Source: an uncultured delta proteobacterium
GTDB lineage: Bacteria > Desulfobacterota > BSN033 > UBA1163
NCBI GenBank assembly: GCA_963731045.1
Contig: CAVSVC010000010.1
Location: 74,630-138,629, forward strand
Length of the DNA: 64,000 bases
Direction of reading: 5' to 3'
The notes beneath the pieces are model-generated. The model did no database searches. It saw only the letters and a program-made list of their open reading frames with translations, and was not told where the DNA came from. The number at the start of each line of letters is the position of its first letter. Positions within the stretch are counted from its first letter, which is position 1. Below, piece by piece: positions 1 through 64,000 of this stretch. The position numbers were made by a program, and so were the translations under genes.

Positions 1-1584
1 GGAAAAGTTGACCGTTTTCGAAACGGCGTTATCCGTAAACTTCTGAAAGGCGGCCTGCATGCGGATATGGTCCTCCGGAGAAATATCATGGGCTGTAACA
101 AAAAGCCGTTTGATCTCCTCCGAAATCCCGTCCAGTCCCTGGAGATGACCCCTCTGGGCGATCTCTTTCATCAGGTCCTCCGAACAAAACCCCTTCTCCT
201 TCGCCAGCGTTTCAAAGAAAGGGTTCACCTCCACGAGGTCCTTCCCGTCCAGAACATTTCGAACAAACGCCAGGGCAAACAGAGGCTCGATTCCGGACGA
301 AGTCCCAGCAATGATGGAGATGGTCCCGGTGGGCGCGATCGTGGTCACCGCCGCATTCCTCATTGCGTCCCATCCATTCTTTAAAACGCTTCGTTCAAAA
401 TTGGGAAACGATCCCCGCTGAAGGGCCAGTTCCCGGGAGGCTTTCCGCCCCCTCTTCTGAATGAAGGCCATCACCTTCTCGCCGATGTCGAGAGCTTCCG
501 GAGAATCATACGGGGCCCTCAACTGGATGAGGAGGTCTGCAAACCCCATCACCCCCAGGCCGATCTTCCGGTTCGACTTGGTCATCGTCTCAATCTCAGG
601 AAGGGTATAGCGATTCATATCGATCACGTTATCCAGAAAATGGACCGCACTCTCCGTCACCGAGCCGAGCTTTTCCCAGTCGATCGCCCCGTCCTTGACC
701 ATGCGGGAGAGGTTGATCGAACCAAGATTACAGGACTCGTATGGAAGCAGGGGTTGCTCCCCGCAGGGGTTCGTGCTCTCAATCTCTCCCAGTTGAGGGG
801 TCGGGTTGTCCCGGTTGATCCGGTCCAGAAAAATGATCCCCGGATCCCCGTTCTTCCAGGCATGAATGGTAATCCGGTCAAAAACATCCCTGGCATCCAG
901 CGAGCGAACAATCTCGCGGGTTCGCGGATTCCGGAGTGCATAGGGGCTGTTCCGTTTCATCGCCTCCATGAACTCCTCGGTCAAGGCCACCGAGATGTTG
1001 AAATTGTTGAAATGGTGGTCCTCTTCCTTGCACCGTATGAAATCGAGGACATCAGGGTGGTCCACCCTGAGAATGCCCATGTTCGCTCCCCTTCGGGTCC
1101 CACCCTGCTTGATGGTCTCGGTGGCCGTGTCGAAAACCCTCATAAAAGAGACCGGACCGCTCGAGATCCCTTGGGTCGAACCGACAACGTCCCTTTTGGG
1201 CCGGATCCTGGAAAAGGAGAAACCGGTCCCTCCTCCGCTTTTTTGAATGAGCGCCATCTGCTTGACGGAATCGAAGATCTCTTCCATGGAATCGCCCACC
1301 GGAAGCACAAAACAGGCAGAGAGCTGCTGGAGTTCTCTCCCCGCATTCATCAGGGTGGGAGAATTGGGCAGAAAGTCGAGGGAGGCCATGAGAGCATAGA
1401 ACTCCTCCTCGGTCTGTCGAAGATCGCACTTGGGAGGGTAGAGGCCGTCCGCCTCGGCAATGTTTCCGGCCACCCGGCGGAAAAGCTCCTCCGGCGTCTC
1501 CTGCACGTTGCCCTGGGCATCGTGTTTGAAGTACCTTTTTTCCAGAACAGTTATGGCATTCTGTGTAAGAGTAACGGATCCCAT
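1..1584 (-). CDS. nrdJ: Adenosylcobalamin-dependent (class II) ribonucleotide reductase, first 528 codons; the 3' end lies beyond the window edge
   Basis: Absent from the ORF track because it runs off the window. My minus-strand translation from ATG 1584 (SD GGAGGGAAAG) gives [19 protein letters not shown]...[13 protein letters not shown]...[14 protein letters not shown]...[23 protein letters not shown]...[13 protein letters not shown] and stays open to base 1. The + ORF 640..1689 is its antisense shadow. Confidence 0.9.
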
Positions 1585-1696
1585 CTTTCCCTCCTGACAG
1601 GCTGTCGAATAAACCTCCTACCTGCAGTGGGTCCACCACGATTGCAACAGGGCGTTCTTGATCAGCCTGAAAAAAAACGATTCTCTTAGGAATGAG

Positions 1697-1749
1697 CTAC
1701 TAAATGTTGCGGTCAACAAAAAGATTAGCACAATATTTTGTGTTGTCAA
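1697..1749 (-). promoter_or_regulatory. nrdJ promoter with tandem NrdR boxes
   Basis: The minus strand reads TTGACA(1749-1744)-ACACAAAATATTGTGC(1743-1728)-TAATCT(1727-1722). The 16-nt spacer matches the NrdR-box consensus acaCwAtATaTwGtgt at 14/16. A weaker box CCGCAACATTTAGTAG (1712-1697, 10/16, core positions kept) lies 31 bp downstream, which is the usual tandem spacing. Confidence 0.55.
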
Positions 1750-1825
1750 TACCCAATCTGCAAACGGGCTTTATTAGCCTACAATTGTCGATGGAGAACC
1801 GCCAAAGGAAGCGCAACGCGAAGGT

Positions 1826-2554
1826 TCAGCCGCCGAGGTAGAGCTTGCGGACGTCCGGATTGTGGAGCAGATCATGACCTCTTCCCTCGTACCGGTTATT
1901 TCCCATTTCAAGGACATAAGCGTAATCGGAGTATTCGAGGGCCATTGCAGCCTTCTGTTCCACTACAAGGCAGGGAATGCCGGTCTTCTTAATCTCCACA
2001 ATCTTATCAAATACGGTCTTGACCATTTTGGGGGAAAGACCGAGAGAGGGCTCGTCCAGAAGGAGGAGCTTGGGCTGAATCATCAAAGCCCTTGCCAGGG
2101 AAAGCATCTGCTGCTCGCCCCCGCTCATCTGTTTGGCCTTTCTACTTTTATTCTCCATCAACCAGGGAAAGAGCGTCTGGACCCGGTCGAGGGATCTCTC
2201 TTTCTCGAGCCGATCCTTGATCGTCCATGCCCCCATTTCCAGGTGCTCCTGGATAGTCATGTCGGGGAAGACAACCCTTCCCTGCGGATTGAAGGCCAGA
2301 CCTTTCTCCACCACTCTATAAGGCGGGTGGTTTGTGATCTCTTCTTCCAGGAAGACGACTTTCCCCGAACGGACCGGCAGAAGACCTGCCGCGACCTTGA
2401 GCACCGTCGACTTGCCGGCTCCATTGGGGCCGATGAGCGCGACGATCTCGCCTTTCCGCACGGAGACGGAAACTCCGTGAAGGATCTCCATCTTCCCATA
2501 GCCTGCAACCAGGCTCTCAACGGACAGGATAGGTTGATCTTCTCTCTCTGTCAT
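1826..2554 (-). CDS. livF: Branched-chain amino-acid ABC transporter ATP-binding protein, LivF type
   Basis: ORF 1826..2656 has Walker A GPNGAGKST, signature MSGGEQQML and Walker B LLLLDEPS. I moved the start to ATG 2554, which overlaps the livG stop (ATGA). Confidence 0.9.
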   Translation of the reverse strand: MTEREDQPILSVESLVAGYGKMEILHGVSVSVRKGEIVALIGPNGAGKSTVLKVAAGLLPVRSGKVVFLEEEITNHPPYRVVEKGLAFNPQGRVVFPDMTIQEHLEMGAWTIKDRLEKERSLDRVQTLFPWLMENKSRKAKQMSGGEQQMLSLARALMIQPKLLLLDEPSLGLSPKMVKTVFDKIVEIKKTGIPCLVVEQKAAMALEYSDYAYVLEMGNNRYEGRGHDLLHNPDVRKLYLGG

Positions 2555-3263
2555 CTTCCGAAATAATGTTCGAGCAGGAGTTCGTTCTTCTGAATCTCGC
2601 TGCAGCTCCCTTCGGCAATCTTCTGCCCGTAGTTGAGGGCCACGGCAGTCTGACAATGGTCCATGATGACATTCATGTCGTGCTCGACGATGATAAAGGT
2701 CTTTCCTTCCCGGTTCAACGCATGGATCAATTCCATCAACTCGTTCTGAAGCGTGGGATTGATGCCGGCCGCCGGTTCATCGAGAAGGACGACCTCCGCA
2801 TCAAGCATCAGGACCTGGGCAAGGGAAAGAAGCTTCTGCTGGCCGAACGAGAGATCCGAGGCATAGGCATCCTTCTTCTCCACAAGTTTGACGAGCTGGA
2901 GAAGGTCCATGGCCTTCTCAGCAACCTTCTTCTCCTTCCCTCTCCCGACAACGATCAGGTTCTCGAGGAGGGTCATTTTCGGGAAAATCCGGATGAGCTG
3001 GTAGGTTCGAACGATTCCCCTGCGGGCGATTTCGTACGGCTTCTTTCCGCGTGATCTCTTTCCCCTTTGAAATAGATCTGTCCTGAATCGGGTCGCAGGA
3101 CCCCTGTGATGAGGTTGAAGAGCGTGGTCTTCCCGGCTCCGTTAGGGCCGATCAGCCCGGTGATGGATCCGGGCTCAAAGTCGATGAAACAATGGTCAAC
3201 AGCCATCAGTTCGCCGAACTTCTTGACCACGTCCACAATCTTGAGTATGGGTTCCCTTGCCAT
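2551..3263 (-). pseudogene. livG: LivG-type ABC ATP-binding protein, frame broken once (apparent 1-nt deletion near 3047-3050)
   Basis: ORF 2973..3263 carries the N-terminus with Walker A GPNGAGKTT. ORF 2551..2976 carries the rest (LSFGQQKLL, VLLLDEPAAG). The second frame reads KKPYEIARRGIVRTYQLIRIFPKMTLLENL upstream of its own ATG, so the two ORFs are one gene. Confidence 0.85.
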
Positions 3264-3304
3264 CCTTCCGCTTTCAGTTTTGAATTTTGAGTCTTAAATT
3301 TTGA

Positions 3305-3520
3305 AATCTAGACTTCACGCTCACGGATCACTCTGTTTTTTCTGCCTGCTGCCCCTTCGATCTCGCTCAGGGCAGGCTTCTGCTTTCTGCTTATTTCTTC
3401 TCTTTGCCTCACTGATAACTGATCACTGATGACTCTGTTTATTCTGCTTTCTGCCTACTGCCTTCATCTTTCTTGGGTTTACTGATCATTGATCACTGAT
3501 AACTTTATTTTGCCTGCCTG
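3305..3520. repeat. Repeat-laden 257-bp spacer inside the liv operon: three degenerate 35-55-bp units plus a GC hairpin
   Basis: The units at about 3322-3353, 3410-3462 and 3480-3520 share ..CACTGAT(A/G)AC..T(G)TTTATT(C)TGC..TGCCT(A/G)CTGC. They contain stacked TGATCA/GATC motifs. Hairpin GCCTGCTGCCC...GGGCAGGC lies at 3344-3377. Confidence 0.55.
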
Positions 3521-4471
3521 CTATATTTTCCGGGTTCTTGGCAATATCCCCCTTTCCTTCATCCAGCCCAGCAGCCCCTGCGGGAAAAAGAGGATCAGGG
3601 CCATCAGGATTCCTCCGAAGATCGCCATATAGAGCAGCGTCAGCTCCGACCACAGGACCTCATGGATGAGCGTAAACAGGGTTGCCCCGAGGATCGGGCC
3701 AAAGACCGTCCCAACCCCGCCGAAAAGCGCCATCACGATGGGGGTAAGCGTCAGGTGGATGCTGAAGGCAAAGGACGGATCGATGTAATTCTGATACGTG
3801 AAGTGGATGGCTCCGGCCAGGCCGACGAGAAAAGCGCTGAGGACAAAGGCCAGGATCTTATCCCGGGTGGTGTGGATCCCCAGGGTCTCCGCTGCCTGTT
3901 CATCTTCACGAATCGCCATCAGGCGAAGACCGAACTTGGACGATACGACCTGATAGCAGATCACCAGTGAAACAACGGCAAGCAGGAGAATCGCCCAGTA
4001 AAGCGTTGGGAGTCTGATCCCCGCGACAAAGGGGACTCCCTCTCCTCCATGCGTGATCGGCGAAAGATACTCCGTGCCGAAGAATTCCCTTGTGCCCTCT
4101 GTCAAAGCCACCATGGAGATGGCAAAATAGACCCCCTTGATCCGGAGCAGAATATATCCGACCCCGATGGAGACCATTGCGATGAGGATGGCCCCAATGG
4201 GCCAGGCAACGACCCAGGGGACACCGTAGTCGGCAATCAGGAGGCTGCTCGTATACCCGCTCACACCGATAAACCAGGCCAGGCCGAAATTCGTGTACCC
4301 GGTCAGACCCGAGAACACATTCCATCCCGACGCATAGACGCTGTAGATCAGGATGAGCACCAGAAGGGTGATCCAGTAATCGGAGGCAAAGAAGGGAATC
4401 GCGATGAGAAAAATCATCAGGACAACGATTCCAATCCGAAGAAGGGTTTTATTCTCTAAGAACGTCTTCAT
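3521..4471 (-). CDS. livM: Branched-chain amino-acid ABC permease, LivM type
   Basis: ORF 3521..4837 is a polytopic membrane protein. I moved the start to ATG 4471 (MKTFLENKTLL...), which overlaps the livH stop (ATGA). The upstream part of the ORF overlaps livH in another frame. Confidence 0.9.
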   Translation of the reverse strand: MKTFLENKTLLRIGIVVLMIFLIAIPFFASDYWITLLVLILIYSVYASGWNVFSGLTGYTNFGLAWFIGVSGYTSSLLIADYGVPWVVAWPIGAILIAMVSIGVGYILLRIKGVYFAISMVALTEGTREFFGTEYLSPITHGGEGVPFVAGIRLPTLYWAILLLAVVSLVICYQVVSSKFGLRLMAIREDEQAAETLGIHTTRDKILAFVLSAFLVGLAGAIHFTYQNYIDPSFAFSIHLTLTPIVMALFGGVGTVFGPILGATLFTLIHEVLWSELTLLYMAIFGGILMALILFFPQGLLGWMKERGILPRTRKI

Positions 4472-5319
4472 TTCTTGAAAAGTCCTGTCGGTCTGAAGAG
4501 AAGAATGATCAGGATCGTCACCGAGGGAATGATCTGAGCCATCTTGGCGCTCATATATTGAGTGACCACGGCCTCCAGGATGCCGATGATCAGCCCCCCG
4601 GCCAGGGCCCCCTGGATATTTCCCAGACCCCCCAGGACGACAATGGCAAACGCCTTTGAGACGTAGCTTCCTCCCATCTGAGGAAAGATCACCCACTGCA
4701 GGCTGACGATGGCCCCTGCCGCGCCAGCCAGGGCAATTCCCATTCCGAAGGTCAGCATCCTCATTCTCATGGTGTTGATCCCGCACACCAGGGCCACCTC
4801 CGAGTTCTGAGAAGTGGCCCGGATGGCCTTGCCCCACTTGGAGTACTTCAGAAAGAGAAAGAGCGCCGCCGTGATCCCGATGGCCAGGCCAAAGGAGGCT
4901 GTTTTGCTCTTGCCGAAGACCAGCCCCATGATGGGAAAGCTGCCAGTCAGATAAGAGATAGACCGGTAGGTATTCGTCCAGAAGAACTGGGCCAGATTCC
5001 AGATCAGAATGGACATCCCGAAGGTGAGGATCAGGGCCGAAAGCTCGTGCTCCTTGATGAGCCGTTCCGTAATCCGTCCGTGGATCACCACCCCGAAGAA
5101 AAAGAAGATGGGGACGGCAAGGACCACGGAGAGAAGGGGGTTGAGGTGGAGAAGGCTGAAGGCCCAGAAGGCGAAGTAGGCACCGAGCATGACAAACTCG
5201 CCGTGGGCGATATTGACGATCCCCACCACTCCCCAGACCAGGGTCAAGCCCATGCCCACGAGGGCATAGACCGACCCCAGCATCAATCCCCGAATCAGGA
5301 TTTCGACGAAATTGAGCAT
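4468..5319 (-). CDS. livH: Branched-chain amino-acid ABC permease, LivH type
   Basis: ORF 4468..5319, 283 aa, hydrophobic. The N-terminus MLNFVEILIRGLMLGSVYALVGMGLTLVWG is typical of LivH. Confidence 0.9.
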   Translation of the reverse strand: MLNFVEILIRGLMLGSVYALVGMGLTLVWGVVGIVNIAHGEFVMLGAYFAFWAFSLLHLNPLLSVVLAVPIFFFFGVVIHGRITERLIKEHELSALILTFGMSILIWNLAQFFWTNTYRSISYLTGSFPIMGLVFGKSKTASFGLAIGITAALFLFLKYSKWGKAIRATSQNSEVALVCGINTMRMRMLTFGMGIALAGAAGAIVSLQWVIFPQMGGSYVSKAFAIVVLGGLGNIQGALAGGLIIGILEAVVTQYMSAKMAQIIPSVTILIILLFRPTGLFKK

Positions 5320-5432
5320 AGAACCATGGAATAGTGGAACGATGGAATGTTGGGCAAGAAAATGGAATTCAATTCTGAAAAAGAAACTTGAATCATGATT
5401 CCATCAATCCAATATTCCATTCTTCCAGTGTC
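5320..5432. repeat. Intercistronic TGGAAT/ATTCCA repeat cluster between the binding-protein gene and livH
   Basis: There are four forward TGGAA(T/C) copies (5325-5375) and at least two inverted ATTCCA copies (5398-5422). Together they can fold into long imperfect hairpins on the operon transcript. Confidence 0.45.
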
Positions 5433-6761
5433 TTACTTGCTCCATCCCGGGAAAGGATAGACGGCGTCCGCCGTTTTCATCCCTTTGGGATAAACGATCT
5501 GTTTGATCATCCCTTCAACGGCCACCTGGCTGGGAAGCAGCTTCTTCCCTTCGGCCTTCTGCCACTGGATCAGGTTTGTCGCCTTGCCCACCTGCAACCC
5601 CGAATCCGGACTTCCGAGGGGAGCGATTTCGTACTCGCCGAAGACGGTCGTGGTCTTAATCGAGTACAATTTGTCCCGGATCGCCTTCTTATCTTCCGCA
5701 GAACCGACTTCTTTCATGGCCCGCTCCAGGATCTGTCCCGCTGCGAAACCCGCCGCGGCGTGATAAGAAGGTTCCCCTTTGAACTCCTTCAGATACGCCC
5801 TGTAGAAATCCTGGTTCCCCGGTGTCTTGCTGAAGGGCTCCCAAAAGGTCTCTCCAGTCACATACAGGCCATCGAGTTTCAAGGACTTTGCAAAATCGCC
5901 GATGGCCGGTCCCACGAGGAATCCGAACAGTTTCGGAGTCGCGTTGATGGCCTTCGCCGCTTTGGTCACGCCGATCGAATCGGGAAGATAGCCTCCCCCC
6001 ATAAGGATATCGGGTTTCTGAGACCAGGCTTTCGACACAATGGGTTCCCAGTCCGCCGTCTCTTTCGGATAGGCCTCATCCAGGACAACCTGCATCCCCA
6101 TCTCTTTCGCCTTTGCAACGAGGGGTTTCATGGCCCCGATGGGAAACGCCGTGTCCGAATAGATGAAGGCCACGCTCTTCGCGCCCTTCTCCTTTCCGAT
6201 ATCGAGGCACCCGTAGAGGTTCTTCCAGGCCAGAGGCAGGATACCGACAAACCACTCCCTCTTCTTTCCTTCCCAGATGACAGGCGCATTGGCCAGGGGC
6301 GTAATGATCGGCATCTGGTATTGCTCCGCCAGCGGAGCAATGGCATTCGACGCACCGCTTCCGTACGGGCCGAGGATCAAATCCACCTTATCCGAGACCA
6401 CGAGCTTCCGAACCAGCTTCACCGCCTCGCTGGGATCGCTCTTGTCGTCATAGACCACGAATTCCACCGGACGTCCAAGGAGCCCGGGACCCGAACAGCC
6501 CAGTTTCTCAACCTCTCCGAAGGTGCAACCCTTTTCATTGATAATCTTCCCCCAGAGTTTGTATCCCCCCACTTCCAGCTCGCCTTCCCTGGCCATGGCG
6601 CCGGTCAGGGAGATGGCGACGCCGATCTTGATGGGCGGTTTGGTCTGGGCAAAGACCCTCTTCCTCGCAAGGCTTCCCATGCCGAGGACCGCAGCCCCGA
6701 GCACGCTCTTCTTCATGAAATCCCTTCGGCTCCACTCTCTCTTCGCGCTCTTTTCCCTCAT
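5433..6761 (-). CDS. Periplasmic branched-chain amino-acid (LivJ/K family) binding protein with a Tat-type signal
   Basis: ORF 5433..6761. Twin-arginine motif SRRDFMKKSVLGAAVLGMGSLA, then IKIGVAISLTGAMA, which is typical of type I periplasmic binding proteins. It heads the liv operon. Confidence 0.88.
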   Translation of the reverse strand: MREKSAKREWSRRDFMKKSVLGAAVLGMGSLARKRVFAQTKPPIKIGVAISLTGAMAREGELEVGGYKLWGKIINEKGCTFGEVEKLGCSGPGLLGRPVEFVVYDDKSDPSEAVKLVRKLVVSDKVDLILGPYGSGASNAIAPLAEQYQMPIITPLANAPVIWEGKKREWFVGILPLAWKNLYGCLDIGKEKGAKSVAFIYSDTAFPIGAMKPLVAKAKEMGMQVVLDEAYPKETADWEPIVSKAWSQKPDILMGGGYLPDSIGVTKAAKAINATPKLFGFLVGPAIGDFAKSLKLDGLYVTGETFWEPFSKTPGNQDFYRAYLKEFKGEPSYHAAAGFAAGQILERAMKEVGSAEDKKAIRDKLYSIKTTTVFGEYEIAPLGSPDSGLQVGKATNLIQWQKAEGKKLLPSQVAVEGMIKQIVYPKGMKTADAVYPFPGWSK

Positions 6762-6812
6762 CTCCGTAATCCCCCTTTCTTGAATGACTCCACTCTGATC
6801 TTCCCAAACTTA

Positions 6813-8219
6813 TCAGACTACCCTCTCCTTTGTCAATCCTCCGCGGCGGTCCCGCCATAGGGACGCAAGGGTCCCGCCAAGGCATAGGACGGTAAATACG
6901 ACGAAAGCGATTCTTGCACTTCTGATAAATTGCGGGTAGGACGCAGGGGTCATCTGGGACCGTCCCATGCACAAAGAAAAAATCAACATCGTCATTCCCA
7001 TACTGAAGGTCATCCCCGTCGTCCGCATCGTCCCGAGAATGCCTGAAGCCACACCGTAGAACCTTTTCTCCACAGATCTCATGACGGCATTCGTATTGGG
7101 GGACGAGAACAGGGCAAAACCGAAACCGAGGAGGACCAGGTTGCCGATAATGAGAACGATTCCCGTTCTTTCGCCCAGGAAAGCGAAAAGAAGAAGCCCC
7201 ACAGCGCTGATCGCCATTCCGATGGAGGCAACGATATGGGGCTCCATCCGATCCGAAAGCCTGCCGGCAAAGGGAGAAAAGATCGTCTGGACTACGGGCT
7301 GAGAAAGCAGAATCAAGCCTGCCTGCTGGGGATTAAACCCTTTGATGAATTGCAGGTAAAGACTGAGAAGAAACGTGACCGCAAACGTGGCACTGTAATT
7401 GATCAGAGCGGCAAGGTTGGAGAAGGCAAAACCCTTGTTCTTTCGGAAGAGATCGATGTTGAAAATGGGACTCTTCGACCTCATTTCCCATTTTGCAAAG
7501 ACGAAAAAACCGAGGGCGCTGAGGCCGATCAGGCAGGCCCCCTTGATCGCAGGGAGCTGCGACAGGCCGACCATGAGGCTCACCAGCGCCATGCCGTAAA
7601 GGCCCGCTCCCGGGAAGTCGAAGGCCTCCCCTTTCGCTTCGGTCCAGTCCCCTTTCACCTTCCACAGGGTGAGAAAAATGACAGGGAGTCCAAGGGGAAT
7701 GTTGATCAGGAAGACGCTCCGCCAACCCAAAGAGTGGGTGAGAAGCCCTCCGAAGAAGGGCCCGCATGAAAGTCCCCCGTAAACGGCGGCAACGTTGATC
7801 CCCAGGACCTTTCCTCTCTCCTCGGCGGGGAAGATCGATGTGACGATCGCCAGGGCCGTGGTGAAGATCATGGCTCCCCCGATCCCCTGGATCACACGGG
7901 TAAGAATTAGGAAAAAGGGCGACATGGCCATGGCTGCGAGAAGAGAGGCAAAGGCGTAGGTGATGGATCCGTAAAGGAATAACCTCTTTCTCCCGGAAAT
8001 ATCCGCAATCCTCCCGAACGGGATCTGTAAAATGGCAAGGGTCAAGAGATAAGAGCTTGTCACCCACCCCAGCAGGATGGCATCCATGGCGAACTCTTTC
8101 CCGATGGAAGGCAGGGCAATGTGAATGGACGACCCCGTGAAGGCAATCAAGAACGACCCGAGCGTCGTCACAAGGAGGACAGGTTTCCTGTTGGAAAGGT
8201 CTTCATTTAACGCCGTCAT
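6813..8219 (-). CDS. MFS transporter, DHA2/EmrB-like (about 14 TM segments)
   Basis: ORF 6813..8318. MFS motif GRIADISGRKRLFL and many hydrophobic helices. The start is probably ATG 8219 (MTALNEDLSNRKPV...). Confidence 0.85.
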   Translation of the reverse strand: MTALNEDLSNRKPVLLVTTLGSFLIAFTGSSIHIALPSIGKEFAMDAILLGWVTSSYLLTLAILQIPFGRIADISGRKRLFLYGSITYAFASLLAAMAMSPFFLILTRVIQGIGGAMIFTTALAIVTSIFPAEERGKVLGINVAAVYGGLSCGPFFGGLLTHSLGWRSVFLINIPLGLPVIFLTLWKVKGDWTEAKGEAFDFPGAGLYGMALVSLMVGLSQLPAIKGACLIGLSALGFFVFAKWEMRSKSPIFNIDLFRKNKGFAFSNLAALINYSATFAVTFLLSLYLQFIKGFNPQQAGLILLSQPVVQTIFSPFAGRLSDRMEPHIVASIGMAISAVGLLLFAFLGERTGIVLIIGNLVLLGFGFALFSSPNTNAVMRSVEKRFYGVASGILGTMRTTGMTFSMGMTMLIFSLCMGRSQMTPASYPQFIRSARIAFVVFTVLCLGGTLASLWRDRRGGLTKERVV

Positions 8220-8512
8220 GGAGTTCGTATCCTTTTCAACGCCTCTGCGCGGTTTTATCATGACAGAACCATAACAGATCTTCCAGCCCGGGTAAACAGA
8301 ATTTCTGCGGGATTTCAATTATGGCTCTTCGGGGTTTTGCGAGATGTCGGCCTGGAGTAGACCTGTCCGCCCTGCATACGCAGACAGGGGGCGAGGGGGA
8401 GTTAGATTCTTTTCGGGGGGAGTAAAGGGGAGGGATAAAGTGCCGGAACCCGCTGAAAAGCCGGAAGGACCTTCTTTCTTTTTTCGATGTCCTCTTCGGT
8501 TCGCAGGGGATG

Positions 8513-8590
8513 AAAAAATTCCAGGGCCTGATCATCTCTCTCAGCCGACTGAAGGGATCAGGGGTGGCTTATTTATGCCAGGCCCTGGAA
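8513..8590 (-). terminator. Long-stem rho-independent terminator closing the signalling operon
   Basis: Perfect 12-bp arms TTCCAGGGCCTG (8519-8530) and CAGGCCCTGGAA (8579-8590), with an inner hairpin CTGATC..GATCAG. On the minus strand the stem is followed by T6 (8518-8513). It starts 8 nt after the HTH gene stop. Confidence 0.6.
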
Positions 8591-8597
8591 TCACAAC

Positions 8598-8783
8598 TCA
8601 CCCTTGGTTCCATCTCTTTGCCTTCTTGATCGCTTCCGTAATCTCGTCCATATCAAAACGCCAGGAGTCTCCGATCTTGAACCCCGGAAGTTCCCCGGTC
8701 GAGGCCAACTTATAGATCGTGGATTCAGAAAGCTTTAAGAACTGGCTGAGTTCTTTCGCAGTGACAATGCTCCCCATCTTCAC
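8598..8783 (-). CDS. 61-aa excisionase/MerR-type helix-turn-helix DNA-binding protein
   Basis: ORF 8598..8783. VTAKELSQFLKLSESTIYKLASTGELPGFKIGDSWRF matches the HTH_17 / excisionase-family DNA-binding pattern. No integrase is nearby. Confidence 0.8.
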   Translation of the reverse strand: MKMGSIVTAKELSQFLKLSESTIYKLASTGELPGFKIGDSWRFDMDEITEAIKKAKRWNQG

Positions 8784-8865
8784 TCCTCTCGGGGTTGGTT
8801 TCTTTTTGATTTCTCAGTCCGGCTCTAAAGAAGAACACCCCCCTTATCCTGCCGACCCCTCTTGC

Positions 8866-10338
8866 TCACCGGTCCAGGACCTCGCGGACTTTCTTCGCGA
8901 GGGTCGTCGGCGAGAAGGGTTTCTGTAGAAACGGATCTCCCGGCTTGATCAGGGCCTGATGCGTCATCGTTAAATCGGAGTATCCGGAGATGAAAAGTAC
9001 TTTCGCTTCGGGGTGAAGCGTTCTGAATCGGCTAACGAGTTCTCTTCCGCCCACCTGGGGCATGACCACATCGGTAAGAAGAAGATGGATCTCCCTGCCG
9101 GCATAGTCGCGGCCCAGGTGGATGGCCTCGTTTCCGTGGATGGCCTCGATGACCGTGTACCCCTGGTCCCGCAGAATCCGGGCGGCCAATTCACGAACCG
9201 ATGTGTCGTCTTCCACAAGGAGAACCGTCTCATCTCCCTTCGGAGGGGGCTCTTTGGTATCGCGGGGAAGAAGCGTATCGATTTCTTCCTCGATTCGCGG
9301 CAGATAAACCTTGAACGAGGTGCCCCGGTTGACCTCGCTGTAAACCCAGATGTTTCCTCCGCTCTGTTTGACGATGCCGTAAACCGTGGAAAGGCCGAGG
9401 CCGGTCCCCTTTCCTTTCGTTGTAAAGAAGGGTTCGAAGATATGTTCCCTGACCTCGGCCGGCATCCCGCAGCCGGTATCGGTCACTGAGAGCACCACAT
9501 AGCTTCCGGGTCTGACCCCGACATGATAACGGGCGTATTCCTCATCCAGTGCCACATTGGCTGTTTCGAGCAGGAGGGTCCCGCCTTTCGGCATGGCGTC
9601 TCTTGCATTGACGACCAGGTTGAGGATCACCTGCTCGATTTGACTCAGATCGGTCCTGACCCTTCCCAGATCCTGAGCCAAAAGGGTTTTCAACTCGACG
9701 TCCTCCCCGATGATCCGGCGTAACATCCTGTCCAGGTCCTTCAATACCGCATTCAGATCGATCACCTTCATGTCCATGATCTGGCGCCGGCTGAAGGCCA
9801 GAAGCTGATGGGTCAATGCAGAGGCTTTCTCCGTCGCTTTCCGGATCTCCTCCAGATTTCCCCTCATGGGATCGCCCTCTTCAACTCCCAAGAGACAGAG
9901 CTGGGTGTAGCCGCTGAGGACCGTCAACAGGTTGTTGAAGTCATGGGCCACCCCCCCTGCCAGTTTTCCGATCGTCTCCATCTTCTGAGACTGAAAGAAT
10001 TGATTCTCGAGATGCTTTCGTTCGGTGATGTCTTCAATGATGAAGATGGTGAAATCCGGCTCTCCCTCTTCACTCCGGAGAAGTGAAACATTGACCAGCC
10101 CCCAGACGAAGCTGCCGTCTTTTCTGACATAGCGCTTCTCAATCTGGTAGTGATTTCGATTTCCGGACACCAGTTCCTCGTAGGACGGAACTTCCGCGGC
10201 GACATCCTCAGGATGGGTGAATTCTCTGAACAGTCTGTTCTGGAGCTCTTCTTTCCCATATCCAAGCATCCTCTCCAGGGCGGCATTGCTCTCAACAAGC
10301 CTCCCCCCCATATCCACAAGGGCGATCCCCGCCGCCAC
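8866..10338 (-). CDS. Soluble hybrid sensor histidine kinase (PAS-HisKA-HATPase-REC)
   Basis: ORF 8866..10338. H-box [12 protein letters not shown]-boxes DTGCGM and GTGLGLS, and a C-terminal receiver (VLLVEDD...LLLTDVVMP). The true start is probably ATG 10403 (SD GGAGG), reached through a homopolymer indel; see findings. Confidence 0.85.
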
Positions 10339-10503
10339 GCGTTCAAAGATCGCTTTGAACGTCGCCTCATTCCTCTGGGGGGCTTTTTCGGAGCGGTCTG
10401 CATTGGAAGGCCCCTCCGGATTCCAGGGGTGAGCAAAGCCCCTCCTTGAGGATCTTTGCGGGGGTGTCCCTCCGGGGTCTCACGGGCAGGTCTTTCTCAG
10501 GCA

Positions 10504-10869
10504 TCATGCGAACACCTGTGAGGTGATCCTGTCAATTTCAAAAATGTCCAGAGGTTTTCTCAAGTAGTTGAGGATGCCGAGGGATTTTGCCTCGTCTTCC
10601 ACACTCTCCTGATTACTTGCCGTAATGATGACCACGTCCACCTCTTTCTTATTTTCATGAAGCCGTCTCAGAATATCGATCCCATCGATGCCCGGCATCT
10701 TGATATCCAGAAACATGAGACTGGGCGGGTCGTCCTCCAGAATTTGAAGGGCTTTATAACCGTTTTCCGCTTTGATCAGATCGTATCGATCACCCAGAAG
10801 GACTTCAAAAGAATCGAGGATCCCTTGATCATCATCCACAACCAGAATTCGTTTTGAAAGATTTTCCAT
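10504..10869 (-). CDS. Single-domain CheY-like response regulator
   Basis: ORF 10504..11076. The receiver signature starts at ATG 10869 (MENLSKRILVVDDDQG...FLDIKMPGIDG...VIITA). Confidence 0.85.
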   Translation of the reverse strand: MENLSKRILVVDDDQGILDSFEVLLGDRYDLIKAENGYKALQILEDDPPSLMFLDIKMPGIDGIDILRRLHENKKEVDVVIITASNQESVEDEAKSLGILNYLRKPLDIFEIDRITSQVFA

Positions 10870-11086
10870 CGCGTCCTCCACAGCGTCTCTGTCTGAATGC
10901 CACTCTTCTCTCGATGGCGGAGAGAGGACTGAGGCAGGAGTCCAAGTCTTCGTCGGTCGGCCGTTCGAGACCGATACTTGGATGATTCCGGCGAACCGAT
11001 GTCTTTTTATCAGCAAAAAGAATGCCGGATCTCCGTGGAATTCCGGACTGGATGAAACTCTTTTAGAATTCAACAAGTTAAACGAG

Positions 11087-12985
11087 CTAAGGGATGTTAA
11101 GGAAATTCAGGAGAGCGGAGAGCGGATTGCCTATCCTAGTAGGCAGTTCTAAGTTTTTACAACAGGGAGTTCTCAGAACAACGAGGGCTCCTTTGCCTTT
11201 TTCACTCGTGACCTCAATGGAGCCTCTGTGGTCCTCCATGATCTTGTGAGCCAGGGCCATCCCGAGACCCACGCCCTTATCCTTGGTGGTGTAGAAAGGG
11301 TTAAAGATGTTCTTAGCGGTCACTTCGTCCATCCCGATTCCGGTATCCCGGAAGGCGATCTTGACCCTCGGCGACCCGGACTTCTCAACCCTGGAGGATA
11401 CCGAAAGCCGTCCCCCGCCCGGCATGGCCTGAAGGGCGTTGATGATCAGGTTCGAAAAAGCGCGGTAGAGCTTGTCGGGGTCACCATGGATCCCTCGAAG
11501 GCTTCGGTCCAGATGATCCTCAAAAACGATCTGTTTCCTGGCCATCTCTTCGTCATGGAGGTCCGTGACCTGAAGAATCAGTTGATTGACGTCGACATGA
11601 ACAAAGGGTCTCTTCCGGGTTCGGGTCAATTCCAGAAGATCTTCCACCAGTTGATTGATCCGTTCAATTTCGCGGGGGACCGTGACATTGAATCGCTCCA
11701 TAAAAGAGAGATTTTCAACCTTTTTGGGCAGGAGCTGGACGAAGGTCTTGATGGCCGAGAGGGGGTTCTTGATTTCGTGAGCAAGACCCGCAGAAAGGGT
11801 CCCCAGGGCTGCCAGGCGATCCGCCTGCCGGAGTTTCTCCTCCAATCCCTTCATCTCCGTGATGTCCTGGAAGATCGCCAGCGCTCCGATGGCCTTCTTC
11901 TCCCCATCCGTCAGGACCGAGGTGCTCGCCAGGATCCACAGCGTTTCTTCGCCTCTCTTCAGTTCACGCTCGGAAAGGAATAGCCCTTCGCCTTCGGAGA
12001 GGGTCTCGGTCAACATGGCCGAGAGGGGGTGGCTCACCCCCAGGACCTCCTCCAGGTTCCTCCCCGCCATTTCCTCCTCCCTTCTGGCCAGAATGCGCAC
12101 AGCCATCTGATTGAGGGTGACGATTCTCTTTTCCGGATCGATCGTCACGAGTCCATTGGTCATGGAGGCAAGCACGTTATCCGTATAGGCTTTGAGGGAG
12201 GTGATTTCCCGGAGACGGGTTTCCAATTCCATCCTGTGTAGAAGAATCTGCCGGATCATGTGATGAAAGTTCTTTCCCAGCTCTTCAATTTCATCCCCCG
12301 TCCGGATGTCGATGGCCTGTTCAAGATTTCCCCTCGCTGCCGCAATGGTCGATTCCACCAACCTCGAAATGGGTTGGGTGATCCGTCTTGCAAAAAAGAT
12401 GGAACCCAGAATACCGAGGATCACGGCGAAGAAAGCCAGGAGGAGGAGGTTGAAACGCGTCCGGGTAATCTGGCGATACATTCTCTCAAGGGAGAGGCCG
12501 ATTCGGACGGTTCCCCATTTCTCTTCGGACCCTTTGATAAAAACAGGAACGGCAATATCGAGGATCCTTTTTCCCGACTCCCCGTAAGACACGGCCGTGA
12601 CGGTGGGTTTCCGGGCCTCCAGCGCTTTTTGACTGACCTCATCCGTCAGGATCACCCCCTGTTTTTCATCGTGCCGACTGTACACAGCGACTTTCGTCTC
12701 CTTGTCATGGATGATCACGTAATCGATGTCCTCATCAAGCGCAACCTTTTCGCCGTTCTGCTGCAGAACGACATAGTTATAGGTGAGGAGGGCATTGATA
12801 CTGACGGAGGCCAGGTTTTGAGCAATGGCCAGCCCCCGCTTTCTCGACTCTTCCTGAATGATTTCAGACTGGCGTTTCTCAACCAAAAAAATGATGATGG
12901 CCATGAGGACAAGAATCAGGACCGTAGAATAAAGAATGAGACGGTTTTGCAGACGGAGCGATTTTGTTTTCAGAGGCAGAATCAT
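11087..12985 (-). CDS. Membrane sensor histidine kinase (extracytoplasmic domain-HAMP-PAS-HisKA-HATPase), NtrB/AtoS-like
   Basis: ORF 11087..12985. Two TM segments flank an approximately 150-aa loop. HAMP (RRITQPISRL), PAS, H-box AGLAHEIKNPLSAI, and G-boxes DTGIGM and GVGLGM. Confidence 0.9.
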   Translation of the reverse strand: MILPLKTKSLRLQNRLILYSTVLILVLMAIIIFLVEKRQSEIIQEESRKRGLAIAQNLASVSINALLTYNYVVLQQNGEKVALDEDIDYVIIHDKETKVAVYSRHDEKQGVILTDEVSQKALEARKPTVTAVSYGESGKRILDIAVPVFIKGSEEKWGTVRIGLSLERMYRQITRTRFNLLLLAFFAVILGILGSIFFARRITQPISRLVESTIAAARGNLEQAIDIRTGDEIEELGKNFHHMIRQILLHRMELETRLREITSLKAYTDNVLASMTNGLVTIDPEKRIVTLNQMAVRILARREEEMAGRNLEEVLGVSHPLSAMLTETLSEGEGLFLSERELKRGEETLWILASTSVLTDGEKKAIGALAIFQDITEMKGLEEKLRQADRLAALGTLSAGLAHEIKNPLSAIKTFVQLLPKKVENLSFMERFNVTVPREIERINQLVEDLLELTRTRKRPFVHVDVNQLILQVTDLHDEEMARKQIVFEDHLDRSLRGIHGDPDKLYRAFSNLIINALQAMPGGGRLSVSSRVEKSGSPRVKIAFRDTGIGMDEVTAKNIFNPFYTTKDKGVGLGMALAHKIMEDHRGSIEVTSEKGKGALVVLRTPCCKNLELPTRIGNPLSALLNFLNIP

Positions 12986-13012
12986 CTGAATCGGATTCCC
13001 TGTTGCGGAAGA

Positions 13013-14533
13013 TTACTTCTTCTTCAACCATATTTTCTTCATCGGGATGTAAGGCCCCCCAAGGGCGCTCACCTCCACCCCCCTGACGTAAGGTTGATAG
13101 ACCATCTGAAAGAGGGGGTTGACCATGGGGACAATCGGAGCGTCATCCAGAATCATCTCCTCGATCTTTCGGTACATCTCCATTCGCTTGAGATAATCCC
13201 TCTCGGCCCTTGCCTGTTCGAGGAGACGATCGACTTCCGGGTTTTGATAGGCCGTGTAATTATATTTGGATTTGGAATGGAAAAGCGTCCCGAGAAAATT
13301 ATCCGGGTCCGGGAAATCAGCGTACCAGGCATAGATGAAGACAGGGGCCTTGTGATTCCTGAGAAGGGATTCGTACGCAGGCCAGTTGGTTTCAAAACGG
13401 ATGTTCGTTCGCATGCCGATCCTGTTCAGCCGTGACTTGACTTCATTGAGCTCTTTCCGGGCTGCCTCGGACTGGGTCGCACTCCAGATTTCCAGGATCT
13501 GGTTTTTCAGGTCCCCTCCTTCGGCAAGGAGTTTCCTGGCCCGGATTTCATCAAAAGGATACATTTCTTTCTGGGGATCGTGGCCGGGCATCCCCGGGGG
13601 TAAAATACTCTTAGCCAGCATGAACTGATTCTTGTGAAGCTCGGAAACGATGAATTTCTTGTCGATGGCAAGATTGATGGCCTTTCTCAATCCCCGATGA
13701 TCCAGGGGGTTCGACAAGAGATGGAAACCATAGAATCTCAGGGAGAGAAGGGGTTTCTGCAAAAAAGGGTACTGTTTTTCCTGGACGATCTTCTCCAATC
13801 GGTCAGGAGGAATGAAGGATTCCTCCAGAGCACCTTCCTCGAAGGCCCGCAGGATCTCATTCCTGGGGGCTCCGTGGTAGACCTTGAAGACAATCCGATC
13901 CAGAAAAGGCCTTCCCTCAAAGTAATCCGGATTGGCCTCGAGAACGATCTCTTCCCCTTCTTTCATCGACACCAGCTTGAACGGCCCGGTCCCCACGGGA
14001 AAATTCCTGAAACCGATCCCCTTTTTTTTCCCCACCTCTTCCCTGGGAACAACCTTGGCGCCCTTCATGGCAAGGATGCTGATAAATGGGGCATAGGGTT
14101 CGGTCAGAATAATCCGGAGGGTGCGTTCATCCACCGCCACGAGCCCCTTTACCCCTTTTGCCCTTTTTTCCATGAACTCGTTTGCGCCGAGGATCCTGTT
14201 GAAAAAATCGGCGAAATTCGATTGCACATCCGAATCGAGTATCCGGGTGAAGGAGTATACGAAATCCGCTGCAGTCACCTTCCTGCCGTTGTGAAACCGG
14301 ACCCCTTCCCTCAGGTGAAACGTGTAGGTGAGGCCATCCGGAGAGATCTCCCACGATTTTGCAATGGCCGGAACCGTGTTGAGATCCTTGTCGAATTGAA
14401 CCAGGCCATCGAAGATCTGCTGAATGACCGTTGTCGAATAGATGTCCCTGGATAAGGCGGGATCAAGTGTTCTCGGACTGAACTCGAGAGGAATCCGATA
14501 GATCCCTCCGTGATTCGGGGGCTCTTTCTCCAT
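13013..14533 (-). CDS. Family-5 (OppA/DppA/NikA-type) solute-binding protein, orphan (no cognate permease or ATPase genes)
   Basis: ORF 13013..14533 has typical SBP_bac_5 sequence (IAKSWEISPDGLTYTFHLREGVRFHNG). A signal-peptide-like segment (FLFFILLQLFVLSWICPASAQS) lies in frame upstream of ATG 14533 but has no canonical start; see findings. Confidence 0.85.
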   Translation of the reverse strand: MEKEPPNHGGIYRIPLEFSPRTLDPALSRDIYSTTVIQQIFDGLVQFDKDLNTVPAIAKSWEISPDGLTYTFHLREGVRFHNGRKVTAADFVYSFTRILDSDVQSNFADFFNRILGANEFMEKRAKGVKGLVAVDERTLRIILTEPYAPFISILAMKGAKVVPREEVGKKKGIGFRNFPVGTGPFKLVSMKEGEEIVLEANPDYFEGRPFLDRIVFKVYHGAPRNEILRAFEEGALEESFIPPDRLEKIVQEKQYPFLQKPLLSLRFYGFHLLSNPLDHRGLRKAINLAIDKKFIVSELHKNQFMLAKSILPPGMPGHDPQKEMYPFDEIRARKLLAEGGDLKNQILEIWSATQSEAARKELNEVKSRLNRIGMRTNIRFETNWPAYESLLRNHKAPVFIYAWYADFPDPDNFLGTLFHSKSKYNYTAYQNPEVDRLLEQARAERDYLKRMEMYRKIEEMILDDAPIVPMVNPLFQMVYQPYVRGVEVSALGGPYIPMKKIWLKKK

Positions 14534-14718
14534 CGCATCGCCCGAAGGACTTTGAGCCGACGCAGGGCAGATCCACGAGAGGACAAACAGCTGGAGAAGA
14601 ATGAAGAATAAAAATACGTTTGGCCGTTTGCACTTCGGGTGACCTCTAAAATATCCTTGATTCTCTTGGTAACGCTCTGCCGCATATCTTAGAGGGAAAA
14701 AGATGAATTTTCAAGGAC

Positions 14719-14756
14719 AAAAAAAAGAAGCATGATCCCTTCCGAGACATGCTTCT
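14719..14756 (-). terminator. Rho-independent terminator of the micro-gene
   Basis: The minus strand reads AGAAGCATG-tctcggaagggat-CATGCTTCT followed by T8. It starts 31 nt after the micro-ORF stop. Confidence 0.7.
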
Positions 14757-14787
14757 TCTTTTCGTCTGCCGGAAAATCCTTGCCGGA

Positions 14788-14877
14788 TTACCATCCACCT
14801 CCGTCGGCCAGAACCGGGAGCACATAGGCGGCCACTGTCGCTGCTACGATAAGAAGCTCGATCGCGATCTTCTTCAT
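14788..14877 (-). CDS. 29-aa micro-protein MKKIAIELLIVAATVAAYVLPVLADGGGW (Sec-signal-like leader plus pentapeptide, or a single-pass membrane peptide)
   Basis: Too short for the ORF track. ATG 14877 is preceded by GGAGGAGGTGATATC and the stop is TAA 14790-14788. It has its own sigma54 promoter upstream and its own terminator downstream. Confidence 0.6.
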   Translation of the reverse strand: MKKIAIELLIVAATVAAYVLPVLADGGGW

Positions 14878-14941
14878 GATATCACCTCCTCCGATTGGAT
14901 TGAGATAAAGGAACCTGATAAGAACGATGCTGGGGTAGAAG

Positions 14942-14958
14942 AGCAAGACGGGTGCCGG
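14942..14958 (-). promoter_or_regulatory. Sigma54 (-24/-12) promoter
   Basis: The minus strand reads CGGCAC-CCGTC-TTGCT, against the consensus TGGCAC-N5-TTGCW. The GG-N10-GC spacing is exact. The TTGC lies 65 nt upstream of the micro-ORF ATG and directly downstream of a sigma54 activator gene. Confidence 0.7.
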
Positions 14959-15065
14959 AAGAAATGGAGGTCCATTTCTCCGGCCCGGCGGAGGGTAAAT
15001 TGCTGTGATAAAAGGAGTTTTCGGGCAAGCCGTTATTTGGTGTTAGGAAAAGCCCCTTCCGATCA

Positions 15066-15170
15066 GCTGCCTATTCGATTGGGCAGCCCTTGGAGGGAAC
15101 AGGCGGAAAACCATGAAGAACTATTTGATTCAATGGAGGAAGTCTTGATTGCCCATGATGACGGGCAATC
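15066..15170 (-). promoter_or_regulatory. Two dyad-symmetric candidate activator (UAS) sites
   Basis: TGCCTATTCGATTGGGCA (15068-15085) and TGCCCATGATGACGGGCA (15150-15167) both fit TGCC[CT]-N8-GGGCA. Their centres are 82 bp apart, and about 126 and 208 bp upstream of the -24/-12 element. Confidence 0.4.
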
Positions 15171-15442
15171 CATAGAAAAATAAGCGGCTTCCCGGACGAA
15201 ACGAACCCGGACAGACCGTGTTGCGAGCCTTCAAATGCCGGTTTTTGAGAGATCTAAGGGGAAACGGAGGATTTTACTTCCGGCTGCAAAGCGGGTCGCC
15301 GGGGCTGAGTCAACTCATCGGCTCCCCGGCATAAATGTCGGGGCTTGCTCAATAGACCCTGAGCGGCGTTCCTATCCCCGCCTAAAAGGCGGGGCTTCGC
15401 GCCGTCGAACGGGTGAAGCCTCCTTCATCCAACATCAGGACT

Positions 15443-16828
15443 TTATCCGCTTGGTTTCTTGAGGAGTATGCCGAATTGTTTGGCTTTCTGCAGGAGGGTG
15501 TTCCGGTTGATTTTGAGGATTTTGGCCGCCTCCGTCTGGTTCCACCGGGTCGTTTCGAGAACGTTCACGATCATTCTTTTCTCGAACTCTTCCCTGATTC
15601 GGAGGAGCCCCGCCTTCGGCAGATCGAGCCCCCTGACATCCTGGTTCGAAGACATCAGGATTTCTAACGGGATGTCCTCCAATTGAATCGGCTCGGTGCG
15701 ACTCGAAAGAACGACGATCCTCTCAATGAGGTTCTCCAGTTCGCGAATATTCCCCGGCCAATGATACCGCATCAGGCCTTCCATGGCTTTGTCGGAGAAT
15801 CCCGGGATCCTCTTGTGAAAGGCAAGGTTGAACTTGTTCAGGAAATGCTTTGCCAGGAGCGGCATGTCCTCGCTCCTCTCCCGGAGGGACGGGAGGGTGA
15901 TGGGTACAACGTTGAGTCTGAAATAGAGGTCCTGCCGGAACTTCCCTTCCTGGACGGCATGGTCCAGGTTGGTATTGGTGGCGGCAATCACCCGGATATC
16001 GATCTTGAAGGGCTTATTCGATCCGATCCGTTCAATCTCTCTTTCCTGAAGGACCCTCAAAAGCTTTGCCTGAAGATCATGCCTTAATGCGGAGATCTCA
16101 TCGAGAAAAAGGGTGCCGCCATGGGCGTGCTCAAACTTTCCGATCGTCCTCGTGTGAGCTCCTGTAAAGGCCCCCTTTTCGTGGCCGAACATCTCGCTTT
16201 CCATCAATTCAGACGGAATGGCCGCGCAGTTGATTGCCACAAAAGGGCCGCTTTTTCGATTTCCCTGCTCGTGAACGGACCGGGCAATCAGTTCTTTCCC
16301 GGTTCCGCTCTCCCCGGTAATAAGAATACTGGTGGAGGTGAAGGAGACCTTTCTGATGAGGTCGAAGATGTCCAGCATCACTTTGCTCCGGCCAACAATC
16401 TTGTCCGGTCCCCGAAACTGTTTGACTTCTTTCCGGAGGTAGTCCAGTTCTTTCTGAAGCCGCTGATTGCTGATTACCCGCTCGACGGTGGACAGGATCT
16501 CCTCCGGTTCATAGGGCTTGGTGATGTAATCGTAGGCGCCCAGTTTGATCGCGTCCGCCGCCTTTCGGGCGAGGTTGAGGGCAGAGACCATGATGACATC
16601 GATCCCTTCATCCACTTCTTTGATCCGCCGAAGTACCTCCAACCCGTCCATGTCCGGCATATTGACGTCCAGGAGAACAAGATCCACGGGCACTTTCCTG
16701 ATCGTTCTTAACGCCTCCTGCCCGCTTTCCACACTATGGAGTCGGTAATCGTCTTCAAGGATGACTTCAAGCGATTCCCTGGCGCCGGGCTCATCATCGA
16801 CGATCAAGAGACTGGGTTTGATTTCCAT
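15443..16828 (-). CDS. Sigma54-dependent response regulator (REC-AAA+-Fis HTH), NtrC family
   Basis: ORF 15443..17131. Receiver (LLIVDDEPG...LLDVNMPDMDG), Walker A GESGTGKE, GAFTGA motif, and C-terminal HTH (RWNQTEAAKILKINRNTL). I moved the start to ATG 16828 (MEIKPSLLIV). Confidence 0.9.
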   Translation of the reverse strand: MEIKPSLLIVDDEPGARESLEVILEDDYRLHSVESGQEALRTIRKVPVDLVLLDVNMPDMDGLEVLRRIKEVDEGIDVIMVSALNLARKAADAIKLGAYDYITKPYEPEEILSTVERVISNQRLQKELDYLRKEVKQFRGPDKIVGRSKVMLDIFDLIRKVSFTSTSILITGESGTGKELIARSVHEQGNRKSGPFVAINCAAIPSELMESEMFGHEKGAFTGAHTRTIGKFEHAHGGTLFLDEISALRHDLQAKLLRVLQEREIERIGSNKPFKIDIRVIAATNTNLDHAVQEGKFRQDLYFRLNVVPITLPSLRERSEDMPLLAKHFLNKFNLAFHKRIPGFSDKAMEGLMRYHWPGNIRELENLIERIVVLSSRTEPIQLEDIPLEILMSSNQDVRGLDLPKAGLLRIREEFEKRMIVNVLETTRWNQTEAAKILKINRNTLLQKAKQFGILLKKPSG

Positions 16829-16835
16829 CGTTGAA

Positions 16836-16864
16836 AATATAATGGAAAAGGTTTTCGCCGTCAA
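16836..16864 (-). promoter_or_regulatory. Sigma70-type promoter of the activator gene; the transcript may be leaderless
   Basis: The minus strand reads TTGACG(16864-16859)-N17-TATATT(16841-16836), then only 7 nt (TTCAACG) before ATG 16828. There is no SD. Confidence 0.4.
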
Positions 16865-17056
16865 GAAAGGACGAATCGAAGGCATTCCCCCACTGACGGG
16901 GGGCATTGGGAAAGGGAGAAGGGTCTCAGGGCGGGAGGAACTATCTCCAAAATCTTGGTAAGCGGTTAATTGACAGGTAGGGGCTGCGAGGCGGAAGAGG
17001 GTTGCAGAGGCTTTTCTTGCCATTTTTTCCGAGGAATTTCGACAAAAAAGGTGCCG

Positions 17057-17091
17057 CCCTGCCTTCGCCGAAGCGGCTACGCGCAGGCAGG
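17057..17091. repeat. REP-like GC-rich palindromic element, copy 1
   Basis: CCCTGCCTTCGCCGAAGCGGCTACGCGCAGGCAGG is flanked by A6 and T6. It is nearly identical to the reverse complement of 23783-23817. Confidence 0.6.
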
Positions 17092-17217
17092 TCCAAGTTT
17101 TTTCCGACAGTTCCCCCCACCCTGATCTCACTCTGTTGTCCCCCGTCTGAAGGTCGACGTATCGAAAGATTGACTTTTGGCGGAGCGAATGCTAATGGAG
17201 ATTGAGAGGAGAAAAAG

Positions 17218-17922
17218 ATGCGCTTCACGGTTCAGAAAGAGTTGTTTGATCACCTGCCCGATCTTACGCTTGGCGTCGTCGTCGCAACCGGCCTGGACAA
17301 TACCCGTCCCCGCAAAGAAATCGATGATCTTCTGACCCGGGCTGTCGGAGGAATCAAGGAGAACATCAACACGGGGAAACCCCAGGACCATCCCAGGATC
17401 AAACCCTGGAGAGCGGCTTTTTCAAAGGTTGGCATTTCGGGAAGTAAATTTCCGAGTTCCATCGAGTCGATGACCCGGAGAATTCTGAAGGGAGACCCCT
17501 TTCCGAGAATCAACCCCCTGGTTGATCTTTATAACAGTCTCTCGTTGAAGTATCTGGTTCCCATGGGCGGTCACGATCTGGATACCCTGAGGGGAGATGT
17601 CCATCTTCGATTCGCGGAGGGATGGGAACCTTTTACCCCGATGGGAACAGGAGAACCCATGATCGTCCCAAAAGGGGAACTCGTCTATCGAGACGAACAG
17701 GAGGTGCTTACCCGGAATTGGGCATGGCGTCAGTGCGAAAAAGATAAAGCCACGGAAAGAACGAAAAACATCTTCATTCCCATCGACGTTCTTGGAGAGG
17801 TGGGCAAAGAGAGGGCGGGTGAAATCATCCGGGAGTTGGACACCTTGATCCCGCAGTTTCTGGGAGGGAAGATCCTTTCGTCCATTCTGGACAGCGAACA
17901 TCCCTCCGTGGAGATTGGGTGA
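17218..17922 (+). CDS. B3/B4 tRNA-binding-domain protein (PheT B3/B4-like)
   Basis: ORF 17218..17922, SD GAGAGGAG. The sequence pattern (DLTLGVVVATGLDN...PSSIESMTRR...INPLVDLYNSLSLKYLVPMGGHDLD) is typical of stand-alone B3/B4 proteins. Confidence 0.8.
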   Translation: MRFTVQKELFDHLPDLTLGVVVATGLDNTRPRKEIDDLLTRAVGGIKENINTGKPQDHPRIKPWRAAFSKVGISGSKFPSSIESMTRRILKGDPFPRINPLVDLYNSLSLKYLVPMGGHDLDTLRGDVHLRFAEGWEPFTPMGTGEPMIVPKGELVYRDEQEVLTRNWAWRQCEKDKATERTKNIFIPIDVLGEVGKERAGEIIRELDTLIPQFLGGKILSSILDSEHPSVEIG

Positions 17923-17974
17923 CCCGAGTCCCGGCCTGGTCGCGGGCGGAAAAACTTACCCTCAGGGCCTGGAA

Positions 17975-18004
17975 AGAAAAAAAGGGAAGAGTCTTGCTCT
18001 TCCC
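17975..18004 (-). terminator. Terminator of the small lipoprotein gene
   Basis: Stem GGGAAGAG (17984-17991) / CTCTTCCC (17997-18004). On the minus strand it is followed by T9. Confidence 0.55.
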
Positions 18005-18080
18005 TTACAAAAACGTTCTCTTTCCTCCTATGGGCCCATTTTACTCTTTCATCGACTCAGGCTTCTTGCTGCGAAAAGAA

Positions 18081-18242
18081 TCAGAATCCTTTCTTCTGAA
18101 TTTCCGCTAAGCCTTCATCCACTGTAAAAACGGCACCACATTTGGGGCATTTAATCTTTGTGTCTTTTGCAATGCCACCGCATCCTACCGAGAAAACTGC
18201 CAACATCGCCAATGCCAAGAAAATACTCACCCATTTCCTCAT
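18081..18242 (-). CDS. 53-aa putative lipoprotein with a CxxC knuckle
   Basis: Not in the ORF track. ATG 18242 follows AAGGAGGTGA. The product is MRKWVSIFLALAMLAVFSVGCGGIAKDTKIKCPKCGAVFTVDEGLAEIQKKGF, with a lipobox-like SVGC and CPKC. A terminator lies downstream. Confidence 0.6.
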   Translation of the reverse strand: MRKWVSIFLALAMLAVFSVGCGGIAKDTKIKCPKCGAVFTVDEGLAEIQKKGF

Positions 18243-18726
18243 TACGCTTCACCTCCTTTCGTTAAAGGTCTGGAGAAGTTCGGCTAACGTCACCCCGCCA
18301 ACACGAATAACAAAAAAATGAAGTTATTGTCAAGAAAAAAATGAACGAACACCAAAAAAGCGAGCGCCTCCCCGGCCCGCAGGCAGGGAATCAGGTCAGA
18401 CCGATAGCAGGTTCCCGGAAACATCGGCTATGAAGGGCGTATCCGGTCTTTCGTCGGCGCTTTCAAGGAAACCTATTTTTTCTTGGACGTCCCTTTCTTG
18501 GTTGCCTTCTTCGTTTTAGGAGTCTTCGTTCCACAGGCCATCTGTTCCCCCCGTTGTTTTCGTGCTAATTATTGATTTATTTATCTCTTTTAATTTACTA
18601 TTTGTCAAGAGTTTTCTTAATCGGGATTTCCGTAACGAAAACAGGGGTCTTATCGTCGGCCTCCTTTTCCCGGAAAAGAGAAGCCGTTTTTACTTCCCGT
18701 CTCTCCGTGGATTTGTCAAGGGTGCC

Positions 18727-19866
18727 ATGCCGCTGAAACGGACGAAAACAGCCCTTCTCCATCGAACGGATTACCTCTCGGGCAATGAAGCAGCTGCAGA
18801 GGCGGCCATTGCCGCCGGTTGCAGGTTTTACGCCGGATATCCCATCACCCCTTCCAGCGAAATCATGGAACGCATGGCGGTCCGTCTCGCGGAGGTGGGA
18901 GGGGTCTTCATCCAGATGGAGGATGAGATCGGTTCCATCTCCGCCGTCATCGGAGCGTCATGGGCCGGGGCGAAGGCCATGACCGCCACATCGGGTCCCG
19001 GATTCAGCCTGATGCAGGAAGCGATCGGATACGCCGCATTTACCGAAACGCCCTGCGTCGTCATGGATGTCCAGCGGGCAGGTCCCGGCACCGGCCAGGC
19101 GACCAGAGTGGGAAGCGGTGACGTCATGCAGGCGAAATGGGGCTCCCATGGCGACTATCAGGTGATCGCCCTCTCTCCCTGGTCGGTTCAGGAAATGGCG
19201 GATTTCACCATTCAGGCCTTCAATCTCAGCGAACGGTATCGTGTCCCTGCCATGGTTCTGGCCGACGCAGCCATCGGTCATCTTCGGGAAAATGTTTCCA
19301 TCCCACGAAGGATCGAAACCTGGTCCAGAAAGAAGAGGAAAGGGGCTCCCCCTTTCGGGACCGATTCGGAAGACGGGGTTCCGGATATGCCGGCTTTCGG
19401 GGAGGGCGCCCGTCTGCTCGTCACCGGGTCCACCCATGATGCGATGGGTTTCCGAAAGACCGATGATCCGGAGGCTCATGCCAGACTCGTCGAGCGTATC
19501 CATCAAAAAATCCTGAAGCATCGGGGATCGATTGCTCAAACCGAATCCTACTTCCTGGAAGAGGCTGAAACGGTTGTCGTGGCCTACGGGTTCACTGCCC
19601 GGACGAGCCTCTATGCGGTCAGAAGACTGCGTCAGGAGGGCGCAAAGGTCGGCTTGTTAAGATTGAAAACCCTCTGGCCTTTCCCGGAGGAGGCGGTTCG
19701 AAAAGCAGGGGAGCGGGTTCAGTGGGTCGTCGTTCCCGAAATGAATCAGGGCCAGGTTGCCGGAGAGGTGAAAAAGGCGTGTCTTCGCGATGTCCTCCAG
19801 ATCCATCAAAGCAACGGGGAAGTCATCCGTCCCGAGAAGATCTTTGAGGTTTTGAAGAACCTGTAG
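18727..19866 (+). CDS. korA: 2-oxoacid:ferredoxin oxidoreductase, alpha subunit
   Basis: ORF 18562..19866. Homology begins at ATG 18727 (MPLKRTK...GNEAAAEAAIAAGCRFYAGYPITPSSEI). Confidence 0.9.
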   Translation: MPLKRTKTALLHRTDYLSGNEAAAEAAIAAGCRFYAGYPITPSSEIMERMAVRLAEVGGVFIQMEDEIGSISAVIGASWAGAKAMTATSGPGFSLMQEAIGYAAFTETPCVVMDVQRAGPGTGQATRVGSGDVMQAKWGSHGDYQVIALSPWSVQEMADFTIQAFNLSERYRVPAMVLADAAIGHLRENVSIPRRIETWSRKKRKGAPPFGTDSEDGVPDMPAFGEGARLLVTGSTHDAMGFRKTDDPEAHARLVERIHQKILKHRGSIAQTESYFLEEAETVVVAYGFTARTSLYAVRRLRQEGAKVGLLRLKTLWPFPEEAVRKAGERVQWVVVPEMNQGQVAGEVKKACLRDVLQIHQSNGEVIRPEKIFEVLKNL

Positions 19867-19935
19867 GGAGGACGTCTGCTGCTTCGAGATCGGACGGGTG
19901 GCAGCACGGGATGGCCCTACGGATGAGGTTCCGCA

Positions 19936-20700
19936 ATGGCAAGAGCAATGGAAAAGTATCTCCGCCCCGGCGTCAAGGGAACCCCTTTCTGCCCGGGCTG
20001 CGGCCACGGGATCCTGATGCATGCCGTTTTAAGGGCCATAGATGAACTCAACCTGAAGATGGAGAAGCTGCTCTTTGTCTCCGGGATCGGGTGCGCTGCG
20101 TGGATCCCCAGTCCCCATTTTAATGGAGACACCCTTCATACCCTTCACGGCAGGGCGCTGGCCTTTGCCACGGGGGCCAAACTCTTCAACCCGGATCTCA
20201 CGGTGATGGTCATCAGCGGAGACGGAGATCTTTCTTCGATCGGAGGAAATCATCTGATCCACGCGGCAAGAAGAAACATCGACCTGAAGGTGATCTGTGC
20301 CAACAATATGATCTACGGGATGACGGGCGGACAGGTTGCCTCGACCACGCCGAAAGGATCAAGAACCTCCACCACAGAAGAAGGGAATCCCTACCGTCCT
20401 TTTGATCTGTGCAAGCTGGTGGAGGCCGCAGGCGCAACGTACGTGGCCAGGTACTCCGTCACACAACCCGAAGGGCTGATGCGCTCCATCAAGAAGGCTT
20501 TTCTCAACAGAGGGTTCTCTTTCATCGAGGTCCTCTCTCCCTGTCCGACACAGTTCGGCAGAAGGAATCAATTCGACCGCCCTGAGGATATGGTCCAGAA
20601 CCTCATCCGGCAATGCATTCTCAAGGAGGAGGCGGAGCGGTTGACGGAGGAAGAACTGTCCGGAAGGATCATCACCGGGGAATTCGTCTGTTCATCTTAA
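19936..20700 (+). CDS. korB: 2-oxoacid:ferredoxin oxidoreductase, beta (TPP-binding) subunit
   Basis: ORF 19936..20700. FCPGCGHG and the TPP motif ISGDGDLSSIGGNHLIHAARRN. Confidence 0.9.
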   Translation: MARAMEKYLRPGVKGTPFCPGCGHGILMHAVLRAIDELNLKMEKLLFVSGIGCAAWIPSPHFNGDTLHTLHGRALAFATGAKLFNPDLTVMVISGDGDLSSIGGNHLIHAARRNIDLKVICANNMIYGMTGGQVASTTPKGSRTSTTEEGNPYRPFDLCKLVEAAGATYVARYSVTQPEGLMRSIKKAFLNRGFSFIEVLSPCPTQFGRRNQFDRPEDMVQNLIRQCILKEEAERLTEEELSGRIITGEFVCSS

Positions 20701-20724
20701 ACTTTCCCTATCGGATGGGATGCC

Positions 20725-21273
20725 GTGGCAAAGATCACACAGGTTCGTTTGAGCGGTTTTGGAGGCCAGGGGATTGTCCTGGCAGGAAGACTCCTGGGTC
20801 ATGCGGGGGTGATCGAAGGGAAATATGTTTGCGGCTCGGACGCCTATGGTGCCCAGGCCCGGGGCTCCGGCTGCAAATCGGAGGTCATTTTTTCAAAGGA
20901 TCCCATCGACTTTCCCCATCTGATCGGAGCGGACATTCTTGTGGCTATGTCGCAGCAGGCCTATCAGGCGGACTGTGACGATGTTATAAAACCGTCAGGG
21001 CTCGTTTTTTACGATCAGGGGCAGGTGACACCCAGGCAGGATTTGAATGTGAGTCAATTTGGAATTCCGGCGACAGCCTATGCCGTCAAGAAACTGAAGA
21101 ACAGGCAGGTTGCAAACATCATCCTGGTCGGCAGCCTTGTGGAGAAGACGGGAATCGTCTCTCCCGGTACCCTCCGGAAGGCTATCCGTTCTTTGATCCC
21201 CCCAAGATTCTCGGCCCTGAACATCGAGGCCTTCCGGGTCGGCATGGACCTGGGGAGAAAAACGCATGGTTGA
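20725..21273 (+). CDS. korC: 2-oxoacid:ferredoxin oxidoreductase, gamma subunit
   Basis: ORF 20725..21273 (GTG start). RLSGFGGQGIVLAG is typical of the gamma subunit. Confidence 0.85.
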   Translation: MAKITQVRLSGFGGQGIVLAGRLLGHAGVIEGKYVCGSDAYGAQARGSGCKSEVIFSKDPIDFPHLIGADILVAMSQQAYQADCDDVIKPSGLVFYDQGQVTPRQDLNVSQFGIPATAYAVKKLKNRQVANIILVGSLVEKTGIVSPGTLRKAIRSLIPPRFSALNIEAFRVGMDLGRKTHG

Positions 21274-22648
21274 GGGAAGAACCCACAGGCCGGTGATTCA
21301 TCCGGAGAAATGCCGGAGCTGCAATATCTGCATCAGAGGGTGTCCTGCGGAAATCATTCCGGAATACCGACAGGAACCGGAGACCCTGCGTGGCGCCCTT
21401 TACAGAGGAAGGTTGACAGAAGCCGGACGGGAAGACCGGGTGCCGCTTCCTCCGTGTCAGGAGGCCTGTCCCATCCATCAGGATACAAGAGGCTATGCCG
21501 GCCTCATTGCCAGAGGAAAGCTGAAAGAGGCCCTCGAATTGATCCGGGAAGTTAACCCCCTCCCGGCTGTCTGTGGATTTATCTGCCACCACCTTTGTGA
21601 AGAGGCCTGTTTGAGAACCGAGGTGGATCAGCCCGTCCCGCTCAGGCTCCTGAAGCGCTTCGTCGCGGAATACGAGAGGGAAGGAGGGAGGGTCCTCCGC
21701 AGACCCCGGAAAAAGAGACGCGAAAGAATCCTGGTGATCGGTTCCGGACCTGCAGGCCTGACGGCAGCCAATGATTTGAGCCTTCTGGGATACGGGGTGG
21801 TCATTATGGAAGCCCTTCCGGTCTCCGGGGGAATGCTTGCCGTGGGGATCCCGGAATTTCGGTTACCCAGGGACATCCTCAAAATGGAAATCGAAGGCAT
21901 CAAAGCACTCGGGGTGGAGGTCCGGACGGAACACCCTTTCCGGTTCGACGGGAGCGTGAACGTCTTTCGAAAGCTCGGCTTCCAGGCGGTCTTTCTTTCC
22001 ATCGGGGCCCATCGCAGCGCCCGCCTGAAGGTGCCGGGCACCGCATTCCAGGGGGTCTCATCTGGAGTGGAATTCCTGCGGGATCTGAACCTCGGTAAGA
22101 CCATGCCGGTTGGAAAGAAAGTCGTCGTGATCGGCGGCGGGAATGTCGCCCTTGATGTGGCGCGTTCCGTCATTCGACGGAAAGCGGAGTCGGTCGACCT
22201 CATTTATCGAAGATCCCGGAGAGAGATGCCCGCCATGGCCGAGGAAGTGGATGAAGCCGTTCGCGAAGGGATCAGGATGCTTTTTCTTGCGTCTCCCGTT
22301 CGAATCACCGGAAAAAACGGCAAGGCAACCGGTCTGGAATGTGTCCGAATGGAGCTTGGCCCGCTCGATCGATCAGGGAGACCATGGCCGGTCCCGATTG
22401 AAGGATCCGGTTTCAGGGTGAAGGCCGATCGCATCATTTCAGCCATAGGCCAGCGTGTGGACTCAAGCGCTTTAAGAGGACTCGCCCTCCGGGAAGATGG
22501 AACCCTGGCGGTCCATCCGGACACCGGGGCAGCGAACGTGGAAGGTGTTTTTGCAGGAGGGGACGTGGTCACAGGACCTGGCTGGGCGATCGATGCCATC
22601 GCAGCCGGCAAAAGGGGGGCCGTATCGATCGATCAATACCTTTCATGA
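21266..22648 (+). CDS. GltD/NfnB/SudA-like FAD-dependent NAD(P)H oxidoreductase with Fe-S clusters
   Basis: ORF 21266..22648 overlaps the korC stop by 8 nt. It has an N-terminal CRSCNICIRGCP and the GltD-type cluster region (CQEACP...VCGFICHHLCEEACLR). There are two dinucleotide folds (VIGSGPAGL, VIGGGNVALD). Confidence 0.85.
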   Translation: MVEGRTHRPVIHPEKCRSCNICIRGCPAEIIPEYRQEPETLRGALYRGRLTEAGREDRVPLPPCQEACPIHQDTRGYAGLIARGKLKEALELIREVNPLPAVCGFICHHLCEEACLRTEVDQPVPLRLLKRFVAEYEREGGRVLRRPRKKRRERILVIGSGPAGLTAANDLSLLGYGVVIMEALPVSGGMLAVGIPEFRLPRDILKMEIEGIKALGVEVRTEHPFRFDGSVNVFRKLGFQAVFLSIGAHRSARLKVPGTAFQGVSSGVEFLRDLNLGKTMPVGKKVVVIGGGNVALDVARSVIRRKAESVDLIYRRSRREMPAMAEEVDEAVREGIRMLFLASPVRITGKNGKATGLECVRMELGPLDRSGRPWPVPIEGSGFRVKADRIISAIGQRVDSSALRGLALREDGTLAVHPDTGAANVEGVFAGGDVVTGPGWAIDAIAAGKRGAVSIDQYLS

Positions 22649-22658
22649 AGGGGCGGGA

Positions 22659-22982
22659 ATGACGAGGGAATGTAAGAAAGAAGTTGTACCGAAGCCGAAA
22701 CGGGAAGGCCCGCTTCACAGGAAGCGAAGGCAGGGCCCCCCCGCCGGAGAATCCGGCCTTCAAAAGGAAGAGGCCGTTCAGGAAGCCCAACGTTGCCTGG
22801 GGTTGCGGGAATGTGAATCGTGTGAGACCTGTTCTCTCTTCTGCCCCGATCTCTGCATCACCCGGGACGAGAAGACAGGGCAGGTCCAGATCGACCTGAA
22901 CTACTGCAAAGGATGCGGCATCTGTGCATCCGTCTGTCCCAAAAAAGCGATTCAGATGGTCCTGGAAGGGGAAGGGGTATGA
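22659..22982 (+). CDS. korD: 2x[4Fe-4S] ferredoxin, delta subunit of the 2-oxoacid oxidoreductase
   Basis: This is the C-terminal part of ORF 22497..22982, starting at ATG 22659. Motifs CESCETCSLFCP and CKGCGICASVCP. Confidence 0.8.
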   Translation: MTRECKKEVVPKPKREGPLHRKRRQGPPAGESGLQKEEAVQEAQRCLGLRECESCETCSLFCPDLCITRDEKTGQVQIDLNYCKGCGICASVCPKKAIQMVLEGEGV

Positions 22983-23764
22983 AAGAGAAGATACGGTTCG
23001 ATCTCAATTCCGATGTCGGAGAGAGTTTCGGAGTTTACAAACTGGGACTCGATGAGGACGTGATTCCTCACATCACCTCCGCAAACATCGCCTGTGGTTT
23101 CCATGCCGGGGATCCCGGGGTCATGCGGAAGACCGTCGCCCTGGCCAAACAGTATGGTGTCGCCGTCGGCGCCCATCCCGGATTTCCAGACCTCATGGGA
23201 TTCGGAAGAAGAAAGATGGACGCCACGATCGAAGAAATCCAGGATTACGTCGTCTATCAGACCGGGGCCCTTCAGGCCTTTGCCAGGGCTCAGGGGCTCA
23301 AATTGCAGCACCTGAAAGCGCACGGCGGTCTCTACAACATGGCTGTGGCAAATCCGAAAATCTGGCAGGCCATGGCCGAGGCTGTAGCCAGCGTGGATCC
23401 GGAGATCATTCTGATCGTCCTGGCTTCCTCAATGAGAGACACCCTGCTGGAGACGGGAAAACGGGTGGGGATCCGTTTCGCCTTTGAAGCCTTTCCTGAC
23501 CGCGCCTACAACAGCGATGGCGCGCTGACCTCGCGAAGAGAAAAAGGGGCAGTGATCGAAGACCATCAACGAGTGGCTCAGAGGGCACTGAAAATGGCCC
23601 TGGAGGGGAAAGTCGTTGCGACCGATGGGACAGAGATTGACCTCAGGGCGGAAACCCTCTGCGTTCACGGGGACAACCCTGCCGCAGTCCAGATGGTCAA
23701 AAAGATCCGGGAAGACCTGAAAACAGCCGGCGTCGAAGTGACAGCCCTGCAGAATCTATTCTAA
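22979..23764 (+). CDS. pxpA: 5-oxoprolinase subunit A (LamB/YcsF family)
   Basis: ORF 22913..23764. Start ATG 22979 overlaps the korD stop (ATGA). DLNSDVGESFG...ANIACGFHAGDP is characteristic. Confidence 0.9.
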   Translation: MKEKIRFDLNSDVGESFGVYKLGLDEDVIPHITSANIACGFHAGDPGVMRKTVALAKQYGVAVGAHPGFPDLMGFGRRKMDATIEEIQDYVVYQTGALQAFARAQGLKLQHLKAHGGLYNMAVANPKIWQAMAEAVASVDPEIILIVLASSMRDTLLETGKRVGIRFAFEAFPDRAYNSDGALTSRREKGAVIEDHQRVAQRALKMALEGKVVATDGTEIDLRAETLCVHGDNPAAVQMVKKIREDLKTAGVEVTALQNLF

Positions 23765-23782
23765 GAGAACAGATTCGAAGCA

Positions 23783-23817
23783 CCTGCCTGCGCGTAGCCG
23801 CTTCGGAGCAGGCAGGG
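23783..23817. repeat. REP-like GC-rich palindromic element, copy 2 (inverted relative to copy 1)
   Basis: CCTGCCTGCGCGTAGCCGCTTCGGAGCAGGCAGGG has stem CTGCCTGC/GCAGGCAG and is followed by GATTTCGGATTTTTTGG. It lies between pxpA and pxpB. Confidence 0.6.
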
Positions 23818-23840
23818 ATTTCGGATTTTTTGGTGAGGGG

Positions 23841-24530
23841 ATGAATCTTTATCCGGAAACCGTCTTCAGGCCAATGGGAGATCGCGGCCTCCTGCTTGAA
23901 TTCGGAGATGCGATCAGCCGTGAGGCAAACGATAAGGTAAGGAGAATGGCCCTTGCCCTCCAGGCGAAGGCCATTGCCGGCATTGTTGAAACGGTCCCTG
24001 CCTATCGTTCTCTTCTCGTCATCTATGATCCGCTGCTCCTCTGCGTCACTGCCGTGAAGGAAGCCTTAAAGAAGATCGAGAGAGAACTTCAGCAGATCAC
24101 GTTTCCCCAGCCGAAGCTGAACCGGATTCCTGTCCTCTATGGAGGTTCTTATGGTCCGGACCTGGATGACGTCGCCCGGCACCATCAGATCCCATCCGGA
24201 GAGGTCATCCGTCTCCATTGCAGTCTTCCCTATCTCATTTACATGATCGGCTTTATGCCCGGGTATCCCTATATGGGAGAACTCCCGGAGAAACTCGTCA
24301 CACCCCGGCTGAAGACGCCGAGATTATCGGTTCCGGCCGGTTCCGTGGCGATTGCACAGAGGCAGACGGGCATCTATACGGTGGAGAGCCCGGGAGGCTG
24401 GCGGGTCATCGGCCGCACCCCGGAAAGACTGTTCGATCCTCAAAAAGACCCCCCTGCCCTGCTTCAAGCGGGAGACCAGGTCCGGTTCTATCCCATCTCT
24501 GAAAAAGAGTTTGAAGCATGGAGACGATAG
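23841..24530 (+). CDS. pxpB: 5-oxoprolinase subunit B (KipI / allophanate hydrolase subunit 1 family)
   Basis: ORF 23841..24530. VPAYRSLLVIYDP and GFMPGYPYMG motifs. Confidence 0.9.
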   Translation: MNLYPETVFRPMGDRGLLLEFGDAISREANDKVRRMALALQAKAIAGIVETVPAYRSLLVIYDPLLLCVTAVKEALKKIERELQQITFPQPKLNRIPVLYGGSYGPDLDDVARHHQIPSGEVIRLHCSLPYLIYMIGFMPGYPYMGELPEKLVTPRLKTPRLSVPAGSVAIAQRQTGIYTVESPGGWRVIGRTPERLFDPQKDPPALLQAGDQVRFYPISEKEFEAWRR

Positions 24531-25483
24531 AGACTTTCGAAGTCCTGGACCCCGGCATCCTGACCACGATTCAGGACCTCGGCCGGCACGGCCTTGCCCG
24601 GTTCGGAGTCCCTCCTTCCGGGGCTTCAGATTCCTTTTCATTCAGAGCCGCCAATCTCCTTGCGGGAAACCGGGAGGCCGAGGCGTGCCTTGAAATCACG
24701 ATCATGGGTCTCAGGATGAGGGCTTTAAGGGAGATTGTCGTCTCTATCACAGGCGGGGACCTCACCCCTCTTCTCAACGGAGATCCCCTTGCAATGTGGA
24801 AGACCCACCTCCTGGTCGAAGGGGACATCGTCGCCTTCAAGAAGGTGAGGACGGGCTGCCGGGCCTATCTTGCAGCGGGGGGAGGCATCTCCGTTTCCCC
24901 TGTCATGGGAAGCCGGGCCACCTGTCTCTCCGGAAAATTCGGCGGCTTGGAAGGCAGGGCCCTGAAGCGTGGGGATCTCCTCTCTGTCCCGGACGTCCCG
25001 CCCCTGTTGAAAAACGTGGGAACTCAATTTCCAGGCGTCTGGGTCCCCGACCTGAAGAAAGAGGCCTCTTTCAAAGTGATCTTCGGCCCTCAGGACGATC
25101 ACTTTACTCAGGAGGGAATCGGCACCTTCCGGTCTTCCGTCTACGAGGTGTCTCGCCAATGTGACCGGACCGGCATCCGGCTCCAGGGCCCGATCATTCG
25201 AAGACGGCCGGACGTGGAAGAATCGATCATCTCCGAAGGACTGGTCCCGGGAGTGATCCAGGTCCCAGGGGACGGTCAACCCATGATGATCCTGACGGAA
25301 ACAGTCACTGGGGGCTACGCAAAGATTGCCACCGTCATTTCCGCCGAGTTAAGCAGAATCGCCCAGTTGAAACCGGGAGACAGGGTGCGTTTTGAATCCA
25401 TCGGCATTGAGGAGGCCCACCGTCTTCTTCGGGAACAGGAAGAGCGTTTAAGCGCTTTTGCCGCTTCACTCCAGCGGGGTTGA
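24518..25483 (+). CDS. pxpC: 5-oxoprolinase subunit C (KipA / allophanate hydrolase subunit 2 family)
   Basis: ORF 24518..25483 overlaps pxpB by 13 nt. TIQDLGRHG...G(V)PPSGA pattern. Confidence 0.9.
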   Translation: METIETFEVLDPGILTTIQDLGRHGLARFGVPPSGASDSFSFRAANLLAGNREAEACLEITIMGLRMRALREIVVSITGGDLTPLLNGDPLAMWKTHLLVEGDIVAFKKVRTGCRAYLAAGGGISVSPVMGSRATCLSGKFGGLEGRALKRGDLLSVPDVPPLLKNVGTQFPGVWVPDLKKEASFKVIFGPQDDHFTQEGIGTFRSSVYEVSRQCDRTGIRLQGPIIRRRPDVEESIISEGLVPGVIQVPGDGQPMMILTETVTGGYAKIATVISAELSRIAQLKPGDRVRFESIGIEEAHRLLREQEERLSAFAASLQRG

Positions 25484-25555
25484 CCGGCATGGGTCCCTTG
25501 GAGAGCGATTTGTCCGGGTTCGTTTCTGCGTCTGAAGGATGAATCAACGCCCCTC

Positions 25556-27478
25556 TCACCTGGACGATGAATCCGGGTCGATGGGAATCTCAAATTCGTA
25601 AAGATCCGCCTCCGAGCCATAGTAGATCTTCCGGTTTGCCAATCCCATCCCCGACGTGATGGGCTGAGCGGGGTGCCCCAGGAGAAGGACCTCGTCGTTC
25701 CCGGGATCGATGACGAAGATCGCCTCTTTCGAAAGCCCGTAGAGCCTGCCGTCGAATCCGCGCCGGAGAGAGATCTCCGCCGGCTCCTTCAATCCGAGAG
25801 GGAAGATCTTCTTCACCTTTCTCTTTTCAACATCAAAAACAAAAACGTCTTCTTTCTCCGTAATGCCATACAGGAAGCCATCCGCGGTTGAGGCAAGAGA
25901 GAGAATCGTTCTTGCTCCAGGAACGGGGACGGTTTCAAAAACCTTTTTTTCCTCTTCGGGGTCCCACAGCATCAGCTTGGCCTCTTTTTCAACCGCCCGT
26001 GTCCCGGACCCGCCCCGTACCGAACTCCCGGCCGCCAGAAGATCGGACGTCTCGACGTAGGCCAGCGAGGCAATGCTTTGATTCTGGATCACATTCCGGT
26101 AGCCTCTCTTCTCGTTTTTCTCAGGGTCATAGACGCCCAGCGCACCGCCCAGGAGGCCGTAATCAGGGTAACCTCCCACGTAGATTTTTCCGTGAGGTCC
26201 TGCCAGCATCGCCCTCGGCCGGTATTGACCCTCTCCCATGGGTCCTAAATCTCTCGGATTCGATCCCTCCGTATCTCCGAATCGGAGGGGCCTCTTCGGG
26301 TCATAGACCGAAAGCCGGGCCTCAGGATAGGAACACAGGTAGAGTTTTTCATTGAAAACCCCCATCGAGTAGACCTCTCCTGTGGCATGAGCGGCTTTCC
26401 CGAGATTGGTGAGGGAATTTTCTTCAGGGTCGTAGACAAAGAGACGGAGAGGCAACATGCTGCTGCCGTAGATCCGGCCGTCCGGTCCTTCCCCCACCAC
26501 AAAGATATAGGCCCCCGCGGCATCGTAGCGAAGGGGAATTTCCTTTTCCTCTTTTGTCACAGGATCCCGCAGCCCGAGGATCTTGTTTTCCACGACAAAG
26601 AACTGCCGGCCGTCGGGGAGGGCTCTCTGCGGGAGAGGAACGTCCCCTCTGGAAAGCTCCGCCATTTTCTTCCCTTCTTCAATCCGAAACCACTTCTCCG
26701 GGCCGGTCTGAAAAGAACGGCTTGCGTACATCTTTCCATCATTCCCTTTGAATAACCGGAGGCGTCCCGGCCCGCGGTCCCCTGGAGAAATCAGGGATGT
26801 TCCGGTTCGTCGCTCCGGGTCAAAGACGACGACGTCGACCTTTTCGAACTGGATCGAGCAATAGATCAGGCCATCCTCTCCGGCCGTCGGATAACAGTAG
26901 AATTGGTCCGGATCCATCCGACCGTAATCCTCGGTCTTTCCCGTCTTTGGATCATAAGAGAAGAGTTTTGCCGATGGAAACGTTCCCCCCCAGATCTTTC
27001 CATCCGGGCCTGTGCTGAGGCTGCAAATGAAGGACTCTTTTTCTCCGCACGGACGGCCGAGGTCCTCCCATCTTTCCGTCCCGGGATCGAACCTCAGGAG
27101 GTGGGCGTTGTAGTAGCTACCGAGATAGATCCTGTTCTCAAGATCGAGGGTATAGCCCCAAGAACCCATCTCCGAAGAAAGAGGCCCGTTGAACTGCTTC
27201 ATTTCGCCGGTATCGGGATTGACGGCAAGAAGGAAAAGAGGCGCCCCATACTGTGAGAAGGAGATATAGAGGGTATCCGGCTTGCCGGTCTTGCCGGGCC
27301 CGAGATGTACCCCCCAGCTCACCGGTTCCTTCACGGGAGTGCCCAGACGACGGAAGGCAAAGGATTTTTCGGGAGGGAAAAAAGAAATAGAGGGCGGCAA
27401 CAACCAGAAGAACGAAAGAACCGGCGCAGACGGTACCGCCTGCCTGGGTAGGCAGGCTACAAAGGTTTTCCAGCACAC
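25556..27478 (-). CDS. Hypothetical exported beta-propeller repeat protein
   Basis: ORF 25556..27478 (GTG start). Hydrophobic N-terminus, then many approximately 45-aa repeats of the type G.IY.GS....L..YDP. No family was recognised. Confidence 0.65.
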   Translation of the reverse strand: MCWKTFVACLPRQAVPSAPVLSFFWLLPPSISFFPPEKSFAFRRLGTPVKEPVSWGVHLGPGKTGKPDTLYISFSQYGAPLFLLAVNPDTGEMKQFNGPLSSEMGSWGYTLDLENRIYLGSYYNAHLLRFDPGTERWEDLGRPCGEKESFICSLSTGPDGKIWGGTFPSAKLFSYDPKTGKTEDYGRMDPDQFYCYPTAGEDGLIYCSIQFEKVDVVVFDPERRTGTSLISPGDRGPGRLRLFKGNDGKMYASRSFQTGPEKWFRIEEGKKMAELSRGDVPLPQRALPDGRQFFVVENKILGLRDPVTKEEKEIPLRYDAAGAYIFVVGEGPDGRIYGSSMLPLRLFVYDPEENSLTNLGKAAHATGEVYSMGVFNEKLYLCSYPEARLSVYDPKRPLRFGDTEGSNPRDLGPMGEGQYRPRAMLAGPHGKIYVGGYPDYGLLGGALGVYDPEKNEKRGYRNVIQNQSIASLAYVETSDLLAAGSSVRGGSGTRAVEKEAKLMLWDPEEEKKVFETVPVPGARTILSLASTADGFLYGITEKEDVFVFDVEKRKVKKIFPLGLKEPAEISLRRGFDGRLYGLSKEAIFVIDPGNDEVLLLGHPAQPITSGMGLANRKIYYGSEADLYEFEIPIDPDSSSR

Positions 27479-27523
27479 TCAACCGCCTTTTTGAGCTTGG
27501 TTTGTGCAATTGGGACGTTAACC

Positions 27524-28534
27524 TTAAATCCCCGGATCGCTGGTTGGGTCACTCGCCTCCGTCCCGGAGGATTCTCCGCCGCTCGCTTCCGCGGGAGGGC
27601 CTTCCGGTGCCACGGATTCTGGGGTTGCGGATTGAGCCGCTGCGGGCTGAGCCGACGGCCTTCTCTGCCGGGATCGCCAGTGCGGTTTGGGGGTTGTCGG
27701 TTTCTTCTGGGTTTTCCGTTCCGGTTGAGCCACCCGTTCTTTCGTTTCTTTTGACTCCTCCGGTTCCCTCTTTCCCTGGACTTTCCCGAACCCCGTGATG
27801 ACGTAGGTACCGCTTCGGGCATCCGTCCTGAGCTGGACGATTCCTTGTTTCTCTGCGTCTTCGAGAAGGTCGCTGAAGGTCCGGTACCCATAGTAGGATT
27901 CGTTGAAGGAAGGTTTCTTCCGCTTCATCGTCTCTTTCACCATCGATGACCACAGCACTTCTTTGTTCTCCCGGACCAGGGCCACCAGGGAATCGACCAG
28001 AAGCTGGAAGCCTTCTTTCTTTCGTTCCGGCAGATCCATGTCGATGGTCGGAGGGGTCCCCAGGGGCCGCTCCAGATCCTCGTAATAGATGAATTCATCG
28101 CAGTTATCGATCAGGAGGTGGGAGCTCGATTCCTTCATCCCCAGGCCGATCACCCGCTTCCCGTTCTCCTTCAGTTTCGAGACGAGGGGAGAAAAATCAC
28201 TGTCCCCGGAAACAATCACAAACGTGTCGATGTGCTCTTTGGAATAGCAGAGGTCGATGGAATCGACACAGAGCCGGATATCTGCAGAGTTCTTGCCGCT
28301 CATGGACCGTTTCGGGATATCGATCAACTCGATGGCCGCTTCGTGAAGGGCCCTCTTGTAATCCGCGAAGCCGCCCCAGTCCGCATAGGCCTTCTTAACG
28401 ATGATCTTTCCCTTCTCGACCAGACGTTCTAATACTTTCCGGATCTCGAAGCGTTTCTCTTTCTTCCCTTTAAAACCCAGCGCCAGGTTCTCAAAATCGA
28501 TAAAAACCGCTAAGGTATTGTCTCCCTCACTCAT
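27524..28534 (-). CDS. NYN (LabA-like) ribonuclease domain plus OST-HTH/LOTUS domain protein with a basic disordered tail
   Basis: ORF 27524..28597, start probably ATG 28534 (SD AAGGA). NYN core (AVFIDFENL...KAYADW...VIVSGDSDFSPLV), then LOTUS-like (YYGYRTFSDLLEDAEKQGIV). Confidence 0.8.
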   Translation of the reverse strand: MSEGDNTLAVFIDFENLALGFKGKKEKRFEIRKVLERLVEKGKIIVKKAYADWGGFADYKRALHEAAIELIDIPKRSMSGKNSADIRLCVDSIDLCYSKEHIDTFVIVSGDSDFSPLVSKLKENGKRVIGLGMKESSSHLLIDNCDEFIYYEDLERPLGTPPTIDMDLPERKKEGFQLLVDSLVALVRENKEVLWSSMVKETMKRKKPSFNESYYGYRTFSDLLEDAEKQGIVQLRTDARSGTYVITGFGKVQGKREPEESKETKERVAQPERKTQKKPTTPKPHWRSRQRRPSAQPAAAQSATPESVAPEGPPAEASGGESSGTEASDPTSDPGI

Positions 28535-28703
28535 CCCGTTGTCCTTTCTGTAAGCCTTTCTCGGCGTGAAATCCGCTGCCGGCAGCTTCCAGATCAATCC
28601 TACAACGAATCGAAGGATTTGTAAACACGATAACGCAGCCGGTACGGCGCAAGGGCAAGATCATCGGCCCGCCCGGATTCATCTCTGCAACGGCCGGGCA
28701 AAC

Positions 28704-29909
28704 CTAACTCCGACCCCGAAGGGAATATCCTTTTTTTCTCAGGTGGGTTTTGATCTCCGAGATGTGTTCCGGCCCGCGGGTCTCCAGGACCAGGACGACC
28801 CTGGAAAACCCGATCGGAATGTCCCTGGCCGTCCGTTCGTGAAGGATGTGAAGAATGTTGGCCCGACGCTGCCCGACCAGGGTGACCAGCTCTGCCAGCG
28901 CTCCCGGGACATCCCGCAGGAGAATCTCCATGCGAACCACTCGTCCTGTCCGGGCGAGACCTTTTTCAATGATCCGGTCCAGGAGATGGACGTCGATATT
29001 TCCTCCGCTGATGATCAGAACGACCTTCTTCGCGTCGATCCTGCCCTTCTTCGATAGGAGGGCCGCCAGCGGGGCCGCTCCCGCCCCCTCCGCGATCACT
29101 CTTTTTCTTTCGATCAGCAGAAGAATGGCTGAGGCAATCTCGTCCTCCTCCACGGTGAGGATCTGATCCACATGCTTCCGGATAACGGAAAAAGTCGTCT
29201 CCCCCAGCCTCCTGAGAGCGATGCCATCCGCCAGGGTGGGTTTGATCCTCACTTCCACAATTCTCTTCTTCTCGCATGCGAGAAAAGCCGAGGGCGCGTG
29301 GGCGGACTGAACGCCGATGATCTTCACACGGGGGCGGCGCTTCTTCAGGATCGAAGCGATTCCCGAAATCAGACCTCCCCCGCCTACGGGGACGATCACG
29401 GCCTCGACCTCGGGGACCTCCTCCAGGATTTCGATGCCGATCGTCCCCTGACCGGCAATCACCTGTTCGTCATTAAAGGGATGAATCAAGAACCTTCCCG
29501 CATGCGCCATTTCGCTCGCACGATTCAGGGCTTCGTCCATATCTTTTCCGAACAGGACAACCTCTCCTCCATAGGATCTTGTCGCAACCTGCTTGGCCAG
29601 GGAAGCGCCTTCAGGCATCACAATCGTCGAGGGAATCCCCAGAAGAGAAGAAGCGTACGCGACACCCTGGGCATGATTGCCGGCCGATGCCGCAACAACG
29701 CCCCTCTTCCGCTCTGCTGGAGACAACTGGGACAGCCTGTTGTAAGCCCCTCTGATCTTGAAGGAGCCGGTCTTCTGAAGGTTCTCCAGTTTGAGGAAGA
29801 CGTCTTTCCCCGTCATCTTCGAAATTGCGTCCGAATAGATCATGGGGGTCCGGAGAACGGCCCGCTGAATCCTGTTCTGTGCAGCTTCAATCTCTTCCCA
29901 GAGTCTCAC
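28704..29909 (-). CDS. ilvA: Threonine ammonia-lyase (PLP enzyme with a C-terminal ACT-like domain)
   Basis: ORF 28704..29978. SFKIRGA lysine motif and GGGGLISG loop. The start is probably GTG 29909, which overlaps the stop of the upstream ABC ATPase gene (GTGA). Confidence 0.88.
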   Translation of the reverse strand: MRLWEEIEAAQNRIQRAVLRTPMIYSDAISKMTGKDVFLKLENLQKTGSFKIRGAYNRLSQLSPAERKRGVVAASAGNHAQGVAYASSLLGIPSTIVMPEGASLAKQVATRSYGGEVVLFGKDMDEALNRASEMAHAGRFLIHPFNDEQVIAGQGTIGIEILEEVPEVEAVIVPVGGGGLISGIASILKKRRPRVKIIGVQSAHAPSAFLACEKKRIVEVRIKPTLADGIALRRLGETTFSVIRKHVDQILTVEEDEIASAILLLIERKRVIAEGAGAAPLAALLSKKGRIDAKKVVLIISGGNIDVHLLDRIIEKGLARTGRVVRMEILLRDVPGALAELVTLVGQRRANILHILHERTARDIPIGFSRVVLVLETRGPEHISEIKTHLRKKGYSLRGRS

Positions 29910-30694
29910 GAAGATGCCCTCCCTTTTTTCAACAGGCTGATGCGCGGCATCCCCGAAACGGGGTGCTTGTCCACCCACACGTCGCAGCCGTAAACGCGTT
30001 CAATATTCTCCCGGGTGATGACCTCCTGGGGGGTTCCGATTTTGAATATCTTTCCTCCTTGAAGAAGAATCAGCTTGTCACAGAATTCGGAGGCAATATT
30101 CATGTCATGCGTCGCCATCACGATGCTCATGCCCTTTTCCCGGTGAAGATCAAGGATCAGGTTCAGGAACTCCACCTGATGATGGATGTCCAGGCTGGCA
30201 GTAGGCTCGTCCAGGAGAATCACCTCGGGCTCCTGGGCCAGCGCCCTGGCAATGAAAACCCTCTTCCTCTCTCCTCCGGAGAGCTCTTCAACGGGCCGTT
30301 CCGCAAGGGGAAGGATCTCCGTCCATTCCATCGCCTTCGTCGCAATCTCCAGATCTTTCTTGCCTTCGAACACCAGATGGCCCAGATAGGGGGATCTTCC
30401 CATGAGAACGATCTCCATCACGCGAAAGGGAAAGAGGAGATGAGTCTCCTGGGCCACCACGGCAATCCTCTTCGCAATTTCGCCCTGTTTCAGTTTTTTC
30501 AAAGGGATTTTTTCAAAGAGGACCTCTCCGCTCTTCGGGGAAATCAAGCGGTAAAGAATCTTGAGAAGCGTTGTTTTGCCCGAGCCGTTGGGGCCGATGA
30601 TGCCGATGAATTCTCCTTTTTCCACCCGGAAGGAGACATGCTGCAGAACCCAGTCTTCGCGATAGCGGAATGAAACCGCATCGACATCGATCAT
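29906..30694 (-). CDS. btuD: ABC transporter ATP-binding protein, BtuD/FepC type
   Basis: ORF 29906..30694. GPNGSGKTT, LSGGERKRV and ILLDEPTASLD. The ATG overlaps the permease stop (ATGA). Confidence 0.88.
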   Translation of the reverse strand: MIDVDAVSFRYREDWVLQHVSFRVEKGEFIGIIGPNGSGKTTLLKILYRLISPKSGEVLFEKIPLKKLKQGEIAKRIAVVAQETHLLFPFRVMEIVLMGRSPYLGHLVFEGKKDLEIATKAMEWTEILPLAERPVEELSGGERKRVFIARALAQEPEVILLDEPTASLDIHHQVEFLNLILDLHREKGMSIVMATHDMNIASEFCDKLILLQGGKIFKIGTPQEVITRENIERVYGCDVWVDKHPVSGMPRISLLKKGRASS

Positions 30695-31723
30695 AGGGGC
30701 TTGATCACCTTTCGCGTCCTGAGGAGATAGATGAAGAAGGGCCCTCCAAAGACCGCGGTAATGACTCCCACCGGCAACTCCACGGGGGCGAGGATCGTCC
30801 TGGCCAGGGTGTCCGAAGCGACGAGAAATGAGGCGCCGATCAGCGCCGAAGCGGGAATGAGCAGACGGTGGTCCGGTCCGAAGATCAATCGAACCGAATG
30901 GGGCACAATCAGGCCCACAAAACCGATCAGGCCGCAGACAGAGACGGAAGCGGCGGTCATCAACGAGGCGGAAAGGTACGAGAGGAGTTTCAACCTTTCC
31001 ACATCCACCCCGAGCTGAACGGCGTTTTCTTCACCTGAAAGGATCAGGTTCAGCTGGCGGGACCGGAAATAGAGAAATAGGATACCGAGAACAATGTACG
31101 GGAAGATCATTCCGATCATGCCTCCGCTCGCAAAACTGAAGTCACCCATCAGCCAGAAGAGGATGGTGTGAAGCTCCTCTCTCTGTGAGATCGAGAGAAA
31201 GAACATGATGACTGCGGAGAGAAAGGAGCTCGTGATGACGCCCTGCCAGCAGGAGTGTATTGGGATGAATCTTTCCGTCCTGTCTTCCGAAATAGAAGAC
31301 GACGAGGATGGTGAGAAGGGCTCCGAGCGAGGAAGCCAGAGGGATGCCCAGAGAAGCCGTGCTGAATCCGATGAGGATGGCGACGATCGCTCCGACAGCC
31401 GCTCCGCTCGAGACTCCGAGGATATAGGGATCGGCCAGGGGGTTTCGCAGAAGGGCCTGAAAGGTCGCTCCTGAAACGGAAAGACCTGCTCCTACCAGAC
31501 CGGCCACCGCGGCCCGGGGAACCCTCAGGGAAAGGAGGATGGCCCGGTGTGTTTCATTCCCTGCGTTCTCAAGGCCGAAAAGGGAGTGCAAGAGGATGCG
31601 GATCGATTGAGAGAAAGGAATCCTCACGCTTCCCAACGTCACGGAAATCACGGTGACCAGGAGAAAGAGGACACTCAGGAGTGCTGAAACAAGGATCACT
31701 TTTCGCAGGGTGACGATCTTCAT
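30691..31723 (-). pseudogene. btuC: FecCD/BtuC-family permease, frame broken once (apparent extra base in the CCC run at 31241-31243)
   Basis: ORFs 31142..31723 and 30691..31206. Removing one G from CTGGCAGGGCGTC restores LLLAGVITSSFLSAVIMFFLSISQ, which joins the two parts. Confidence 0.85.
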
Positions 31724-31782
31724 AAAACCTCAATGGATAATGAGCCATGGGCCATGATCATTGCCCCCCCTCCCTTCTCCCG

Positions 31783-32685
31783 TCACTTTTTGATCTTCTC
31801 GGGGTGCAGGACCGCTGCAATCGCTTCCAGCCCCTCGACGATTCGAGGGGAAGGGCGGTCGATCAGGTCCGAATTGACCAGATGGATCCGATGCTGCTTT
31901 ACGGCAGGGATCGTATTCCATCGACCCCACTCCTGGAGCAGCTTTCTATAGTCCCCTTTGGGGTTGTGGGTGCTGACCACAATGACCTCCGGAGATCTCT
32001 TCAGAATCTCTTCCATACCCCATCGGGGGTACGTCTCCTTCTCATCTCCCGCAATGTTTTCCCCCCCGGCCAGGGAGATGAGATGGTCTGCAAAGCTTCC
32101 CTTGCCGGCGGTGACGATGGGAAGATCACCAATCTGGAGGAAAACCCTGGGACGGGGCAAATTTCTGACGCGGGCGATCACTCTCTCTTTTCGCTTCTCC
32201 ATTCCCTGAACGATTTCCGCCGCCCGGGCTTCTCGCCCCACCACCTGCCCGATGTGGCCGATACTGGTCAGGATATCGTTGAAATTTTTTGGAAAGATAA
32301 CATAGACCGGAAAACCGAACTTTTCCAGGCGGTCGACCATCTCCCGGGTATTTCCGACCCCCGTGGCAAGAATGAGATCGGGCTTCAGAGAGAGGATCCT
32401 TTCAAAATCGAGGTTGATATAGCTTCCCACCCGCACCTTGGTCTTGGCCCTTTCGGGGAAATTACAGTGAATCGAAACCCCAGCGATCTCCTCGTCGAGA
32501 CCGAGGCTGAAGAGGATCTCGGTGATATTGGGCGCCAGAGAAACGATCCTCCGGGGAGGAGAGGAAACGGCGACTTCCCTGCCGACTTCATCGATAAACG
32601 TTGAAGAAGACGGTGTGGAGGTCGACACCCGGACCGGCGCGCATAAAAAAAGAATCAGGAGAGATATCAGGAGATGTTTTTTCAT
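31783..32685 (-). CDS. btuF: Periplasmic cobalamin/siderophore-type binding protein (BtuF-like)
   Basis: ORF 31783..32685. Signal peptide, then IVSLAPNITEILFSLGL, typical of cluster A binding proteins. It is the first gene behind a cobalamin riboswitch. Confidence 0.85.
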   Translation of the reverse strand: MKKHLLISLLILFLCAPVRVSTSTPSSSTFIDEVGREVAVSSPPRRIVSLAPNITEILFSLGLDEEIAGVSIHCNFPERAKTKVRVGSYINLDFERILSLKPDLILATGVGNTREMVDRLEKFGFPVYVIFPKNFNDILTSIGHIGQVVGREARAAEIVQGMEKRKERVIARVRNLPRPRVFLQIGDLPIVTAGKGSFADHLISLAGGENIAGDEKETYPRWGMEEILKRSPEVIVVSTHNPKGDYRKLLQEWGRWNTIPAVKQHRIHLVNSDLIDRPSPRIVEGLEAIAAVLHPEKIKK

Positions 32686-32727
32686 CGACGATTAAGTTCA
32701 ATCGGAATGTTCATCCGATCGGGGTTT

Positions 32728-32768
32728 AAAAAAAACCCGGTCCTTCAGAAGAAAGACCGGGTTTTTTT
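32728..32768 (-). terminator. Riboswitch expression-platform terminator
   Basis: The minus strand reads A7-CCCGGTC-tttcttctgaag-GACCGGG-T8. It lies between the aptamer and the btuF ATG. Confidence 0.7.
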
Positions 32769-32813
32769 GAGACAGTTCCCTTCACGGCCTTCCACCGAAG
32801 ACCTATTGTGAAG

Positions 32814-33028
32814 CGTATCCAGGCGGGTTTTCTGACTCACGGATCATCCTACTTGGCCTGCTGCCCTACCCGATCCCAGGCCTCCCTGCCCCTTCCCGTC
32901 CTTTGGCCCTTCTGCACGTTCAGGGCTCAGGAGAGTGGTTCCGGCAGGTTTCGTCCCCGTTTACAGCGGCGTGGCCGTCCCCGAGTCTGACGGGGTTCCC
33001 CTTTAAAGTCCATGCCACCCGGATACGG
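32814..33028 (-). promoter_or_regulatory. Cobalamin riboswitch (RF00174-type aptamer)
   Basis: On the minus strand, P1 is CGTATCC...GGATACG. Conserved core AAAGGGGAACCCCGTCAGACTCGGGGACGGCCACGCCGCTGTAAACGGGGACGAAAC. B12 box GAGTCAGAAAACCCGCC (32838-32822). It sits upstream of btuFCD. Confidence 0.8.
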
Positions 33029-33407
33029 ATCAATTCTTGGGTATTCTATATCACGGTCGTTACCCCGATGTCAATCCGTCGACACGCCTCAATCCTTCGG
33101 GCGATACCTCAGCAACGACCCCGGCAGCCTCCCCCGGAAGACCCGCCGCGTGCAAAACCGCCGCGCCCGCTGTTGCTTCCTCCCCCGCGAAACCCCTGTA
33201 CGGATCCTCCGCCCCTCAGAGAAGGGGTTCTGATGGAAGGTGCGCTGAAAGAGCGGTCCATTCTTGGAGCGGGCCTCTCAAAGCTCATTCCCCTGCCGCT
33301 GCTGGAGACCCCGGGCGATCGGCCGCCGAGGCCCATGCTGCCTCGGTTCCGCGGAGGAGGTATCCGGACGATTGAAGGAGCTTCCTCCCATCTCATTTCG
33401 TCCCGTC

Positions 33408-34394
33408 TCAAAGCGGCGTCTTTCGAATCCCCCATCCGTTCCCCCCTCTCAACGATCCGCTTTGATTCGTGTTCGGTGAGACGACTCCCCCGCGACGACC
33501 TCCGGAACCGAGAGCTTCCGCACGATTCACGAAACCTCCCCGATTTGTGATCGCGGCAGGCACGGTTCCGGATCTCACCCTTTCACGGCTCCGCTCAACG
33601 ATGGATGCCGCGCCTCTCCGGGCGTCCACGGAGGCGAATCCTCCCGGTGCGGAGCCAATCCTCTGGGCCTCGAATCTCCTCGCACCGGTGCGGGTCAGGG
33701 GATCCACTGCAAACATTCTCCCCGTTGCACGATCATAGATATGGTTGCTCACCACCTTGATAACGGTCTTATTCACGAAAATGACCCGATTAAAATCGTG
33801 AAGGATAAAGAACCCCGGGAAGAAGAACGTGTTCCACCAGAATGGATAGGGAACCCAGCTGTACATGTAGCCGTAATCCCAGGGGGGTGGGTAGTAAGTT
33901 ACCACCGGAGGACCCTCGTTGTAGTAATAATTGTTGACGGCCGCAGGGTCGGAATACGGACCGGAACCGCCCTCCGATTCTCTTCCGGATTCCCTGCCGC
34001 TGGTATCCGAAACAACGGGCAGGTTTTCTTCTGCGGACAGCGTTTGGAGAACCTGGACCGCTTCGTCCTTGCGCATCGCCAGTCTGCCGGCTTCCGCCGC
34101 CTCCCCCACTGCGCCCCGGAGTTCGCCGAGGATATCCGGTGTCATGGGATAGGCGGCAATCCATCCGTTCCTGGGTGCAATGCCGGCCGCGGCCAGGGTG
34201 TTTTCCGCTTCAGCTTCGCTCTTGACGCTTCCCAGTTTGAGGGCTTCCACCAGCTTCACGGCGAAGTCGCCTTCCCTTACCAGCGTCTGGGCCACGGGAG
34301 GAGCCTCTGCCGCCGGCTCTTCTGTGTAAGCGCTTCTAACCGATAGAATCAAGAGCAGACTGACCACACACAAAATCGTCAAGGAGTTTCTCAT
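33408..34394 (-). CDS. Hypothetical secreted protein with an aromatic/proline-rich core and an Arg/Gly/Ser-rich tail (probably continues to 33109)
   Basis: ORF 33408..34394. Signal peptide MRNSLTILCVVSLLLILSVRSAYT and the core YYYNEGPPVVTYYPPPWDYGYMYSWVPYPFWWNTFFFPGFF. ORF 33109..33435 continues the RG-rich tail in another frame, with a G5 run at 33429-33433. Confidence 0.7.
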   Translation of the reverse strand: MRNSLTILCVVSLLLILSVRSAYTEEPAAEAPPVAQTLVREGDFAVKLVEALKLGSVKSEAEAENTLAAAGIAPRNGWIAAYPMTPDILGELRGAVGEAAEAGRLAMRKDEAVQVLQTLSAEENLPVVSDTSGRESGRESEGGSGPYSDPAAVNNYYYNEGPPVVTYYPPPWDYGYMYSWVPYPFWWNTFFFPGFFILHDFNRVIFVNKTVIKVVSNHIYDRATGRMFAVDPLTRTGARRFEAQRIGSAPGGFASVDARRGAASIVERSRERVRSGTVPAAITNRGGFVNRAEALGSGGRRGGVVSPNTNQSGSLRGGNGWGIRKTPL

Positions 34395-34646
34395 TGTTTA
34401 ACCACTCCCTTCTGTTAAACGGGCAAATTTGTCCGTCCCTCTTTAAATATAATACCTCTATCGAAAGACAACAAATCCGCGGCGCGTCTTCGCGTAAATT
34501 GACAATCGGCGGGGATTGTACTATTCTTAATAACTTAAAGAAGTCAAAAGGTTATCAACTCATTTTTCCCGAACCCTTTACCGGCACATGCTCCGCAAGC
34601 CCCGGTCTTCAGCCGGAGAGCTTCACTCTTCACAACAGGTGGCCAA

Positions 34647-37247
34647 TTGCTGAATGAATTGCTTTCCTCCGTTTCAAAGCCCGTCCGGTATCTCGGACGG
34701 GAAATCAACTCGGTCGTCAAGGATCCATCCGGGGTGAGATTGAGATTCTGTCTTGCCTTCCCGGATGTTTACGAGGTGGGGATGTCCCACCTGGGGATTC
34801 AGATCCTGTATCATATCCTGAACAGCAGGAAGGACATTTTCTGCGAGAGGGTCTTCGCTCCCTGGATTGATCTGGAGAATCTCCTGAAGGAAAAGGGAAT
34901 GCCTCTCTCATCCCTGGAAACATCCACTCCCCTTGCGGAGTTCGACCTCCTGGGCTTCTCCCTTCAATACGAGCTCTCTTATACCAATATCCTCAATATG
35001 CTCAGCCTGTCCGGGATTCCCTTTCTGGCAGCGGAGCGGGACGAACGCTTTCCGCTCATCATCGCCGGCGGACCGACCGCCTTCAATCCTGCGCCGGTCG
35101 CTGACTTCTTCGATGCCATTCTCATCGGAGACGGAGAAGAGGCGATCGTCGAGATCTGTGATCTCACCCTCCGGTGGAAAGAATCGGGGAAGGGAAAAGA
35201 AGATCTCCTGAGGGCCCTCTGTCGAGTTGGAGGGGGTCTACGTTCCCTGCCTCCACACCGGCGGCAGCGTCATTCACAAACGTCTTGTTTCCGACCTCGA
35301 CCGGGCTCCTTTCCCGGTCTGCCCTGTTCTCCCTTACATGAAGGTGGTCCATGACCGCCTCAGCATGGAGATTGCGCAGGGGCTGCAAGCGCGGGTGCCG
35401 ATTCTGCGAAGCGGGGTTTATTTACAGACCTTACCGGGAAAGAAGCCCCCAGGTCGATCGAAGAGATTTTGCAAGCCGTCCCTGAAGCAGACGGGCTACG
35501 AAGAGATCTCCCTCCTCTCTCTCAGCGCAGGGGATTATTCCGTCATCGGACCTCTGCTCGACCCATCTCATGGACCAATTTGAATCGAAAAGACTGGCGG
35601 TCTCTTTTCCTTCTCTGAGGATTGAAGAGGTGGTGGGACATCTGGCCGACGAGGTCAAGCGGGTGCGGAAGACCGGATTCACGATTGCGCCGGAGGCCGG
35701 GACGGAACGATTGCGAAAGGTCATCAACAAGCAGATTGAGGAGGAGGTGCTCTTCCAGGGGGTCTCTGATCTTTTTTCAAAGGGCTGGAAGAATATCAAG
35801 CTCTATTTCATGATGGGACTTCCCTCGGAGACGGAGGAAGATCTGCAGGGGATCCTCGATCTATCGAAGAAGATTCTTTCCTTCGGACGAAGACAGAAAG
35901 GTTCTCCCAGTGTGGGCGTGAGCGTTTCCACGTTTGTCCCCAAACCCCATACGCCCTTCCAGTGGGAACCCCAGATTTCCCTGGAGGAGATGAAGGAGAA
36001 GCTCCGTTTCCTCAAAGAAGGGTTAAGGAAAAGCCCCTGTCGATTGAAGTGGCAGGACCCCCATCTCAGCCGGTTGGAGGGGATTTTTTCCAAGGGAGAC
36101 CGGAAGCTTTCGCAGGGTGCTGATCGAAGCCCATCGGCTGGGATGCCGGTTCGATGGCTGGAGTGACCAGTTCCGCTCTGATCTCTGGGAGAAAGCCTTT
36201 GAGAGGACGGGCACCGGATATGATTGCCTGCGCCCGGAGGAGGGATGTCCATGAAGTCTTTCCATGGTCTTTCGTGAGCACCGGGGTCCGTCCCGGGTTT
36301 CTCCGTGAAGAATATGAGAGAGGGTTGAAGGGCGAGTACAGTCCTCCATGCCGGGAGGGGACCTGTCACCGCTGCGGCATCTGCGATGGAACGGCCATTC
36401 GGGTCAGGGAGGGGAAGGGGAATGGACATCGACCTCTCGAAGGCCCCCTGCCAAAACGGCTCTTCGAAGAAGAGGGAACGAAAAAGAGGGTCCGGCTGAA
36501 ATTCGAAAAGAGAGGGCCGATCTGCTTCGTCAGTCATCTCGAACTGGTCCATCTCTTCCACCGGGCTTCGAAGAGGGCTCATCTTGCCCTCTGTTACTCT
36601 GAAGGATTTCACCCGATGCCGAGGATCATCTTCGCCAGGGCCCTTCCCGTGGGCATGGAGAGCCTGGACGAGATCGTGGATCTGGAAATCGAGGGACGGC
36701 ATGAAGCCCGTTGAGATCAAGGAGAGGTTCAATCAGACGCTTCCGGCGGGGATTCGAATCATCGGGGCGGAAGAGGTTCCTCACTCCGGGTTTCGCCTCC
36801 AGTCTCTGCTCCAACGGTCGACTTATTGGATCCTCCTGGATCACTCTGATCTCCAGAACGGAGGCCGACGCGAAGATCAGGAAAGCTCTCGAAAAGGAGG
36901 AGCTCCCGTTGATACAGGAAAGGAAGGAAAAGAAACGGAGCATCGACCTCCGGCCCCTGATTGAGAGGATGGTTGTCAAAAACCCTCCGGACGGAGAGGG
37001 TCCTGGAACACCGGGGTCGACGAGGAAGCGGAAGAACGGGGCGACAACGATTGGGGGGTCGAACTGGTCCTCCGGAGGGGAGGGAAGGACGGCCAAACCT
37101 TTAGAGATCATTGGAGCGATCCTCGGGCTGGAAGGCCCGTCTCGTGAGTCTCAGATCAAAGTGGTCGAAGCTGGAGTAGTTCTCGTTGACATCACCCGAG
37201 CTCTTTCTCCGGAAATGGATCGCGAAGTGCGTATTACGGACATGTAG
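34647..37247 (+). pseudogene. Fused TIGR03960-type B12-binding radical SAM / TIGR03936 (DUF2344) protein, broken by at least 9 frameshifts
   Basis: Pieces are ORFs 34647..35354, 35227..35583, 35570..36166, 36154..36714, 36584..36964 and 36711..37247. The CxxxCxxC motif (GCKRGCRFCEAG, Cys codons at 35384/35396/35405) lies in a frame not called by the track. Typical strings are TGYEEISLLSLS, VRKTGFTIAPEAGTERLR, STFVPKPHTPFQWEPQ and FVSHLELVHLFHRA. It holds the conserved position upstream of rng. Confidence 0.8.
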
Positions 37248-37258
37248 CGGGGAGCATC

Positions 37259-38744
37259 ATGGCCAACGAGCTGATTATCAATGTGACACACCAGGAAACC
37301 AGGGTGGCCCTCCTCGAGGACAGGGTTCTTGCGGAGTTGTACATTGAGCGCGCCAAAGACCGGGGAATCGTGGGGAACATCTACAAGGGAAAAGTGGTCA
37401 AGGTCCTCCCCGGGATGCAGGCGGCGTTTGTGGATGTCGGACTGGAGAAGGCGTCCTTTCTCTACGTCTCTGACGTTTACGGCGGAGTGGAAGATTACGA
37501 AGAGATCGGTTTTCAGGGCGGAGGAGATGCCCAGTTACTTCACCCCAGCCCTCGCCGATCGAGGACCTCCTTTCAGAAGGGCAGGAGATTCTGGTGCAGG
37601 TTTCGAAGGAACCCCTCGGCACGAAGGGGACTCGCATTACCTCTCACGTGACGCTGCCGGGCCGGTATCTCGTCTTCATGCCGACCGTGGACCATGTCGG
37701 TGTTTCAAGAAGAATCAAGGAGGAACGGGAACGGAAACGGCTGCGGGAGATTGTCCAGGCCATGAAACCCCCTTCCGGGGGCTTCATCGTCCGTACGGCC
37801 AGCGAAGGGGCTGACCCCGAGGAAATTCGCAACGATATGGACTTTCTTCTCAGGCTGTGGAACAACGTTCAGAAGAAGAACGAGACTTCGTCCGCCCCTT
37901 CTCTCATCTACAGCGACCTGACCATGGTGCTCCGGGTCATCCGGGATATCCTTTCTCCCCAGGTCAACCGGATCGTCATCGATGCCAGAGAAGAATACGA
38001 CAACATCGTCGCCTTCATCAGCACGTACATGCCTAAGCTGAAGTATGAGATCAGCCTGTACGAAAAGAAGGAGCCCATCTTCGACGCCTACGGCATTGAG
38101 ATGGAGATCGGGAAGATTCTTGGGAGAAAGATCTGGCTGAAATCCGGCGGGTATATCGTGATCGACATGACCGAGGCCCTGGTTGCCATCGATGTCAACA
38201 CGGGGAGGTATGTCGGAAAGAGGAATCTGGCCGACACGATCCTGAAAACGAATCTGGAGGCCGCCAAAGAGATTGCGTACCAGCTCCGACTCCGAAATAT
38301 CGGGGGGATTATCATCATCGACTTTATCGATATGGAGAGGGAAGGAGATCGTGAAAAAGTCTACCAGGCCCTGGAAGAGGCCATTCGGAAGGACCGGCAG
38401 AAGACAATATTTTCAAGATTTCGGAACTGGGTCTGGTGGAGATGACCCGGAAGCGGACCCGCGAGAATATTTCAAGGATCCTGGGGGAATCCTGCCCTTA
38501 TTGCGAAGGGGCCGGATTCATCAAATCAAAGACAACGGTCTGTTATGAGATCTTTCGTGAGATTGAACGAACCGCCTCCGAACTGGGAGGGCATAGCATC
38601 CTGGTTGAGGTCAATCCGGAGATCGCCGGCCTACTCTACGAAGAGGAACGAAGCGCGGTGGAGGAATTGGAGCGGAAGCTTAGGAAGAAGATTCTGATCA
38701 AAGGGAAGACCGGGTTTTCACCAGGAACAGTTCAATATCATTGA
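37259..38744 (+). pseudogene. rng: Ribonuclease G/E family (Rne/Rng), frame broken twice
   Basis: ORFs 37259..37651 (S1 domain: GNIYKGKVVKVLPGMQAAFVDVG), 37594..38445 (EPLGTKGTRITSHVTLPGRYLVFMP...AIDVNTG) and 38436..38744 (zinc link CPYCEG). Apparent 1-nt deletions lie near 37555 and 38410-38413. Confidence 0.85.
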
Positions 38745-38825
38745 GATATGATGTGTCATACGGCATTTGGCTTGGAACGCTGACTGGGGGATCTCCCGGC
38801 GTTCATTGGGTCGAACGTCAGCGTA

Positions 38826-38854
38826 TTGACAAATCCTTGAAAACCAATTAACAT
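38826..38854 (+). promoter_or_regulatory. Sigma70-type promoter for rplU-rpmA
   Basis: TTGACA(38826-38831)-N17-TAACAT(38849-38854), 27 nt upstream of the rplU ATG. Confidence 0.45.
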
Positions 38855-39281
38855 AAGTCGATTCAAATAGGGAGGGGTCCTATGTATGCCGTGATCAAGA
38901 CCGGAGGAAAAGAGTACCGGGTGCAGCAGGGGGATTTGATCCGTGTCGAAAAGCTGGAAGGAAACGTAGGGGATCCGGTGAGCCTGGGCGAGGTGTTGAT
39001 GGTCTCCGACCAGGGAGAGGCTCAGTTCGGAACGCCGCTCCTGACGCAGGCCTCGATCACGGCGAAGATCGTTGAGCAGGCCCAGGGAAAGAAGGTCCTG
39101 ACGTATAAGATGAAGAGAAGAAAGAATTACCGGCGCTTCAAAGGACACCGGCAGTTCTATACCACCCTCAAGATTGATGAGATTCGGGTGGCCTTGAAGA
39201 GACACCGATCGACGTCGAAGATTTTGTACGCAATCCGGAGTGTGAAGTTTGGGATTTCGGCCTTTCAGGCAGGAGGAGATC

Positions 39282-41721
<2,440 letters not shown>

Positions 41722-41729
41722 GGGGTAAG

Positions 41730-42988
41730 ATGGACTTCACCGCAGAAATTCAAACGCTTGCAAAGAAAGCGAAAGAGGCATCCTATCGGCTGGCCCGGCT
41801 CTCCGCGGATTCCAAAAATCGCCTTCTCTTGGAGATGGCCGCCACGCTGGAGCAGAACGAGAATCTTCTGGTCGAAGAGAACAAGAAGGACCTGGCTGTC
41901 GGCGAGAAGCGTCAGCTTTCTCCGGCCCTGATGGACCGGTTGAAGGTCACCCCCGCAGTCATTCGCGGCATGGCGGAGGGACTTCGGGAAGTGGCCCGTC
42001 TTTCCGACCCGGTCGGTGAAGTGGTCAGAATGTGGAAGAGGCCGAACGGTCTGATGGTGGGAAGAATGAGAATTCCGCTGGGTGTCGTGGGAATCATCTA
42101 CGAATCCCGTCCCAATGTCACGGCCGATGCCTCAGGCCTCTGCCTCAAATCGGGAAACAGCGTCATCCTGCGGGGAGGCTCCGAGGCGTTTCATTCGAAC
42201 CGGATCATGGGGAGTCTTCTTCAGGAGGTTCTGGTCAGGCAGGGGCTGCCGCGGGAGGCGCTTCAGATCTTTCCCTGGAAAGAAAGAGAAGCGATGAAGG
42301 AACTCCTTCAACGGGAGGAGGAGATTGACCTGATCATTCCTCGAGGCGGGGAAGATCTCATCCGGTTTGTGATGACCCATTCGAAAATACCCGTGATCAA
42401 GCACTACAAGGGAGTCTGCCACATCTTCGTGGATGAAAGCGCGGATATCGAGATGGCAACCCGCATCTGCCTCAACGCCAAGGTCCAGAGACCGGGTGTC
42501 TGTAATGCCATGGAAACCCTCCTGGTTCACGAGAGGATCGCGGCACGCTTTCTGCCGCACGTTGCCGGGGCTCTGCAGGAAAGGGGGTCGTGTTGCGCGG
42601 TTGTCCGATGACCCGGAAGATCCTTCCCAAGATCGCGGAGGCCACCGATCAGGACTGGAGCGAAGAATACCTGGATCTGATCCTCGCCGTCAAGGTGGTT
42701 CCCGGGATGGACGAGGCCGTCGAGCATATTGCCGCCTACGGCTCCCTTCATACCGAAGCCATCGTCACCTCCGACTATCAGAACGCCCAACGGTTTCTGA
42801 AAGAAGTCAATTCCTCCTGTGTCCTGGTCAATGCGTCAACAAGGTTCAATGACGGTTATGAACTCGGTTTGGGCGCCGAGATCGGGATCAGCACCACGAA
42901 ACTTCATGCCTTCGGCCCCATGGGACTGGAGGAGCTGACGACCACGAAGTTCATTGTGTATGGAGAAGGACAGGTCAGGGGAGAATAG
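41730..42988 (+). pseudogene. proA: Gamma-glutamyl phosphate reductase, frame broken once (G5 run at 42583-42587)
   Basis: ORFs 41730..42611 and 42590..42988. Adding one G gives ...[19 protein letters not shown]..., which is continuous with HTEAIVTSD...NASTRFNDG. Confidence 0.88.
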
Positions 42989-43123
42989 AACAAAAACTCG
43001 AAGCACGAAATGCCGAGACAAGGATCGAATGTTCAGAATCCGAAACATTAAGACCCGTTTCTTTGGATGAATTGGCGCATTCGGACTTGGGATTTGGTTC
43101 GGATTGGTCCTAAGAGGACGCTT

Positions 43124-43155
43124 CGCCTGACGCTTTCGCCTACCTGCGGCAGGCG
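43124..43155. repeat. Diverged REP-like palindrome within a composite repeat-rich spacer (43000-43175)
   Basis: CGCCTGACGCTTTCGCCTACCTGCGGCAGGCG is followed by GATTTCGGATTTCGGATTT. The upstream module TCGAAGCAC also precedes the 23783 copy. Confidence 0.45.
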
Positions 43156-43231
43156 AGATTTCGGATTTCGGATTTATTCCTGAGAGGGGGAGCGGAAGAT
43201 CAGAAAAGAAGCTGAGGGAAAAAGGGTTGGG

Positions 43232-43864
43232 TTGTTTGGAGGAACCTTCAATCCCATCCATCTGGGTCATCTCCGGGGAGCGGAAGACATTCGGGAGGCC
43301 TTCGGACTTCAAAAAATAATCTTTATCCCGGCCGCCAACCCGCCTCACAAGGCACGGGAGGGCCTTGTCGACTCCGGACACCGGCTCGAGATGGTTCACA
43401 TCGCCACGTCCGGAAATCCTTATTTTTTTGTCTCGGACGTTGAGCTCAAAAGGGCTGGGAAATCCTATTCCATTGACACCATCCGGTATTTCCGGGAGAA
43501 GGAACAGGGAGATCTCTTTTTCATCATGGGAAAGGATGCCTTCATGGAAATTGAGACCTGGAAGGAATTTCGGCACCTTTTCTCTCTCTGCCACTACGTC
43601 GTCATGACCCAACCCCGGCACCGGCAAAACGCTCCCGGGCCCCGACTCCCGTCTTCTCTTTCTGAGGACTTTCTGTATCGTCCGGAGACGGAGGAATGGA
43701 TTCACACCTCCGGTCATACGCTTTCCTTTAAGGAAATCAACTATTTGGACATCTCTTCCACAAAGATCCGGGATTTGATCCAAAGAGAGAAATCGATAAG
43801 ATACCTGATCCCTCCCGATGTGGAAACCTACATCCATAGCCATGGATTGTACCGAAGGACTTAG
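43232..43864 (+). CDS. nadD: Nicotinate-nucleotide adenylyltransferase
   Basis: ORF 43232..43864 (TTG start). GGTFNPIHLGH and ISSTKIR motifs. Confidence 0.9.
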   Translation: MFGGTFNPIHLGHLRGAEDIREAFGLQKIIFIPAANPPHKAREGLVDSGHRLEMVHIATSGNPYFFVSDVELKRAGKSYSIDTIRYFREKEQGDLFFIMGKDAFMEIETWKEFRHLFSLCHYVVMTQPRHRQNAPGPRLPSSLSEDFLYRPETEEWIHTSGHTLSFKEINYLDISSTKIRDLIQREKSIRYLIPPDVETYIHSHGLYRRT

Positions 43865-43901
43865 TTTGAAAATGTTTCTGCAGTCGGGGGATTTTTTTTT
43901 G

Positions 43902-43929
43902 TTGTCACGACCGTTTTTTCTGTTATAAT
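43902..43929 (+). promoter_or_regulatory. Near-consensus sigma70 promoter for rsfS
   Basis: TTGTCA(43902-43907)-N16-TATAAT(43924-43929), with a TG at the extended -10 position. Confidence 0.5.
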
Positions 43930-43951
43930 GCTACAATTATTTTGATACGTT

Positions 43952-44347
43952 ATGATGATCGATTCGAAGACAAAATCCCTGCTCTGTATGAAAGCGGCCA
44001 TTGAGAAGAAGGCGGTCGATCCAGTCCTTCTCGAGATGAGGGAAATTGCCTCCATCGCGGATTACTTTTTCATCTGCAGCGGAAAATCGGACCGCCAGGT
44101 TCAGACCATCGCTCAGGCGATAGAAAAGGATCTGAAAAAAAGAGGGATTCAGCCTTTGGGGCAGGAAGGAACCCTCGAAGGAAAGTGGATCCTGATGGAT
44201 TACGAGGATGTGGTCATCCATGTCTTTCTGGAGCCCGTCAGGGCGTTCTACGACCTGGAAGGACTGTGGATGGATGCGCCCAGGATAGATTTCCAAGAAG
44301 ATCTAACCAGTGAGGAGACAGCCATTGGATCCGAAGAAGGGAATTGA
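43952..44347 (+). CDS. rsfS: Ribosome silencing factor RsfS (iojap)
   Basis: ORF 43952..44347. ADYFFICSG.S.RQV...WILMDYEDVVIHVF is typical. Confidence 0.9.
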   Translation: MMIDSKTKSLLCMKAAIEKKAVDPVLLEMREIASIADYFFICSGKSDRQVQTIAQAIEKDLKKRGIQPLGQEGTLEGKWILMDYEDVVIHVFLEPVRAFYDLEGLWMDAPRIDFQEDLTSEETAIGSEEGN

Positions 44348-44696
44348 CAAAAAAACGCTTGCACGCTTCAGAAAAACGCTGCTTAAAGAGCGGGAAGAAA
44401 TCATCGGAGAGGTAAAGCAGATCTACGAATCCTCCAAAGAGATGGGTCAAGACGGGATTCAGGATATTGGGGATGAAGCGGCCAACATCTATCACCGGCA
44501 GGTCCTGCTCAGCCTGACGGAAAATGAACGAACCCGGCTTCAGGAAGTGGATGAAGCCCTGGACCGAATTGAAGGCGGCTTATACGGCATCTGCGAAGAG
44601 TGCGGCGAACCCATCGGACTGAAACGTCTTGAGGTCCGACCCGTTGCCAAGTATTGTGTCCCCTGTAAAACCAAACTCGAAAAAGGGAAATTGTAG
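44310..44696 (+). CDS. DksA/TraR-family C4 zinc-finger protein
   Basis: ORF 44310..44696. Coiled-coil N-terminus and CEECGEPIGLKRLEVRPVAKYCVPC. Confidence 0.8.
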   Translation: MRRQPLDPKKGIDKKTLARFRKTLLKEREEIIGEVKQIYESSKEMGQDGIQDIGDEAANIYHRQVLLSLTENERTRLQEVDEALDRIEGGLYGICEECGEPIGLKRLEVRPVAKYCVPCKTKLEKGKL

Positions 44697-44699
44697 ACC

Positions 44700-46088
44700 A
44701 TGCTGTCGAGACTATTAACCATTATCGTTCTGGCTGCCATTGCTCTCTTCTGCGCGGTTTCACTGGGCAATCCTTTAGATATCGAAGAATTCAACCTCCT
44801 TTTTTGGAAAACCGGTCCCACCGATCTTCCCACGCTGATGTTCTTATCTTTCCTGCTCGGAGCCATGTTGGCCTTCATCGTGTTTGTGGCCCGGGATGTG
44901 AAAAGGGCGATCGAAGGCATCCAGGAGTCCCGGCAGAAGAAGAAGGGCCTCTCCCTGAAAGAGGAATTCAACCGGGGCATGGAAGCCTTTCTCCGGGGAA
45001 ATCTGTCCAAGGCAAAAACCCACTTTGTGACGGTACTTAAGAAGGACCCCTCCCAGATCGACCTCTATCTCCGGCTTTCCGAGATCTCCTTGAAAGAGAG
45101 TAACGAGGACGAAGCATTCCAATGGCTGGAGCGGGCGAAAGCGATCGACATGAACAATCTGGAGGCCCTCTTCGCAGAGGTAAACCTTTACCAGCAGATG
45201 AAGCGGTTTGATGACGCCATCCGGACGCTAAACCGGGTCATCCGGCTGGATGATTCGAATCTCAGGGCTTTAAGAAGTCTGCGCGAAATCTTCCTGAACA
45301 GCCAGCGATGGGAAGAAGCCATCCAGACCCAGCGGTCGATTCTCAAATTGACAAAGGGGAAAAAAGCCGAAGAGGAGGAGACCCTCTTCTACCTGGGATT
45401 GAAGTACGAGCACGCCAGAGATTTCCTCAACAAGGGCGGAGAGGCTTCTCTGGAGCGTGCCCTGAAAGAAGCCAAGGAGATTGTCAAGGAAAGCAAGACG
45501 TTCATGCCGGGCCTTGTCCTTCTCGGGGATATCTACCTGAAAATGGGAAAATGGGCGATCGCCGGAAAGGTCTGGGGAAAGAGTTTTGCCCGCTTCAAAT
45601 CGATCGTCTTCATCCTGCGGCTGGAAGAACTCTACCTGAGCCGGGAGGATCCGAGTACCCTCCTCCGGATCTATCAGCGGGCATTGAAACGGGATCCGGA
45701 GAACTGGGTCATGACGTTCCATTATGCGAGGCTCTGCCTGAGGCTGGAATTGCTGGACGAAGCCCTGGAGGCGGTGGACGAACTCAGCCTCAAGAGGAAG
45801 GATTTTCCGGCTCTCCATCGGCTTCTGGCGCAGATCTATCTCCGGAAGAAGGACTTCGACCAGGCGGCTCACGAATTTGAAAAAACCTTCGAATTGAGCG
45901 GGACCTCGTACCTTCCTTTCTTCTGTAATGTCTGCGAAAAAGAATCGAAGGAATGGGTGGCTTATTGCCCGCAGTGCCGCCATTGGAACACGTATGCGAT
46001 TAAAGAGGGCGAGAGAATCGCCACGTTCTTCCCCCCTTCCGTAGGCGAACAGCGGCCGTTGCCATGGCTCGGCGAAACCTCTTATTGA
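44700..46088 (+). CDS. Membrane-anchored TPR protein with a C-terminal rubredoxin-like Cys4 motif (LapB/YciM-like)
   Basis: ORF 44700..46088. N-terminal TM, TPR repeats, and CNVCEKESKEWVAYCPQCRHWNTY at the C-terminus. Confidence 0.7.
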   Translation: MLSRLLTIIVLAAIALFCAVSLGNPLDIEEFNLLFWKTGPTDLPTLMFLSFLLGAMLAFIVFVARDVKRAIEGIQESRQKKKGLSLKEEFNRGMEAFLRGNLSKAKTHFVTVLKKDPSQIDLYLRLSEISLKESNEDEAFQWLERAKAIDMNNLEALFAEVNLYQQMKRFDDAIRTLNRVIRLDDSNLRALRSLREIFLNSQRWEEAIQTQRSILKLTKGKKAEEEETLFYLGLKYEHARDFLNKGGEASLERALKEAKEIVKESKTFMPGLVLLGDIYLKMGKWAIAGKVWGKSFARFKSIVFILRLEELYLSREDPSTLLRIYQRALKRDPENWVMTFHYARLCLRLELLDEALEAVDELSLKRKDFPALHRLLAQIYLRKKDFDQAAHEFEKTFELSGTSYLPFFCNVCEKESKEWVAYCPQCRHWNTYAIKEGERIATFFPPSVGEQRPLPWLGETSY

Positions 46089-46828
46089 AACCCAGGCGGA
46101 TAACCGACGTTATCGGGCAGGTCTTCCAGTTTCTGTTACCCTCTCAGTGTCCATGCTGTGAAAGCTTCCTGGAGGAAGGAGCAGGGATTGTCTGTCCGGA
46201 CTGTCTCTCCCATATTCACTGGCTCGAACCTCCTTTCTGCTCGATCTGCGGCAGCCCCTTTCCCTCCCGGGTCGGTGAGTCCCATCCCTGCAGTGACTGC
46301 ATGCGCGGGAAGAGGTACTTCCAGACGGCCAGGGCTCTCGGATATTACGGAGGGTCCCTGCAGAAAATGATCCATCGATGGAAATATGAGGGAAAGACCC
46401 ATCTCACGGGTCCTCTCGTTGAGTGGATGGCATCGGGATTAGACCGTTATTGGGATCCTCCCCGTTTCGACCTTCTGCTGCCCGTCCCTCTCCATACCCG
46501 GCGCCTCCGGGAGCGGGGATTCAATCAGGCCCTCCTGCTGGCAAAGGGTCTCAGTCGCAGGACGGGGATTCCCTATCGGAAGGGATTTCTGCAAAAGAAA
46601 AGCGCCACGACGCCACAGGTCGAGCTGAGCGGAGCCGACAGGGAACGAGCGGTGAAGGATGCTTTTTGTCTTGCCGGAAACGAGGGACTGGAGGGGAAAT
46701 CCATCCTCCTGCTGGATGACGTCTATACGACCGGAGCAACGGTCAACGAATGTGCCCGGATCCTCGTTGCCGAGGGAGCCCGACGGGTGGACGTCCTGAC
46801 GTTGGCCCATGCGGTAAAAAGGAATTGA
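46064..46828 (+). CDS. comF: ComF-family phosphoribosyltransferase-fold protein
   Basis: ORF 46064..46828. N-terminal Cys clusters (CPCC...CPDC) and PRTase motif ILLLDDVYTTGAT. Confidence 0.85.
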   Translation: MARRNLLLKPRRITDVIGQVFQFLLPSQCPCCESFLEEGAGIVCPDCLSHIHWLEPPFCSICGSPFPSRVGESHPCSDCMRGKRYFQTARALGYYGGSLQKMIHRWKYEGKTHLTGPLVEWMASGLDRYWDPPRFDLLLPVPLHTRRLRERGFNQALLLAKGLSRRTGIPYRKGFLQKKSATTPQVELSGADRERAVKDAFCLAGNEGLEGKSILLLDDVYTTGATVNECARILVAEGARRVDVLTLAHAVKRN

Positions 46829-46830
46829 AA

Positions 46831-46863
46831 GAATAGGTCTTATAAGTCATATAAGACTTATTC
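46831..46863 (+). terminator. Hairpin terminator after comF
   Basis: GAATAGGTCTTATA-agtca-TATAAGACTTATTC, followed by a T-rich tract. Confidence 0.5.
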
Positions 46864-46899
46864 CATTCTTTTCTTTCTGTTTCAATTGCGAGAAAAAGG

Positions 46900-49800
46900 A
46901 TGAGCCAAAGCAGAAAATGGTTCTTTCTCTGGATCCTGATTCCGATTCTGGCCGTCGGCATTCTGCTCTTCATCTCCGTCTCTCATCTCCTCGACCCTGC
47001 CCTTTACGGGAAAATGCTCCAGGAGGCGGTGGGCAGAGAGATTGGAAGGGAGGTCACGATCGGAAAAACGAAGGTGAACGTCTGGGGAGGACTCGGAATC
47101 GCTTTTGAAGATTTCAGAGTCAAAGACCTCTCCGGTGGTTTTGATTTCCTTCAAGCCAGGAAGCTGATCGCAACGGTCAAGCTGAAGCCCCTGATCAGAA
47201 AAGAGGTGAAGTGGCGGGAGATCATTCTTGATTCGCCGAACCTCCATCTCGTCAGGGATAAGCAGGGACGATTCAACTTCGCGGATGCCTCTCTGACGCC
47301 GGAGGACCTGAAAGCATCCCAGCAGAAGCTGTTTCGCGCGCTTGCGACGTTGTTCGGAGGGTCCTTCACGGTTCGCAACGGCACGCTCCGCTTTTCAGAC
47401 GAATTCGTTGGAGAAAGCCCTCTCGTCACCGAACTGAGGGCATTCACCCTGAACCTGTCCGGGGTATCCTACGAGAAGCCGTTCCCCTTTCTCTTCTACG
47501 GCAAGATGGTTCATTCAAACAGGGAGGGTAAATTCTCTTTCAGCGGAACGATCGGGGATATTCCGGAAGATATGGACTTTGCCAAGGGAAGAATCAAAGC
47601 GGAAGTCGAGACCAAAGGGATCGATCTCTCTCACTTCTGGCCCTATCTCAGGACACGGCTTCCCATGAAAGCAGTCGCAGGGGTTTTTGATCTGGAGGGA
47701 AACTACCAGGGGAGGTTCTCAGGAGGGTTTAAGACCTCGGCAAGAATCCGTGTCCGGGATGTGGTCTACGACCATCCCCAGGTCTTCGCTCAGACGTTCA
47801 CTCCCAAACGGGTCAATCTCGATTTCCAGATGAACTCTGATTCAACGAACTTCGACGTTCCCGACTTTTCCATCGAACTCCCCGAATTCTGGGTAAAAGG
47901 AAAAGGAAGGTTCTACGGAATCGGAACGAAGGAGATGGGCATGGAAGCGGAGGCCCGGACCGGTCCGTTTGACCTCTCGGATGGAAGGCGGTACATCCCC
48001 TACAGGATCATTGCCAAAGAAGTGTCCGACCATCTCTTCACTTCGGAGGGAAGCGGCTCTGTCCAGATCGTTTCGGCCAGGCTTGCCGGAAAGATGGAGG
48101 AAATCGAGCATTGTGACCTCCTGCAACATGCTCATACCCTTTCGGCGGAGGTGAAACTCAATAAGGTCCGTTTGCGCCTACCCTGGACATCTACCGCCCT
48201 TCGAGAATCTCAAGGGGAACCTTTTGTTCAAGGAGGGTCACCTGAACCTGACGGAGATGAGCGGCAGTTTTTTCCACTCCAGCATGGAGAGAGCGAAGGG
48301 CATTTTTCTTCGCCTGCTGCACGTCCCAACGCTTCAATACAGCAGCGAGGGGGAGCTCGATCTGAGCGACCTCCCCGCCCTGGAGAAAATAGAGGGTTTT
48401 TCGGCTGAACGGATTTTTGGGGGCTTCCGCCGCATTGCCGGAAAGGCCGATTACAAACTCTCCTTCAAGGCGGAACTCAGGACCCCAATCGATTTTCAGC
48501 ACCAGGGGGTCTACGACCTTTCCAACGTGCAACTCCAGCATCCAAGGATCCCCTTTCCCTTGTCCATTCCGGACGGAAAGATCGATTACTCCAGCGACGG
48601 GGGGGTGTGGACCGGGGTCCGATTGGCCTTCGGGGATTCCTCCTTCTCCATGAACGGCCGATGGAAAAAGGGATCGAAGGGGGAACCTTTTGGAATCTCA
48701 GCCAAAGGCAGGCTTGATCTCAAGAACCTGATCCCCCTCGCAGACTCCCCTTCTTTTCCCGAGGGAATCCGGCAGAAGATGAAATCCCTCGACATCCTTT
48801 CCGGGAAGGGGGACTTCTCATTCAAGGGGCAGGGCCCCGAAGGGCTCCGGTTCTCATCCTACGAGGGAGAATGGGTCCCGAAGGAGAACCAGATTCAGTT
48901 GAAAGGAACATCCTCTCCGCTGATGGTCAGAGAGGGTTCTCTCTCCTTTTCGAATTCGGGTCTCCATTTTTCAAAGTTGAAGATCCAATACAGGGACCTT
49001 CCCCTCACCCTGGAAGGCTCCATGAACGCCAAAACCATGACCCTGGATACAACGGGTTCCATCGATCTGAGCTACGTGATGGCTGTTCTTCAATCGCCTC
49101 TCCTATCCGATGTCGTCTCTTCCCGGCCGGATGAGATCCGCGAACTGCGCGGTGAGGCCGCCGTGCGTCTGAGATGGTCCGGAAGCATCGATGACTGGAT
49201 TCATGCCATCAGGGAGGGCGAGATCAGGGTGAAAGGAGCGACCCTCCGTCACCAGGGGATTTCTTTCCCCCTTTCGGGGGTCGAAGGCCTGTTCCGTTTC
49301 TCTCCGGAACAGATACGATTCGAGGGATTGAAGAGGGAGCCTGGGAGGCACATCCCTCACGGCCTCGGGGGCTGTCTCCCGCCTCGGGCTTGCTCCCGGA
49401 AGCCCTTCTTCCGTTCCTTCCGCTCCCCGCTCTCTCTCGTTTCAGGTCGCCTCGCCCCAAATCGACCTCGATGCCCTTTTCCCCGCGAGAGAAGGGACAT
49501 CTTTATCCTCGCAACCGTTCCTGAGAAGACTCAGGGATTGGCTTTCCACTTGGAATCTGGACGGCCGGATTGATGTGGAGAAATGGAAGTACCGGGATTC
49601 TCTCTTTCAGGATGTGAAGGTGGAGATGAAGACGGTTGATGGTAGATTACAGTTCCGCACCTTTCAGCTCAGAGGAGACGGGGGAGACCTTTGGGGTGAG
49701 GGATGGGTTGAGCCCACGGAAAAAGGGGTGAGATTCGAGACGAAACCCCGCATCTCCAATATGGACGCAAAGCCTTTTCTGCGGATCCTCCTTCAAAAAG

Positions 49801-50408
49801 GGAAGGAAGAGAGAATCGATATCCGTGGAAGGATGAATATCAACAAGGTGGAACTGAGGGGAGAGGGAGAGGATTTTCAAAAAGTGAAAGAGTCCCTGAA
49901 CGGAATGCTGAGACTGACGCTCGAAAACGGAGTGATCGAGCGGTGGAACATCCTCTCAAAGATTTTTTCCGTCTTGAATGTCTCTCAGCTCCTGATGGGC
50001 CGATTGCCGGATCTCAAGAGCAAGGGCCTCCCCTTTCATCAGATCTCCGCGAATGTTCTTATCAAGGACGGTGTTGCCACGACAGAGGATCTTTTTGTTG
50101 ACAGCGATGCCATCCGGATCACCCTCGCCGGCGGCATCGATCTGGGCAAAGGGACTATCGACGCAAAAATAGGCGTTCATCCCCTGGTCACGGTGGATAC
50201 GTTATTGAGTAAGATTCCAATTGTGGGATACATCCTCACCGGCAATGAAAAGGCCTTCATCTCTTACTACTACGAAGTCAAAGGCGATCTGGAGGATCCC
50301 AGGATCGAGGCCATCCCGATCAAGGCGTTGGGCGAAGGATTCCTGGGATTTGTGAAACGTCTTCTCGAAACGCCCCTGAGGCCCTTCCAGAAATCCCCGG
50401 GTCCTTGA
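46900..50408 (+). pseudogene. AsmA/YhdP-family large envelope protein, frame broken twice
   Basis: ORFs 46900..48408, 48224..49573 and 49575..50408. N-terminal anchor plus AsmA-like start, and C-terminal IPIVGYILTG...YYYEVKGDLEDP. Apparent extra bases lie in the C3 run at 48181-48183 and the G3 run at 49335-49337. Confidence 0.75.
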
Positions 50409-50488
50409 CCCGATTCTTGTGGAATTGGGTTTGTTCGGTCAAGGGTTAAAAAAATCTTTTCACAAATCCGTTTTTCCCCATTTTTCTC

Positions 50489-50543
50489 TTGACAAGACAC
50501 GACATGTTGGTGTAAAAACTTTAAAGCATACTAAATGTAGCCC
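50489..50543 (+). promoter_or_regulatory. nrdD promoter with tandem NrdR boxes
   Basis: TTGACA(50489-50494), then box ACACGACATGTTGGTG (50497-50512), then TAAAAA (50513-50518). A second box ATACTAAATGTAGCCC lies at 50528-50543, 31 bp further on. Its core CTAAATGT is shared with the distal nrdJ box. Confidence 0.5.
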
Positions 50544-50592
50544 CTCTTTAAGGCTTTCCTCTCTGATAAACTTCGAGACAAGGTGGAAAAAA

Positions 50593-52734
50593 ATGTCAAA
50601 AGTGATTGAACTGCAAGGCGAACGTATCGGATTTAGGGAAGAAGTCGAGACCACGGACATGGCCCTTTTTGTCCGGACATCCGATGAATCCATGCACGGC
50701 TGGGACCGTCAGAGGATCGTCGATGCCCTGGTCCGGGAGACCTATGTCGATTTCGATACGGCAAAAGAGATCGCACAGGAAGTGGAGGAGCTCATTGCCA
50801 CGTCCAAGATCAGAATGGTCACAGCCCCTCTGATCCGCGAGCTGGTGGACGCAAAACTGATTGAACGAGGTCTTGAGCAAGCCCGCAGGATGCACACCCG
50901 TCTCGGCATGCCTCTCTTTGATGTGGACCAGCTCATCCTCCATCCGAATAAGGAGAATGCGAATGTCCCCCACGGGCCCGAGGCGACCAATCTGACGCTC
51001 GCAGAAAGGATCAAAAAGGAGTATGCCCTCCTCTCCGTCTTTTCCCAGGAAGTGGCCGACGCCCATATGCGCGGCGACCTTCACCTGCACGACCTGGGGT
51101 TTATAGATCGGCCTTACTGCAGCGGCCAATCGCTTGAATATATCAAGAAGTTCGGACTGAGTCTTCCCAATTCGATTGCCATGGCCAAACCCGCCAAACA
51201 CTCGGAGGTTCTGCTTGCCCACATGGTGAAGTTTGCCGCGGCCCTTCAGAGCCACTTCGCAGGCGCCATCGGGTGGGACTCCGTCAATCTCTTCTTCGCT
51301 CCCTACATCGTCGGCATGTCCAACCGCGATGTGGAACAGCTGGCCCAGATGATGATCTTTGAGTTTTCCCAGCAGGCCGTCGCCAGGGGAGGCCAGGCCA
51401 TCTTTACGGATCTCAACCTCTACTGGGAGGTTCCAAAACATTTTGAGAAGGTCCCGGCCATCGGCCCGGGAGGGGAGTTGACGGGCAAGACGTACGGGGA
51501 ATACGAAAAAGAGGCCCAGCGTTTTGCGTGGTCCCTCTTCGACGTTTACATGCACGGAGATGGTTCCGGAAGACCCTTTTTCTTCCCGAAGCCGATGGTC
51601 CACATCACGGAGAAATTTTTCAAAACCCCCGGCCATATGGATTTCCTCAACCATATCTGTGACATCTCCGCCGAGAAGGGAAACACCTATTTCGTCTTTG
51701 ACCGCGGTGAGACGGCCAAGATCTCTGAGTGCTGCCGTCTCAGCTTCAAGCTGGATCAATCGGACCTGGAGGATGCAAAGCAGCCGTGGAAGATGCGCTA
51801 CTGTGCTCTTCAGAATGTCACCCTCAATCTGCCCCGGATCGCCTACCTTTCTAAAAAGGAGGATACCCTGCTTTTTTCAAAAATCGCCGAGTTTCTGGAG
51901 GTGGCGGTCAAAGCCCATCTCGAGAAGAAACTCTTCATCGAGAAACTTCTCTCTCTGGGAGAGAAGGGCCCTCTCGCGCTCCTCGCCATGGATCGGGATG
52001 GCTCTCCTTATCTCCGGATGCACCGGGCCAGTTTTCTCATCGGGATGGTGGGACTCAATGAACTCGTCCAGATCCACACGGGCCAGGAGCTGCACCAGTC
52101 CAGAGACGCCTTCAAGTTCGGCCTCAAGGTGATCGCTCACATGAAACTCCTGATTGACAAATTCAGCCAGCGCTATGGAATGAGATTCGTTCTGGAACAG
52201 ACCCCTGCGGAATCCACGGCCTACCGTTTTGCCAAACTGGATCTGACCTATCATTCGCCTGCCTCCGGCCACATCGTCAAGGGAGATATTTCAAGAGGAG
52301 AAGTCTATTACACCAATTCCACCTATCTGAACAACTCTGCCGTTCTCAACCCCATTGAACGGGTCAGGCAGGAAGGACTCTTTCATCCCCTGATTGAAGC
52401 CGGATCCCTCACACACATCTGGCTGGGGGAATCCAGACCTTCCAGCGCCTCTCTGTCGAACTTCGTCATCAAGACCTTTCAATCCACTCAGAATGACCAG
52501 ATCGCCTTCTCCCCCGAATTTACAACCTGCAACCTCTGCCACAGAACGAGCCGGGGCCTCCGGACGAAGTGCGACTACTGCGGCTCGGAGGATGTGGACG
52601 GCATTACCCGCATCACCGGCTATTTCACCAAGGTGTCGAGTTGGAACAAGGGCAAACTGGGAGAACTGCGGAACCGGTATCGAAATCAGGCCTTCTTGGA
52701 ACCGGGAGAAGGAAAAGGGGTAGTGAACAATTAG
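50593..52734 (+). CDS. nrdD: Anaerobic (class III) ribonucleoside-triphosphate reductase
   Basis: ORF 50419..52734, start ATG 50593 (SD AAGGTGG). C-terminal Zn site CNLC...CDYCG and glycyl-radical motif RITGY. Confidence 0.9.
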   Translation: MSKVIELQGERIGFREEVETTDMALFVRTSDESMHGWDRQRIVDALVRETYVDFDTAKEIAQEVEELIATSKIRMVTAPLIRELVDAKLIERGLEQARRMHTRLGMPLFDVDQLILHPNKENANVPHGPEATNLTLAERIKKEYALLSVFSQEVADAHMRGDLHLHDLGFIDRPYCSGQSLEYIKKFGLSLPNSIAMAKPAKHSEVLLAHMVKFAAALQSHFAGAIGWDSVNLFFAPYIVGMSNRDVEQLAQMMIFEFSQQAVARGGQAIFTDLNLYWEVPKHFEKVPAIGPGGELTGKTYGEYEKEAQRFAWSLFDVYMHGDGSGRPFFFPKPMVHITEKFFKTPGHMDFLNHICDISAEKGNTYFVFDRGETAKISECCRLSFKLDQSDLEDAKQPWKMRYCALQNVTLNLPRIAYLSKKEDTLLFSKIAEFLEVAVKAHLEKKLFIEKLLSLGEKGPLALLAMDRDGSPYLRMHRASFLIGMVGLNELVQIHTGQELHQSRDAFKFGLKVIAHMKLLIDKFSQRYGMRFVLEQTPAESTAYRFAKLDLTYHSPASGHIVKGDISRGEVYYTNSTYLNNSAVLNPIERVRQEGLFHPLIEAGSLTHIWLGESRPSSASLSNFVIKTFQSTQNDQIAFSPEFTTCNLCHRTSRGLRTKCDYCGSEDVDGITRITGYFTKVSSWNKGKLGELRNRYRNQAFLEPGEGKGVVNN

Positions 52735-52752
52735 CAATGAGCAATGACGGAA

Positions 52753-52863
52753 ACGGTAAGGGTGACGAAGCCCGTATCGTCGGTCGGTTAGGTCATGGGT
52801 CTTTAACACTTGCTGTAACCAGCGGACTCTTGACGAAACGGGCTTCTCAGCCGTAACCTTCAC
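52753..52863. repeat. Approximately 110-bp long-palindrome (MITE/REP-like) element, copy A
   Basis: ACGGTAAGGGTGACGAAGCCCGTATCGTCGGTCGGTTAGGTC....GACGAAACGGGCTTCTCAGCCGTAACCTTCAC. The inner 15-bp arms are GAAGCCCGTATCGTC and GACGAAACGGGCTTC. It is homologous to 59220-59323. Confidence 0.6.
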
Positions 52864-52893
52864 AATGACCATCGAGTTTTTTCAGGAGGGAAC

Positions 52894-53160
52894 ATGGGCC
52901 TGGTCAAGATTTTCACAAAAGCAAAATGTCCTAAGTGTCCGGCAGCCAAGCAAATTTTGGCGGAATTGAAGAAGGAAGGTGTTTCTGTCCATCATTACGA
53001 TCTGGATACCATCGACGGCCTCGCAGAAGCCTCCTTTTACGGGATCCTTTCCACCCCCTCCATCCTGATTGAAGATGGGGAGGAAAAGGAAATTGCAGGC
53101 TGGAGAGGGGCCACCCCGACGCTCCAGGAGGTGAAGCAGCATCTCCAGGCCATCCGATGA
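52894..53160 (+). CDS. Glutaredoxin/NrdH-like thioredoxin-fold protein (CPKC)
   Basis: ORF 52894..53160, SD AGGAGGG. KIFTKAKCPKCPAAKQIL. It lies between nrdD and nrdG. Confidence 0.8.
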   Translation: MGLVKIFTKAKCPKCPAAKQILAELKKEGVSVHHYDLDTIDGLAEASFYGILSTPSILIEDGEEKEIAGWRGATPTLQEVKQHLQAIR

Positions 53161-53325
53161 AGCGTCAGGCGCCTCAAACCTTCAATCTCAAACGAACTCC
53201 GATTTTCGAACCCCAGGGGAAGCCGCGTATTGCCTGTAAAATATGCCAAATAATCGCTCAGTGAAGGTTTGGAAGCACACCCAACCGCGTAAGGAAACGC
53301 AATGTTAAGGTGAACTGTCGCAGCG

Positions 53326-54006
53326 ATGATTGATATCAAAGGATTTCTTGAAACCTCCTTCGTAGACTGGCCCGGAAAGATTTGTTCCGTCCTTTTTCTG
53401 CCTTACTGCAATCTTCGGTGCCCATACTGCCACAACGCCGCCCTCGTTTCTCATCCGGAGCAGCTTGCTTCGATTCCCATCCGGGATATCCTGGACCGTC
53501 TTTCATCCTTTCAGGGGTGGATTGACGGCATCTGCCTCACTGGAGGAGAACCCACCCTACACACCCGTCTTCCCCTGCTGATCAAGGAGATCAGGCGAAA
53601 AGGGTTTCTGGTCAAGCTGGACACAAACGGGACGCATCCGGAACTTCTGGAGAAGTTGATCCGTGAAGGGCAGCTCGATTATGTCGCCATGGATGTGAAA
53701 GCTCCGCTCGATCCTCTGCGGTACAGGCGTGCCGCGGGCGTTCCCGTGGATCTCGATCTTATTCGGGAATCGATTGAAATCATCAAGCGAGCGGGGGTCG
53801 AATACCACTTTCGACTTACCGTTGTCCCGGGAATCCACAAAAAGGAAGACATCCAGATGCTGGCGGACCAGCTGAGGGCGGGGAAGCGGCTCGTTCTCCA
53901 GAACTTCAATCCGGAGAATCCTCTCGATCCCAAGCTCAAAGGCCTTTTTCCATTCGACCTCAGCATGCTGAGGGAAGTGGAGAGGGAAATCCAGGCGATG
54001 ATCTGA
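53326..54006 (+). CDS. nrdG: Anaerobic RNR activating radical SAM enzyme
   Basis: ORF 53326..54006. CNLRCPYCHN and GICLTGGEP. Confidence 0.9.
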   Translation: MIDIKGFLETSFVDWPGKICSVLFLPYCNLRCPYCHNAALVSHPEQLASIPIRDILDRLSSFQGWIDGICLTGGEPTLHTRLPLLIKEIRRKGFLVKLDTNGTHPELLEKLIREGQLDYVAMDVKAPLDPLRYRRAAGVPVDLDLIRESIEIIKRAGVEYHFRLTVVPGIHKKEDIQMLADQLRAGKRLVLQNFNPENPLDPKLKGLFPFDLSMLREVEREIQAMI

Positions 54007-54031
54007 CCCATTTCAGACAACAGATTGCAGG

Positions 54032-55096
54032 TTGAAGAGTCTAAAGTCTGGAAATAAGGTGAAAGAAACGCCGAGATTTCCCTCCAAGACGTCGGTAAGA
54101 ATGGACCCTTTAGAGAAAGAAATCCTTCTTCTACGATCGATCTATGAAAGTACCCAGGACCCCGTCATCGTTCTGAACGGAAAGGGTGAATTCCTGAGCG
54201 TCAACCCGAAAGGAATGGAAGCCTTCGGTTACCGCTGGGAAGAGCTCCGGCAGATGGCCTTTTGGGGCCTTTTCGCCGACGAGGATCGTGACAGAATGAG
54301 AAACGGGATCGAGGAGATCGAGACGGGAAAGGCGGCGCAATTCCGGACCCATCTCCTCACACGTTTGGGCGGAAAGATCCCGGTTGAGTTCTTTGGATCT
54401 CTGAAGGGAGAATTTCTGCTCATTACCCTGAAGGACTTGAGAGAGAAGATCCGGATCGAGGAACAGATCGAGAGTATCAAGATGGACTTCGCAAGACAGA
54501 TTGAGGAAAGAGATCAGTTTGCCCGTGAGTTGCAGGCCGTCAGAGATCTCTACCGGGAGAAGATGAAAGAGATCGAGGCCATGAGGGAGGAAGCCGTCCG
54601 CCTCTCCTATATCGACGATCTGACGGGCATCTACAACCACCGTTTTTTTATCGAGCAACTCACGATGGAAGTGCAGCGGCAAGCCCGCTATCCTGCTCCT
54701 CTTACCCTCTTGATGATCGATATCGACTATTTTAAACATTACAATGATACCAACGGCCACTTGGCAGGGGATCAGGCTTTAAAAGCGATCGCCCTCTTGA
54801 TCCAGCGCGGGGTCCGGCATACCGACATCGTGGCTCGATACGGAGGTGAAGAGTTTTCAGCCATTCTGATCAATACGGGAAAGCAGGGGGCCTTCGAGAT
54901 TGCGGAGCGGGTGAGGAAGAAGGTGGCCGATACCCGCTTCCCCAACGAGCAGGCACAGCCCAACGAGGACCTGACGGTCAGTATCGGTGTCGGGTCCTTT
55001 TTGCCCCCGATTGCGACACTCACCGACCTCATTCGGGATGCGGATAATGCCCTCTATCGCGCCAAGAGAGCGGGTCGGAACCGGATCGAGGGATAG
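54032..55096 (+). CDS. PAS-GGDEF diguanylate cyclase
   Basis: ORF 54032..55096 (TTG; alternative ATG at 54101). PAS, coiled coil, and an active-site RYGGEEF. Confidence 0.85.
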   Translation: MKSLKSGNKVKETPRFPSKTSVRMDPLEKEILLLRSIYESTQDPVIVLNGKGEFLSVNPKGMEAFGYRWEELRQMAFWGLFADEDRDRMRNGIEEIETGKAAQFRTHLLTRLGGKIPVEFFGSLKGEFLLITLKDLREKIRIEEQIESIKMDFARQIEERDQFARELQAVRDLYREKMKEIEAMREEAVRLSYIDDLTGIYNHRFFIEQLTMEVQRQARYPAPLTLLMIDIDYFKHYNDTNGHLAGDQALKAIALLIQRGVRHTDIVARYGGEEFSAILINTGKQGAFEIAERVRKKVADTRFPNEQAQPNEDLTVSIGVGSFLPPIATLTDLIRDADNALYRAKRAGRNRIEG

Positions 55097-55097
55097 C

Positions 55098-55487
55098 GTG
55101 AAGGCCCTTCTGGTGGTTGCGGCGCTGATTGCCGACGAAGAACGGATCCTCGTCACCCGGAGAAAGAAAGACGCATCCTACGGTCTCTTCTGGGAATTCC
55201 CCGGCGGAAAGATCGAAAAGGATGAAGAGCCCAGGCAGGCCCTGCGCAGGGAACTGGAGGAAGAACTGGGAATTCGTGTCGAGGTTCGGGATCTCTTCGA
55301 TGTCGTTTTTCACGACGATTTCGCCTCTTCCGTTCTTCTTTTGATTTACCGCTGCCGAATCGAGGAAGGCATCCCCGAACCTCTGGGGTGTCACGAACTC
55401 CGATGGGTTAAACCCCAGGAGATCGCGGGGCTCCGGATGCCGCCCGCTGATCAATCCATCCAGAAACGATTGTCTTCTCACGGATGA
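55098..55487 (+). CDS. NUDIX hydrolase, MutT-like
   Basis: GTG 55098 sits just after the GGDEF stop. Nudix box GGKIEKDEEPRQALRRELEEELGI. Confidence 0.8.
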   Translation: MKALLVVAALIADEERILVTRRKKDASYGLFWEFPGGKIEKDEEPRQALRRELEEELGIRVEVRDLFDVVFHDDFASSVLLLIYRCRIEEGIPEPLGCHELRWVKPQEIAGLRMPPADQSIQKRLSSHG

Positions 55488-55598
55488 CAGCGCGATCGCG
55501 GCTTTCCGGGGAGGTTTTACGCCCTGAAGGGCGGGTTTACGGATCAGACATCGGAGCTGTCTTGATCCGGTTGAAAGAGCGAGCATCCTGAGGGTGGG

Positions 55599-56474
55599 TT
55601 GGCCATGGAGAAGGACCGGGGGGAACGATACGCTGCAAGCCTGGAACGCACCGTCAAGAACGACTATCTCTATCTCAAAACCGCCCTGGATGATTTCCAG
55701 GAGATGTGCCGGATGGTGACTCCCGAGAGGAATGTTCCCCAGGGGATCATCGTCGACATCCGTGAAATGTATAAAGAAATTCGAGGCAGGCTGACCGAGA
55801 TCAAGGCCATTCAGCAACTCATTCAAGGCAAGTATCGCCAATACTACCACCGGGACAGCGTGAGAGACAAGGAGATCCTGGAGTTCGGCTTTGTTGCAAA
55901 GAACTGCTATTCCAAATTCGAATATGTCCTGAAGCAGAAACTGGCTCAGGGGAGAATGAAGACCGGGCTCAAAGAACCCGGCCCCAAGGAGCCGGTCTCC
56001 CGCGAGAAGGACGACGACCTTTCTCCCTGCTGGTTCCATTCCGGAGAAAATCAAATCGGCCTCGCCAAGAATCTCCGCACACTCACAGAACTGGATTATG
56101 AGCATGCTTCCGGATCGGAAAATGTGGAGAGACGCGATCTCGGCACCGAAAGAAGCCTTACCCTCTTCCTCCTCAAGGGAGATCCTTCCACTCTGGACGA
56201 CCTACTGTCCCGGATTCGCTTCAGAGAGCATGATATCATCGAGAGGACCCGGCCGGATGAGGTTCGAGGAACGTTGGCTCATCTGAAGAAGGTTCTTCCT
56301 TCCGAGATCGAGGGCATCTTCCAGCGCCTGGTGAAGGACAGAGGGTTTTCGCATTTGAGATGTCTGCTCCTTCCCGTTCACGCCCAACAGGATCTCGAAA
56401 GCGACCGGTTCAGCAGGGTGGAGTCTCTTCTTGCCGAAATGAAAGAAGGAGAAGTAAAGATCCTTTCGATTTGA
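55599..56474 (+). CDS. Hypothetical soluble protein, 291 aa, no recognised domain
   Basis: ORF 55599..56474. The K/E/R-rich composition is coding-like. The longer antisense ORF 55029..56105 overlaps mutT and looks like a shadow. Confidence 0.55.
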   Translation: MAMEKDRGERYAASLERTVKNDYLYLKTALDDFQEMCRMVTPERNVPQGIIVDIREMYKEIRGRLTEIKAIQQLIQGKYRQYYHRDSVRDKEILEFGFVAKNCYSKFEYVLKQKLAQGRMKTGLKEPGPKEPVSREKDDDLSPCWFHSGENQIGLAKNLRTLTELDYEHASGSENVERRDLGTERSLTLFLLKGDPSTLDDLLSRIRFREHDIIERTRPDEVRGTLAHLKKVLPSEIEGIFQRLVKDRGFSHLRCLLLPVHAQQDLESDRFSRVESLLAEMKEGEVKILSI

Positions 56475-56595
56475 CACTCCTCCCCGTACGCGTTATAAGA
56501 AACCTTAGATCCGTTTTTCACGGTTTCACCCTTCCCGTCACCGGCCGAATGGTCGATAAACCATCTGTTCCTATCGAATTCAAAACGGGATTTCC

Positions 56596-57849
56596 ATGAT
56601 TCCTCCTCTCAAGGACTTCTACTTTTTCAGTGAATTTCTGAACCGCAAGGTCTTCAATCCCGCCGGCGAGAGGGTAGGCAGGGTCGTGGACCTGGTGGCC
56701 GAGAGGGGACAGGCTTATCCGATGATGATCGGTCTCGTCTTTCGACCGGGAAGAGGACAAAAACGGCTCTATCTTCCGTGGGGAGAAATCAGGCGTTTCG
56801 AGCCTGAAATCACGACGTCCGGAGAGGATCCGGGGGCCCTTCAGACCCGCTTCCCGGAGAAAGAGAGTGTGCTTCTCCGGGAAGAGGTCATGGATAAACA
56901 GATCGTAGACACCTACGGTGCAAAGGTGGTCCGGGTCAATGACCTCCACTTTCTCCGGATCGACTCACACCTCCGGTTGATCCATGTGGATGTGGGTTTT
57001 CGCGGCCTGATGAGAAGGGTGGGATGGGAGAAGGGGGTGGATAAACTGCTTCAACTGCTCTTCTCCTACGATCTTCCCAACCAGTTCATCTCGTGGAAAT
57101 ATGTTCAACTCCTTTCCGGCTCCGACCTCCTGCACCTCAGCGTCTCCCAGAAGAAACTCTCCCATCTTCATCCTGCAGACCTGGCCGATATCCTCGAGGA
57201 TCTCGGCGGCCGGGAGCGGTCCGCCGTCTTTCACGCACTGGACACGGAGACGGCGGCCGAGGCCCTGGAGGAGATCGATCCGAAAATACAGAAGGCCCTC
57301 ATCGAGACCATCCCCGTGGAAAGGGCCTCGGACATTATGGAAGAGATGTCTCCCAGCGATGCGGCCGACCTGCTGGCGGACCTTCCGGAAGAACGAGCGG
57401 AAGAGATCCTGGAGGAGATGGAGGAAGAAAGGGCCGAAGACCTGAGAGAGCTTCTTGTTCACCCGGATGAAACCGCGGGAGGATTGATGACGACGGCTTA
57501 CCTCAGCCTGAACCGCGAGGTGACCGTGGAGACGGCCATGTCAAAGTTGAAAGCGGAAGCCCCGAATCTCGATATTGTCGACTACATCTATGTCATCGAT
57601 GAAGAAGAGGTTCTCCAGGGAGTCGCCAGCATTCGGGACCTTTTCACGGCGCCGTCCCACCAACGCCTCTCACAGATCCAGACGTCGAGATTGGTCAGCG
57701 TCAGGCTCGACGAACATCAGAATGAGGTGGTGGAGGAATTCGTGAAGTACGGGTTCAAGGCCCTGCCCGTGGTGGATGACGCGAACCGTCTCAAGGGGGT
57801 CATCAGTTTTCAGAGCATCTTGCAGGTTCTGGCTCCGGAGGCAGGGTAG
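56596..57849 (+). CDS. Soluble PRC-barrel / MgtE-N / CBS-pair protein (MgtE cytosolic module without a membrane domain)
   Basis: ORF 56596..57849. MgtE_N acidic helices (LHPADLADILEDL...SPSDAADLLADLPEERAEEILEEM), then two CBS motifs. No TM segments. Confidence 0.85.
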   Translation: MIPPLKDFYFFSEFLNRKVFNPAGERVGRVVDLVAERGQAYPMMIGLVFRPGRGQKRLYLPWGEIRRFEPEITTSGEDPGALQTRFPEKESVLLREEVMDKQIVDTYGAKVVRVNDLHFLRIDSHLRLIHVDVGFRGLMRRVGWEKGVDKLLQLLFSYDLPNQFISWKYVQLLSGSDLLHLSVSQKKLSHLHPADLADILEDLGGRERSAVFHALDTETAAEALEEIDPKIQKALIETIPVERASDIMEEMSPSDAADLLADLPEERAEEILEEMEEERAEDLRELLVHPDETAGGLMTTAYLSLNREVTVETAMSKLKAEAPNLDIVDYIYVIDEEEVLQGVASIRDLFTAPSHQRLSQIQTSRLVSVRLDEHQNEVVEEFVKYGFKALPVVDDANRLKGVISFQSILQVLAPEAG

Positions 57850-57920
57850 GGAAACGTGCCCGTGATTCGTCTTCGTGTCAGGAAGAACGGACACTGAAAC
57901 AGGACTCTTCAATTCTTCTT

Positions 57921-59177
57921 ATGGCAGACTACGGAAAGTATCTCTTAAGGTCAAAACAATCCCTCTGGAAGACTGTGGGGCTCTTCTTCATCCTCATGGG
58001 ACCGGGGATCATTACGTCCAATGTGGACAATGATGCGGGCGGGATTACGACTTACTCGCTGGCAGGCGCGCAATACGGGCTGAAGCTGATCTGGTCCATG
58101 ATTCCCATCATGATCGCCCTGATTGTGATCCAGGAGATGTGCGCCAGAATGGGCGTTGTGACTGGAAAGGGATTGTCCGACCTCATTCGTGAGAAATTCG
58201 GGGCCAAGATCACCATGTATCTGATGCTCGGCATGTTCCTCACAAATATGGGCAACGTCGTCTCCGAGTTTGCGGGGATCGCCGCCGGGATGGAGATCTT
58301 CGGGGTCAGTAAGTTTATTTCCGTTCCCATAAGCGCTTTTCTGGTCTGGTGGATGGTTGTGAAGGGAACGTATCGCTTCGTTGAGAAGGTCTTCCTCGGG
58401 GCGTGTGTCTTCTATCTCTCCTACATTATCACAGGAATCATCGTGAGACCGGACTGGAACCATGTGCTCGATCAATTCCTTCATCCCCAGCTGAGCCTGA
58501 CCCCCCCTGAGATGACCATGGTCATCGGCCTTGTGGGAACGACCATCGCTCCCTGGATGCAGTTCTATCTTCAGGCCTCCATCGTAGAGAAGGGGATCAA
58601 AATCGAGGAGTATAAATTCGCACGATTCGATGTGGTCATGGGATCGGTCTTCGTCCATATCGTGGCGTTCTTCATCATCCTGGTCTGCGCAGAAACTCTC
58701 TTCAAAAGCGGGGTCCGAATTGAAACAGCCAAGGACGCCGCCCTTTCTCTCGAGCCCCTGGCCGGGAGGTACTGCACCTACCTCTTCGCCTTCGGACTGG
58801 TGAACGCCTCCCTTTTCGCGGCCTCGATCCTCCCCCTGTCGACGACTTACCTGATCTGCGAAGGATTGGGATGGGAAGCCGGGATTGACAAAAAATTTGC
58901 CGAGGCGCCTCAGTTCTATGGATTCTATTCCCTGATGATCTTTTTGGGGGCGGGGATCATTCTCTATCCGGACGTTCCGCTCATTCCGATTATGTATCTC
59001 TCCCAGGTCATCAACGGAATGGTCCTCCCGTGTATCCTCGTCTTCATGCTCCTGCTCATCAATGACAAGAAACTGATGATGGACCACACCAACGGCCCCG
59101 TCTTCAATACCGTCGCCTGGGTCACCGCGTTAATCTTGATCGGCTTCACCCTTCTCTTGCTGATCCAGTCTCTGTGA
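57921..59177 (+). CDS. Nramp-family transporter with NRMT-type (Mg2+-type) binding-site substitutions
   Basis: ORF 57921..59177. A gap-free alignment to MntH puts DAGG where DPGN sits in TM1 (NVDNDAGGITTY). It puts TTIAPW where ATIMPH sits in TM6. Confidence 0.8.
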   Translation: MADYGKYLLRSKQSLWKTVGLFFILMGPGIITSNVDNDAGGITTYSLAGAQYGLKLIWSMIPIMIALIVIQEMCARMGVVTGKGLSDLIREKFGAKITMYLMLGMFLTNMGNVVSEFAGIAAGMEIFGVSKFISVPISAFLVWWMVVKGTYRFVEKVFLGACVFYLSYIITGIIVRPDWNHVLDQFLHPQLSLTPPEMTMVIGLVGTTIAPWMQFYLQASIVEKGIKIEEYKFARFDVVMGSVFVHIVAFFIILVCAETLFKSGVRIETAKDAALSLEPLAGRYCTYLFAFGLVNASLFAASILPLSTTYLICEGLGWEAGIDKKFAEAPQFYGFYSLMIFLGAGIILYPDVPLIPIMYLSQVINGMVLPCILVFMLLLINDKKLMMDHTNGPVFNTVAWVTALILIGFTLLLLIQSL

Positions 59178-59219
59178 GACATCCTTCATCTTCAGGGATT
59201 TGAAAATAGTCTTCGGCCC

Positions 59220-59323
59220 ACGGTTAGGGTAACGATGCCCGTATCGTCATTCGGTAAGGTCGTCGGTCTTAACGTAACCCTTTTACCCTGAACGAAACGG
59301 GCTTCGTCACCGTGACCTTTAAC
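59220..59323. repeat. Approximately 105-bp long-palindrome element, copy B
   Basis: ACGGTTAGGGTAACGATGCCCGTATCGTCATTCGGTAAGGTC....GAACGAAACGGGCTTCGTCACCGTGACCTTTAAC. Same orientation and architecture as 52753-52863. Confidence 0.6.
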
Positions 59324-59451
59324 AATAAGCCCGAATATTTTCGCGGTTCCCGGACGCTCCGCGGTTATCGCGCATCGAAGACTCCTCTTTCGGCTTGATT
59401 TTTCCGGGGACCTCTGTTAGTTTTCAGCTACTGCAGATGGAAGGAGAGGGG

Positions 59452-60363
59452 ATGAAGATCGCGATCATCGGTGGTGGTGCGATGGGAAGCCTTTTCGGGG
59501 CCCTCCTGACCTATTCCGGGGAAGAGGTCTGGGTGGTGGAGATCAGCAAGGAGCATATCCATACGATCCGTTCCGTCGGCCTTACCTTCGAGGAAGAAGG
59601 AAAGATTGAAATGCTGAGTATGAACGTCACGAACGATATCGCTTCCTTTGGAAAGGCGGATCTGGTCCTTTTCTTCGTGAAGACCTACCATACGGAGAAG
59701 GCCGTCTCGGACGCCTTGGTTCTCGAAAAGGAAGATACGGTCTTTCTAACCCTGCAGAACGGCCTTGGCAACGAAGAGGCGATCTGCAAAAAGGTGGACC
59801 CCGGGAAGGTGATGCTCGGCGTAACAGGACACGGGGCGACGCTCCTGGGTCCGGGTCACATTCGCCATGCGGGAAAGGGGAAGTCCTTTATCGGCGAGTT
59901 GGACCACCGGGTGACCGATCGTGCCAAGCGAATCGCCGAGGTCTTTTCCGAGGCCGATATCGAGACGGAAGTCTCCGCAAATATCCATGATCTTCTCTGG
60001 GATAAATTGCTGACCAATGCGGGAATCAATGCCTTAACCGCTCTAACCGGGCTGAGAAATGGTCAACTCCTCGACCATCCGGAAACGCTGAGGCTTCTCG
60101 AAGCCCTGGTCACCGAGGCTGCGGAGGTAGCAGCCGCAAAAGGCATCCGTATCGAAGGGAATCCGGTCGAGAAGGCCAAGGCTGTCGCGCTGGCCACAGG
60201 GGGAAACCGGTCTTCCATGGGGCAGGACTTTGACTACCGGCGGCGGACCGAGATTGACGTGATCAACGGGGCCATTGTGAGGGAAGCCGAGCGCCTCGGA
60301 ATCCCTGTCCCGTGCAATCGCATGATCACGGATCTCGTTAGAGTCATCGAAAGGAGATTTTAA
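59452..60363 (+). CDS. panE: 2-dehydropantoate 2-reductase
   Basis: ORF 59395..60363, start ATG 59452 (SD GGAAGGAGAGGGG). MKIAIIGGGAMGS Rossmann motif and SSMGQD. Confidence 0.85.
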   Translation: MKIAIIGGGAMGSLFGALLTYSGEEVWVVEISKEHIHTIRSVGLTFEEEGKIEMLSMNVTNDIASFGKADLVLFFVKTYHTEKAVSDALVLEKEDTVFLTLQNGLGNEEAICKKVDPGKVMLGVTGHGATLLGPGHIRHAGKGKSFIGELDHRVTDRAKRIAEVFSEADIETEVSANIHDLLWDKLLTNAGINALTALTGLRNGQLLDHPETLRLLEALVTEAAEVAAAKGIRIEGNPVEKAKAVALATGGNRSSMGQDFDYRRRTEIDVINGAIVREAERLGIPVPCNRMITDLVRVIERRF

Positions 60364-60441
60364 ACTCGACAACCCTAAGACGCGAGAGCGCAAGTCGCAA
60401 GGGGCTTCAAACCTTGCCCCCTGCAAACGAGGAGGAGAGAG

Positions 60442-61278
60442 ATGGAACGTAAGAAGATCACCCCCGTGGATCTTCAGGCCATGAAGAATGAGGGAAAGCG
60501 GTTCAGCATGCTCACGGCGTATGACTACCCACTGGCCCTGCTTGAAGACCGGGCGGGGATTGAGGTCATCCTGGTGGGCGACTCCCTGGCCATGACCGTA
60601 CTGGGCTATCCGAACACCGTTCCGGTAACCATGGACGAGATGATCCATCATACCAAGGCGGTAACCCGGGGAGCAACCTATGCGCTCATCCTCGGGGATA
60701 TGCCCTTCATGTCCTACAACACCTCGGAGCGGGAGGCGATCCTCAATGCCGGCCGTTTCATGAAAGAGGCAGGCGCCGACGCGGTCAAGCTGGAGGGCGG
60801 CGCTTCCATGAAGGATGTTGTGAGGTCTCTTGTCAAAGCAGGGATTCCGGTCATGGGCCATATCGGGCTCACTCCTCAGACAGTTTCAATGCTGGGGGGG
60901 TTCAAGGTTCAGGGAAAGGACGCCCAGGCGGCCCAGAGAATCATTGATGACGCATTGCTCCTTGAAGACGCCGGTGCCTTCTCGGTTCTCCTGGAGGCCG
61001 TTCCGGCCCCCATTGCGGAGAAGATCACGGCCCGGCTGAAAGTCCCTACCGTCGGAATCGGTGCAGGTCCCCACTGTGACGGCCAGGTACTGGTGGTCCA
61101 TGATATGCTTGGCCTCTTTGATCGGTTTACACCCAAATTCGCAAAGGGGTACATCAATCTCAGCGAACTGATCCTGAAGGCCTTTCGGGATTACCGGGAA
61201 GAGGTTTTGACAGGGGTCTTTCCCACGGACCAGCACAGTTTTCATATTGAAGAGAAGGAATTGAGCAAAGTGAAATAG
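60442..61278 (+). CDS. panB: 3-methyl-2-oxobutanoate hydroxymethyltransferase
   Basis: ORF 60442..61278. LTAYDYP...VGDSLAMTVLG...KLEGG...GHIGLTPQ. Confidence 0.9.
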   Translation: MERKKITPVDLQAMKNEGKRFSMLTAYDYPLALLEDRAGIEVILVGDSLAMTVLGYPNTVPVTMDEMIHHTKAVTRGATYALILGDMPFMSYNTSEREAILNAGRFMKEAGADAVKLEGGASMKDVVRSLVKAGIPVMGHIGLTPQTVSMLGGFKVQGKDAQAAQRIIDDALLLEDAGAFSVLLEAVPAPIAEKITARLKVPTVGIGAGPHCDGQVLVVHDMLGLFDRFTPKFAKGYINLSELILKAFRDYREEVLTGVFPTDQHSFHIEEKELSKVK

Positions 61279-61501
61279 GGAAGCCCTCCGCCCTGAAGGA
61301 CAGGGTGTTCGGGGCACATGCCGATCGAGCTCTCGATCAAAACCTTTTGAAATAAAAGAATTTTGGGCTTGAAAATGGAGTCAAATTGAGATAATCTAAA
61401 TCTTTACGGAGAATGAGGAGAGTCCAAGTCCCTCAGGATGGCAAGGGACTCTCCTTTCTTGGACAGGGGAACGTAGTACTTTTTCCATCGGAGGTGATTC
61501 C

Positions 61502-61735
61502 ATGACGATTTCTGCTTATGTGTTTATCGAATGCACTGCAGGGGCTTCGACGAAGGTCGTAAAGGATGTCGTCAGAATCCCCGGGGTAAAGCGGGCAAAC
61601 GCCACAACCGGGCCTTATGATGTGATCGCTCTGGTGGAGGCGCCGGATATCACCATCCTGGGGGAATTTATCGTGAACAAGATCCAGAGTCTCCCGGGTG
61701 TCCTGCGGACTCAAACGAACGTGATTGTAGATTAG
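61502..61735 (+). CDS. Stand-alone Lrp/AsnC ligand-binding (RAM) domain protein, 77 aa
   Basis: ORF 61502..61735. AYVFIECTAG...GPYDVIALVEAPD...LPGVLRTQTNVI. Confidence 0.8.
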   Translation: MTISAYVFIECTAGASTKVVKDVVRIPGVKRANATTGPYDVIALVEAPDITILGEFIVNKIQSLPGVLRTQTNVIVD

Positions 61736-61879
61736 GGAAGGTGTCCGGAGTCGCCTTCCGGCCGGAAAGAGATTGATTGCCCTGAGGTTAACGCCATGCG
61801 CGACCTGCCCTTCGCAGGCTCTGCTGTGAAGGACAGGATCTGCGCCTTGCGATTTTTTGCTTAATCGGGAGGAGAGTGT

Positions 61880-61969
61880 ATGGGGAGTGTTGTCAAGAAG
61901 AGGCGGAAGAAGATGAGGAAGCACAAACACAAGAAACAGCTGGACCGGGATCGTCATAAGAAGAAGTAA
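61880..61969 (+). CDS. 29-aa highly basic micro-protein, bS22 / AURKAIP1-COX24-like
   Basis: Not in the ORF track. SD GGGAGGAG, product MGSVVKKRRKKMRKHKHKKQLDRDRHKKK. The stop TAA 61967-61969 overlaps the ATG of the next gene (TAATG). Confidence 0.55.
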   Translation: MGSVVKKRRKKMRKHKHKKQLDRDRHKKK

Positions 61970-62790
61970 TGGCCGCCATGCGCCGGCTCTGGATTCATGT
62001 CCTTCTCTTTGTTCTGACGGTGGCCTCCACGTTGCTCGTCGGAGGCCCTGCTTATTCCATGACGATCATGCTGATCCTTCTGGGACATGAAATGGGTCAC
62101 TATTTCATGTCCCGGAAGTATGGAATGGCGGCAACCCTTCCTTTTTTCCTGCCCTTCCCTCTGTCTCCCTTCGGAACGCTGGGTGCCGTGATCCGGATGC
62201 ATGGGACCCTGTCCTCACGAAAGGCCCTCTTCGATACCGGTGCGGCGGGACCATTGACCGGTCTCTGCCTGAGTATTCCTGCGATTGTGATCGGCCTGGG
62301 TCTTTCTCGCCTTGTTCCCATCTCCCAAGTGGATGAAGGAATGCTGCGATTGGGGGATCCCCTTCTTTTCTCCGTGATCCAGCGGCTCGTCTTCGGGGAA
62401 GTTCCGGGAGGTCATGACATCCTTCTTCACCCCATTGGGTATGCAGGATGGGTTGGCCTTTTCGTCACCGCATTGAATCTTCTACCTATCGGGCAACTGG
62501 ACGGAGGCCATGTCGCCTATGCCCTTTTCGGAGGAAGAAGCCGCCTCGTCTTCCTCGTTGCCGTTATCGTCATGGCCTTCATCACTGTTTTCATCAATCC
62601 CGGATGGTTCCTCCTCCTGATCCTCATCATTCTCTTCGGCTTCCGCCACCCGGCCCCGCTGGATGATCAAACCCCTCTGGACACCACCAGAAAAGTGATC
62701 GGTGGATTGACCTTCCTGATTTTCATCCTCTCCTTCACCCCTGCCCCCTTCCCCCAGTTCGTGAATGATCTGGAGCAGTTCTTTCGCTGA
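61969..62790 (+). CDS. Site-2 protease family (peptidase M50) membrane metalloprotease
   Basis: ORF 61969..62790. HEMGH zinc motif, polytopic, and the second motif NLLPIGQLDGGH. Confidence 0.85.
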   Translation: MAAMRRLWIHVLLFVLTVASTLLVGGPAYSMTIMLILLGHEMGHYFMSRKYGMAATLPFFLPFPLSPFGTLGAVIRMHGTLSSRKALFDTGAAGPLTGLCLSIPAIVIGLGLSRLVPISQVDEGMLRLGDPLLFSVIQRLVFGEVPGGHDILLHPIGYAGWVGLFVTALNLLPIGQLDGGHVAYALFGGRSRLVFLVAVIVMAFITVFINPGWFLLLILIILFGFRHPAPLDDQTPLDTTRKVIGGLTFLIFILSFTPAPFPQFVNDLEQFFR

Positions 62791-62846
62791 TGCCCATGGC
62801 ACGCACAAGCAGAGATTTCGTTTTTACTCGGTTCTTGCGCGTTACA

Positions 62847-62896
62847 CCCTATGCCCTATGCCCTATGCTCTATGCCCTATGCGCTATGCGCTTATG
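62847..62896. repeat. Heptanucleotide tandem repeat, 7 copies of C(C/T/G)CTATG
   Basis: The copies read CCCTATG CCCTATG CCCTATG CTCTATG CCCTATG CGCTATG CGCTTATG. The array lies between two convergent genes and covers the last 9 codons and the stop of the minus-strand gene. Confidence 0.8.
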
Positions 62897-63784
62897 CGGG
62901 TTGTTGTCCCCGTGCCTGAGATAATGGTTGAGGCAGATGCGAAAATTCTCCGCCGCATCCTTCTTGCTGTTGACGATAAAGATACGGTTCCGAACGTGAA
63001 AGAGCTCGTCCACCAACCTCTCCACGGGATAGCGGGTCCCGGCTTCCGCTCCATATCGCCGGTTCAGTTCCCCTTCAAACATCACAACCAGCTTGTCCTT
63101 CATCCTGAGCTGGGTGTCATTAAAGAGCAGAGCCACCTCCGGCAGGACGTCGTCAATGCGGGAGAAGAAGGCGGAGATCTCACCCTGTTCGATTCCTCTG
63201 GGAGGGGAAGACTTCACCTCGACATAGACGAGCCTTCTGTTCCAGGAGGCAAAGACATCGTAATCCCCCCCGGCAGGGGTCTTCTTAAGGCTGACTCCGT
63301 AGATGGAAGGAGAAGCGAACTCCCGCTTGAACATCTCGGAGATAAACCATTCGAGAGTCGGCCCGAAACTGTAACGGGGAGGGTTCCTGATGCCATACTC
63401 CCCTCTTCCTTTCTTTTCGATGGCCCCCAACTCGGTCAGAAATTCACAGTACCCGCGTGCGACGCTGGATGAGCAATACCGGGTGAGGTTCTTAACCCGA
63501 AACGCGGGCTGGTTCTTGATCATATCCCTCACGACGAGCCTGAAGGAATACCTCTTCATCATCTCGTAAAACCGGACTTTGCCGGCGGAGGAAAGATCGG
63601 CAGGGAAGAATAGGCGGTCCGTCGGGTTTTTTCGAAAGACTTTGATCCCCCTTGCCTTGAGCAATCCCTCCACTGGCGAAGGATCATCCAGCGAGAGGGC
63701 CCGGATGACCTCAATCTCCCTGGAAAGCCGCCGGACCTTTCTTCTCAGAGATTGAATTTCTGTAAGAATATCATCATGTTTCAC
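62870..63784 (-). CDS. Hypothetical protein with a possible winged-helix region and a PD-(D/E)xK nuclease-like motif
   Basis: ORF 62870..63784. GGDYDVFASWNRRLVYVEVKSS fits the D-x(n)-E-x-K restriction-endonuclease-fold signature. The ATG directly abuts the stop of the upstream radical SAM gene. Confidence 0.6.
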   Translation of the reverse strand: MKHDDILTEIQSLRRKVRRLSREIEVIRALSLDDPSPVEGLLKARGIKVFRKNPTDRLFFPADLSSAGKVRFYEMMKRYSFRLVVRDMIKNQPAFRVKNLTRYCSSSVARGYCEFLTELGAIEKKGRGEYGIRNPPRYSFGPTLEWFISEMFKREFASPSIYGVSLKKTPAGGDYDVFASWNRRLVYVEVKSSPPRGIEQGEISAFFSRIDDVLPEVALLFNDTQLRMKDKLVVMFEGELNRRYGAEAGTRYPVERLVDELFHVRNRIFIVNSKKDAAENFRICLNHYLRHGDNNPHKRIAHRA

Positions 63785-64000
63785 TCAGAAACCCCGGTAG
63801 AGGCGGTAATGCCTGGCGATCCGGATCGCCGACCCGTATTCTTTCTCTGTGATCCTGCGACTGATTTCAGGATATTCATGAGCCCGGTACTCGGGGCGAT
63901 ACTGATCCATAATGTTGACATAGGAGTGAATAGAGAGATCGTGGGCGATGAATTCGAGGACGGATTCAGAAGCGGCAGTTCCCTCCGGCATCACCAGATG
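63785..64000 (-). CDS. PflX-type (COG1313) radical SAM protein, C-terminal 71 codons; the 5' part lies beyond the window
   Basis: ORF 63785..63994 stays open to the window edge. VNIMDQYRPEYRAHEYPEISRRITEKEY is the conserved PflX C-terminal signature. Confidence 0.7.
   Translation of the reverse strand, partial: HLVMPEGTAASESVLEFIAHDLSIHSYVNIMDQYRPEYRAHEYPEISRRITEKEYGSAIRIARHYRLYRGF

Follow-up and report, generated by a model that had tools for sequence, protein, structure and literature searches.

Several described signalling systems share parts of the locus reported here. It resembles the Phr–Rap–Opp system of Bacillus, the RRNPP systems and PrgZ/cCF10 of Enterococcus in encoding a small, ribosomally made pre-peptide that begins with a Sec-type leader and whose C-terminal five or so residues are the proposed signal and diversify while the leader stays conserved; recognition by an OppA-family protein, a feature of those systems, is proposed here. 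In the Phr system, however, OppA serves a permease and a cytoplasmic TPR protein acts as receptor, whereas this locus has neither permease nor TPR receptor, its host is a diderm and its output is sigma-54 dependent. Instead, the binding protein shares an operon with a membrane kinase, which would place sensing in the periplasm.

This arrangement of a periplasmic binding protein, orphan or dedicated to signalling, beside a kinase with a periplasmic sensor domain recalls LuxP–LuxQ, TorT–TorS and CBP–ChiS. As in the Lux system, where the signal ends at the NtrC-type activator LuxO, the output would be a sigma-54 activator that drives a short transcript beside its own gene. Family-5 binding proteins are able to signal, as in CBP–ChiS, DppA–Tap and AibA–TlpB, and CBP is itself an SBP_bac_5 member (PMC8050422). 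The ligands known for such systems (AI-2, TMAO, chitin oligosaccharides, dietary dipeptides) differ from the one proposed here in that none is encoded at the locus under the same control, and a review of these proteins describes no SBP_bac_5–kinase pair with a gene-encoded ligand (PMC8050422). In agrBDC of staphylococci and comQXP of Bacillus, as at this locus, a hypervariable segment with conserved flanks spans the signal and the recognition part of the receptor, and discrete allelic classes occur independently of the phylogeny of neighbouring genes. The proteins are unrelated to those described here, where the receptor module would lie inside a soluble binding protein and no dedicated processing enzyme would be needed.

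A conserved locus of activator, micro-gene, binding protein and kinase

All genes of the locus lie on the minus strand of the window (the whole 64,000-nucleotide stretch of DNA that was analysed). We found every element listed in the earlier note, from activator and promoter through micro-ORF and binding protein to the kinase, at its reported position, and Pfam confirmed the domain calls. The first gene (15443..16828) encodes an NtrC/AtoC-like sigma-54 activator with the domains REC–Sigma54_activat–AAA_lid–HTH_8; the ORF spans 15443..17131, with the true ATG at 16828. It is followed by a 29-codon micro-gene (14788..14877; ATG at 14877, TAA at 14788), an orphan SBP_bac_5 binding protein of the DppA/OppA type (13013..14633, body from the ATG at 14533) and, starting 27 nt after the binding-protein stop, an AtoS-like membrane sensor kinase (11087..12985; sCache_3_2–HAMP–PAS–HisKA–HATPase_c). 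Then come a CheY-like single-domain response regulator consisting of REC only (10504..10868; ORF 10504..11076, true ATG at 10868 behind a GGAGGA site), a soluble PAS hybrid kinase assigned by Pfam and synteny (8866..10338; PAS–HisKA–HATPase_c–REC) and an excisionase-type HTH_17 gene (8598..8783). The top NCBIfam matches of kinase and activator are AtoS (363.9 bits, 1.4e-108) and AtoC (460.7 bits, 4.7e-138) of E. coli, with the same domain order, but both scores fall far below the equivalog cut-offs (646 and 714), there are no ato genes and the local targets here are the micro-gene and the CheY-like gene.

Related micro-ORFs between activator and binding-protein/kinase genes, which the earlier note had proposed to look for, occur at about 90 loci, 15 of them in genomes and about 75 in metagenomes. 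Wherever a locus is long enough, its genes run in the order activator, micro-gene, binding protein, kinase, REC; the one exception is L039, in which the micro-gene is followed by an unrelated ORF on the reverse strand. The activator is syntenic at 63–83% identity in all loci long enough to include it, the CheY-like gene at 63–84%, and the kinase lies directly 3′ of the binding protein at every locus compared. As had been claimed, the flanking ORFs scanned (about 3.5–23.8 kb of the window) include no Opp/Dpp permease or ATPase, and no permease was found at the related loci compared for synteny; neighbouring genes encode an MFS transporter, Liv-type ABC components, a B3_4-domain protein and PFOR. 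The two distal genes that the earlier note had also assigned to the circuit fared less well: the hybrid kinase is present here but is accessory, carried by only about half of the loci, and the HTH_17 gene was seen in one locus only, outside the conserved module. The hybrid kinase of the window lacks the first 160 or so residues (one PAS domain) of the 679-aa homologue at locus L002.

An independent second branch comprises micro-proteins of 42–47 residues in 251 clusters, and the gene order is retained in Methylomirabilota ('Rokubacteria') and a Verrucomicrobiia MAG. The only sequence it shares with the 29-residue branch is a C-terminal A-[D/E]-GGG..X. The synteny of the module holds across phyla.

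The micro-gene combines a conserved leader with a variable tail

The micro-ORF product, MKKIAIELLIVAATVAAYVLPVLADGGGW, consists of a 24-residue signal-peptide-like leader (MKK, a hydrophobic core, PVLA) and the five-residue tail DGGGW. Comparison of relatives supports this layout. Across the leaders the uninterrupted hydrophobic stretch is 13–17 residues long and ends at an invariant P-x-x-A, with a small residue at −1 and V or A at −3. In the roughly 90 related loci the micro-ORF is conserved at exactly 29 codons, in the same position and with the same SD; apart from the SD, its flanks are unconserved in sequence. Codon-position entropies of 0.40, 0.20 and 0.97 (positions 1, 2 and 3) mark it as coding, and pN/pS is 0.20 for the leader and 0.44 for the tail. 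The product has no Pfam or NCBIfam match. Length, coding signature, sigma-54 promoter, SD and terminator are all conserved, in agreement with the proposal of a gene with its own SD and terminator. We conclude from these comparisons that the 29-codon ORF is a real gene under protein-level selection.

Mean column identity over the whole 29-residue peptide is 84%. The earlier expectation that the pentapeptide would exceed the leader in conservation is reversed: the leader is highly conserved, and the tail, [D/E]-G-G-G-X, is variable and diversifies with the receptor. Where the micro-gene occurs in tandem copies (L043, L029, L041, L042, L044 and L101), the tails are identical and the leaders differ. 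By visual comparison of N-termini, the neighbouring binding proteins have signal peptides that are far less conserved than the leader. This difference hints at an additional role of the leader that the signalling model does not explain.

Two sigma-54 promoters with enhancer dyads

Upstream of the micro-ORF stands GGAGGAGGTGAT. A motif scan placed a sigma-54 (−24/−12) promoter, GGCAC-N5-TTGCT (GGCACCCGTCTTGCT), at 14942..14956 on the minus strand; the pattern has 2 matches in 64 kb against 0.28 expected, and the promoter lies 71–86 nt ahead of the ATG in 73 of 75 unique related loci. Both of the upstream dyads described earlier as TGCC[CT]-N8-GGGCA are present, although the proximal one ends in AGGCA. 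The distal dyad, TGCCC-N8-GGGCA (TGCCCGTCATCATGGGCA; 15150..15167), is about 210 bp upstream of the −24 element and stands at 206–210 bp in related loci (at most one mismatch in 43 of 73); the proximal dyad, TGCCC-N8-AGGCA (TGCCCAATCGAATAGGCA; 15068..15085), is about 128 bp upstream, with a fixed spacing of 116–128 bp in related loci (at most one mismatch in 38 of 73). The dyad pattern has 8 matches against 1.27 expected, a number reached in 0 of 100 shuffles.

The micro-gene transcript would end at an intrinsic terminator (14719..14760, minus strand): the segment 14715..14775, with a folding energy of −31.1 kcal/mol (z = −6.9), leads into eight consecutive U. In 88% of related loci a hairpin more stable than −10 kcal/mol and then a T-run follow the micro-gene, the hairpin about 61–65 nt past the stop in most of those listed. 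Beyond it, a sigma-70-like promoter of the binding-protein/kinase operon, TTGAAA-17-TAAGAT, occupies 14686..14714 (minus strand); at this position most related loci read TTGACATCC..TATAnATA, and a strict regular expression matches the promoter in 15 of 79 loci only.

The CheY-like gene has a second sigma-54 promoter and UAS in front of it, both absent from the earlier note. All 38 unique loci compared conserve this promoter (GGCATTCTTTTTGCT; 11012..11026, minus strand, motif scan) between kinase and REC. Its dyad (TGCCTACTAGGATAGGCA; 11128..11145) is 119 bp upstream, within the 3′ end of the kinase gene, and 29 of the 38 unique loci have a dyad with at most one mismatch 100–140 bp upstream of the promoter.

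The tail covaries with a module of the binding protein

In the 29-residue branch, tail distances correlate with binding-protein distances when the kinase is controlled for (partial Mantel r = 0.63, p = 0.0005), and the last tail residue does so with r = 0.76 (p = 0.0005). Correlations of the tail with kinase or activator are at or below zero, and with the periplasmic domain of the kinase r = 0.06. The covariation is confined to binding-protein residues from about 200 to 395, and we take the module as about 239–395 of the 506-aa ORF. The identity ratio of different-tail to same-tail pairs is 0.60–0.74 within the covarying region, 0.99–1.00 at residues 1–200 and about 1.0 at 396–435. By variable module, 54 of 55 sequences have a nearest neighbour of their own tail class, compared with 34 of 55 by the rest of the binding protein and 13 of 29 each by kinase and by activator (chance, 0.37). 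Residue 357 shows a size-compensating pattern: Ala with tail W, Leu with Y, Trp with C, and Met or Ile with small residues. At one locus (L017) three micro-gene copies accompany a binding protein of only 27% identity, so the pairing is not strictly with one receptor lineage.

The nearest PDB entries of the binding protein are 8upi (6.5e-72) and DppA (1dpp, 7.8e-54), and PrgZ is also among its relatives (1e-35). Asp406, invariant in 67 of 67 sequences, aligns with DppA Asp408, which holds the amino group of the ligand (PMC12136057, PMC3295651). The Arg355 loop that caps the dipeptide carboxylate in DppA is absent. In the window, the ORF from the ATG at 14533 has no signal peptide. Signal-peptide-like codons upstream are in frame with no start codon and the GTG at 14633 reads in a different frame, which indicates an apparent 1-nt frameshift in a T-run of the signal peptide; it would reflect a sequencing error or else local inactivation of the receptor.

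The covariation and the invariant Asp support the earlier link between tail and adjacent orphan binding protein, and the circuit built on that link is partly supported overall. We conclude that these comparisons strongly indicate a specific coupling of tail identity, above all of the last residue, to the adjacent binding-protein module. Lineages appear to carry differing matched pairs of tail and receptor module that resemble pherotype-like specificity classes.

Alternative explanations

MgrB, which acts on PhoQ, is a small membrane protein induced by the system that it regulates. The 29-mer might likewise (as in MgrB or SafA) remain uncleaved as a single-pass inner-membrane protein that modulates the kinase, the binding protein sensing an unrelated external ligand such as environmental peptides. 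We consider this unlikely, although it accounts for several observations. The product is very small and hydrophobic, and its gene would be induced by the two-component system beside which it may act, a known design among small membrane proteins. Leader positions E/Q7, Y18 and P21 are strongly conserved, the leader, at a pN/pS of 0.20, is more constrained than a generic signal peptide requires, and leader and kinase distances correlate with the binding protein controlled for (partial r = 0.47). That correlation is, however, alike for the cytoplasmic, transmembrane and periplasmic parts of the kinase (0.25–0.44, activator controlled) and so looks like shared ancestry rather than transmembrane contact. 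Nor does a membrane-resident peptide, as in MgrB–PhoQ, predict that the tail should track the binding protein instead of the sensor domain of the kinase, and the core is short and ends at an AXA-type cleavage motif. Finally, ligands of OppA-type proteins are completely buried in the cleft (PMC3173086), and a five-residue tail tethered to a transmembrane segment could not enter it.

It is very unlikely that the covariation reflects linkage, that is, joint horizontal transfer of adjoining DNA, rather than function. The micro-gene and the binding-protein gene are only about 250–350 bp apart, and homologous recombination in conserved flanks would help cassettes to be exchanged. Yet the part of the binding-protein gene closest to the tail, some 600 nt, does not covary, whereas the more distant module does, so a single linked block cannot explain the pattern; exchange in two pieces, if maintained together, would imply selection for matching pairs.

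Less probable still is a RiPP-like precursor, or a substrate or decoy of a periplasmic enzyme, with the binding protein covarying only as importer or scavenger of the product. A conserved leader with a variable C-terminal core is typical of RiPP precursors, and tandem precursor copies occur. Against this, no conserved modifying enzyme, dedicated protease or exporter lies nearby and the flanks differ among loci, the leader is a hydrophobic Sec-type signal rather than a cytoplasmic recognition leader, and the binding protein, which has no permease, shares its operon with a kinase.

Although a short monocistronic sigma-54 transcript with a strong terminator of its own beside an NtrC-type activator gene is the layout of luxO–qrr1 and glrR–glmY, a mainly regulatory RNA of the Qrr/GlmY kind with an incidental or secondary ORF is scarcely credible, given the clear coding signature (third-position entropy 0.97 against 0.20–0.40), the fixed length and perfect SD, the unconserved 5′ and 3′ untranslated parts, an Rfam search with no match at the gathering threshold and chance-level matches only at E ≤ 1, and a second branch that keeps the peptide and not the RNA.

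A proposed peptide signalling circuit

We favour, with a probability of roughly 0.6, a self-contained circuit read from sequence in which a Sec-exported oligopeptide is sensed in the periplasm by its cognate orphan binding protein and acts through an AtoS/AtoC-like two-component output. A constitutive sigma-70-type promoter would supply the DppA/OppA-family binding protein and the AtoS-like membrane kinase, which presumably controls the adjoining AtoC/NtrC-like activator by phosphotransfer. From TGCC-N10-GGCA enhancer sites the activator would turn on two sigma-54 promoters, one giving the short monocistronic transcript for the 29-residue pre-peptide and the other expressing the CheY-like response regulator and, in many genomes, the hybrid kinase.

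The pre-peptide would comprise a Sec signal peptide (MKK, a core of 13–17 residues, P-V-L-A) and five further residues only. Export and cleavage, the latter predicted from the n-, h- and c-region layout only, would see signal peptidase I cut after Ala24 and release [D/E]-G-G-G-X into the periplasm. There the binding protein may capture the peptide directly, its free amino group pairing with the invariant Asp406 and its C-terminal residue lodging in a pocket that the variable module (residues 239–395 or so, placed by pairwise alignment to DppA) may provide. Coupling to the kinase would follow, with the peptide-loaded binding protein modulating kinase activity. Positive feedback is an assumption, as the sign of the loop is not readable from sequence.

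A tail that changes in step with a module of the binding protein points to a peptide signalling circuit that has not been described. If so, this locus would represent an undescribed form of peptide signalling in double-membrane bacteria.

The micro-gene and its neighbourhood

All the elements listed in the earlier note were found on the minus strand of the window, the protein genes being recognized by Pfam. The AtoC/NtrC-like sigma-54 activator (REC-Sigma54_activat-AAA_lid-HTH_8; ATG 16828, stop 15443) is followed by a micro-ORF (14877..14788), which reads MKKIAIELLIVAATVAAYVLPVLADGGGW and is preceded by GGAGGAGGTGAT. Next come an SBP_bac_5 binding protein (13013..14533; PF00496, 1.4e-86), an AtoS-like membrane kinase (sCache_3_2-HAMP-PAS-HisKA-HATPase_c; 11087..12985), a REC-only, CheY-like protein (true ATG 10868), a PAS hybrid kinase (8866..10338) and an HTH_17 protein (8598..8783). 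The kinase starts 27 nt past the binding-protein stop, as described before, and the two genes are adjacent or overlapping in all related loci, across three phyla. The extracytoplasmic sCache_3_2 sensor domain (kinase residues 43–174, Pfam) lies upstream of HAMP, and a weak covariation (partial r = 0.30) links this domain to the conserved parts of the binding protein. Scores against the AtoS/AtoC equivalogs NF008468 and NF008469 fell below cut-off, at 363.9 versus 646 for the kinase and 460.7 versus 714 bits for the activator.

Consistent with the proposed orphan status of the binding protein, no flanking ORF in the scanned stretch (roughly 3.5–23.8 kb of the window) encodes an Opp/Dpp permease, and neither this locus nor any related one has a family-5 BPD_transp_1 or ABC ATPase gene, the kinase following the binding protein directly. 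We found no TPR-type cytoplasmic receptor by the micro-gene, where Pfam detected only sigma-54 activator, binding protein, kinases and REC domains. The order activator, micro-gene, binding protein, kinase, CheY-like REC is kept in all loci long enough to show it, except one. In that locus (L039:265-1100) the micro-gene is followed by an unrelated opposite-strand ORF and the binding protein is not next; the ORF perhaps belongs to an insertion element, and the locus looks disrupted. The genes for the hybrid kinase and the HTH_17 protein had also been counted as parts of the module. The hybrid kinase follows REC where present but occurs in only about half of the loci, and the HTH_17 gene recurs in a single locus and is not a module member. 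The hybrid kinase of the window (8866..10392, minus strand) aligns with residues 161–669 of homologues of ~680 aa and lacks the first PAS domain; its open frame has no canonical start codon before GTG 10338.

Upstream of the activator, a B3_4-domain gene (17218..17922, plus strand) is transcribed divergently and keeps this position in many related loci; a 159-aa ORF (17422..17901, minus strand) that had looked conserved was rejected as its antisense shadow. The window also holds a cobalamin riboswitch (RF00174; 32805..33037, minus strand; 80.7 bits, E = 2.8e-18) unrelated to the micro-gene module.

With the binding protein as query and one genome per species, we retrieved 17 loci, most of them from MAGs of Syntrophaceae, Thermodesulfobacteriota or 'delta proteobacterium' at 60–71% identity. 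The prediction that the micro-ORF would be conserved was borne out: in 14 of the 17, one intact ORF of 29 codons is preceded by the same AAGGAGGTGAT Shine–Dalgarno site; a conserved sigma-54 promoter lies ~80 nt before the ORF, and the binding protein ~330–520 nt after it. The other three comprise a locus ending just upstream of the binding protein (L005), one with a different small ORF (L015) and one with three partly frameshifted tandem copies (L017). We then scanned metagenome contigs with a degenerate pattern from the peptide alignment, which gave 119 confirmed matches; we kept 80. Wherever the ORF is complete, it has exactly 29 codons. The nucleotides at codon positions 1, 2 and 3 of 71 distinct ORFs had entropies of 0.40, 0.20 and 0.97, pN/pS was 0.20 for the leader and 0.44 for the tail, and the flanking sequence was unconserved except for the Shine–Dalgarno site. 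We conclude from the entropy, pN/pS and unconserved flanks that the micro-ORF is a protein-coding gene under purifying selection, neither a chance ORF nor primarily an RNA. Such genes are unannotated or labelled 'hypothetical', and Pfam and NCBIfam gave no match to the micro-proteins of this branch or of the second branch described below.

In L017 (L017:5290-6000), two of the three tandem micro-genes are apparently frameshifted or degenerate, and the neighbouring binding protein is just 27% identical to that of the window; the kinase (46–75%) and activator (63%) are orthologous to those of the window. This looks like non-orthologous receptor replacement, or a long-read MAG with indel errors.

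A conserved leader and a variable tail

In ~90 loci the pre-peptide has the same layout of MKK, hydrophobic core, PVLA and five residues, with a predicted cleavage site after the alanine. Invariant or nearly invariant positions are spread along the whole leader (MKKIAIEL.II...VMAYVLPVLA), among them P21, V22 and A24 at −4, −3 and −1. The earlier note had expected the C-terminal tail to be the more conserved part; the reverse was found, the leader being the more conserved and the tail varying. EGGGY (12) and DGGGY (11) are the commonest tails, followed by EGGGW (8), DGGGC (8), DSGGW (5) and rarer forms, and the last residue is W, Y, C, S, N, G, A or D. The leader is conserved to an unusual degree: when the adjacent binding proteins are compared by eye, their signal peptides have next to no resemblance to each other.

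The leader has the n-, h- and c-regions of a signal peptide, with two lysines, then a hydrophobic stretch interrupted by E/Q7, after which a run of 13–17 residues ends in an invariant P-x-x-A site (P-V-L-A). Given this canonical layout and the length of 24 residues, signal peptidase I is the obvious candidate for cutting it. In three loci (L085, L090 and L095) the tail begins with Cys (CDGGW or CGGGW), giving the lipobox-like junction L-A-C (VLA/C), and their products could in principle be lipid-modified instead of released.

Several loci (L029, L041–L044 and L101:2731-3269, the last from the second branch) carry two or three tandem micro-genes. Within a locus the leaders, or pro-regions, differ and the tails are identical; L043, for example, shows seven differences between leaders but has EGGGY in both copies.

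The tail covaries with one module of the binding protein

We compared the peptide with one-HSP translations of the binding protein, kinase and activator from the same loci by partial Mantel tests (n = 28–30 non-redundant loci). The tail correlated with the binding protein when the kinase was controlled for (r = 0.63, p = 0.0005), and the last residue did so more strongly (r = 0.76, p = 0.0005). The tail showed no such relation to the kinase or activator when the binding protein was controlled for (r = −0.11 to −0.18).

The signal was confined to one part of the protein. The ratio of identity between different-tail and same-tail pairs was 0.60–0.74 for residues ~200–395, 0.99–1.00 for residues 1–200 and 0.92–0.97 for residues 396–475. 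The nearest neighbour in the 239–395 module shared the tail class in 54 of 55 cases, against 34 of 55 for the rest of the protein and 13 of 29 for kinase or activator, the chance level being 0.37. Pairs of different class that were 0.85–0.90 identical outside the module were 0.40–0.49 identical inside it, whereas most same-class pairs at matched outside identity were ~0.8 identical inside (range 0.69–0.85). The columns richest in tail-class information were residues 319, 368, 357, 230, 323, 364, 294, 272, 252, 304, 296 and 300. Residue 357 appears size-compensating, with Ala accompanying W, Leu accompanying Y, Trp accompanying C, and Met or Ile accompanying small last residues.

The predicted ligand site

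The closest solved structures to the binding protein were 8upi (6.5e-72) and 5u4o, both uncharacterised peptide-binding proteins; E. coli DppA (1dpp, 7.8e-54), OppA, MppA and the pheromone receptor PrgZ were also matched. In a pairwise alignment, Asp408 of DppA corresponds to Asp406 within a W-Y-A-D-F-P-D-P motif, and this residue is invariant in 67 of 67 sequences and in all eight full-length binding proteins of the second branch. The dipeptide bound by DppA has its amino group paired with this Asp (D436 of the precursor) and its carboxyl group with Arg355 (R383 of the precursor); mutating both residues abolishes binding (PMC12136057; see also PMC3295651). The corresponding Asp of MppA and OppA contacts the ligand's N-terminal amine, the ligand being completely enclosed (PMC3173086). 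The Arg355 loop of DppA (R355–N358) is a four-residue gap in the window protein, beside the covarying residue 357 (pairwise alignment only), and the gap is compatible with a ligand longer than a dipeptide. The covarying cluster 294–307 aligns near the region of OppA Lys307, a residue credited with contacting the carboxylate of bound pentapeptides.

If the tail is read at its last residue with a free alpha-amino group, it must be released from the leader. A five-residue tail still tethered to a membrane helix could not get into an OppA-type cleft in its closed form.

The binding-protein ORF in the window begins at ATG 14533 and encodes 506 aa; homologues are mostly ~530–545 aa with a signal peptide. 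A good signal-peptide sequence (..FLFFILLQLFVLSWICPASA/QSPSG) can be read in frame upstream of ATG 14533, but it lacks a start codon of its own. Translation from the GTG at 14633 would begin MQTAKRIF.. but, past a T-run at ~14612–14616, that frame is off by one base, and a 1-nt shift would be needed to read ..FLFFILLQLFVLSWICPASA and the mature protein together. Either a homopolymer or sequencing error or a genuine inactivating (pseudogenising) shift would account for this.

Promoters and transcription units

The −24/−12 element upstream of the micro-gene, GGCACCCGTCTTGCT (14942..14956, minus strand), is one of two such sites in 64 kb, against 0.28 expected. Two matches to the dyad pattern TGCC-N10-GGCA lie at 15068..15085 and 15150..15167; in related loci the dyads, many of them degenerate, keep fixed distances of 116–128 and 206–210 bp from the −24 element. 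The terminator that had been assigned to the micro-gene folds as a hairpin of −31.1 kcal/mol (z = −6.9), with eight consecutive U residues after it. Downstream of the micro-gene stop, 88% of loci have a hairpin ahead of a T-run, ~61–65 nt after the stop in most of those listed. It is followed by a sigma-70-type promoter before the binding protein, TTGAAA-17-TAAGAT as read in the window and TTGACA..TATA in most loci, a conservation judged by eye from the sequences because a strict regular expression undercounts the element. From this arrangement, expression of the sensor genes seems not to depend on that of the peptide gene.

The sole other −24/−12 match in the window, an element absent from the earlier note, lies between the kinase stop and the REC gene (11012..11026), with a perfect dyad, TGCCTACTAGGATAGGCA (11128..11145), 119 bp upstream. 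All 38 unique related loci have this promoter, and 29 of them have its dyad. Conservation of both suggests that the activator has two local targets, which would thus be the micro-gene and the CheY-like gene, plus the hybrid kinase where present.

A second branch of longer micro-genes

L015, from a Verrucomicrobiia MAG, has a binding protein 46% identical to that of the window, the same gene order and a TGGC-N8-TTGCT promoter. Its binding protein has abundant homologues, chiefly from MAGs labelled Rokubacteria or Methylomirabilota, and three loci that we looked up comprise an activator, a 45-residue gene, SBP_bac_5, an sCache_3_2-HAMP-PAS kinase and then a REC or hybrid kinase. A sigma-54 promoter lies 84–95 nt upstream of the micro-gene in these loci, and a GC-rich hairpin separates the micro-gene from the binding-protein gene. 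In these 45-residue loci (L098:9568-10152, L099 and L100) the REC/hybrid-kinase gene overlaps the end of the kinase gene and is therefore co-transcribed with it; hence the separate sigma-54 promoter before REC may be peculiar to the 29-residue branch.

The proteins of 42–47 residues form at least 251 clusters, unnamed or 'hypothetical' and without a Pfam family. They follow the pattern M-x-K..LASFLLVAPVIES-GTSESTQ.F.AIG[NT]A-[D/E]-G-G-G-(G)n-X, in which the last residue is D, E, G, A, F, C or I. The part common to both branches is the C-terminal A-[D/E]-GGG..X motif, which is the part predicted by our model to be the signal. A second cut, after the Ala, would be required in the long branch; Phr maturation involves a comparable second cut. 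In the eight full-length binding proteins of this set (two loci being incomplete, one ending right after the micro-gene and one without DNA), residues 201–395 are among the least conserved (0.51–0.58), most other bins reaching 0.60–0.83 and residues 436–475 reaching 0.57.

Discussion

Comparative sequence data best support the reading that a gene-encoded oligopeptide is sensed in the periplasm by a matched receptor that feeds an AtoS/AtoC-like system. The loaded binding protein would turn the kinase on (autoinduction) or off (homeostasis, as in LuxPQ logic), and the peptide, which at ~450 Da should pass porins, would act between cells or only inside the producer's periplasm. We put at about one in two the probability that these loci represent an unrecognised class of ribosomal oligopeptide autoinducer systems in diderms. 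In such systems an orphan DppA/OppA-like protein, coupled to a kinase and a sigma-54 activator, would recognise a Sec-released [D/E]-Gly(n)-X in the periplasm, and lineages would have diversified into private 'pherotypes' by joint exchange of the specificity module and the last peptide residue. The module is seen in Thermodesulfobacteriota (Syntrophaceae-type MAGs), Methylomirabilota ('Rokubacteria') and one Verrucomicrobiia MAG.

Among the alternatives, a small protein that stays in the membrane and modulates the kinase, as MgrB does, keeps some weight because the leader is so conserved. The leader, however, correlates with all kinase regions alike (transmembrane, periplasmic and cytoplasmic), with equal values for the cytoplasmic and membrane parts, as common descent predicts; a candidate contact between the leader and the kinase transmembrane segments was accordingly dropped. 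Nor did the tail appear to follow the periplasmic domain of the kinase (partial r = 0.06, p = 0.33), tracking the binding protein instead. A non-coding sigma-54-dependent sRNA of the LuxO–Qrr or GlrR–GlmY type conflicts with the coding signature, the fixed ORF length and the unconserved untranslated regions; the micro-transcript matched no Rfam family at the gathering threshold or at E ≤ 1. Reading the gene as a RiPP precursor is contradicted by the flanks, in which no modifying enzyme, dedicated protease or exporter is conserved near the micro-gene. Pure linkage as the cause of the tail–receptor covariation fails because the 5′ 600 nt of the binding-protein gene, which lie between tail and module, do not covary, so that a single linked block cannot explain the pattern.

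The kind of system favoured here, peptide signalling through a binding-protein-dependent two-component system, is already known in outline. Like Phr/Rap (RRNPP) systems, it has a small pre-peptide with an N-terminal secretion signal and a predicted C-terminal mature oligopeptide; unlike them, the locus has no OppBCDF re-import and no TPR receptor. It shares with LuxPQ, TorTS and CBP–ChiS a binding-protein gene that adjoins a kinase with an extracytoplasmic sensor domain, without a cognate transporter. With the DppA/OppA proteins of cluster C it shares the SBP_bac_5 fold and the conserved amino-pairing Asp, but the Arg355 loop of DppA is absent. To our knowledge, none of Phr/Opp/Rap, PrgZ, LuxPQ–LuxO, CBP–ChiS, agr and comQXP combines a locus-encoded Sec-released peptide, a family-5 binding protein–kinase pair and sigma-54 in diderms. 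Gene-encoded peptide signals are a Gram-positive hallmark, and we know of very few well-supported peptide signals in diderms. The paper behind one prominent claim of such a signal has been retracted (PMC3236232). A review of binding proteins in signalling names only DppA–Tap, AibA–TlpB and CBP–ChiS for this family (PMC8050422), and our targeted searches of the literature on peptide signalling, sigma-54, binding-protein–kinase pairs and small secreted ORFs found no account of this arrangement.

Comparative data alone thus point to a signal gene, its likely receptor and the receptor module that would set specificity, in abundant, uncultured lineages of sediments, groundwater and soils. The hypothesis is sharp and cheap to test with synthetic pentapeptides and recombinant binding proteins, without culturing. 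If confirmed, it would add a new architecture for quorum or autocrine sensing and natural orthogonal peptide–receptor pairs for synthetic biology, and many proteins annotated in MAGs as 'oligopeptide ABC substrate-binding proteins' would be signal receptors.

Follow-up and report, generated by a model that had tools for sequence, protein, structure and literature searches.

Organization of the locus

The window analysed here is a stretch of 64,000 nucleotides from an uncultured delta proteobacterium; unless stated otherwise, the features described are located on its minus strand. A 29-codon gene (ATG at 14877, TAA at 14790-14788), the frame of which was read directly from the sequence, lies between the gene of an AtoC/NtrC-like sigma-54 enhancer-binding response regulator (15443..16828), the presumed activator of the peptide unit, and the genes of a Dpp/Opp-family binding protein (SBP, 13013..14633) and of an AtoS-like sensor histidine kinase (11087..12985). 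Pfam recognised Response_reg, Sigma54_activat, AAA_lid_14 and HTH_8 in the activator, i.e. a REC domain, an AAA+ sigma-54 interaction domain and HTH_8, and the kinase is composed of sCache_3_2, HAMP, PAS, HisKA and HATPase. The best NCBIfam model for the activator was AtoC, with 461 bits versus a cut-off of 714, and the kinase scored 364 bits with AtoS, for which the cut-off is 646. The two proteins are relatives of AtoC and AtoS with the same architecture and not their orthologues. The transmembrane helices of the kinase are conserved to an unremarkable degree (0.80-0.87), like the rest of the protein, a profile that does not discriminate between the hypotheses considered below.

The SBP, the proposed receptor of the peptide tail, belongs to SBP_bac_5 (Pfam PF00496, 1.4e-86), and its structural matches in the PDB are peptide SBPs including DppA. 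Its longest open reading frame starts at ATG 14533, and the part coding for the signal peptide (to GTG 14633) is shifted by one base. Asp406 of the SBP aligns with Asp408 of DppA, the residue that anchors the alpha-amino group of the ligand in the DppA structures, and it is invariant in 64 of 64 SBPs. Among the Pfam neighbours no ABC permease gene was found adjacent to the SBP gene, either in the window or in the examined related modules, and the kinase gene directly follows that of the SBP in at least 16 loci. Since the module holds no permease gene and the next gene is that of the kinase, the SBP is considered an orphan, sensor-type protein.

Expression signals of the 29-codon gene

The first-pass annotation had described a stand-alone sigma-54 transcription unit for the 90-nt gene. 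All the signals that it listed were found, with coordinates agreeing to within 1 bp. The Shine-Dalgarno sequence GGAGGAGGTGAT (14881..14892, sequence inspection and alignment), the ATG at 14877 and the TAA ending at 14788 are all present on the minus strand, and the Shine-Dalgarno core AAGGAGGTGAT is nearly invariant in the alignment of related loci.

The sigma-54 promoter, CGGCAC-CCGTC-TTGCT (-24 GG, -12 GC), was located by motif scan and conservation at 14957-14942; the motif had been named correctly and only its 5' coordinate, 14958, was 1 bp off. The core GGCAC-N5-TTGC has its sole exact match in the window here, 0.23 being expected. Since 17 of 100 shuffled sequences contain at least one match, the lone match is not significant by itself; it becomes so because the motif is found 70-91 nt before the ATG in 93 of the 94 related loci with enough upstream DNA. 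In the fetched loci the -24/-12 matches are all on the coding strand. The GG and GC doublets, 10 bp apart in a TGGCAC-N5-TTGCW context, have the orientation, distance and conservation of a sigma-54 promoter. The peptide gene is driven by its own predicted enhancer-dependent sigma-54 promoter, for which we infer a transcription start near 14931.

Further upstream, both UAS-like dyads noticed earlier are present, with their centres 82 bp apart. UAS1, TGCCCGTCATCATGGGCA (15150..15167), reads TGCCC-N8-GGGCA from 15167 to 15150, about 210 bp upstream of the -24 element, and UAS2, TGCCCAATCGAATAGGCA (15068..15085), about 128 bp upstream of it, reads TGCCC-N8-AGGCA from 15085 to 15068 or, alternatively, CTGCC-N10-GGCAG; both were recognised by their dyad symmetry. 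The pattern TGCC-N10-GGCA has 3 matches in the 64 kb versus 0.74 expected. Among the 24 loci passing the dyad-symmetry filter, a dyad lies near -126 in 16 and near -207 in 14, the UAS1 position (-197 to -210) being kept in the latter number, and the family consensus of UAS2 is TGCCTAT-N4-ATAGGCA. Such dyad-symmetric sites, 80-250 bp upstream and conserved in position, are candidate NtrC-type enhancers. Between UAS2 and the promoter there is an A/T-rich block (14995..15021), a candidate DNA-bending site, marked by conserved columns in a 23-sequence alignment. In most loci its sequence is AAACAA-N4-TTA, which departs from the IHF consensus WATCAA-N4-TTR at one position, and the copy in the window is a weaker match than most.

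The unit ends with an intrinsic terminator (14719..14762) consisting of an A-tract, a 10-bp stem (14757-14748 / 14734-14725) and U8 (14726-14719), which was recognised by folding and alignment. The stem and T-tract had been proposed at 14756-14719 and are confirmed, with the stem starting at 14757. The 101-nt terminator region folds at -45.7 kcal/mol (z = -7.3) and is conserved in the related loci with compensatory changes in the stem; a simple terminator scan missed it, the loop being longer than 8 nt. Downstream of the terminator, a promoter scan indicated a sigma-70-like promoter for the SBP-kinase operon, TTGAAA-17-TAAGAT (14686..14714), at the position of which the related loci have TTGACA-17-TATATA.

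A second sigma-54 promoter, CGGCATTCTTTTTGCT (11012..11027), was found by motif scan after the kinase gene, and TGGCAT-N5-TTGCT is present there in most of the loci reaching that far. A third dyad, UAS3, TGCCTACTAGGATAGGCA (11128..11145), lies within the 3'-terminal part of the kinase gene, some 118 bp before this promoter; in the related loci the conserved dyad is at about -113. The promoter is followed by the gene of a stand-alone receiver-domain response regulator (10504..10869, ATG at 10869; Pfam), which probably forms one operon with a gene coding for a hybrid PAS histidine kinase with a receiver domain (8866..10338; Pfam, synteny). The dyad variants (TGCCTAT.., TGCCAACA.., TGTTAACA..) co-vary among UAS1, UAS2 and UAS3 within lineages. 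The same dyad type and the joint changes of variant at all three sites point to a single regulator, which is predicted to act at each of them. The peptide gene is one of the predicted local targets of the activator and not the sole one, since the second sigma-54 promoter precedes the response-regulator gene at 10869.

Conservation and coding capacity

About 100 related loci from uncultured Deltaproteobacteria/Syntrophaceae-like genomes were compared. The dyads, the -24/-12 element, the Shine-Dalgarno sequence, the 29-codon frame and the terminator are conserved together across them, and the stand-alone, monocistronic character of the unit is kept. The refuting condition named in the first-pass annotation, loss of the ORF frame or of the -24/-12 element in orthologous regions, is thus not fulfilled by these loci. 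The gene order is AtoC-like activator, peptide unit, Dpp/Opp-family SBP and AtoS-like kinase: in 68 of 70 loci the activator gene immediately precedes that of the peptide, and in 80 of 81 the SBP gene is downstream, with activator identities ranging from 84% down to 53%. In one locus (L005) the activator and the peptide gene are kept without an adjacent SBP-kinase pair.

In the 29-codon frame the entropy of the related loci, summed by codon position, is 11.1/5.3/29.3, and the peptide length is fixed at 29 codons in the aligned loci. The substitutions concentrate at the third codon positions, thus the output is a peptide rather than an RNA. By this pattern, the 29-codon gene is to be regarded as real, translated and under purifying selection. 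The earlier suggestion that the tiny product or the short RNA itself is the regulated output stands for the peptide; its RNA half does not, in view of the codon-position entropy, the fixed length, the lack of an Rfam match and the lack of an unusual fold except for the terminator. The plus-strand ORF 14749..15183 (144 aa) overlapping these signals had been suspected to be spurious, rightly, as it has no Pfam match and lacks conservation: across 88 related loci, the antisense strand stays free of stops for at most 118 aa, the longest such stretch per locus having a median of 58 aa.

Neither the peptide nor its transcript belongs to a family in Pfam, NCBIfam or Rfam, and searches of the literature on the tail sequences, on sigma-54 small proteins and on binding-protein peptide signalling in Deltaproteobacteria brought up nothing on the 29-codon peptide family. 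In the protein searches an upstream-extended ORF of 52 aa was used as the query. The 29-codon gene is a 'hypothetical protein' in the sources that name it, with no functional annotation found, and some annotation pipelines put a spurious antisense or extended ORF in its place. The weak match to the NCBIfam model AimP_fam (E = 0.2, 11.9 bits versus a cut-off of 35) is not significant and is confined to the hydrophobic N-terminal part.

The signal-peptide-like part and the tail

Codons 1-24, MKKIAIELLIVAATVAAYVLPVLA (14806..14877), resemble a signal peptide with the n-region MKK, a hydrophobic core and the c-region P-V-L-A. Judged by rule, the 29-mer has the features of a Sec/SPase I signal peptide, namely MKK, a hydrophobic core of 13-17 residues, P21 (-4), V22 (-3) and A24 (-1), with a variable -2 position. 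Among 73 distinct peptides Y18-V-L-P-V and A24 are invariant and position 23 is variable. Codons 25-29 together with the TAA (14788..14805) make up the five-residue tail, delimited by residue variability and by the match with the SBP. It has the form [D/E]GGG-X, and X (position 29) is the most variable residue of the peptide (2.15 bits); the tail in the window, DGGGW, is of the W class. Within the Y/C class the Tyr codon is TAT in 8 and TAC in 15 cases.

Residues 1-24 are far more conserved in the 29-aa clade than the own signal peptides of the SBPs, which hints that the hydrophobic segment may have its own function. Distant relatives of 30 aa, which sit within the same sigma-54/SBP module, vary in the hydrophobic core and keep Y-x-L-P-V-L-A and the Gly-rich tail. 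Some loci contain tandem copies of the peptide gene. These paralogues differ at 2-7 residues in the 1-24 part and at none in the tail, although the tail codons show synonymous differences in 5 of 8 loci.

Co-variation of the tail and the binding protein

The 64 distinct SBPs fall into three clusters, each matching one class of the tail residue X, with an agreement of 64/64 (W in 27 of 27, Y/C in 29 of 29 peptide copies and small residues in 12). Between loci with activator distances below 0.05, the SBPs are 0.03 apart if the tails end in the same residue and 0.35 apart if they do not. Activator clusters within 10% divergence mix tail classes in 4 of 7 cases, whereas the SBP clusters never do, and at least 5 independent, concordant class switches could be counted within the activator clusters of this divergence (<=10%). 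Strains with activators at least 95% identical carry different tail and SBP cassettes, and along their mosaic identity profiles the breaks fall at the last codon of the peptide and at the start of the kinase gene. The kinase is outside the variable cassette, with 93-100% nucleotide identity where the SBP has 50-75%. Of the 12 class-specific SBP residues, 7 are within residues 291-313.

The arrangement resembles that of a pherotype cassette: the putative signal and receptor-specificity parts diverge jointly, the flanking regulators are conserved and the classes are shuffled among close relatives. By these comparisons the last tail residue and the SBP vary jointly, as one cassette that does not follow the activator or the kinase, and this co-change suggests that uncultured bacteria of sediments have a peptide signalling loop not described so far. 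The tail is only 150-250 nt from the SBP gene, therefore some co-inheritance is expected from linkage alone.

Proposed mechanism and alternative interpretations

In the model we propose, the tail is set free as a pentapeptide, which the chain of SBP, kinase and activator then senses, so that a feedback loop with three specificity types is closed; we consider the chances of this model to be evenly balanced. The 29-residue precursor would consist of a Sec-type signal peptide (residues 1-24, ending in P-V-L-A) and the tail [D/E]-G-G-G-X, DGGGW in the window. The AtoS-like kinase would phosphorylate the AtoC-like activator, which would bind the dyads and drive transcription. The precursor would be inserted into the inner membrane and cut by signal peptidase I after Ala24, and the pentapeptide so released would have a free amino terminus, fitting the invariant Asp of the SBP, which in this family anchors peptide N-termini. 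The orphan SBP would bind the pentapeptide and signal through the periplasmic sCache domain of the kinase, which would close the loop to the peptide gene and also turn on the operon of the response regulator and the hybrid kinase. The loop may be one of auto-induction or of homeostasis, and the peptide may act outside the cell, as in quorum sensing, or in the periplasm only.

Several observations speak against the pentapeptide loop. The G-G-G core carries little information for a ligand, the signal-peptide region of the SBP in the window is out of frame, and L005 has no adjacent SBP-kinase pair. The closeness of the tail to the SBP gene and the strong conservation of residues 1-24 count against it as well. 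Since sigma-54 promoters are normally silent without their activator, the start of an auto-induction loop is hard to see.

The 29-mer may instead stay uncleaved, as a single-helix inner-membrane micro-protein (N-terminus in, tail out) that modulates the sensor complex as MgrB does with PhoQ or SamT with RstB, its C-terminal residue contacting the SBP. We judge this unlikely, though it deserves serious weight. The length of 29 aa, the hydrophobic stretch of about 20 residues and the positively charged N-terminus all agree with it, residues 1-24 are nearly invariant in the clade where ordinary signal peptides of the same loci diverge freely, and a tethered tail would also fit the co-variation with the SBP. 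There are precedents for tiny two-component-induced peptides feeding back on the kinase, as described for MgrB (PMC2789325) and for SamT, of 27 aa (PMC13425233). Like the known small membrane-protein modulators, the peptide is below 50 aa, has a single predicted helix and is encoded in the presumed regulon of the system. However, the co-variation with the kinase that would go with such a modulator was not seen: the kinase is 93-100% identical across the class switches, lies outside the co-varying cassette with its transmembrane and periplasmic parts included, and is unremarkable in its transmembrane conservation. Moreover, the distant relatives keep the cleavage-site-like motif and the tail and not the hydrophobic core, the invariant Asp406 suggests that the amino terminus of the ligand is free, and a five-residue tail at the membrane surface is hard to fit into the cleft of the SBP.

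Other readings take the ORF or its transcript for something else than a signal. The order of promoter, short ORF, terminator and structural genes is reminiscent of an attenuator, in which translation of a leader peptide controls terminator read-through into the SBP-kinase operon, but we consider this very improbable: purifying selection acts on the whole amino-acid sequence and not on a few regulatory codons, apart from the terminator the predicted transcript shows no noteworthy alternative structure (z = -1.07), the stop codon and the hairpin are separated by a spacer varying between 30 and 70 nt, the terminator is followed by a sigma-70 promoter that is itself conserved, and L005 has the unit without downstream SBP-kinase genes. 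That a stand-alone transcript of about 210 nt is made from a sigma-54 promoter next to its two-component system brings to mind a small regulatory or dual-function RNA, like the sigma-54-dependent Qrr or GlmY RNAs. This possibility is slighter still, as the transcript gave only sub-threshold noise against Rfam 15 and no significant fold, its leader and 3' UTR vary much more than the ORF in the alignment of related loci, and the third-position substitutions indicate constraint on the protein. The small size and hydrophobicity of the peptide, its tandem copies in some loci and a paralogue in L023, extended to 57 aa and directly preceding a radical SAM/SPASM gene, would suit a membrane-active toxin, a bacteriocin or a maturase-modified precursor (RiPP). 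Against this, no maturase, immunity, exporter or antisense element was found in any of about 100 canonical loci, the strong Shine-Dalgarno sequence and the absent antitoxin argue against a type I toxin, and the co-varying partner is the SBP and not a modifying enzyme, so a function of this kind seems highly unlikely to us.

In the pentapeptide model a further step can be proposed, tentatively and with less than even confidence: the unmodified ribosomal pentapeptide [D/E]GGG-X, freed from the 29-residue precursor by signal-peptide cleavage, would be a cell-cell signal in diderm, uncultured Syntrophaceae-like Deltaproteobacteria. It would be sensed outside the cytoplasm by the orphan Dpp/Opp-type SBP with the kinase and the sigma-54 activator, and its three interchangeable 'pherotypes' (W, Y/C, small residue) would recombine between close relatives. 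Linear peptide signals that come in specificity groups are seen as typical of Gram-positive bacteria, and diderm bacteria are known mainly for small-molecule autoinducers. If the proposal is true, it describes a minimal peptide circuit of an uncultured anaerobic lineage, fully defined in genetic terms, in which a 90-nt signal gene is joined by a single binding protein, a single kinase and a single sigma-54 activator, with three natural specificity classes one residue apart. Ligand-receptor specificity, kin discrimination in sediments and SBP-to-kinase signalling would then be testable with synthetic pentapeptides. Even if the product turns out to be an uncleaved membrane modulator, two results are unaffected: the micro-protein gene with its predicted sigma-54 dependence is conserved in more than 100 loci, and it co-diversifies with a binding protein.

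Comparison with known systems

The Phr (Rap-Phr) and AimP (arbitrium) peptides of Bacillus and its phages resemble the proposed unit in their very small Sec-exported precursors with the active part in the last 5-6 residues, in the recognition of the mature peptide by a Dpp/Opp-family (SBP_bac_5) protein and in the existence of peptide/receptor specificity variants. There, however, the SBP serves an ABC importer and a cytoplasmic RRNPP protein acts as the receptor, while here the SBP is beside a histidine kinase, the tail directly follows the signal peptide without a pro-region and the host is diderm. Neither a TPR/RRNPP gene nor a permease was found among the Pfam neighbours.

The ComQXP, Agr and ComCD pherotype cassettes likewise place a divergent block of signal and receptor specificity between regulator genes that are almost identical; close relatives exchange this block, and the signal gene is controlled by the regulator of the system itself. 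There, the membrane domain of the kinase serves as the receptor, and most of the signals carry modifications; in the present unit the kinase is conserved, a separate SBP carries the predicted specificity, the promoter is of the sigma-54 type and one residue defines the three classes.

MgrB/PhoQ, SafA/PhoQ and SamT(YdgU)/RstB share with the proposed unit a single-helix peptide of 27-47 aa in the regulon of a two-component system on which it feeds back, the genes being monocistronic or in a small operon (PMC2789325; PMC13425233). Unlike in our unit, these peptides contact the kinase directly, their promoters are of the sigma-70 type and there is no co-varying binding protein.

In the Vibrio LuxP-LuxQ-LuxO-qrr circuit a periplasmic binding protein and a sensor kinase control a sigma-54 enhancer-binding response regulator as well, and the qrr genes are tiny stand-alone sigma-54 units, each provided with upstream sites and a terminator; AI-2 is the signal in that circuit, LuxP is of another SBP family, the outputs are small RNAs instead of the signal precursor and the phosphorelay protein LuxU intervenes. 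A similar arrangement is AioX-AioS-AioR, where the genes of an orphan periplasmic SBP, a sensor kinase and a sigma-54 activator lie together and their products activate a sigma-54 promoter, as proposed for the peptide locus. In that case the ligand is an external inorganic ion, the SBP belongs to another family and the output is an enzyme operon.

Conservation of the sigma-54 unit

The elements that the first-pass annotation had read around the 29-codon gene were all found on the minus strand. Two UAS-like dyads 82 bp apart, UAS1 (TGCCC-N8-GGGCA, 15167-15150) and UAS2 (TGCCC-N8-AGGCA, 15085-15068), precede a sigma-54 promoter match (CGGCAC-CCGTC-TTGCT, 14957-14942). These are followed by the SD GGAGGAGGTGAT, the ATG at 14877, the TAA at 14790-14788 and a terminator ending at 14719, which was folded into a 10-bp hairpin with U8 (-45.7 kcal/mol for the region, z = -7.3). 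In the 64 kb window TGCC-N10-GGCA occurs 3 times against 0.74 expected. The exact promoter core GGCAC-N5-TTGC has its sole window match here (0.23 expected), which is not significant alone, as 17 of 100 shuffles gave at least one match; the weight of the promoter assignment therefore comes from the comparison of related loci.

Related loci were collected from activator homologues and the contigs carrying them, from species-representative genomes scanned with the peptide alignment (17 loci, all from MAGs of uncultured Deltaproteobacteria, Syntrophaceae or Thermodesulfobacteriota), from a metagenome scan (80 loci) and by looking up distant peptides; some of the loci duplicate a contig already in the collection. 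The comparison across contigs, which had been suggested as a check, showed conservation of the dyads, the -24/-12 element and the ORF frame. A 29-codon ORF stands at the equivalent place in every collected locus, with the activator gene immediately upstream in 68/70 loci and the solute-binding protein (SBP) gene immediately downstream in 80/81. In 93 of 94 loci the promoter [CT]GGC[AG][CT]-N5-TTG[CA][TA] begins 70-91 nt upstream of the ATG; the exception has GGCTC. In the alignments both dyads keep a fixed spacing, about -207 and -126 relative to the -24 element, and the SD, the ORF, the terminator (with compensatory changes in its stem) and, 3' of the terminator, a sigma-70 type TTGACA-17-TATATA for the SBP gene are conserved. 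The A/T-rich block between UAS2 and the promoter is also conserved and is a candidate IHF site, one mismatch from the consensus in most loci.

The earlier reading had allowed either the tiny product or the short RNA as the regulated output. Among 21 orthologues the entropy summed per codon position was 11.1/5.3/29.3, all 28 of 28 third positions were variable and the length was invariably 29 codons; the Rfam search of the transcript gave no match, and folding of the predicted 213-nt transcript showed nothing unusual besides the terminator (z = -1.07). Thus the peptide, and not the RNA, is predicted to be the regulated output. The + strand ORF 14749..15183 is spurious, as had been supposed, since it has no Pfam match and is not conserved: the longest antisense stop-free stretch has a median of 58 aa and a maximum of 118 aa in 88 loci.

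Two further features of the region were noted. A AAATCCAT-like element is conserved in the 5' leader immediately ahead of the SD (window copy AATCCAAT, 14895-14902, minus strand). About 270 nt (15170-15442) separate the activator stop codon from UAS1, where most related loci have about 40 nt; this stretch holds many GC hairpins, e.g. GCCCCGCC-TTTTA-GGCGGGG, has no second copy elsewhere within the window and gave a single, sub-threshold Rfam match (HgcC, E = 0.046).

Gene neighbourhood and the second sigma-54 promoter

First on the minus strand is the activator (15443-16828; REC, sigma-54 AAA+ and HTH_8 domains), then the small unit. Next come a binding protein of the SBP_bac_5 family (13013-14533), a histidine kinase with sCache_3_2, HAMP and PAS domains (11087-12985), a stand-alone receiver protein, the gene of which actually starts at ATG 10869, and a hybrid kinase; the domains were assigned by Pfam. 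The top NCBIfam models, AtoS for the kinase and AtoC for the activator, both score under the cut-off, and the module includes no ABC permease gene.

A third dyad, UAS3 (TGCCTACTAGGATAGGCA, 11145-11128, minus strand), falls within the kinase gene at its 3' end, and a second sigma-54 promoter (CGGCATTCTTTTTGCT, 11027-11012, minus strand) ahead of the receiver gene, where TGGCAT-N5-TTGCT is kept in most loci. The dedicated promoter and terminator of the peptide gene stood as first described; the peptide is not the sole predicted output of the locus, since this second promoter and dyad would serve the receiver gene. Half-site variants change together across all sites of a lineage (TGCCTAT..ATAGGCA, TGCCAACA..TGTTGGCA, TGTTAACA..TGTTAACA), which is good evidence that a single regulator, most simply the adjacent activator, binds every dyad.

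Loci L004 (12159) and L006 (12344) have, beyond the receiver gene, one more sigma-54 promoter match (C/TGGCATTAT..TTGCT), the third, ahead of an HTH_25/DUF2914 gene; the DNA upstream of this match showed no clear dyad in either locus. The activator has a sigma-70-like promoter, TTGACG-17-TATATT (10/12; 16836-16864, minus strand), that ends 8 nt ahead of ATG 16828, therefore its mRNA might be leaderless. Divergent from it, at 17218-23764 on the plus strand, are a B3_4-domain gene and then genes for LamB_YcsF, a Fer4_20/Pyr_redox_2 protein and, preceding these two, subunits of 2-oxoacid:ferredoxin oxidoreductase. Many related loci share the synteny of this block, which is missing from the distant locus L108, so its synteny probably reflects relatedness and not membership of the module. 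L005 (6001-8000) is the sole locus keeping the activator and the peptide unit without the SBP-kinase pair after them; an MgtE gene on the opposite strand takes its place.

The peptide and its distant relatives

In the 73 distinct 29-mers collected, labelled 'hypothetical protein' by the naming sources, residues 18-22 and 24 (Y-V-L-P-V-x-A) never vary, position 23 is L, F or M, position 25 is mainly Asp or Glu and positions 26-28 are nearly always Gly. Variation is greatest at the last position, 29 (2.15 bits: W 33, Y 19, C 9, S 6, also G, A, N and E). A basic n-region, a hydrophobic core, Pro at -4, Val at -3 and Ala at -1, then five residues, fit a Sec signal peptide with a five-residue tail.

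Residues 1-24 are far better conserved than the signal peptides of the same-locus SBPs, which speaks against this reading. The objection appears weaker because the distant 30-aa relatives, found by a profile search of 1.84 billion representatives, vary freely in the hydrophobic core (e.g. MKKLMVQLFVFGVILGAYVLPVLADGGAGP) yet retain Y-x-L-P-V-L-A followed by 5-6 tail residues rich in Gly. Those with enough recovered sequence have the same module context: L108 has activator, peptide, SBP, kinase and receiver (53/41/40% identity for activator/SBP/kinase), its promoter TGGTCC-N5-TTGC being a loose match only, and L111 and L114 have sigma-54 promoter, peptide, terminator and SBP.

Two tandem peptide genes, each with an SD, occur per sigma-54 unit in L026 (4949-5180), L027 (92-329), L049, L050, L051, L052 and L095, and three in L013 (4853-5210), the contig of which is error-rich. 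Gene callers often merge tandem copies into spurious 50-60 aa ORFs starting within the preceding copy (e.g. P0133, P0135, P0136, P0138).

The peptide tail and the binding protein change together

When 64 distinct SBPs were clustered (average linkage, 0.30 distance), three clusters matched the last peptide residue exactly: W (27/27), Y or C (29/29 peptide copies) and a small residue (G/S/N/A/D, 12). SBP clusters never mixed these classes, while activator clusters (at most 10% divergence) did so in 4 of 7 cases, one holding all three. Among pairs with activators at least 95% identical, the SBP distance was 0.03 with the same last residue and 0.35 with different ones. A sliding window over these pairs gave 93-99% nucleotide identity across the B3_4 gene, activator, dyads, promoter and 5' portion of the peptide ORF. 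The value fell to 50-75% at the ORF's 3' end, stayed there across the entire SBP gene, and returned to 93-100% from the start of the kinase gene. L009 and L048 first diverge at the third base of the final Gly codon and in the last codon (TAT vs AGT). The variable cassette comprises only the tail, the SBP and non-coding DNA, therefore the SBP is the only candidate partner of the tail.

Physical linkage by itself is expected to give some association of this kind. Within the W class and within the Y class the last residue does not change over SBP divergences of up to 35%, whereas tail positions 25-28 do; both TAT and TAC are used for the last Tyr, and none of the other peptide positions follows the classes. 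In eight loci carrying two tandem genes the copies have 2-7 differences in residues 1-24 and zero in the tail, with synonymous tail codon differences in 5 of the 8. These observations argue for selection, beyond linkage, as having probably shaped the association.

The solved structures nearest to the SBP are peptide-binding proteins, DppA and OppA among them. Asp406 (motif W-Y-A-D), invariant in 64/64 SBPs, aligns to DppA Asp408, which in the DppA and OppA structures is the anchor of the ligand alpha-amino group; the position of DppA Arg355, the anchor of the dipeptide carboxylate, is a gap in the SBP alignment. Twelve alignment columns are fixed differently between the W and Y/C classes, 7 of them within residues 291-313.

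In the window the SBP signal peptide (..FLFFILLQLFVLSWICPASA.., 14533-14633, minus strand) is in frame with ATG 14533 but lacks its own start codon. Translation probably starts at GTG 14633 (MQTAKRIF..), from which the frame is off by one base, the shift lying within or close to a T5 run around 14613-14617. It is either a homopolymer assembly error or a real frameshift; in the latter case the SBP of this genome would be left without export.

Possible function of the peptide

We propose that the kinase, with the SBP as co-sensor, would lead to phosphorylation of the activator, which on the dyads would open the two sigma-54 promoters. The 29-mer would enter the membrane and be cleaved after Ala24, and the released [D/E]GGG-X pentapeptide would bind the SBP, where a pocket for the last side chain would set the class; this binding would close a feedback loop. 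Such a cleaved signal would account for the fixed tail length and the invariant -1, -3 and -4 positions, for the class-specific last residue and the orphan SBP with its conserved Asp, and for the tandem gene copies and the dedicated tight promoter. It does not explain the high conservation of the hydrophobic part within the 29-aa clade, and we give it an even chance of being correct. The main alternative is an uncleaved membrane micro-protein whose tail would touch the SBP; it has precedents in MgrB (PMC2789325) and SamT (PMC13425233), and by this analogy it is conceivable, though rather unlikely. Readings as an attenuator, an sRNA, a toxin or a RiPP each seem very improbable.

The system shares a working likeness with several known ones and is a member of none. 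Like Phr/AimP it combines a C-terminal penta- or hexapeptide with an Opp-family SBP, but it is without an RRNPP receptor and a permease, and the AimP match was not significant. LuxPQ-LuxO-qrr likewise has an SBP and kinase, a sigma-54 activator and tiny stand-alone sigma-54 units, whereas the SBP here is of another family. Pherotype cassettes recall ComQXP/Agr, although specificity here would reside in the SBP and not in the kinase. Literature and annotation searches found no published description or annotation of this peptide system. On comparative evidence, the present system would be a new form of peptide signalling with specificity classes, itself a known kind.

A peptide paralogue in L023 (4231-5391) has the common SD and first 24 residues and is extended to 57 aa (..VLACYGDWFTLSLSL..). 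It has no sigma-54 motif and stands between an AraC-type response regulator, upstream, and a radical SAM/SPASM gene that follows after 13 nt; a RiPP-like offshoot and a chance fusion are both conceivable origins.

Follow-up and report, generated by a model that had tools for sequence, protein, structure and literature searches.

A probable NADP+-reducing 2-oxoacid oxidoreductase with a split flavoprotein module, encoded directly upstream of 5-oxoprolinase genes

Introduction

According to a passage in PMC10134865, which cites Ebenau-Jehle et al. 2003, the 2-oxoglutarate:NADP+ oxidoreductase (KGOR) of Azoarcus evansii has a subunit of the GltD/NfnB family and reduces NADP+ directly. The H. pylori enzyme OorDABC (8ys5; PMC12307629) has separate alpha, beta, and gamma subunits, with OorD encoded upstream of the other genes and no flavoprotein. 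The 5-oxoprolinase PxpABC is described as ybgJKL in E. coli and ycsFIJ in B. subtilis (Niehaus et al. 2017). Here we analyze a locus of an uncultured delta proteobacterium at which genes resembling all three systems meet. The locus lies in a stretch of 64,000 nucleotides, called the window below.

Results

Eight genes in the order korA-korB-korC-flavoprotein-korD-pxpA-pxpB-pxpC occupy positions 18727-25483 of the window, all on the plus strand. The features are:

18243..18726, no strand assigned: upstream control region, from alignment with relatives
18727..19866, plus strand: korA, OFOR alpha subunit, 379 aa (POR_N + PFOR_II; NF006412)
19936..20700, plus strand: korB, TPP- and [4Fe-4S]-binding beta subunit, 254 aa (TPP_enzyme_C)
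20725..21273, plus strand: korC, gamma subunit, 182 aa, GTG start (POR domain)
21266..22648, plus strand: NfnB/GltD-family FAD, Fe-S, NADPH flavoprotein, 460 aa (Fer4_20 + Pyr_redox_2; PRK12771)
22659..22982, plus strand: korD, 2x[4Fe-4S] delta-type ferredoxin subunit, 107 aa (TIGR02179 PorD_KorD)
22979..23764, plus strand: pxpA, 5-oxoprolinase subunit A, LamB/YcsF (PF03746; NF003814)
23783..23830, plus strand: REP-like GC hairpin followed by a U-run in the pxpA/pxpB gap (predicted fold)
23841..24530, plus strand: pxpB (CT_C_D; TIGR00370)
24518..25483, plus strand: pxpC (CT_A_B; TIGR00724)

Our preferred reading, to which we assign a probability of about 0.6, is that the five proteins encoded by korABC, the flavoprotein gene, and korD make up an NADP+-reducing 2-oxoacid oxidoreductase, most likely acting on 2-oxoglutarate, and that these genes are carried on one message with pxpABC. 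The gene order given by the earlier note was confirmed at these coordinates, as were the 8-nt overlap between the korC stop and the flavoprotein ATG (ATGGTTGA) and the 4-nt ATGA overlap between the korD stop and the pxpA ATG. The korD ATG follows the flavoprotein stop by 10 nt, with an AAGGGG Shine-Dalgarno sequence, and pxpB and pxpC overlap by 13 nt. That the genes form one co-translated unit, as had been proposed, also holds up, as the -8 and -4 nt overlaps are conserved in related loci and terminator-like sites within the operon show no excess over the shuffled background. The hairpin between pxpA and pxpB (-31.6 kcal/mol, z = -2.45) is possibly a partial terminator or an mRNA stabilizer.

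The catalytic core appears to be an alpha/beta/gamma unit of the OorABC kind, in which KorB is predicted to hold TPP and one [4Fe-4S] cluster. KorA scored 526.8 bits against NF006412 ('2-oxoacid:acceptor oxidoreductase alpha'; cut-off, 411), and among solved structures it is closest to 1yd7 of P. furiosus, at 420 bits, and to OorA of H. pylori (8ys5_A), at 280 bits. Over 245 aa, KorB shares ~50% identity with OorB of H. pylori (8ys5_C), and its CPGC motif lines up with Cys19/Cys22 of OorB, residues that PMC12307629 lists among the proximal-cluster ligands. The best solved relatives of KorC are 3on3 and OorC (8ys5_B).

The substrate of this core is probably 2-oxoglutarate, as the closest solved alpha, beta, and gamma chains of known substrate are those of the H. 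pylori 2-oxoglutarate OOR. It is possible, although somewhat doubtful, that the cassette is instead a specialized isoenzyme for another 2-oxoacid from amino acid breakdown. KorA, KorB, and KorC all fell below the NCBIfam 2-oxoglutarate equivalog cut-offs, the VorB subfamily also scored 312 bits, and cassettes in outgroups lie beside genes for aminotransferases and branched-chain amino acid transport (the flanks hold an aminotransferase, a MutL/B12 pair, or a class III aminotransferase together with a LIV transporter); such amino acid contexts are also in keeping with the preferred reading. Nearly all genomes of the family have canonical Kor paralogues, and the cassette is accessory there, so its role could be that of an isoenzyme, or its substrate could be a different 2-oxoacid. 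The genome at hand argues the other way, since its assembled 82% holds two flavoprotein-linked Kor enzymes and no canonical one, and since dedicated VorB, Por, Ior, and Pad-like enzymes are encoded elsewhere in it. A search of the genome for the OGDH E1 found none.

The flavoprotein and KorD together appear to be a PRK12771-type protein split over two genes, standing in place of an OorD-type delta subunit. Along the 566 positions of this profile (NF009410/PRK12771; cut-off, 516), the flavoprotein matched positions 47-446 with 415.6 bits and KorD matched positions 488-565 with 64.5 bits. A fused flavoprotein-delta paralogue of 585 aa is encoded in the same genome, within a gamma-[fusion]-alpha-beta OFOR operon, and is 47% identical to the flavoprotein and 38% identical to KorD, linker included; KorD, which has a basic linker-like arm at its N terminus, aligns to residues 488-581 of the fusion. 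Canonical Kor paralogues of the family are arranged delta-alpha-beta-gamma: alpha is preceded by a two-motif ferredoxin gene of the OorD type, and a flavoprotein gene is lacking. In the window no delta gene lies upstream of korA. We therefore interpret the arrangement as replacement of delta by a split NADPH module and reject the earlier view that the flavoprotein gene was inserted between the gamma and delta genes.

The AF2 model of the flavoprotein matched the Nfn-ABC/StnC/NfnB fold at TMq 0.80-0.83; for 9bov_A, the Nfn-ABC subunit that binds NADPH, TMq was 0.83 and identity 47%. Its YRRSxxEMPA motif, of which YRR and EMPA are invariant among homologues, recurs in StnC and in the NfnB-type Nfn subunits of T. 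maritima and P. furiosus, all of which bind NADPH. An extra N-terminal CxxCxxCxxxCP motif (residues 16-27) is nearly invariant, being present in at least 90% of sequences. Because the usual small Fe-S subunit has been swapped for a two-gene NADPH-flavoprotein module, electrons probably pass to NADP+ and not to free ferredoxin, which would be dispensable. KorD would hold two [4Fe-4S] clusters. The flavoprotein would carry FAD, an NADPH site, and two Fe-S clusters (Fer4_20), and its N-terminal Cys4 motif probably binds a third; the predicted path runs from TPP through the KorB cluster, the KorD clusters, and the flavoprotein clusters to FAD and NADP+. The most likely reaction would be 2-oxoglutarate + CoA + NADP+ -> succinyl-CoA + CO2 + NADPH.

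The earlier note had suggested that the flavoprotein wires the Kor Fe-S chain to NAD(P)+, in an NAD(P)-linked or bifurcating complex. The wiring is backed by the fused paralogue, by the NADPH-type motif, and by the finding of no other delta gene, but the NfnA/HydBC-like second branch that bifurcation would call for is not encoded at the locus: the operon and its flanks were searched for an NfnA/PyrK-like or HydBC/NuoEF-like partner and none was found. An OFOR that bifurcates or confurcates electrons at an NfnB-type FAD is consequently very unlikely, even though, among structures, the bifurcating NADPH subunits of Nfn-ABC, StnABC, and NfnAB match best, ahead of GltD, and the conserved Cys4 motif could start a second Fe-S branch. 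Both electrons of the 2-oxoacid are already at low potential, so that confurcation would be unneeded, and GltD and DPD use the same fold without bifurcating.

The same net reaction could also be carried out by diffusible parts in place of a stable five-subunit complex: KorABC would reduce KorD, a soluble ferredoxin dedicated to it, and the flavoprotein would act as a separate ferredoxin:NADP+ reductase. PRK12771-like fused proteins are found away from any OFOR (locus C61), so the module is able to work alone; the flavoprotein gene and korD are 10 to 350 nt apart, depending on the related locus; and KorD is closer to PorD than to OorD, with 66.5 bits against TIGR02179 PorD_KorD (cut-off, 60.05) and only 26 bits against OorD. 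We nevertheless regard diffusible parts as unlikely. All paralogues of the Oor-like core have a delta gene, and KorD is the only delta-type gene, and the only two-motif ferredoxin, that the operon offers its core; its best delta-type matches are PFOR delta (9bt4_G) and OOR delta, and ferredoxin motifs in the window are confined to the flavoprotein N terminus and KorD. The fusion of the two proteins in paralogues and the invariant overlap of korC with the flavoprotein gene likewise favor a physical complex. NfnB-like genes adjoin Por-type, Kor-type, and Ior-type OFOR genes in Dehalococcoidia, Chloroflexota, and Myxococcota.

All three 5-oxoprolinase subunits follow. PxpA scored 329 bits against PF03746 and 358 against NF003814 (cut-off, 226), PxpB 210.5 against TIGR00370 (cut-off, 145.55), and PxpC 277 against TIGR00724 (cut-off, 230), with PxpC below the cut-off of its equivalog NF045499 (210 vs 500).

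The question of whether the flavoprotein gene between korC and korD recurs, raised by the earlier note, was answered by a gene-neighborhood comparison in which the same order appeared in ~27 species-level genomes. With more than 100 flavoprotein homologues of 458-462 aa (63-90% identity) in addition, the arrangement is neither chance nor an assembly product. The -8 overlap does not vary among related loci, and the ATGA overlap is kept in nearly all of those that carry pxpA, the exceptions being one -1 overlap and one frameshifted assembly; all other junctions range from -28 to +4309 nt. We count this constancy, which suggests selection on coupling, in favor of the preferred reading. In relatives, pxpBC forms a variable junction, 88 to 4309 nt from pxpA, or lies elsewhere in the genome.

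Alignments showed that region 18243..18726, with two conserved minus-strand TTGACA boxes and a minus-strand micro-ORF, is common to cassette-free relatives, in which it sits directly 5' of pxpA; the korA leader itself is poorly conserved. The five kor genes are present or absent as one block, positioned precisely after the leader and before the start codon of a resident pxpABC operon, a position from which both enzymes would be made from one message. Of the 55 family genomes, 47 have pxpA and ~31 have the five-gene cassette; in three, the cassette is present and pxpA is not, and many cassette-free relatives have pxpABC alone at the same locus behind the same leader. The cassette and 5-oxoprolinase are therefore co-expressed but separable.

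These observations give real weight, if something short of even odds, to the view that the kor-pxp junction has no metabolic meaning, the cassette having landed before pxpA, or been deleted there, once in the history of the family, with ATGA merely inherited. All linked genomes belong to one GTDB family, and beyond it the cassette never adjoins pxp (outgroup loci L031, L033, and L036). The whole neighborhood is syntenic within the family, so part of the conservation is simple descent. Inheritance alone fits less well with the adjacency of both genes in 23/23 genomes that have both and whose contigs allow the test, or with the 4-nt overlap, which is still there in relatives whose flavoproteins are 62-70% identical, even as pxpB and pxpC drift off or relocate, and which therefore ties the cassette to pxpA itself. 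The proposed link between kor and 5-oxoprolinase is thus real, but it is confined to one family and is not obligate.

Under the preferred reading, a plausible role would be to use or salvage 5-oxoproline and glutamate. Glutamate made from 5-oxoproline by PxpABC would be turned into 2-oxoglutarate by a GDH or an aminotransferase whose gene lies elsewhere, and from this Kor would form succinyl-CoA with NADPH as a product. The earlier note had drawn this route to acyl-CoA with the glutamate step left outside the locus; that step does lie outside it, and the one GDH-family gene, elsewhere in the genome, can supply it. The reverse direction, an NADPH-driven 2-oxoglutarate synthase combined with 5-oxoproline salvage in a 'glutamate supply' operon, is highly improbable. 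The flavoprotein family does feed NADPH electrons into glutamate synthase, and 5-oxoprolinase is, as Niehaus et al. are said to have concluded in 2017, generally a glutamate-salvage enzyme. Reductive carboxylation of succinyl-CoA, however, needs electrons near -500 mV, for which NADPH at about -320 mV is insufficient without a coupling site, and a coupling partner is not encoded at the locus.

Discussion

The earlier note left open whether this subunit composition had been characterized. A precedent of the same kind exists in the KGOR (KorABC) of Azoarcus (Aromatoleum) evansii, which, as far as the passage in PMC10134865 describes it, is likewise a TPP/Fe-S OFOR with a GltD/NfnB-family FAD subunit and forms the one old biochemical precedent for an NADP+-linked OFOR of this type. 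By likeness to that description, the enzyme encoded here would most likely be an unfused form of the Azoarcus-type NADP+-reducing KGOR. It would differ in its five separate polypeptides, extra N-terminal Cys4 motif, Oor-like core, and pxpA junction. The Azoarcus enzyme reportedly has, from the 2003 work of Ebenau-Jehle, Boll, and Fuchs, three large subunits: a fused gamma-alpha, a beta, and a ~63-kDa flavoprotein.

In this comparison, the flavoprotein and ferredoxin module corresponds to NCBIfam PRK12771. Proteins of this type (NF009410, 'NAD(P)-binding protein') fuse an NfnB-like part to a C-terminal PorD-like ferredoxin and share domain content and order with the window, where the module is split in two genes and has ~40 extra N-terminal residues with the Cys4 motif. 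The same genome has a member above the cut-off (545 bits), encoded in an OFOR operon of the Por/Vor type. The alpha, beta, and gamma subunits have sizes like those of H. pylori OorDABC.

The PadEFGHI NADH-dependent phenylglyoxylate dehydrogenase is, by NCBIfam names, also an OFOR with a pyridine-nucleotide-linked flavoprotein subunit. The cassette differs from it: the PadH model NF045765 did not match the window flavoprotein at all, and the core subunits scored far below the Pad cut-offs.

The NfnAB/Nfn-ABC/StnABC transhydrogenases (4ylf, 5jca, 9bov, 9n5u, 8oh5) have a flavoprotein with the same fold and YRRxxxEMPA, whereas here the module is attached to an OFOR without an NfnA or HydBC-like partner. 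Compared with known PxpABC systems, the window has all three subunits, PxpA and PxpB above cut-offs, but translation of pxpA is coupled to that of a redox enzyme gene, and pxpB and pxpC are loosely attached in relatives.

Gene order, junctions and control signals of the kor-pxp operon

On re-examination, the gene coordinates of the earlier note and both of the overlaps it claimed (8 nt and ATGA) held, and the operon and the region upstream of it are laid out below.

Features of the kor-pxp operon and its upstream region
17218-17922, + strand: gene for a stand-alone B3/4-domain protein; kept upstream in every relative, cassette-bearing or cassette-free
18081-18242, - strand: lipoprotein gene, 53 aa; likewise kept upstream in every relative, whether or not it has the cassette
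18473-18541, - strand: conserved micro-ORF of 22 codons, very basic (MACGTKTPKTKKATKKGTSKKK), between the lipoprotein gene and korA
18727-19866, + strand: korA; POR_N and PFOR_II
19936-20700, + strand: korB; TPP_enzyme_C
20725-21273, + strand: korC; POR
21266-22648, + strand: flavoprotein, 460 aa; Fer4_20 and Pyr_redox_2
22659-22982, + strand: korD; two ferredoxin motifs, TIGR02179 above cut-off
22979-23764, + strand: pxpA; NCBIfam PxpA model, 358 bits vs cut-off 226
23783-23830: REP-like GC-rich hairpin with U-run between pxpA and pxpB; -31.6 kcal/mol, z -2.45
23841-24530, + strand: pxpB; NCBIfam PxpB model, 210 bits vs cut-off 146
24518-25483, + strand: pxpC; TIGR00724, 277 bits vs 230

The korC stop and the flavoprotein start overlap in the 8 nt ATGGTTGA, the korD stop and the pxpA start overlap in ATGA, and korD begins at its own ATG 10 nt past the flavoprotein stop, preceded by a Shine-Dalgarno sequence. 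Terminator-like sites inside the operon were not above the shuffled background, and no Rfam element was found in it. The sigma-54 promoter TGGCAC-N5-TTGC has no match in the korA leader, and its matches across the window are at chance level. In the NCBIfam profile search PxpC passed at the domain level (TIGR00724, 277 vs 230), with 210 vs 500 for the equivalog NF045499. From its sequence, the hairpin between pxpA and pxpB may be an attenuator of read-through or a stabiliser of an mRNA 3' end; attenuation there would fit pxpA, rather than pxpBC, as the stable partner of korD. The first sequence-only reading had placed this hairpin in a dispersed palindrome family.

The B3/4 gene and the lipoprotein gene are transcription units separate from the kor-pxp operon. 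The micro-ORF has the Shine-Dalgarno sequence AAGGAGGTGA in relatives and a conserved TTGACA box (TTGTCAAG as read on the + strand) near 18604-18611, and it also occurs in cassette-free relatives, there upstream of pxpA. Membership of the B3/4 gene in the operon was ruled out, since the minus-strand lipoprotein gene and the micro-ORF intervene with their own promoters.

The flavoprotein and KorD as one split module

PRK12771 (NF009410) models, over 566 positions, one "NAD(P)-binding protein" in which an NfnB-like part is fused to a ferredoxin. Its positions 47-446 matched the flavoprotein (415.6 bits) and its positions 488-565 matched KorD (64.5 bits); at this locus, where the protein is split in two, no single protein reached the cut-off of 516 bits. 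The source genome also encodes a fused paralogue of 585 aa, which scored 545 bits against that cut-off and lies in another 2-oxoacid:ferredoxin oxidoreductase (OFOR) operon.

C52 (L095, G000:C52:62000-76000), 4562-8900: OFOR operon of Por/Vor type; gamma, fused NfnB-like+delta, alpha, beta

Downstream of this operon lie a GntR regulator gene and TRAP transporter genes; upstream of it lies a LarA-like gene. The flavoprotein aligns with residues 43-439 of the fused paralogue (47% identity) and KorD, including its basic N-terminal arm, with residues 488-581 (38% identity). Judged by these alignments, the flavoprotein and KorD make up a single module encoded in two parts. A frameshifted PRK12771 pseudogene was ruled out because the 460-aa form is kept in more than 100 homologues (458-462 aa), korD starts at an ATG of its own behind a Shine-Dalgarno sequence, and in relatives the spacing of the two genes ranges from 26 to 350 nt.

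Unlike the fused C52 paralogue, the split form carries about 40 extra N-terminal residues with the motif CxxCxxCxxxCP, which is kept in 16/16 aligned split orthologues, one of them from Dehalococcoidales. An AlphaFold2 model of the flavoprotein had a mean pLDDT of 78.9, with residues 1-66 unreliable (pLDDT < 50) and the N-terminal Cys4 arm uninformative. Its best superposition was on the NfnB-like part of Nfn-ABC (9bov; TMq 0.83, 47% identity), with StnC and NfnABC also matched, and Nfn-type structures outranked glutamate synthase GltD (32% identity). The motif YRRSxxEMPA is invariant in the second Rossmann fold of the flavoprotein and is common to it, T. maritima NfnB, P. furiosus NfnI and Sporomusa StnC. 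The latter three subunits bind NADPH, and this motif is the one sequence proxy for NADP+ use by the cassette enzyme.

Replacement of the delta subunit and the predicted electron path

Kor-type alpha paralogues (about 390 aa, 48-53% identical to KorA) were found in 54/55 genomes of the GTDB order, which consists of this single family. Of four paralogue loci inspected, three have a small gene for a two-motif ferredoxin directly 5' of alpha; these three have the delta-alpha-beta-gamma order of H. pylori OorDABC and no flavoprotein. No OorD-type delta gene was found upstream of korA, and the ferredoxin-type motifs between 17 and 26 kb of the window are the N-terminal one of the flavoprotein and the two in KorD, with no others. 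KorD scored 50 bits to PFOR delta vs 26 bits to OorD. The OorD-type delta thus appears to have been replaced, not displaced, with the PorD-like KorD taking the delta role on an Oor-like alpha/beta/gamma core. A "delta-less three-subunit Kor plus independent module" was ruled out by the ferredoxin motifs upstream of alpha in the paralogues. Electrons would run from the core through KorD and the flavoprotein to NADP+ in one assembly, mainly because paralogues covalently join delta to the NADPH flavoprotein. The relation between split and fused modules, the replaced delta subunit and YRRSxxEMPA make the NAD(P)-linked OFOR suggested in the earlier note the best-supported reading of the putative complex.

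The same note also raised a bifurcating enzyme. Here the NfnB-type FAD and the extra N-terminal Cys4 branch would form a flavin-based bifurcating or confurcating 2-oxoacid enzyme that could, for instance, couple NADP(H) to both the TPP site and a second acceptor. In principle the NfnB-like nature of the module and its extra cluster motif would permit such a design, but no second branch is encoded: neither an NfnA (PyrK-like FAD/[2Fe-2S]) nor a HydBC-like partner turned up among the eight genes or in their surroundings. Nor does thermodynamics call for bifurcation; we consider it very improbable. If it were true, the enzyme could allow NADPH-assisted synthesis of 2-oxoglutarate, or split the electrons of a 2-oxoacid between NADP+ and ferredoxin, and the coupled PxpA would feed or drain the same glutamate/2-oxoglutarate pool. 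A reductive direction driven by NADPH alone is thermodynamically implausible.

Probable substrate and proposed reaction of the putative NADP-linked enzyme

KorA scored above the cut-off of the generic "2-oxoacid:acceptor oxidoreductase alpha" equivalog. The 2-oxoglutarate-specific alpha and beta models were missed at the locus (NF007206, 358.6 vs 579; NF007207, 248 vs 364), and the OorD model NF007205 was not reached (25 vs 93). The nearest solved structures with a known substrate are the chains of H. pylori 2-oxoglutarate:acceptor oxidoreductase, followed by Magnetococcus OGOR. KorB is about 50% identical to OorB over 245 residues, with its CPGC motif aligned to Cys19/Cys22 of OorB, which are proximal-cluster ligands (PMC12307629); the OorA and OorC matches reached 280 and 70 bits. 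The source genome further encodes Por, VorB, IorA and Pad-like enzymes and has one gene of the GDH family; a search of its 82% complete assembly yielded no 2-oxoglutarate dehydrogenase E1. We favor 2-oxoglutarate as the probable substrate (at roughly 0.55-0.6) because OorABC are the nearest solved relatives with a known substrate, other OFOR classes are encoded elsewhere, a GDH is present and E1 was not found. Given the canonical Kor paralogues of relatives, the cassette may be an isoenzyme or act on another 2-oxoacid.

With 2-oxoglutarate as substrate, the most likely reaction would be 2-oxoglutarate + CoA + NADP+ -> succinyl-CoA + CO2 + NADPH, strongly exergonic and without free ferredoxin. 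Co-transcription with PxpABC suggests that the two enzymes share a role in the use or salvage of 5-oxoproline and glutamate. The step from glutamate to 2-oxoglutarate is absent from the locus, as had been claimed, and would be supplied from elsewhere in the genome, where the GDH-family gene lies.

Conservation of the cassette and its link to pxp

We scanned gene neighborhoods over 185,579 species genomes and found the korA-korB-korC-flavoprotein-korD order at about 27 loci, most of them followed by pxpA and labelled Thermodesulfobacteriota, "Syntrophaceae", "Syntrophorhabdus" or "delta proteobacterium". The gltD-like gene between korC and korD, whose recurrence the earlier note had proposed to survey, is therefore not a singular arrangement. 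The 8-nt korC/flavoprotein overlap is present at every such locus with an intact assembly. The 4-nt korD/pxpA overlap is present at nearly every locus with pxpA, the exceptions being one 1-nt overlap and one unscorable frameshifted assembly. Other junctions vary (korA-korB, -4 to +464 nt; flavoprotein-korD, 10 to 350 nt; pxpA-pxpB, 88 to 4309 nt), and in at least four genomes pxpA is the last gene of the operon, with pxpB elsewhere in three and not found in the fourth. The feature described in the earlier note is real and under selection.

The 55-genome family shares a syntenic neighborhood of binding protein, sigma-54 activator, B3/4, lipoprotein, kor-pxp, Kelch-like, NYN, ilvA and btuD genes, so part of the kor-pxp conservation is simple descent. 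Flavoprotein orthologues (E <= 1e-150) occur in 31/55 genomes and 13/21 genera, an undercount since there is another copy with a frameshift in its assembly, and pxpA occurs in 47/55. By coordinate comparison, the cassette and pxpA are adjacent in all 23 genomes that have both on a long enough contig.

Four cassette-free relatives were inspected. At the same locus, three have the order B3/4-lipoprotein-[pxpA-pxpB-pxpC]-Kelch-NYN-ilvA; in the fourth, on a short contig, pxpABC adjoins the NYN gene. Where upstream sequence was available, in three of them, the same conserved region lies ahead of pxpA, which is equipped with a Shine-Dalgarno sequence of its own; the leader word AATTTAAAGCC stands 5' of pxpA in one, and close variants of it do so in the other two. 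The same word stands 5' of korA in at least one cassette-bearing genome. Read from these junctions, the five kor genes are a discrete block, which in the family occupies the precise interval from the pxp leader to the pxpA start codon; the sequences at its junctions would fit an insertion of the cassette as well as a deletion. Three genomes have the cassette without pxpA, and at two loci a Kelch-like gene directly follows korD. Outside the family, in Dehalococcoidales and two other Thermodesulfobacteriota, the cassette has no pxp linkage and adjoins aminotransferase, MutL/B12-type and LIV-transporter genes.

In one bacterial family kor and pxp are genuinely coupled in expression, but the two can be separated. 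The earlier view of Kor and PxpABC as one unit stands as far as the overlaps are kept and terminators do not exceed background, and gives way where relatives carry cassette and pxp apart. Their separate occurrence argues that two autonomous enzymes are co-regulated here and that no obligate pathway joins them. In the open-access literature we found nothing linking 5-oxoprolinase with 2-oxoglutarate oxidoreductase (KGOR) or describing the present kor-pxp operon.

Spread of NfnB-like modules

An NfnB-like protein is encoded in three of the seven OFOR operons of the source genome: the one in the window, that on C52 (fused) and one on C18. The C18 operon and two further loci that bear on the module are listed here.

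C18 (L096, G000:C18:68000-84000), 3344-11290, - strand: OFOR operon; Kor-type alpha-beta-gamma, 1101-aa NfnB-like fusion, HdrD-like CCG protein
C61 (L097, G000:C61:10000-22000), 4732-6444, - strand: stand-alone PRK12771-like protein, 570 aa, no OFOR nearby
Relative (L105, G056:C2:143000-161000), 332-14044: lactam-type cluster

For C18, true orthologues at 84-85% identity turned up in just two further genomes of the family. NfnB-like genes also directly follow Por-type alpha/beta genes in several Dehalococcoidia, follow a C18-type core in one Chloroflexota genome and lie beside an Ior-type gene in one Myxococcota genome. A tree of the modules supported only the Thermodesulfobacteriota split clade (100/98), with no support deeper; single and multiple origins of the OFOR-linked modules are both compatible with it. 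The C61 gene adjoins an OYE/pyridine-nucleotide oxidoreductase fusion and an amidohydrolase; its lack of an OFOR indicates that the module also serves outside OFOR operons. The lactam-type cluster brings an NfnB-like module next to a PxpA-family gene for a second time, independently. It holds genes for HyuA, HyuB, an SSF transporter, an 862-aa OYE+NfnB-like fusion, LamB/YcsF, a 113-aa ORF, CT_C_D, CT_A_B and biotin carboxylase.

Metabolic reconstructions of anaerobes normally take OFORs as ferredoxin-reducing. If electrons go straight to NADP+, the predicted redox and energy balance of these uncultured Thermodesulfobacteriota would shift, with NADPH made and not low-potential ferredoxin. In several phyla the same plug-in module accompanies OFOR genes of the Kor, Por and Ior types. 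With five separate subunits, the unfused form is a handy expression and cryo-EM target for docking of an NfnB module on an OFOR, and the presence or absence of the cassette 5' of pxpA is a clean natural experiment on whether NADP-linked 2-oxoglutarate oxidation and 5-oxoproline use are associated.

Comparison with known systems

The locus resembles the Azoarcus KGOR type in its OFOR core (alpha domains I/II, TPP beta with [4Fe-4S], gamma) and in encoding a GltD/NfnB-family FAD/Fe-S subunit within the operon. 2-Oxoglutarate- and CoA-dependent NADP+ reduction, as predicted for the locus, is the reported activity of Azoarcus evansii KGOR. PMC10134865 assigns the flavoprotein subunit of the Azoarcus enzyme to the GltD/NfnB family. 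It differs from OorDABC/KorDABC in having no upstream delta gene and in missing the alpha/beta equivalog cut-offs, and from the NfnAB bifurcating transhydrogenase in that its NfnB-like subunit has no NfnA or HydBC-like partner. Against PadEFGHI phenylglyoxylate dehydrogenase, PadG and PadI scored 89 and 59 bits vs cut-offs of 700 at the locus; a PadH-like identity for the flavoprotein was ruled out, NF045765 having no match there. No solved structure of an NADP+-linked OFOR with an NfnB-like subunit was among the PDB matches listed, and the only biochemical precedent found dates from 2003. The locus is an unfused variant of a kind already known from that one precedent and one curated family model.
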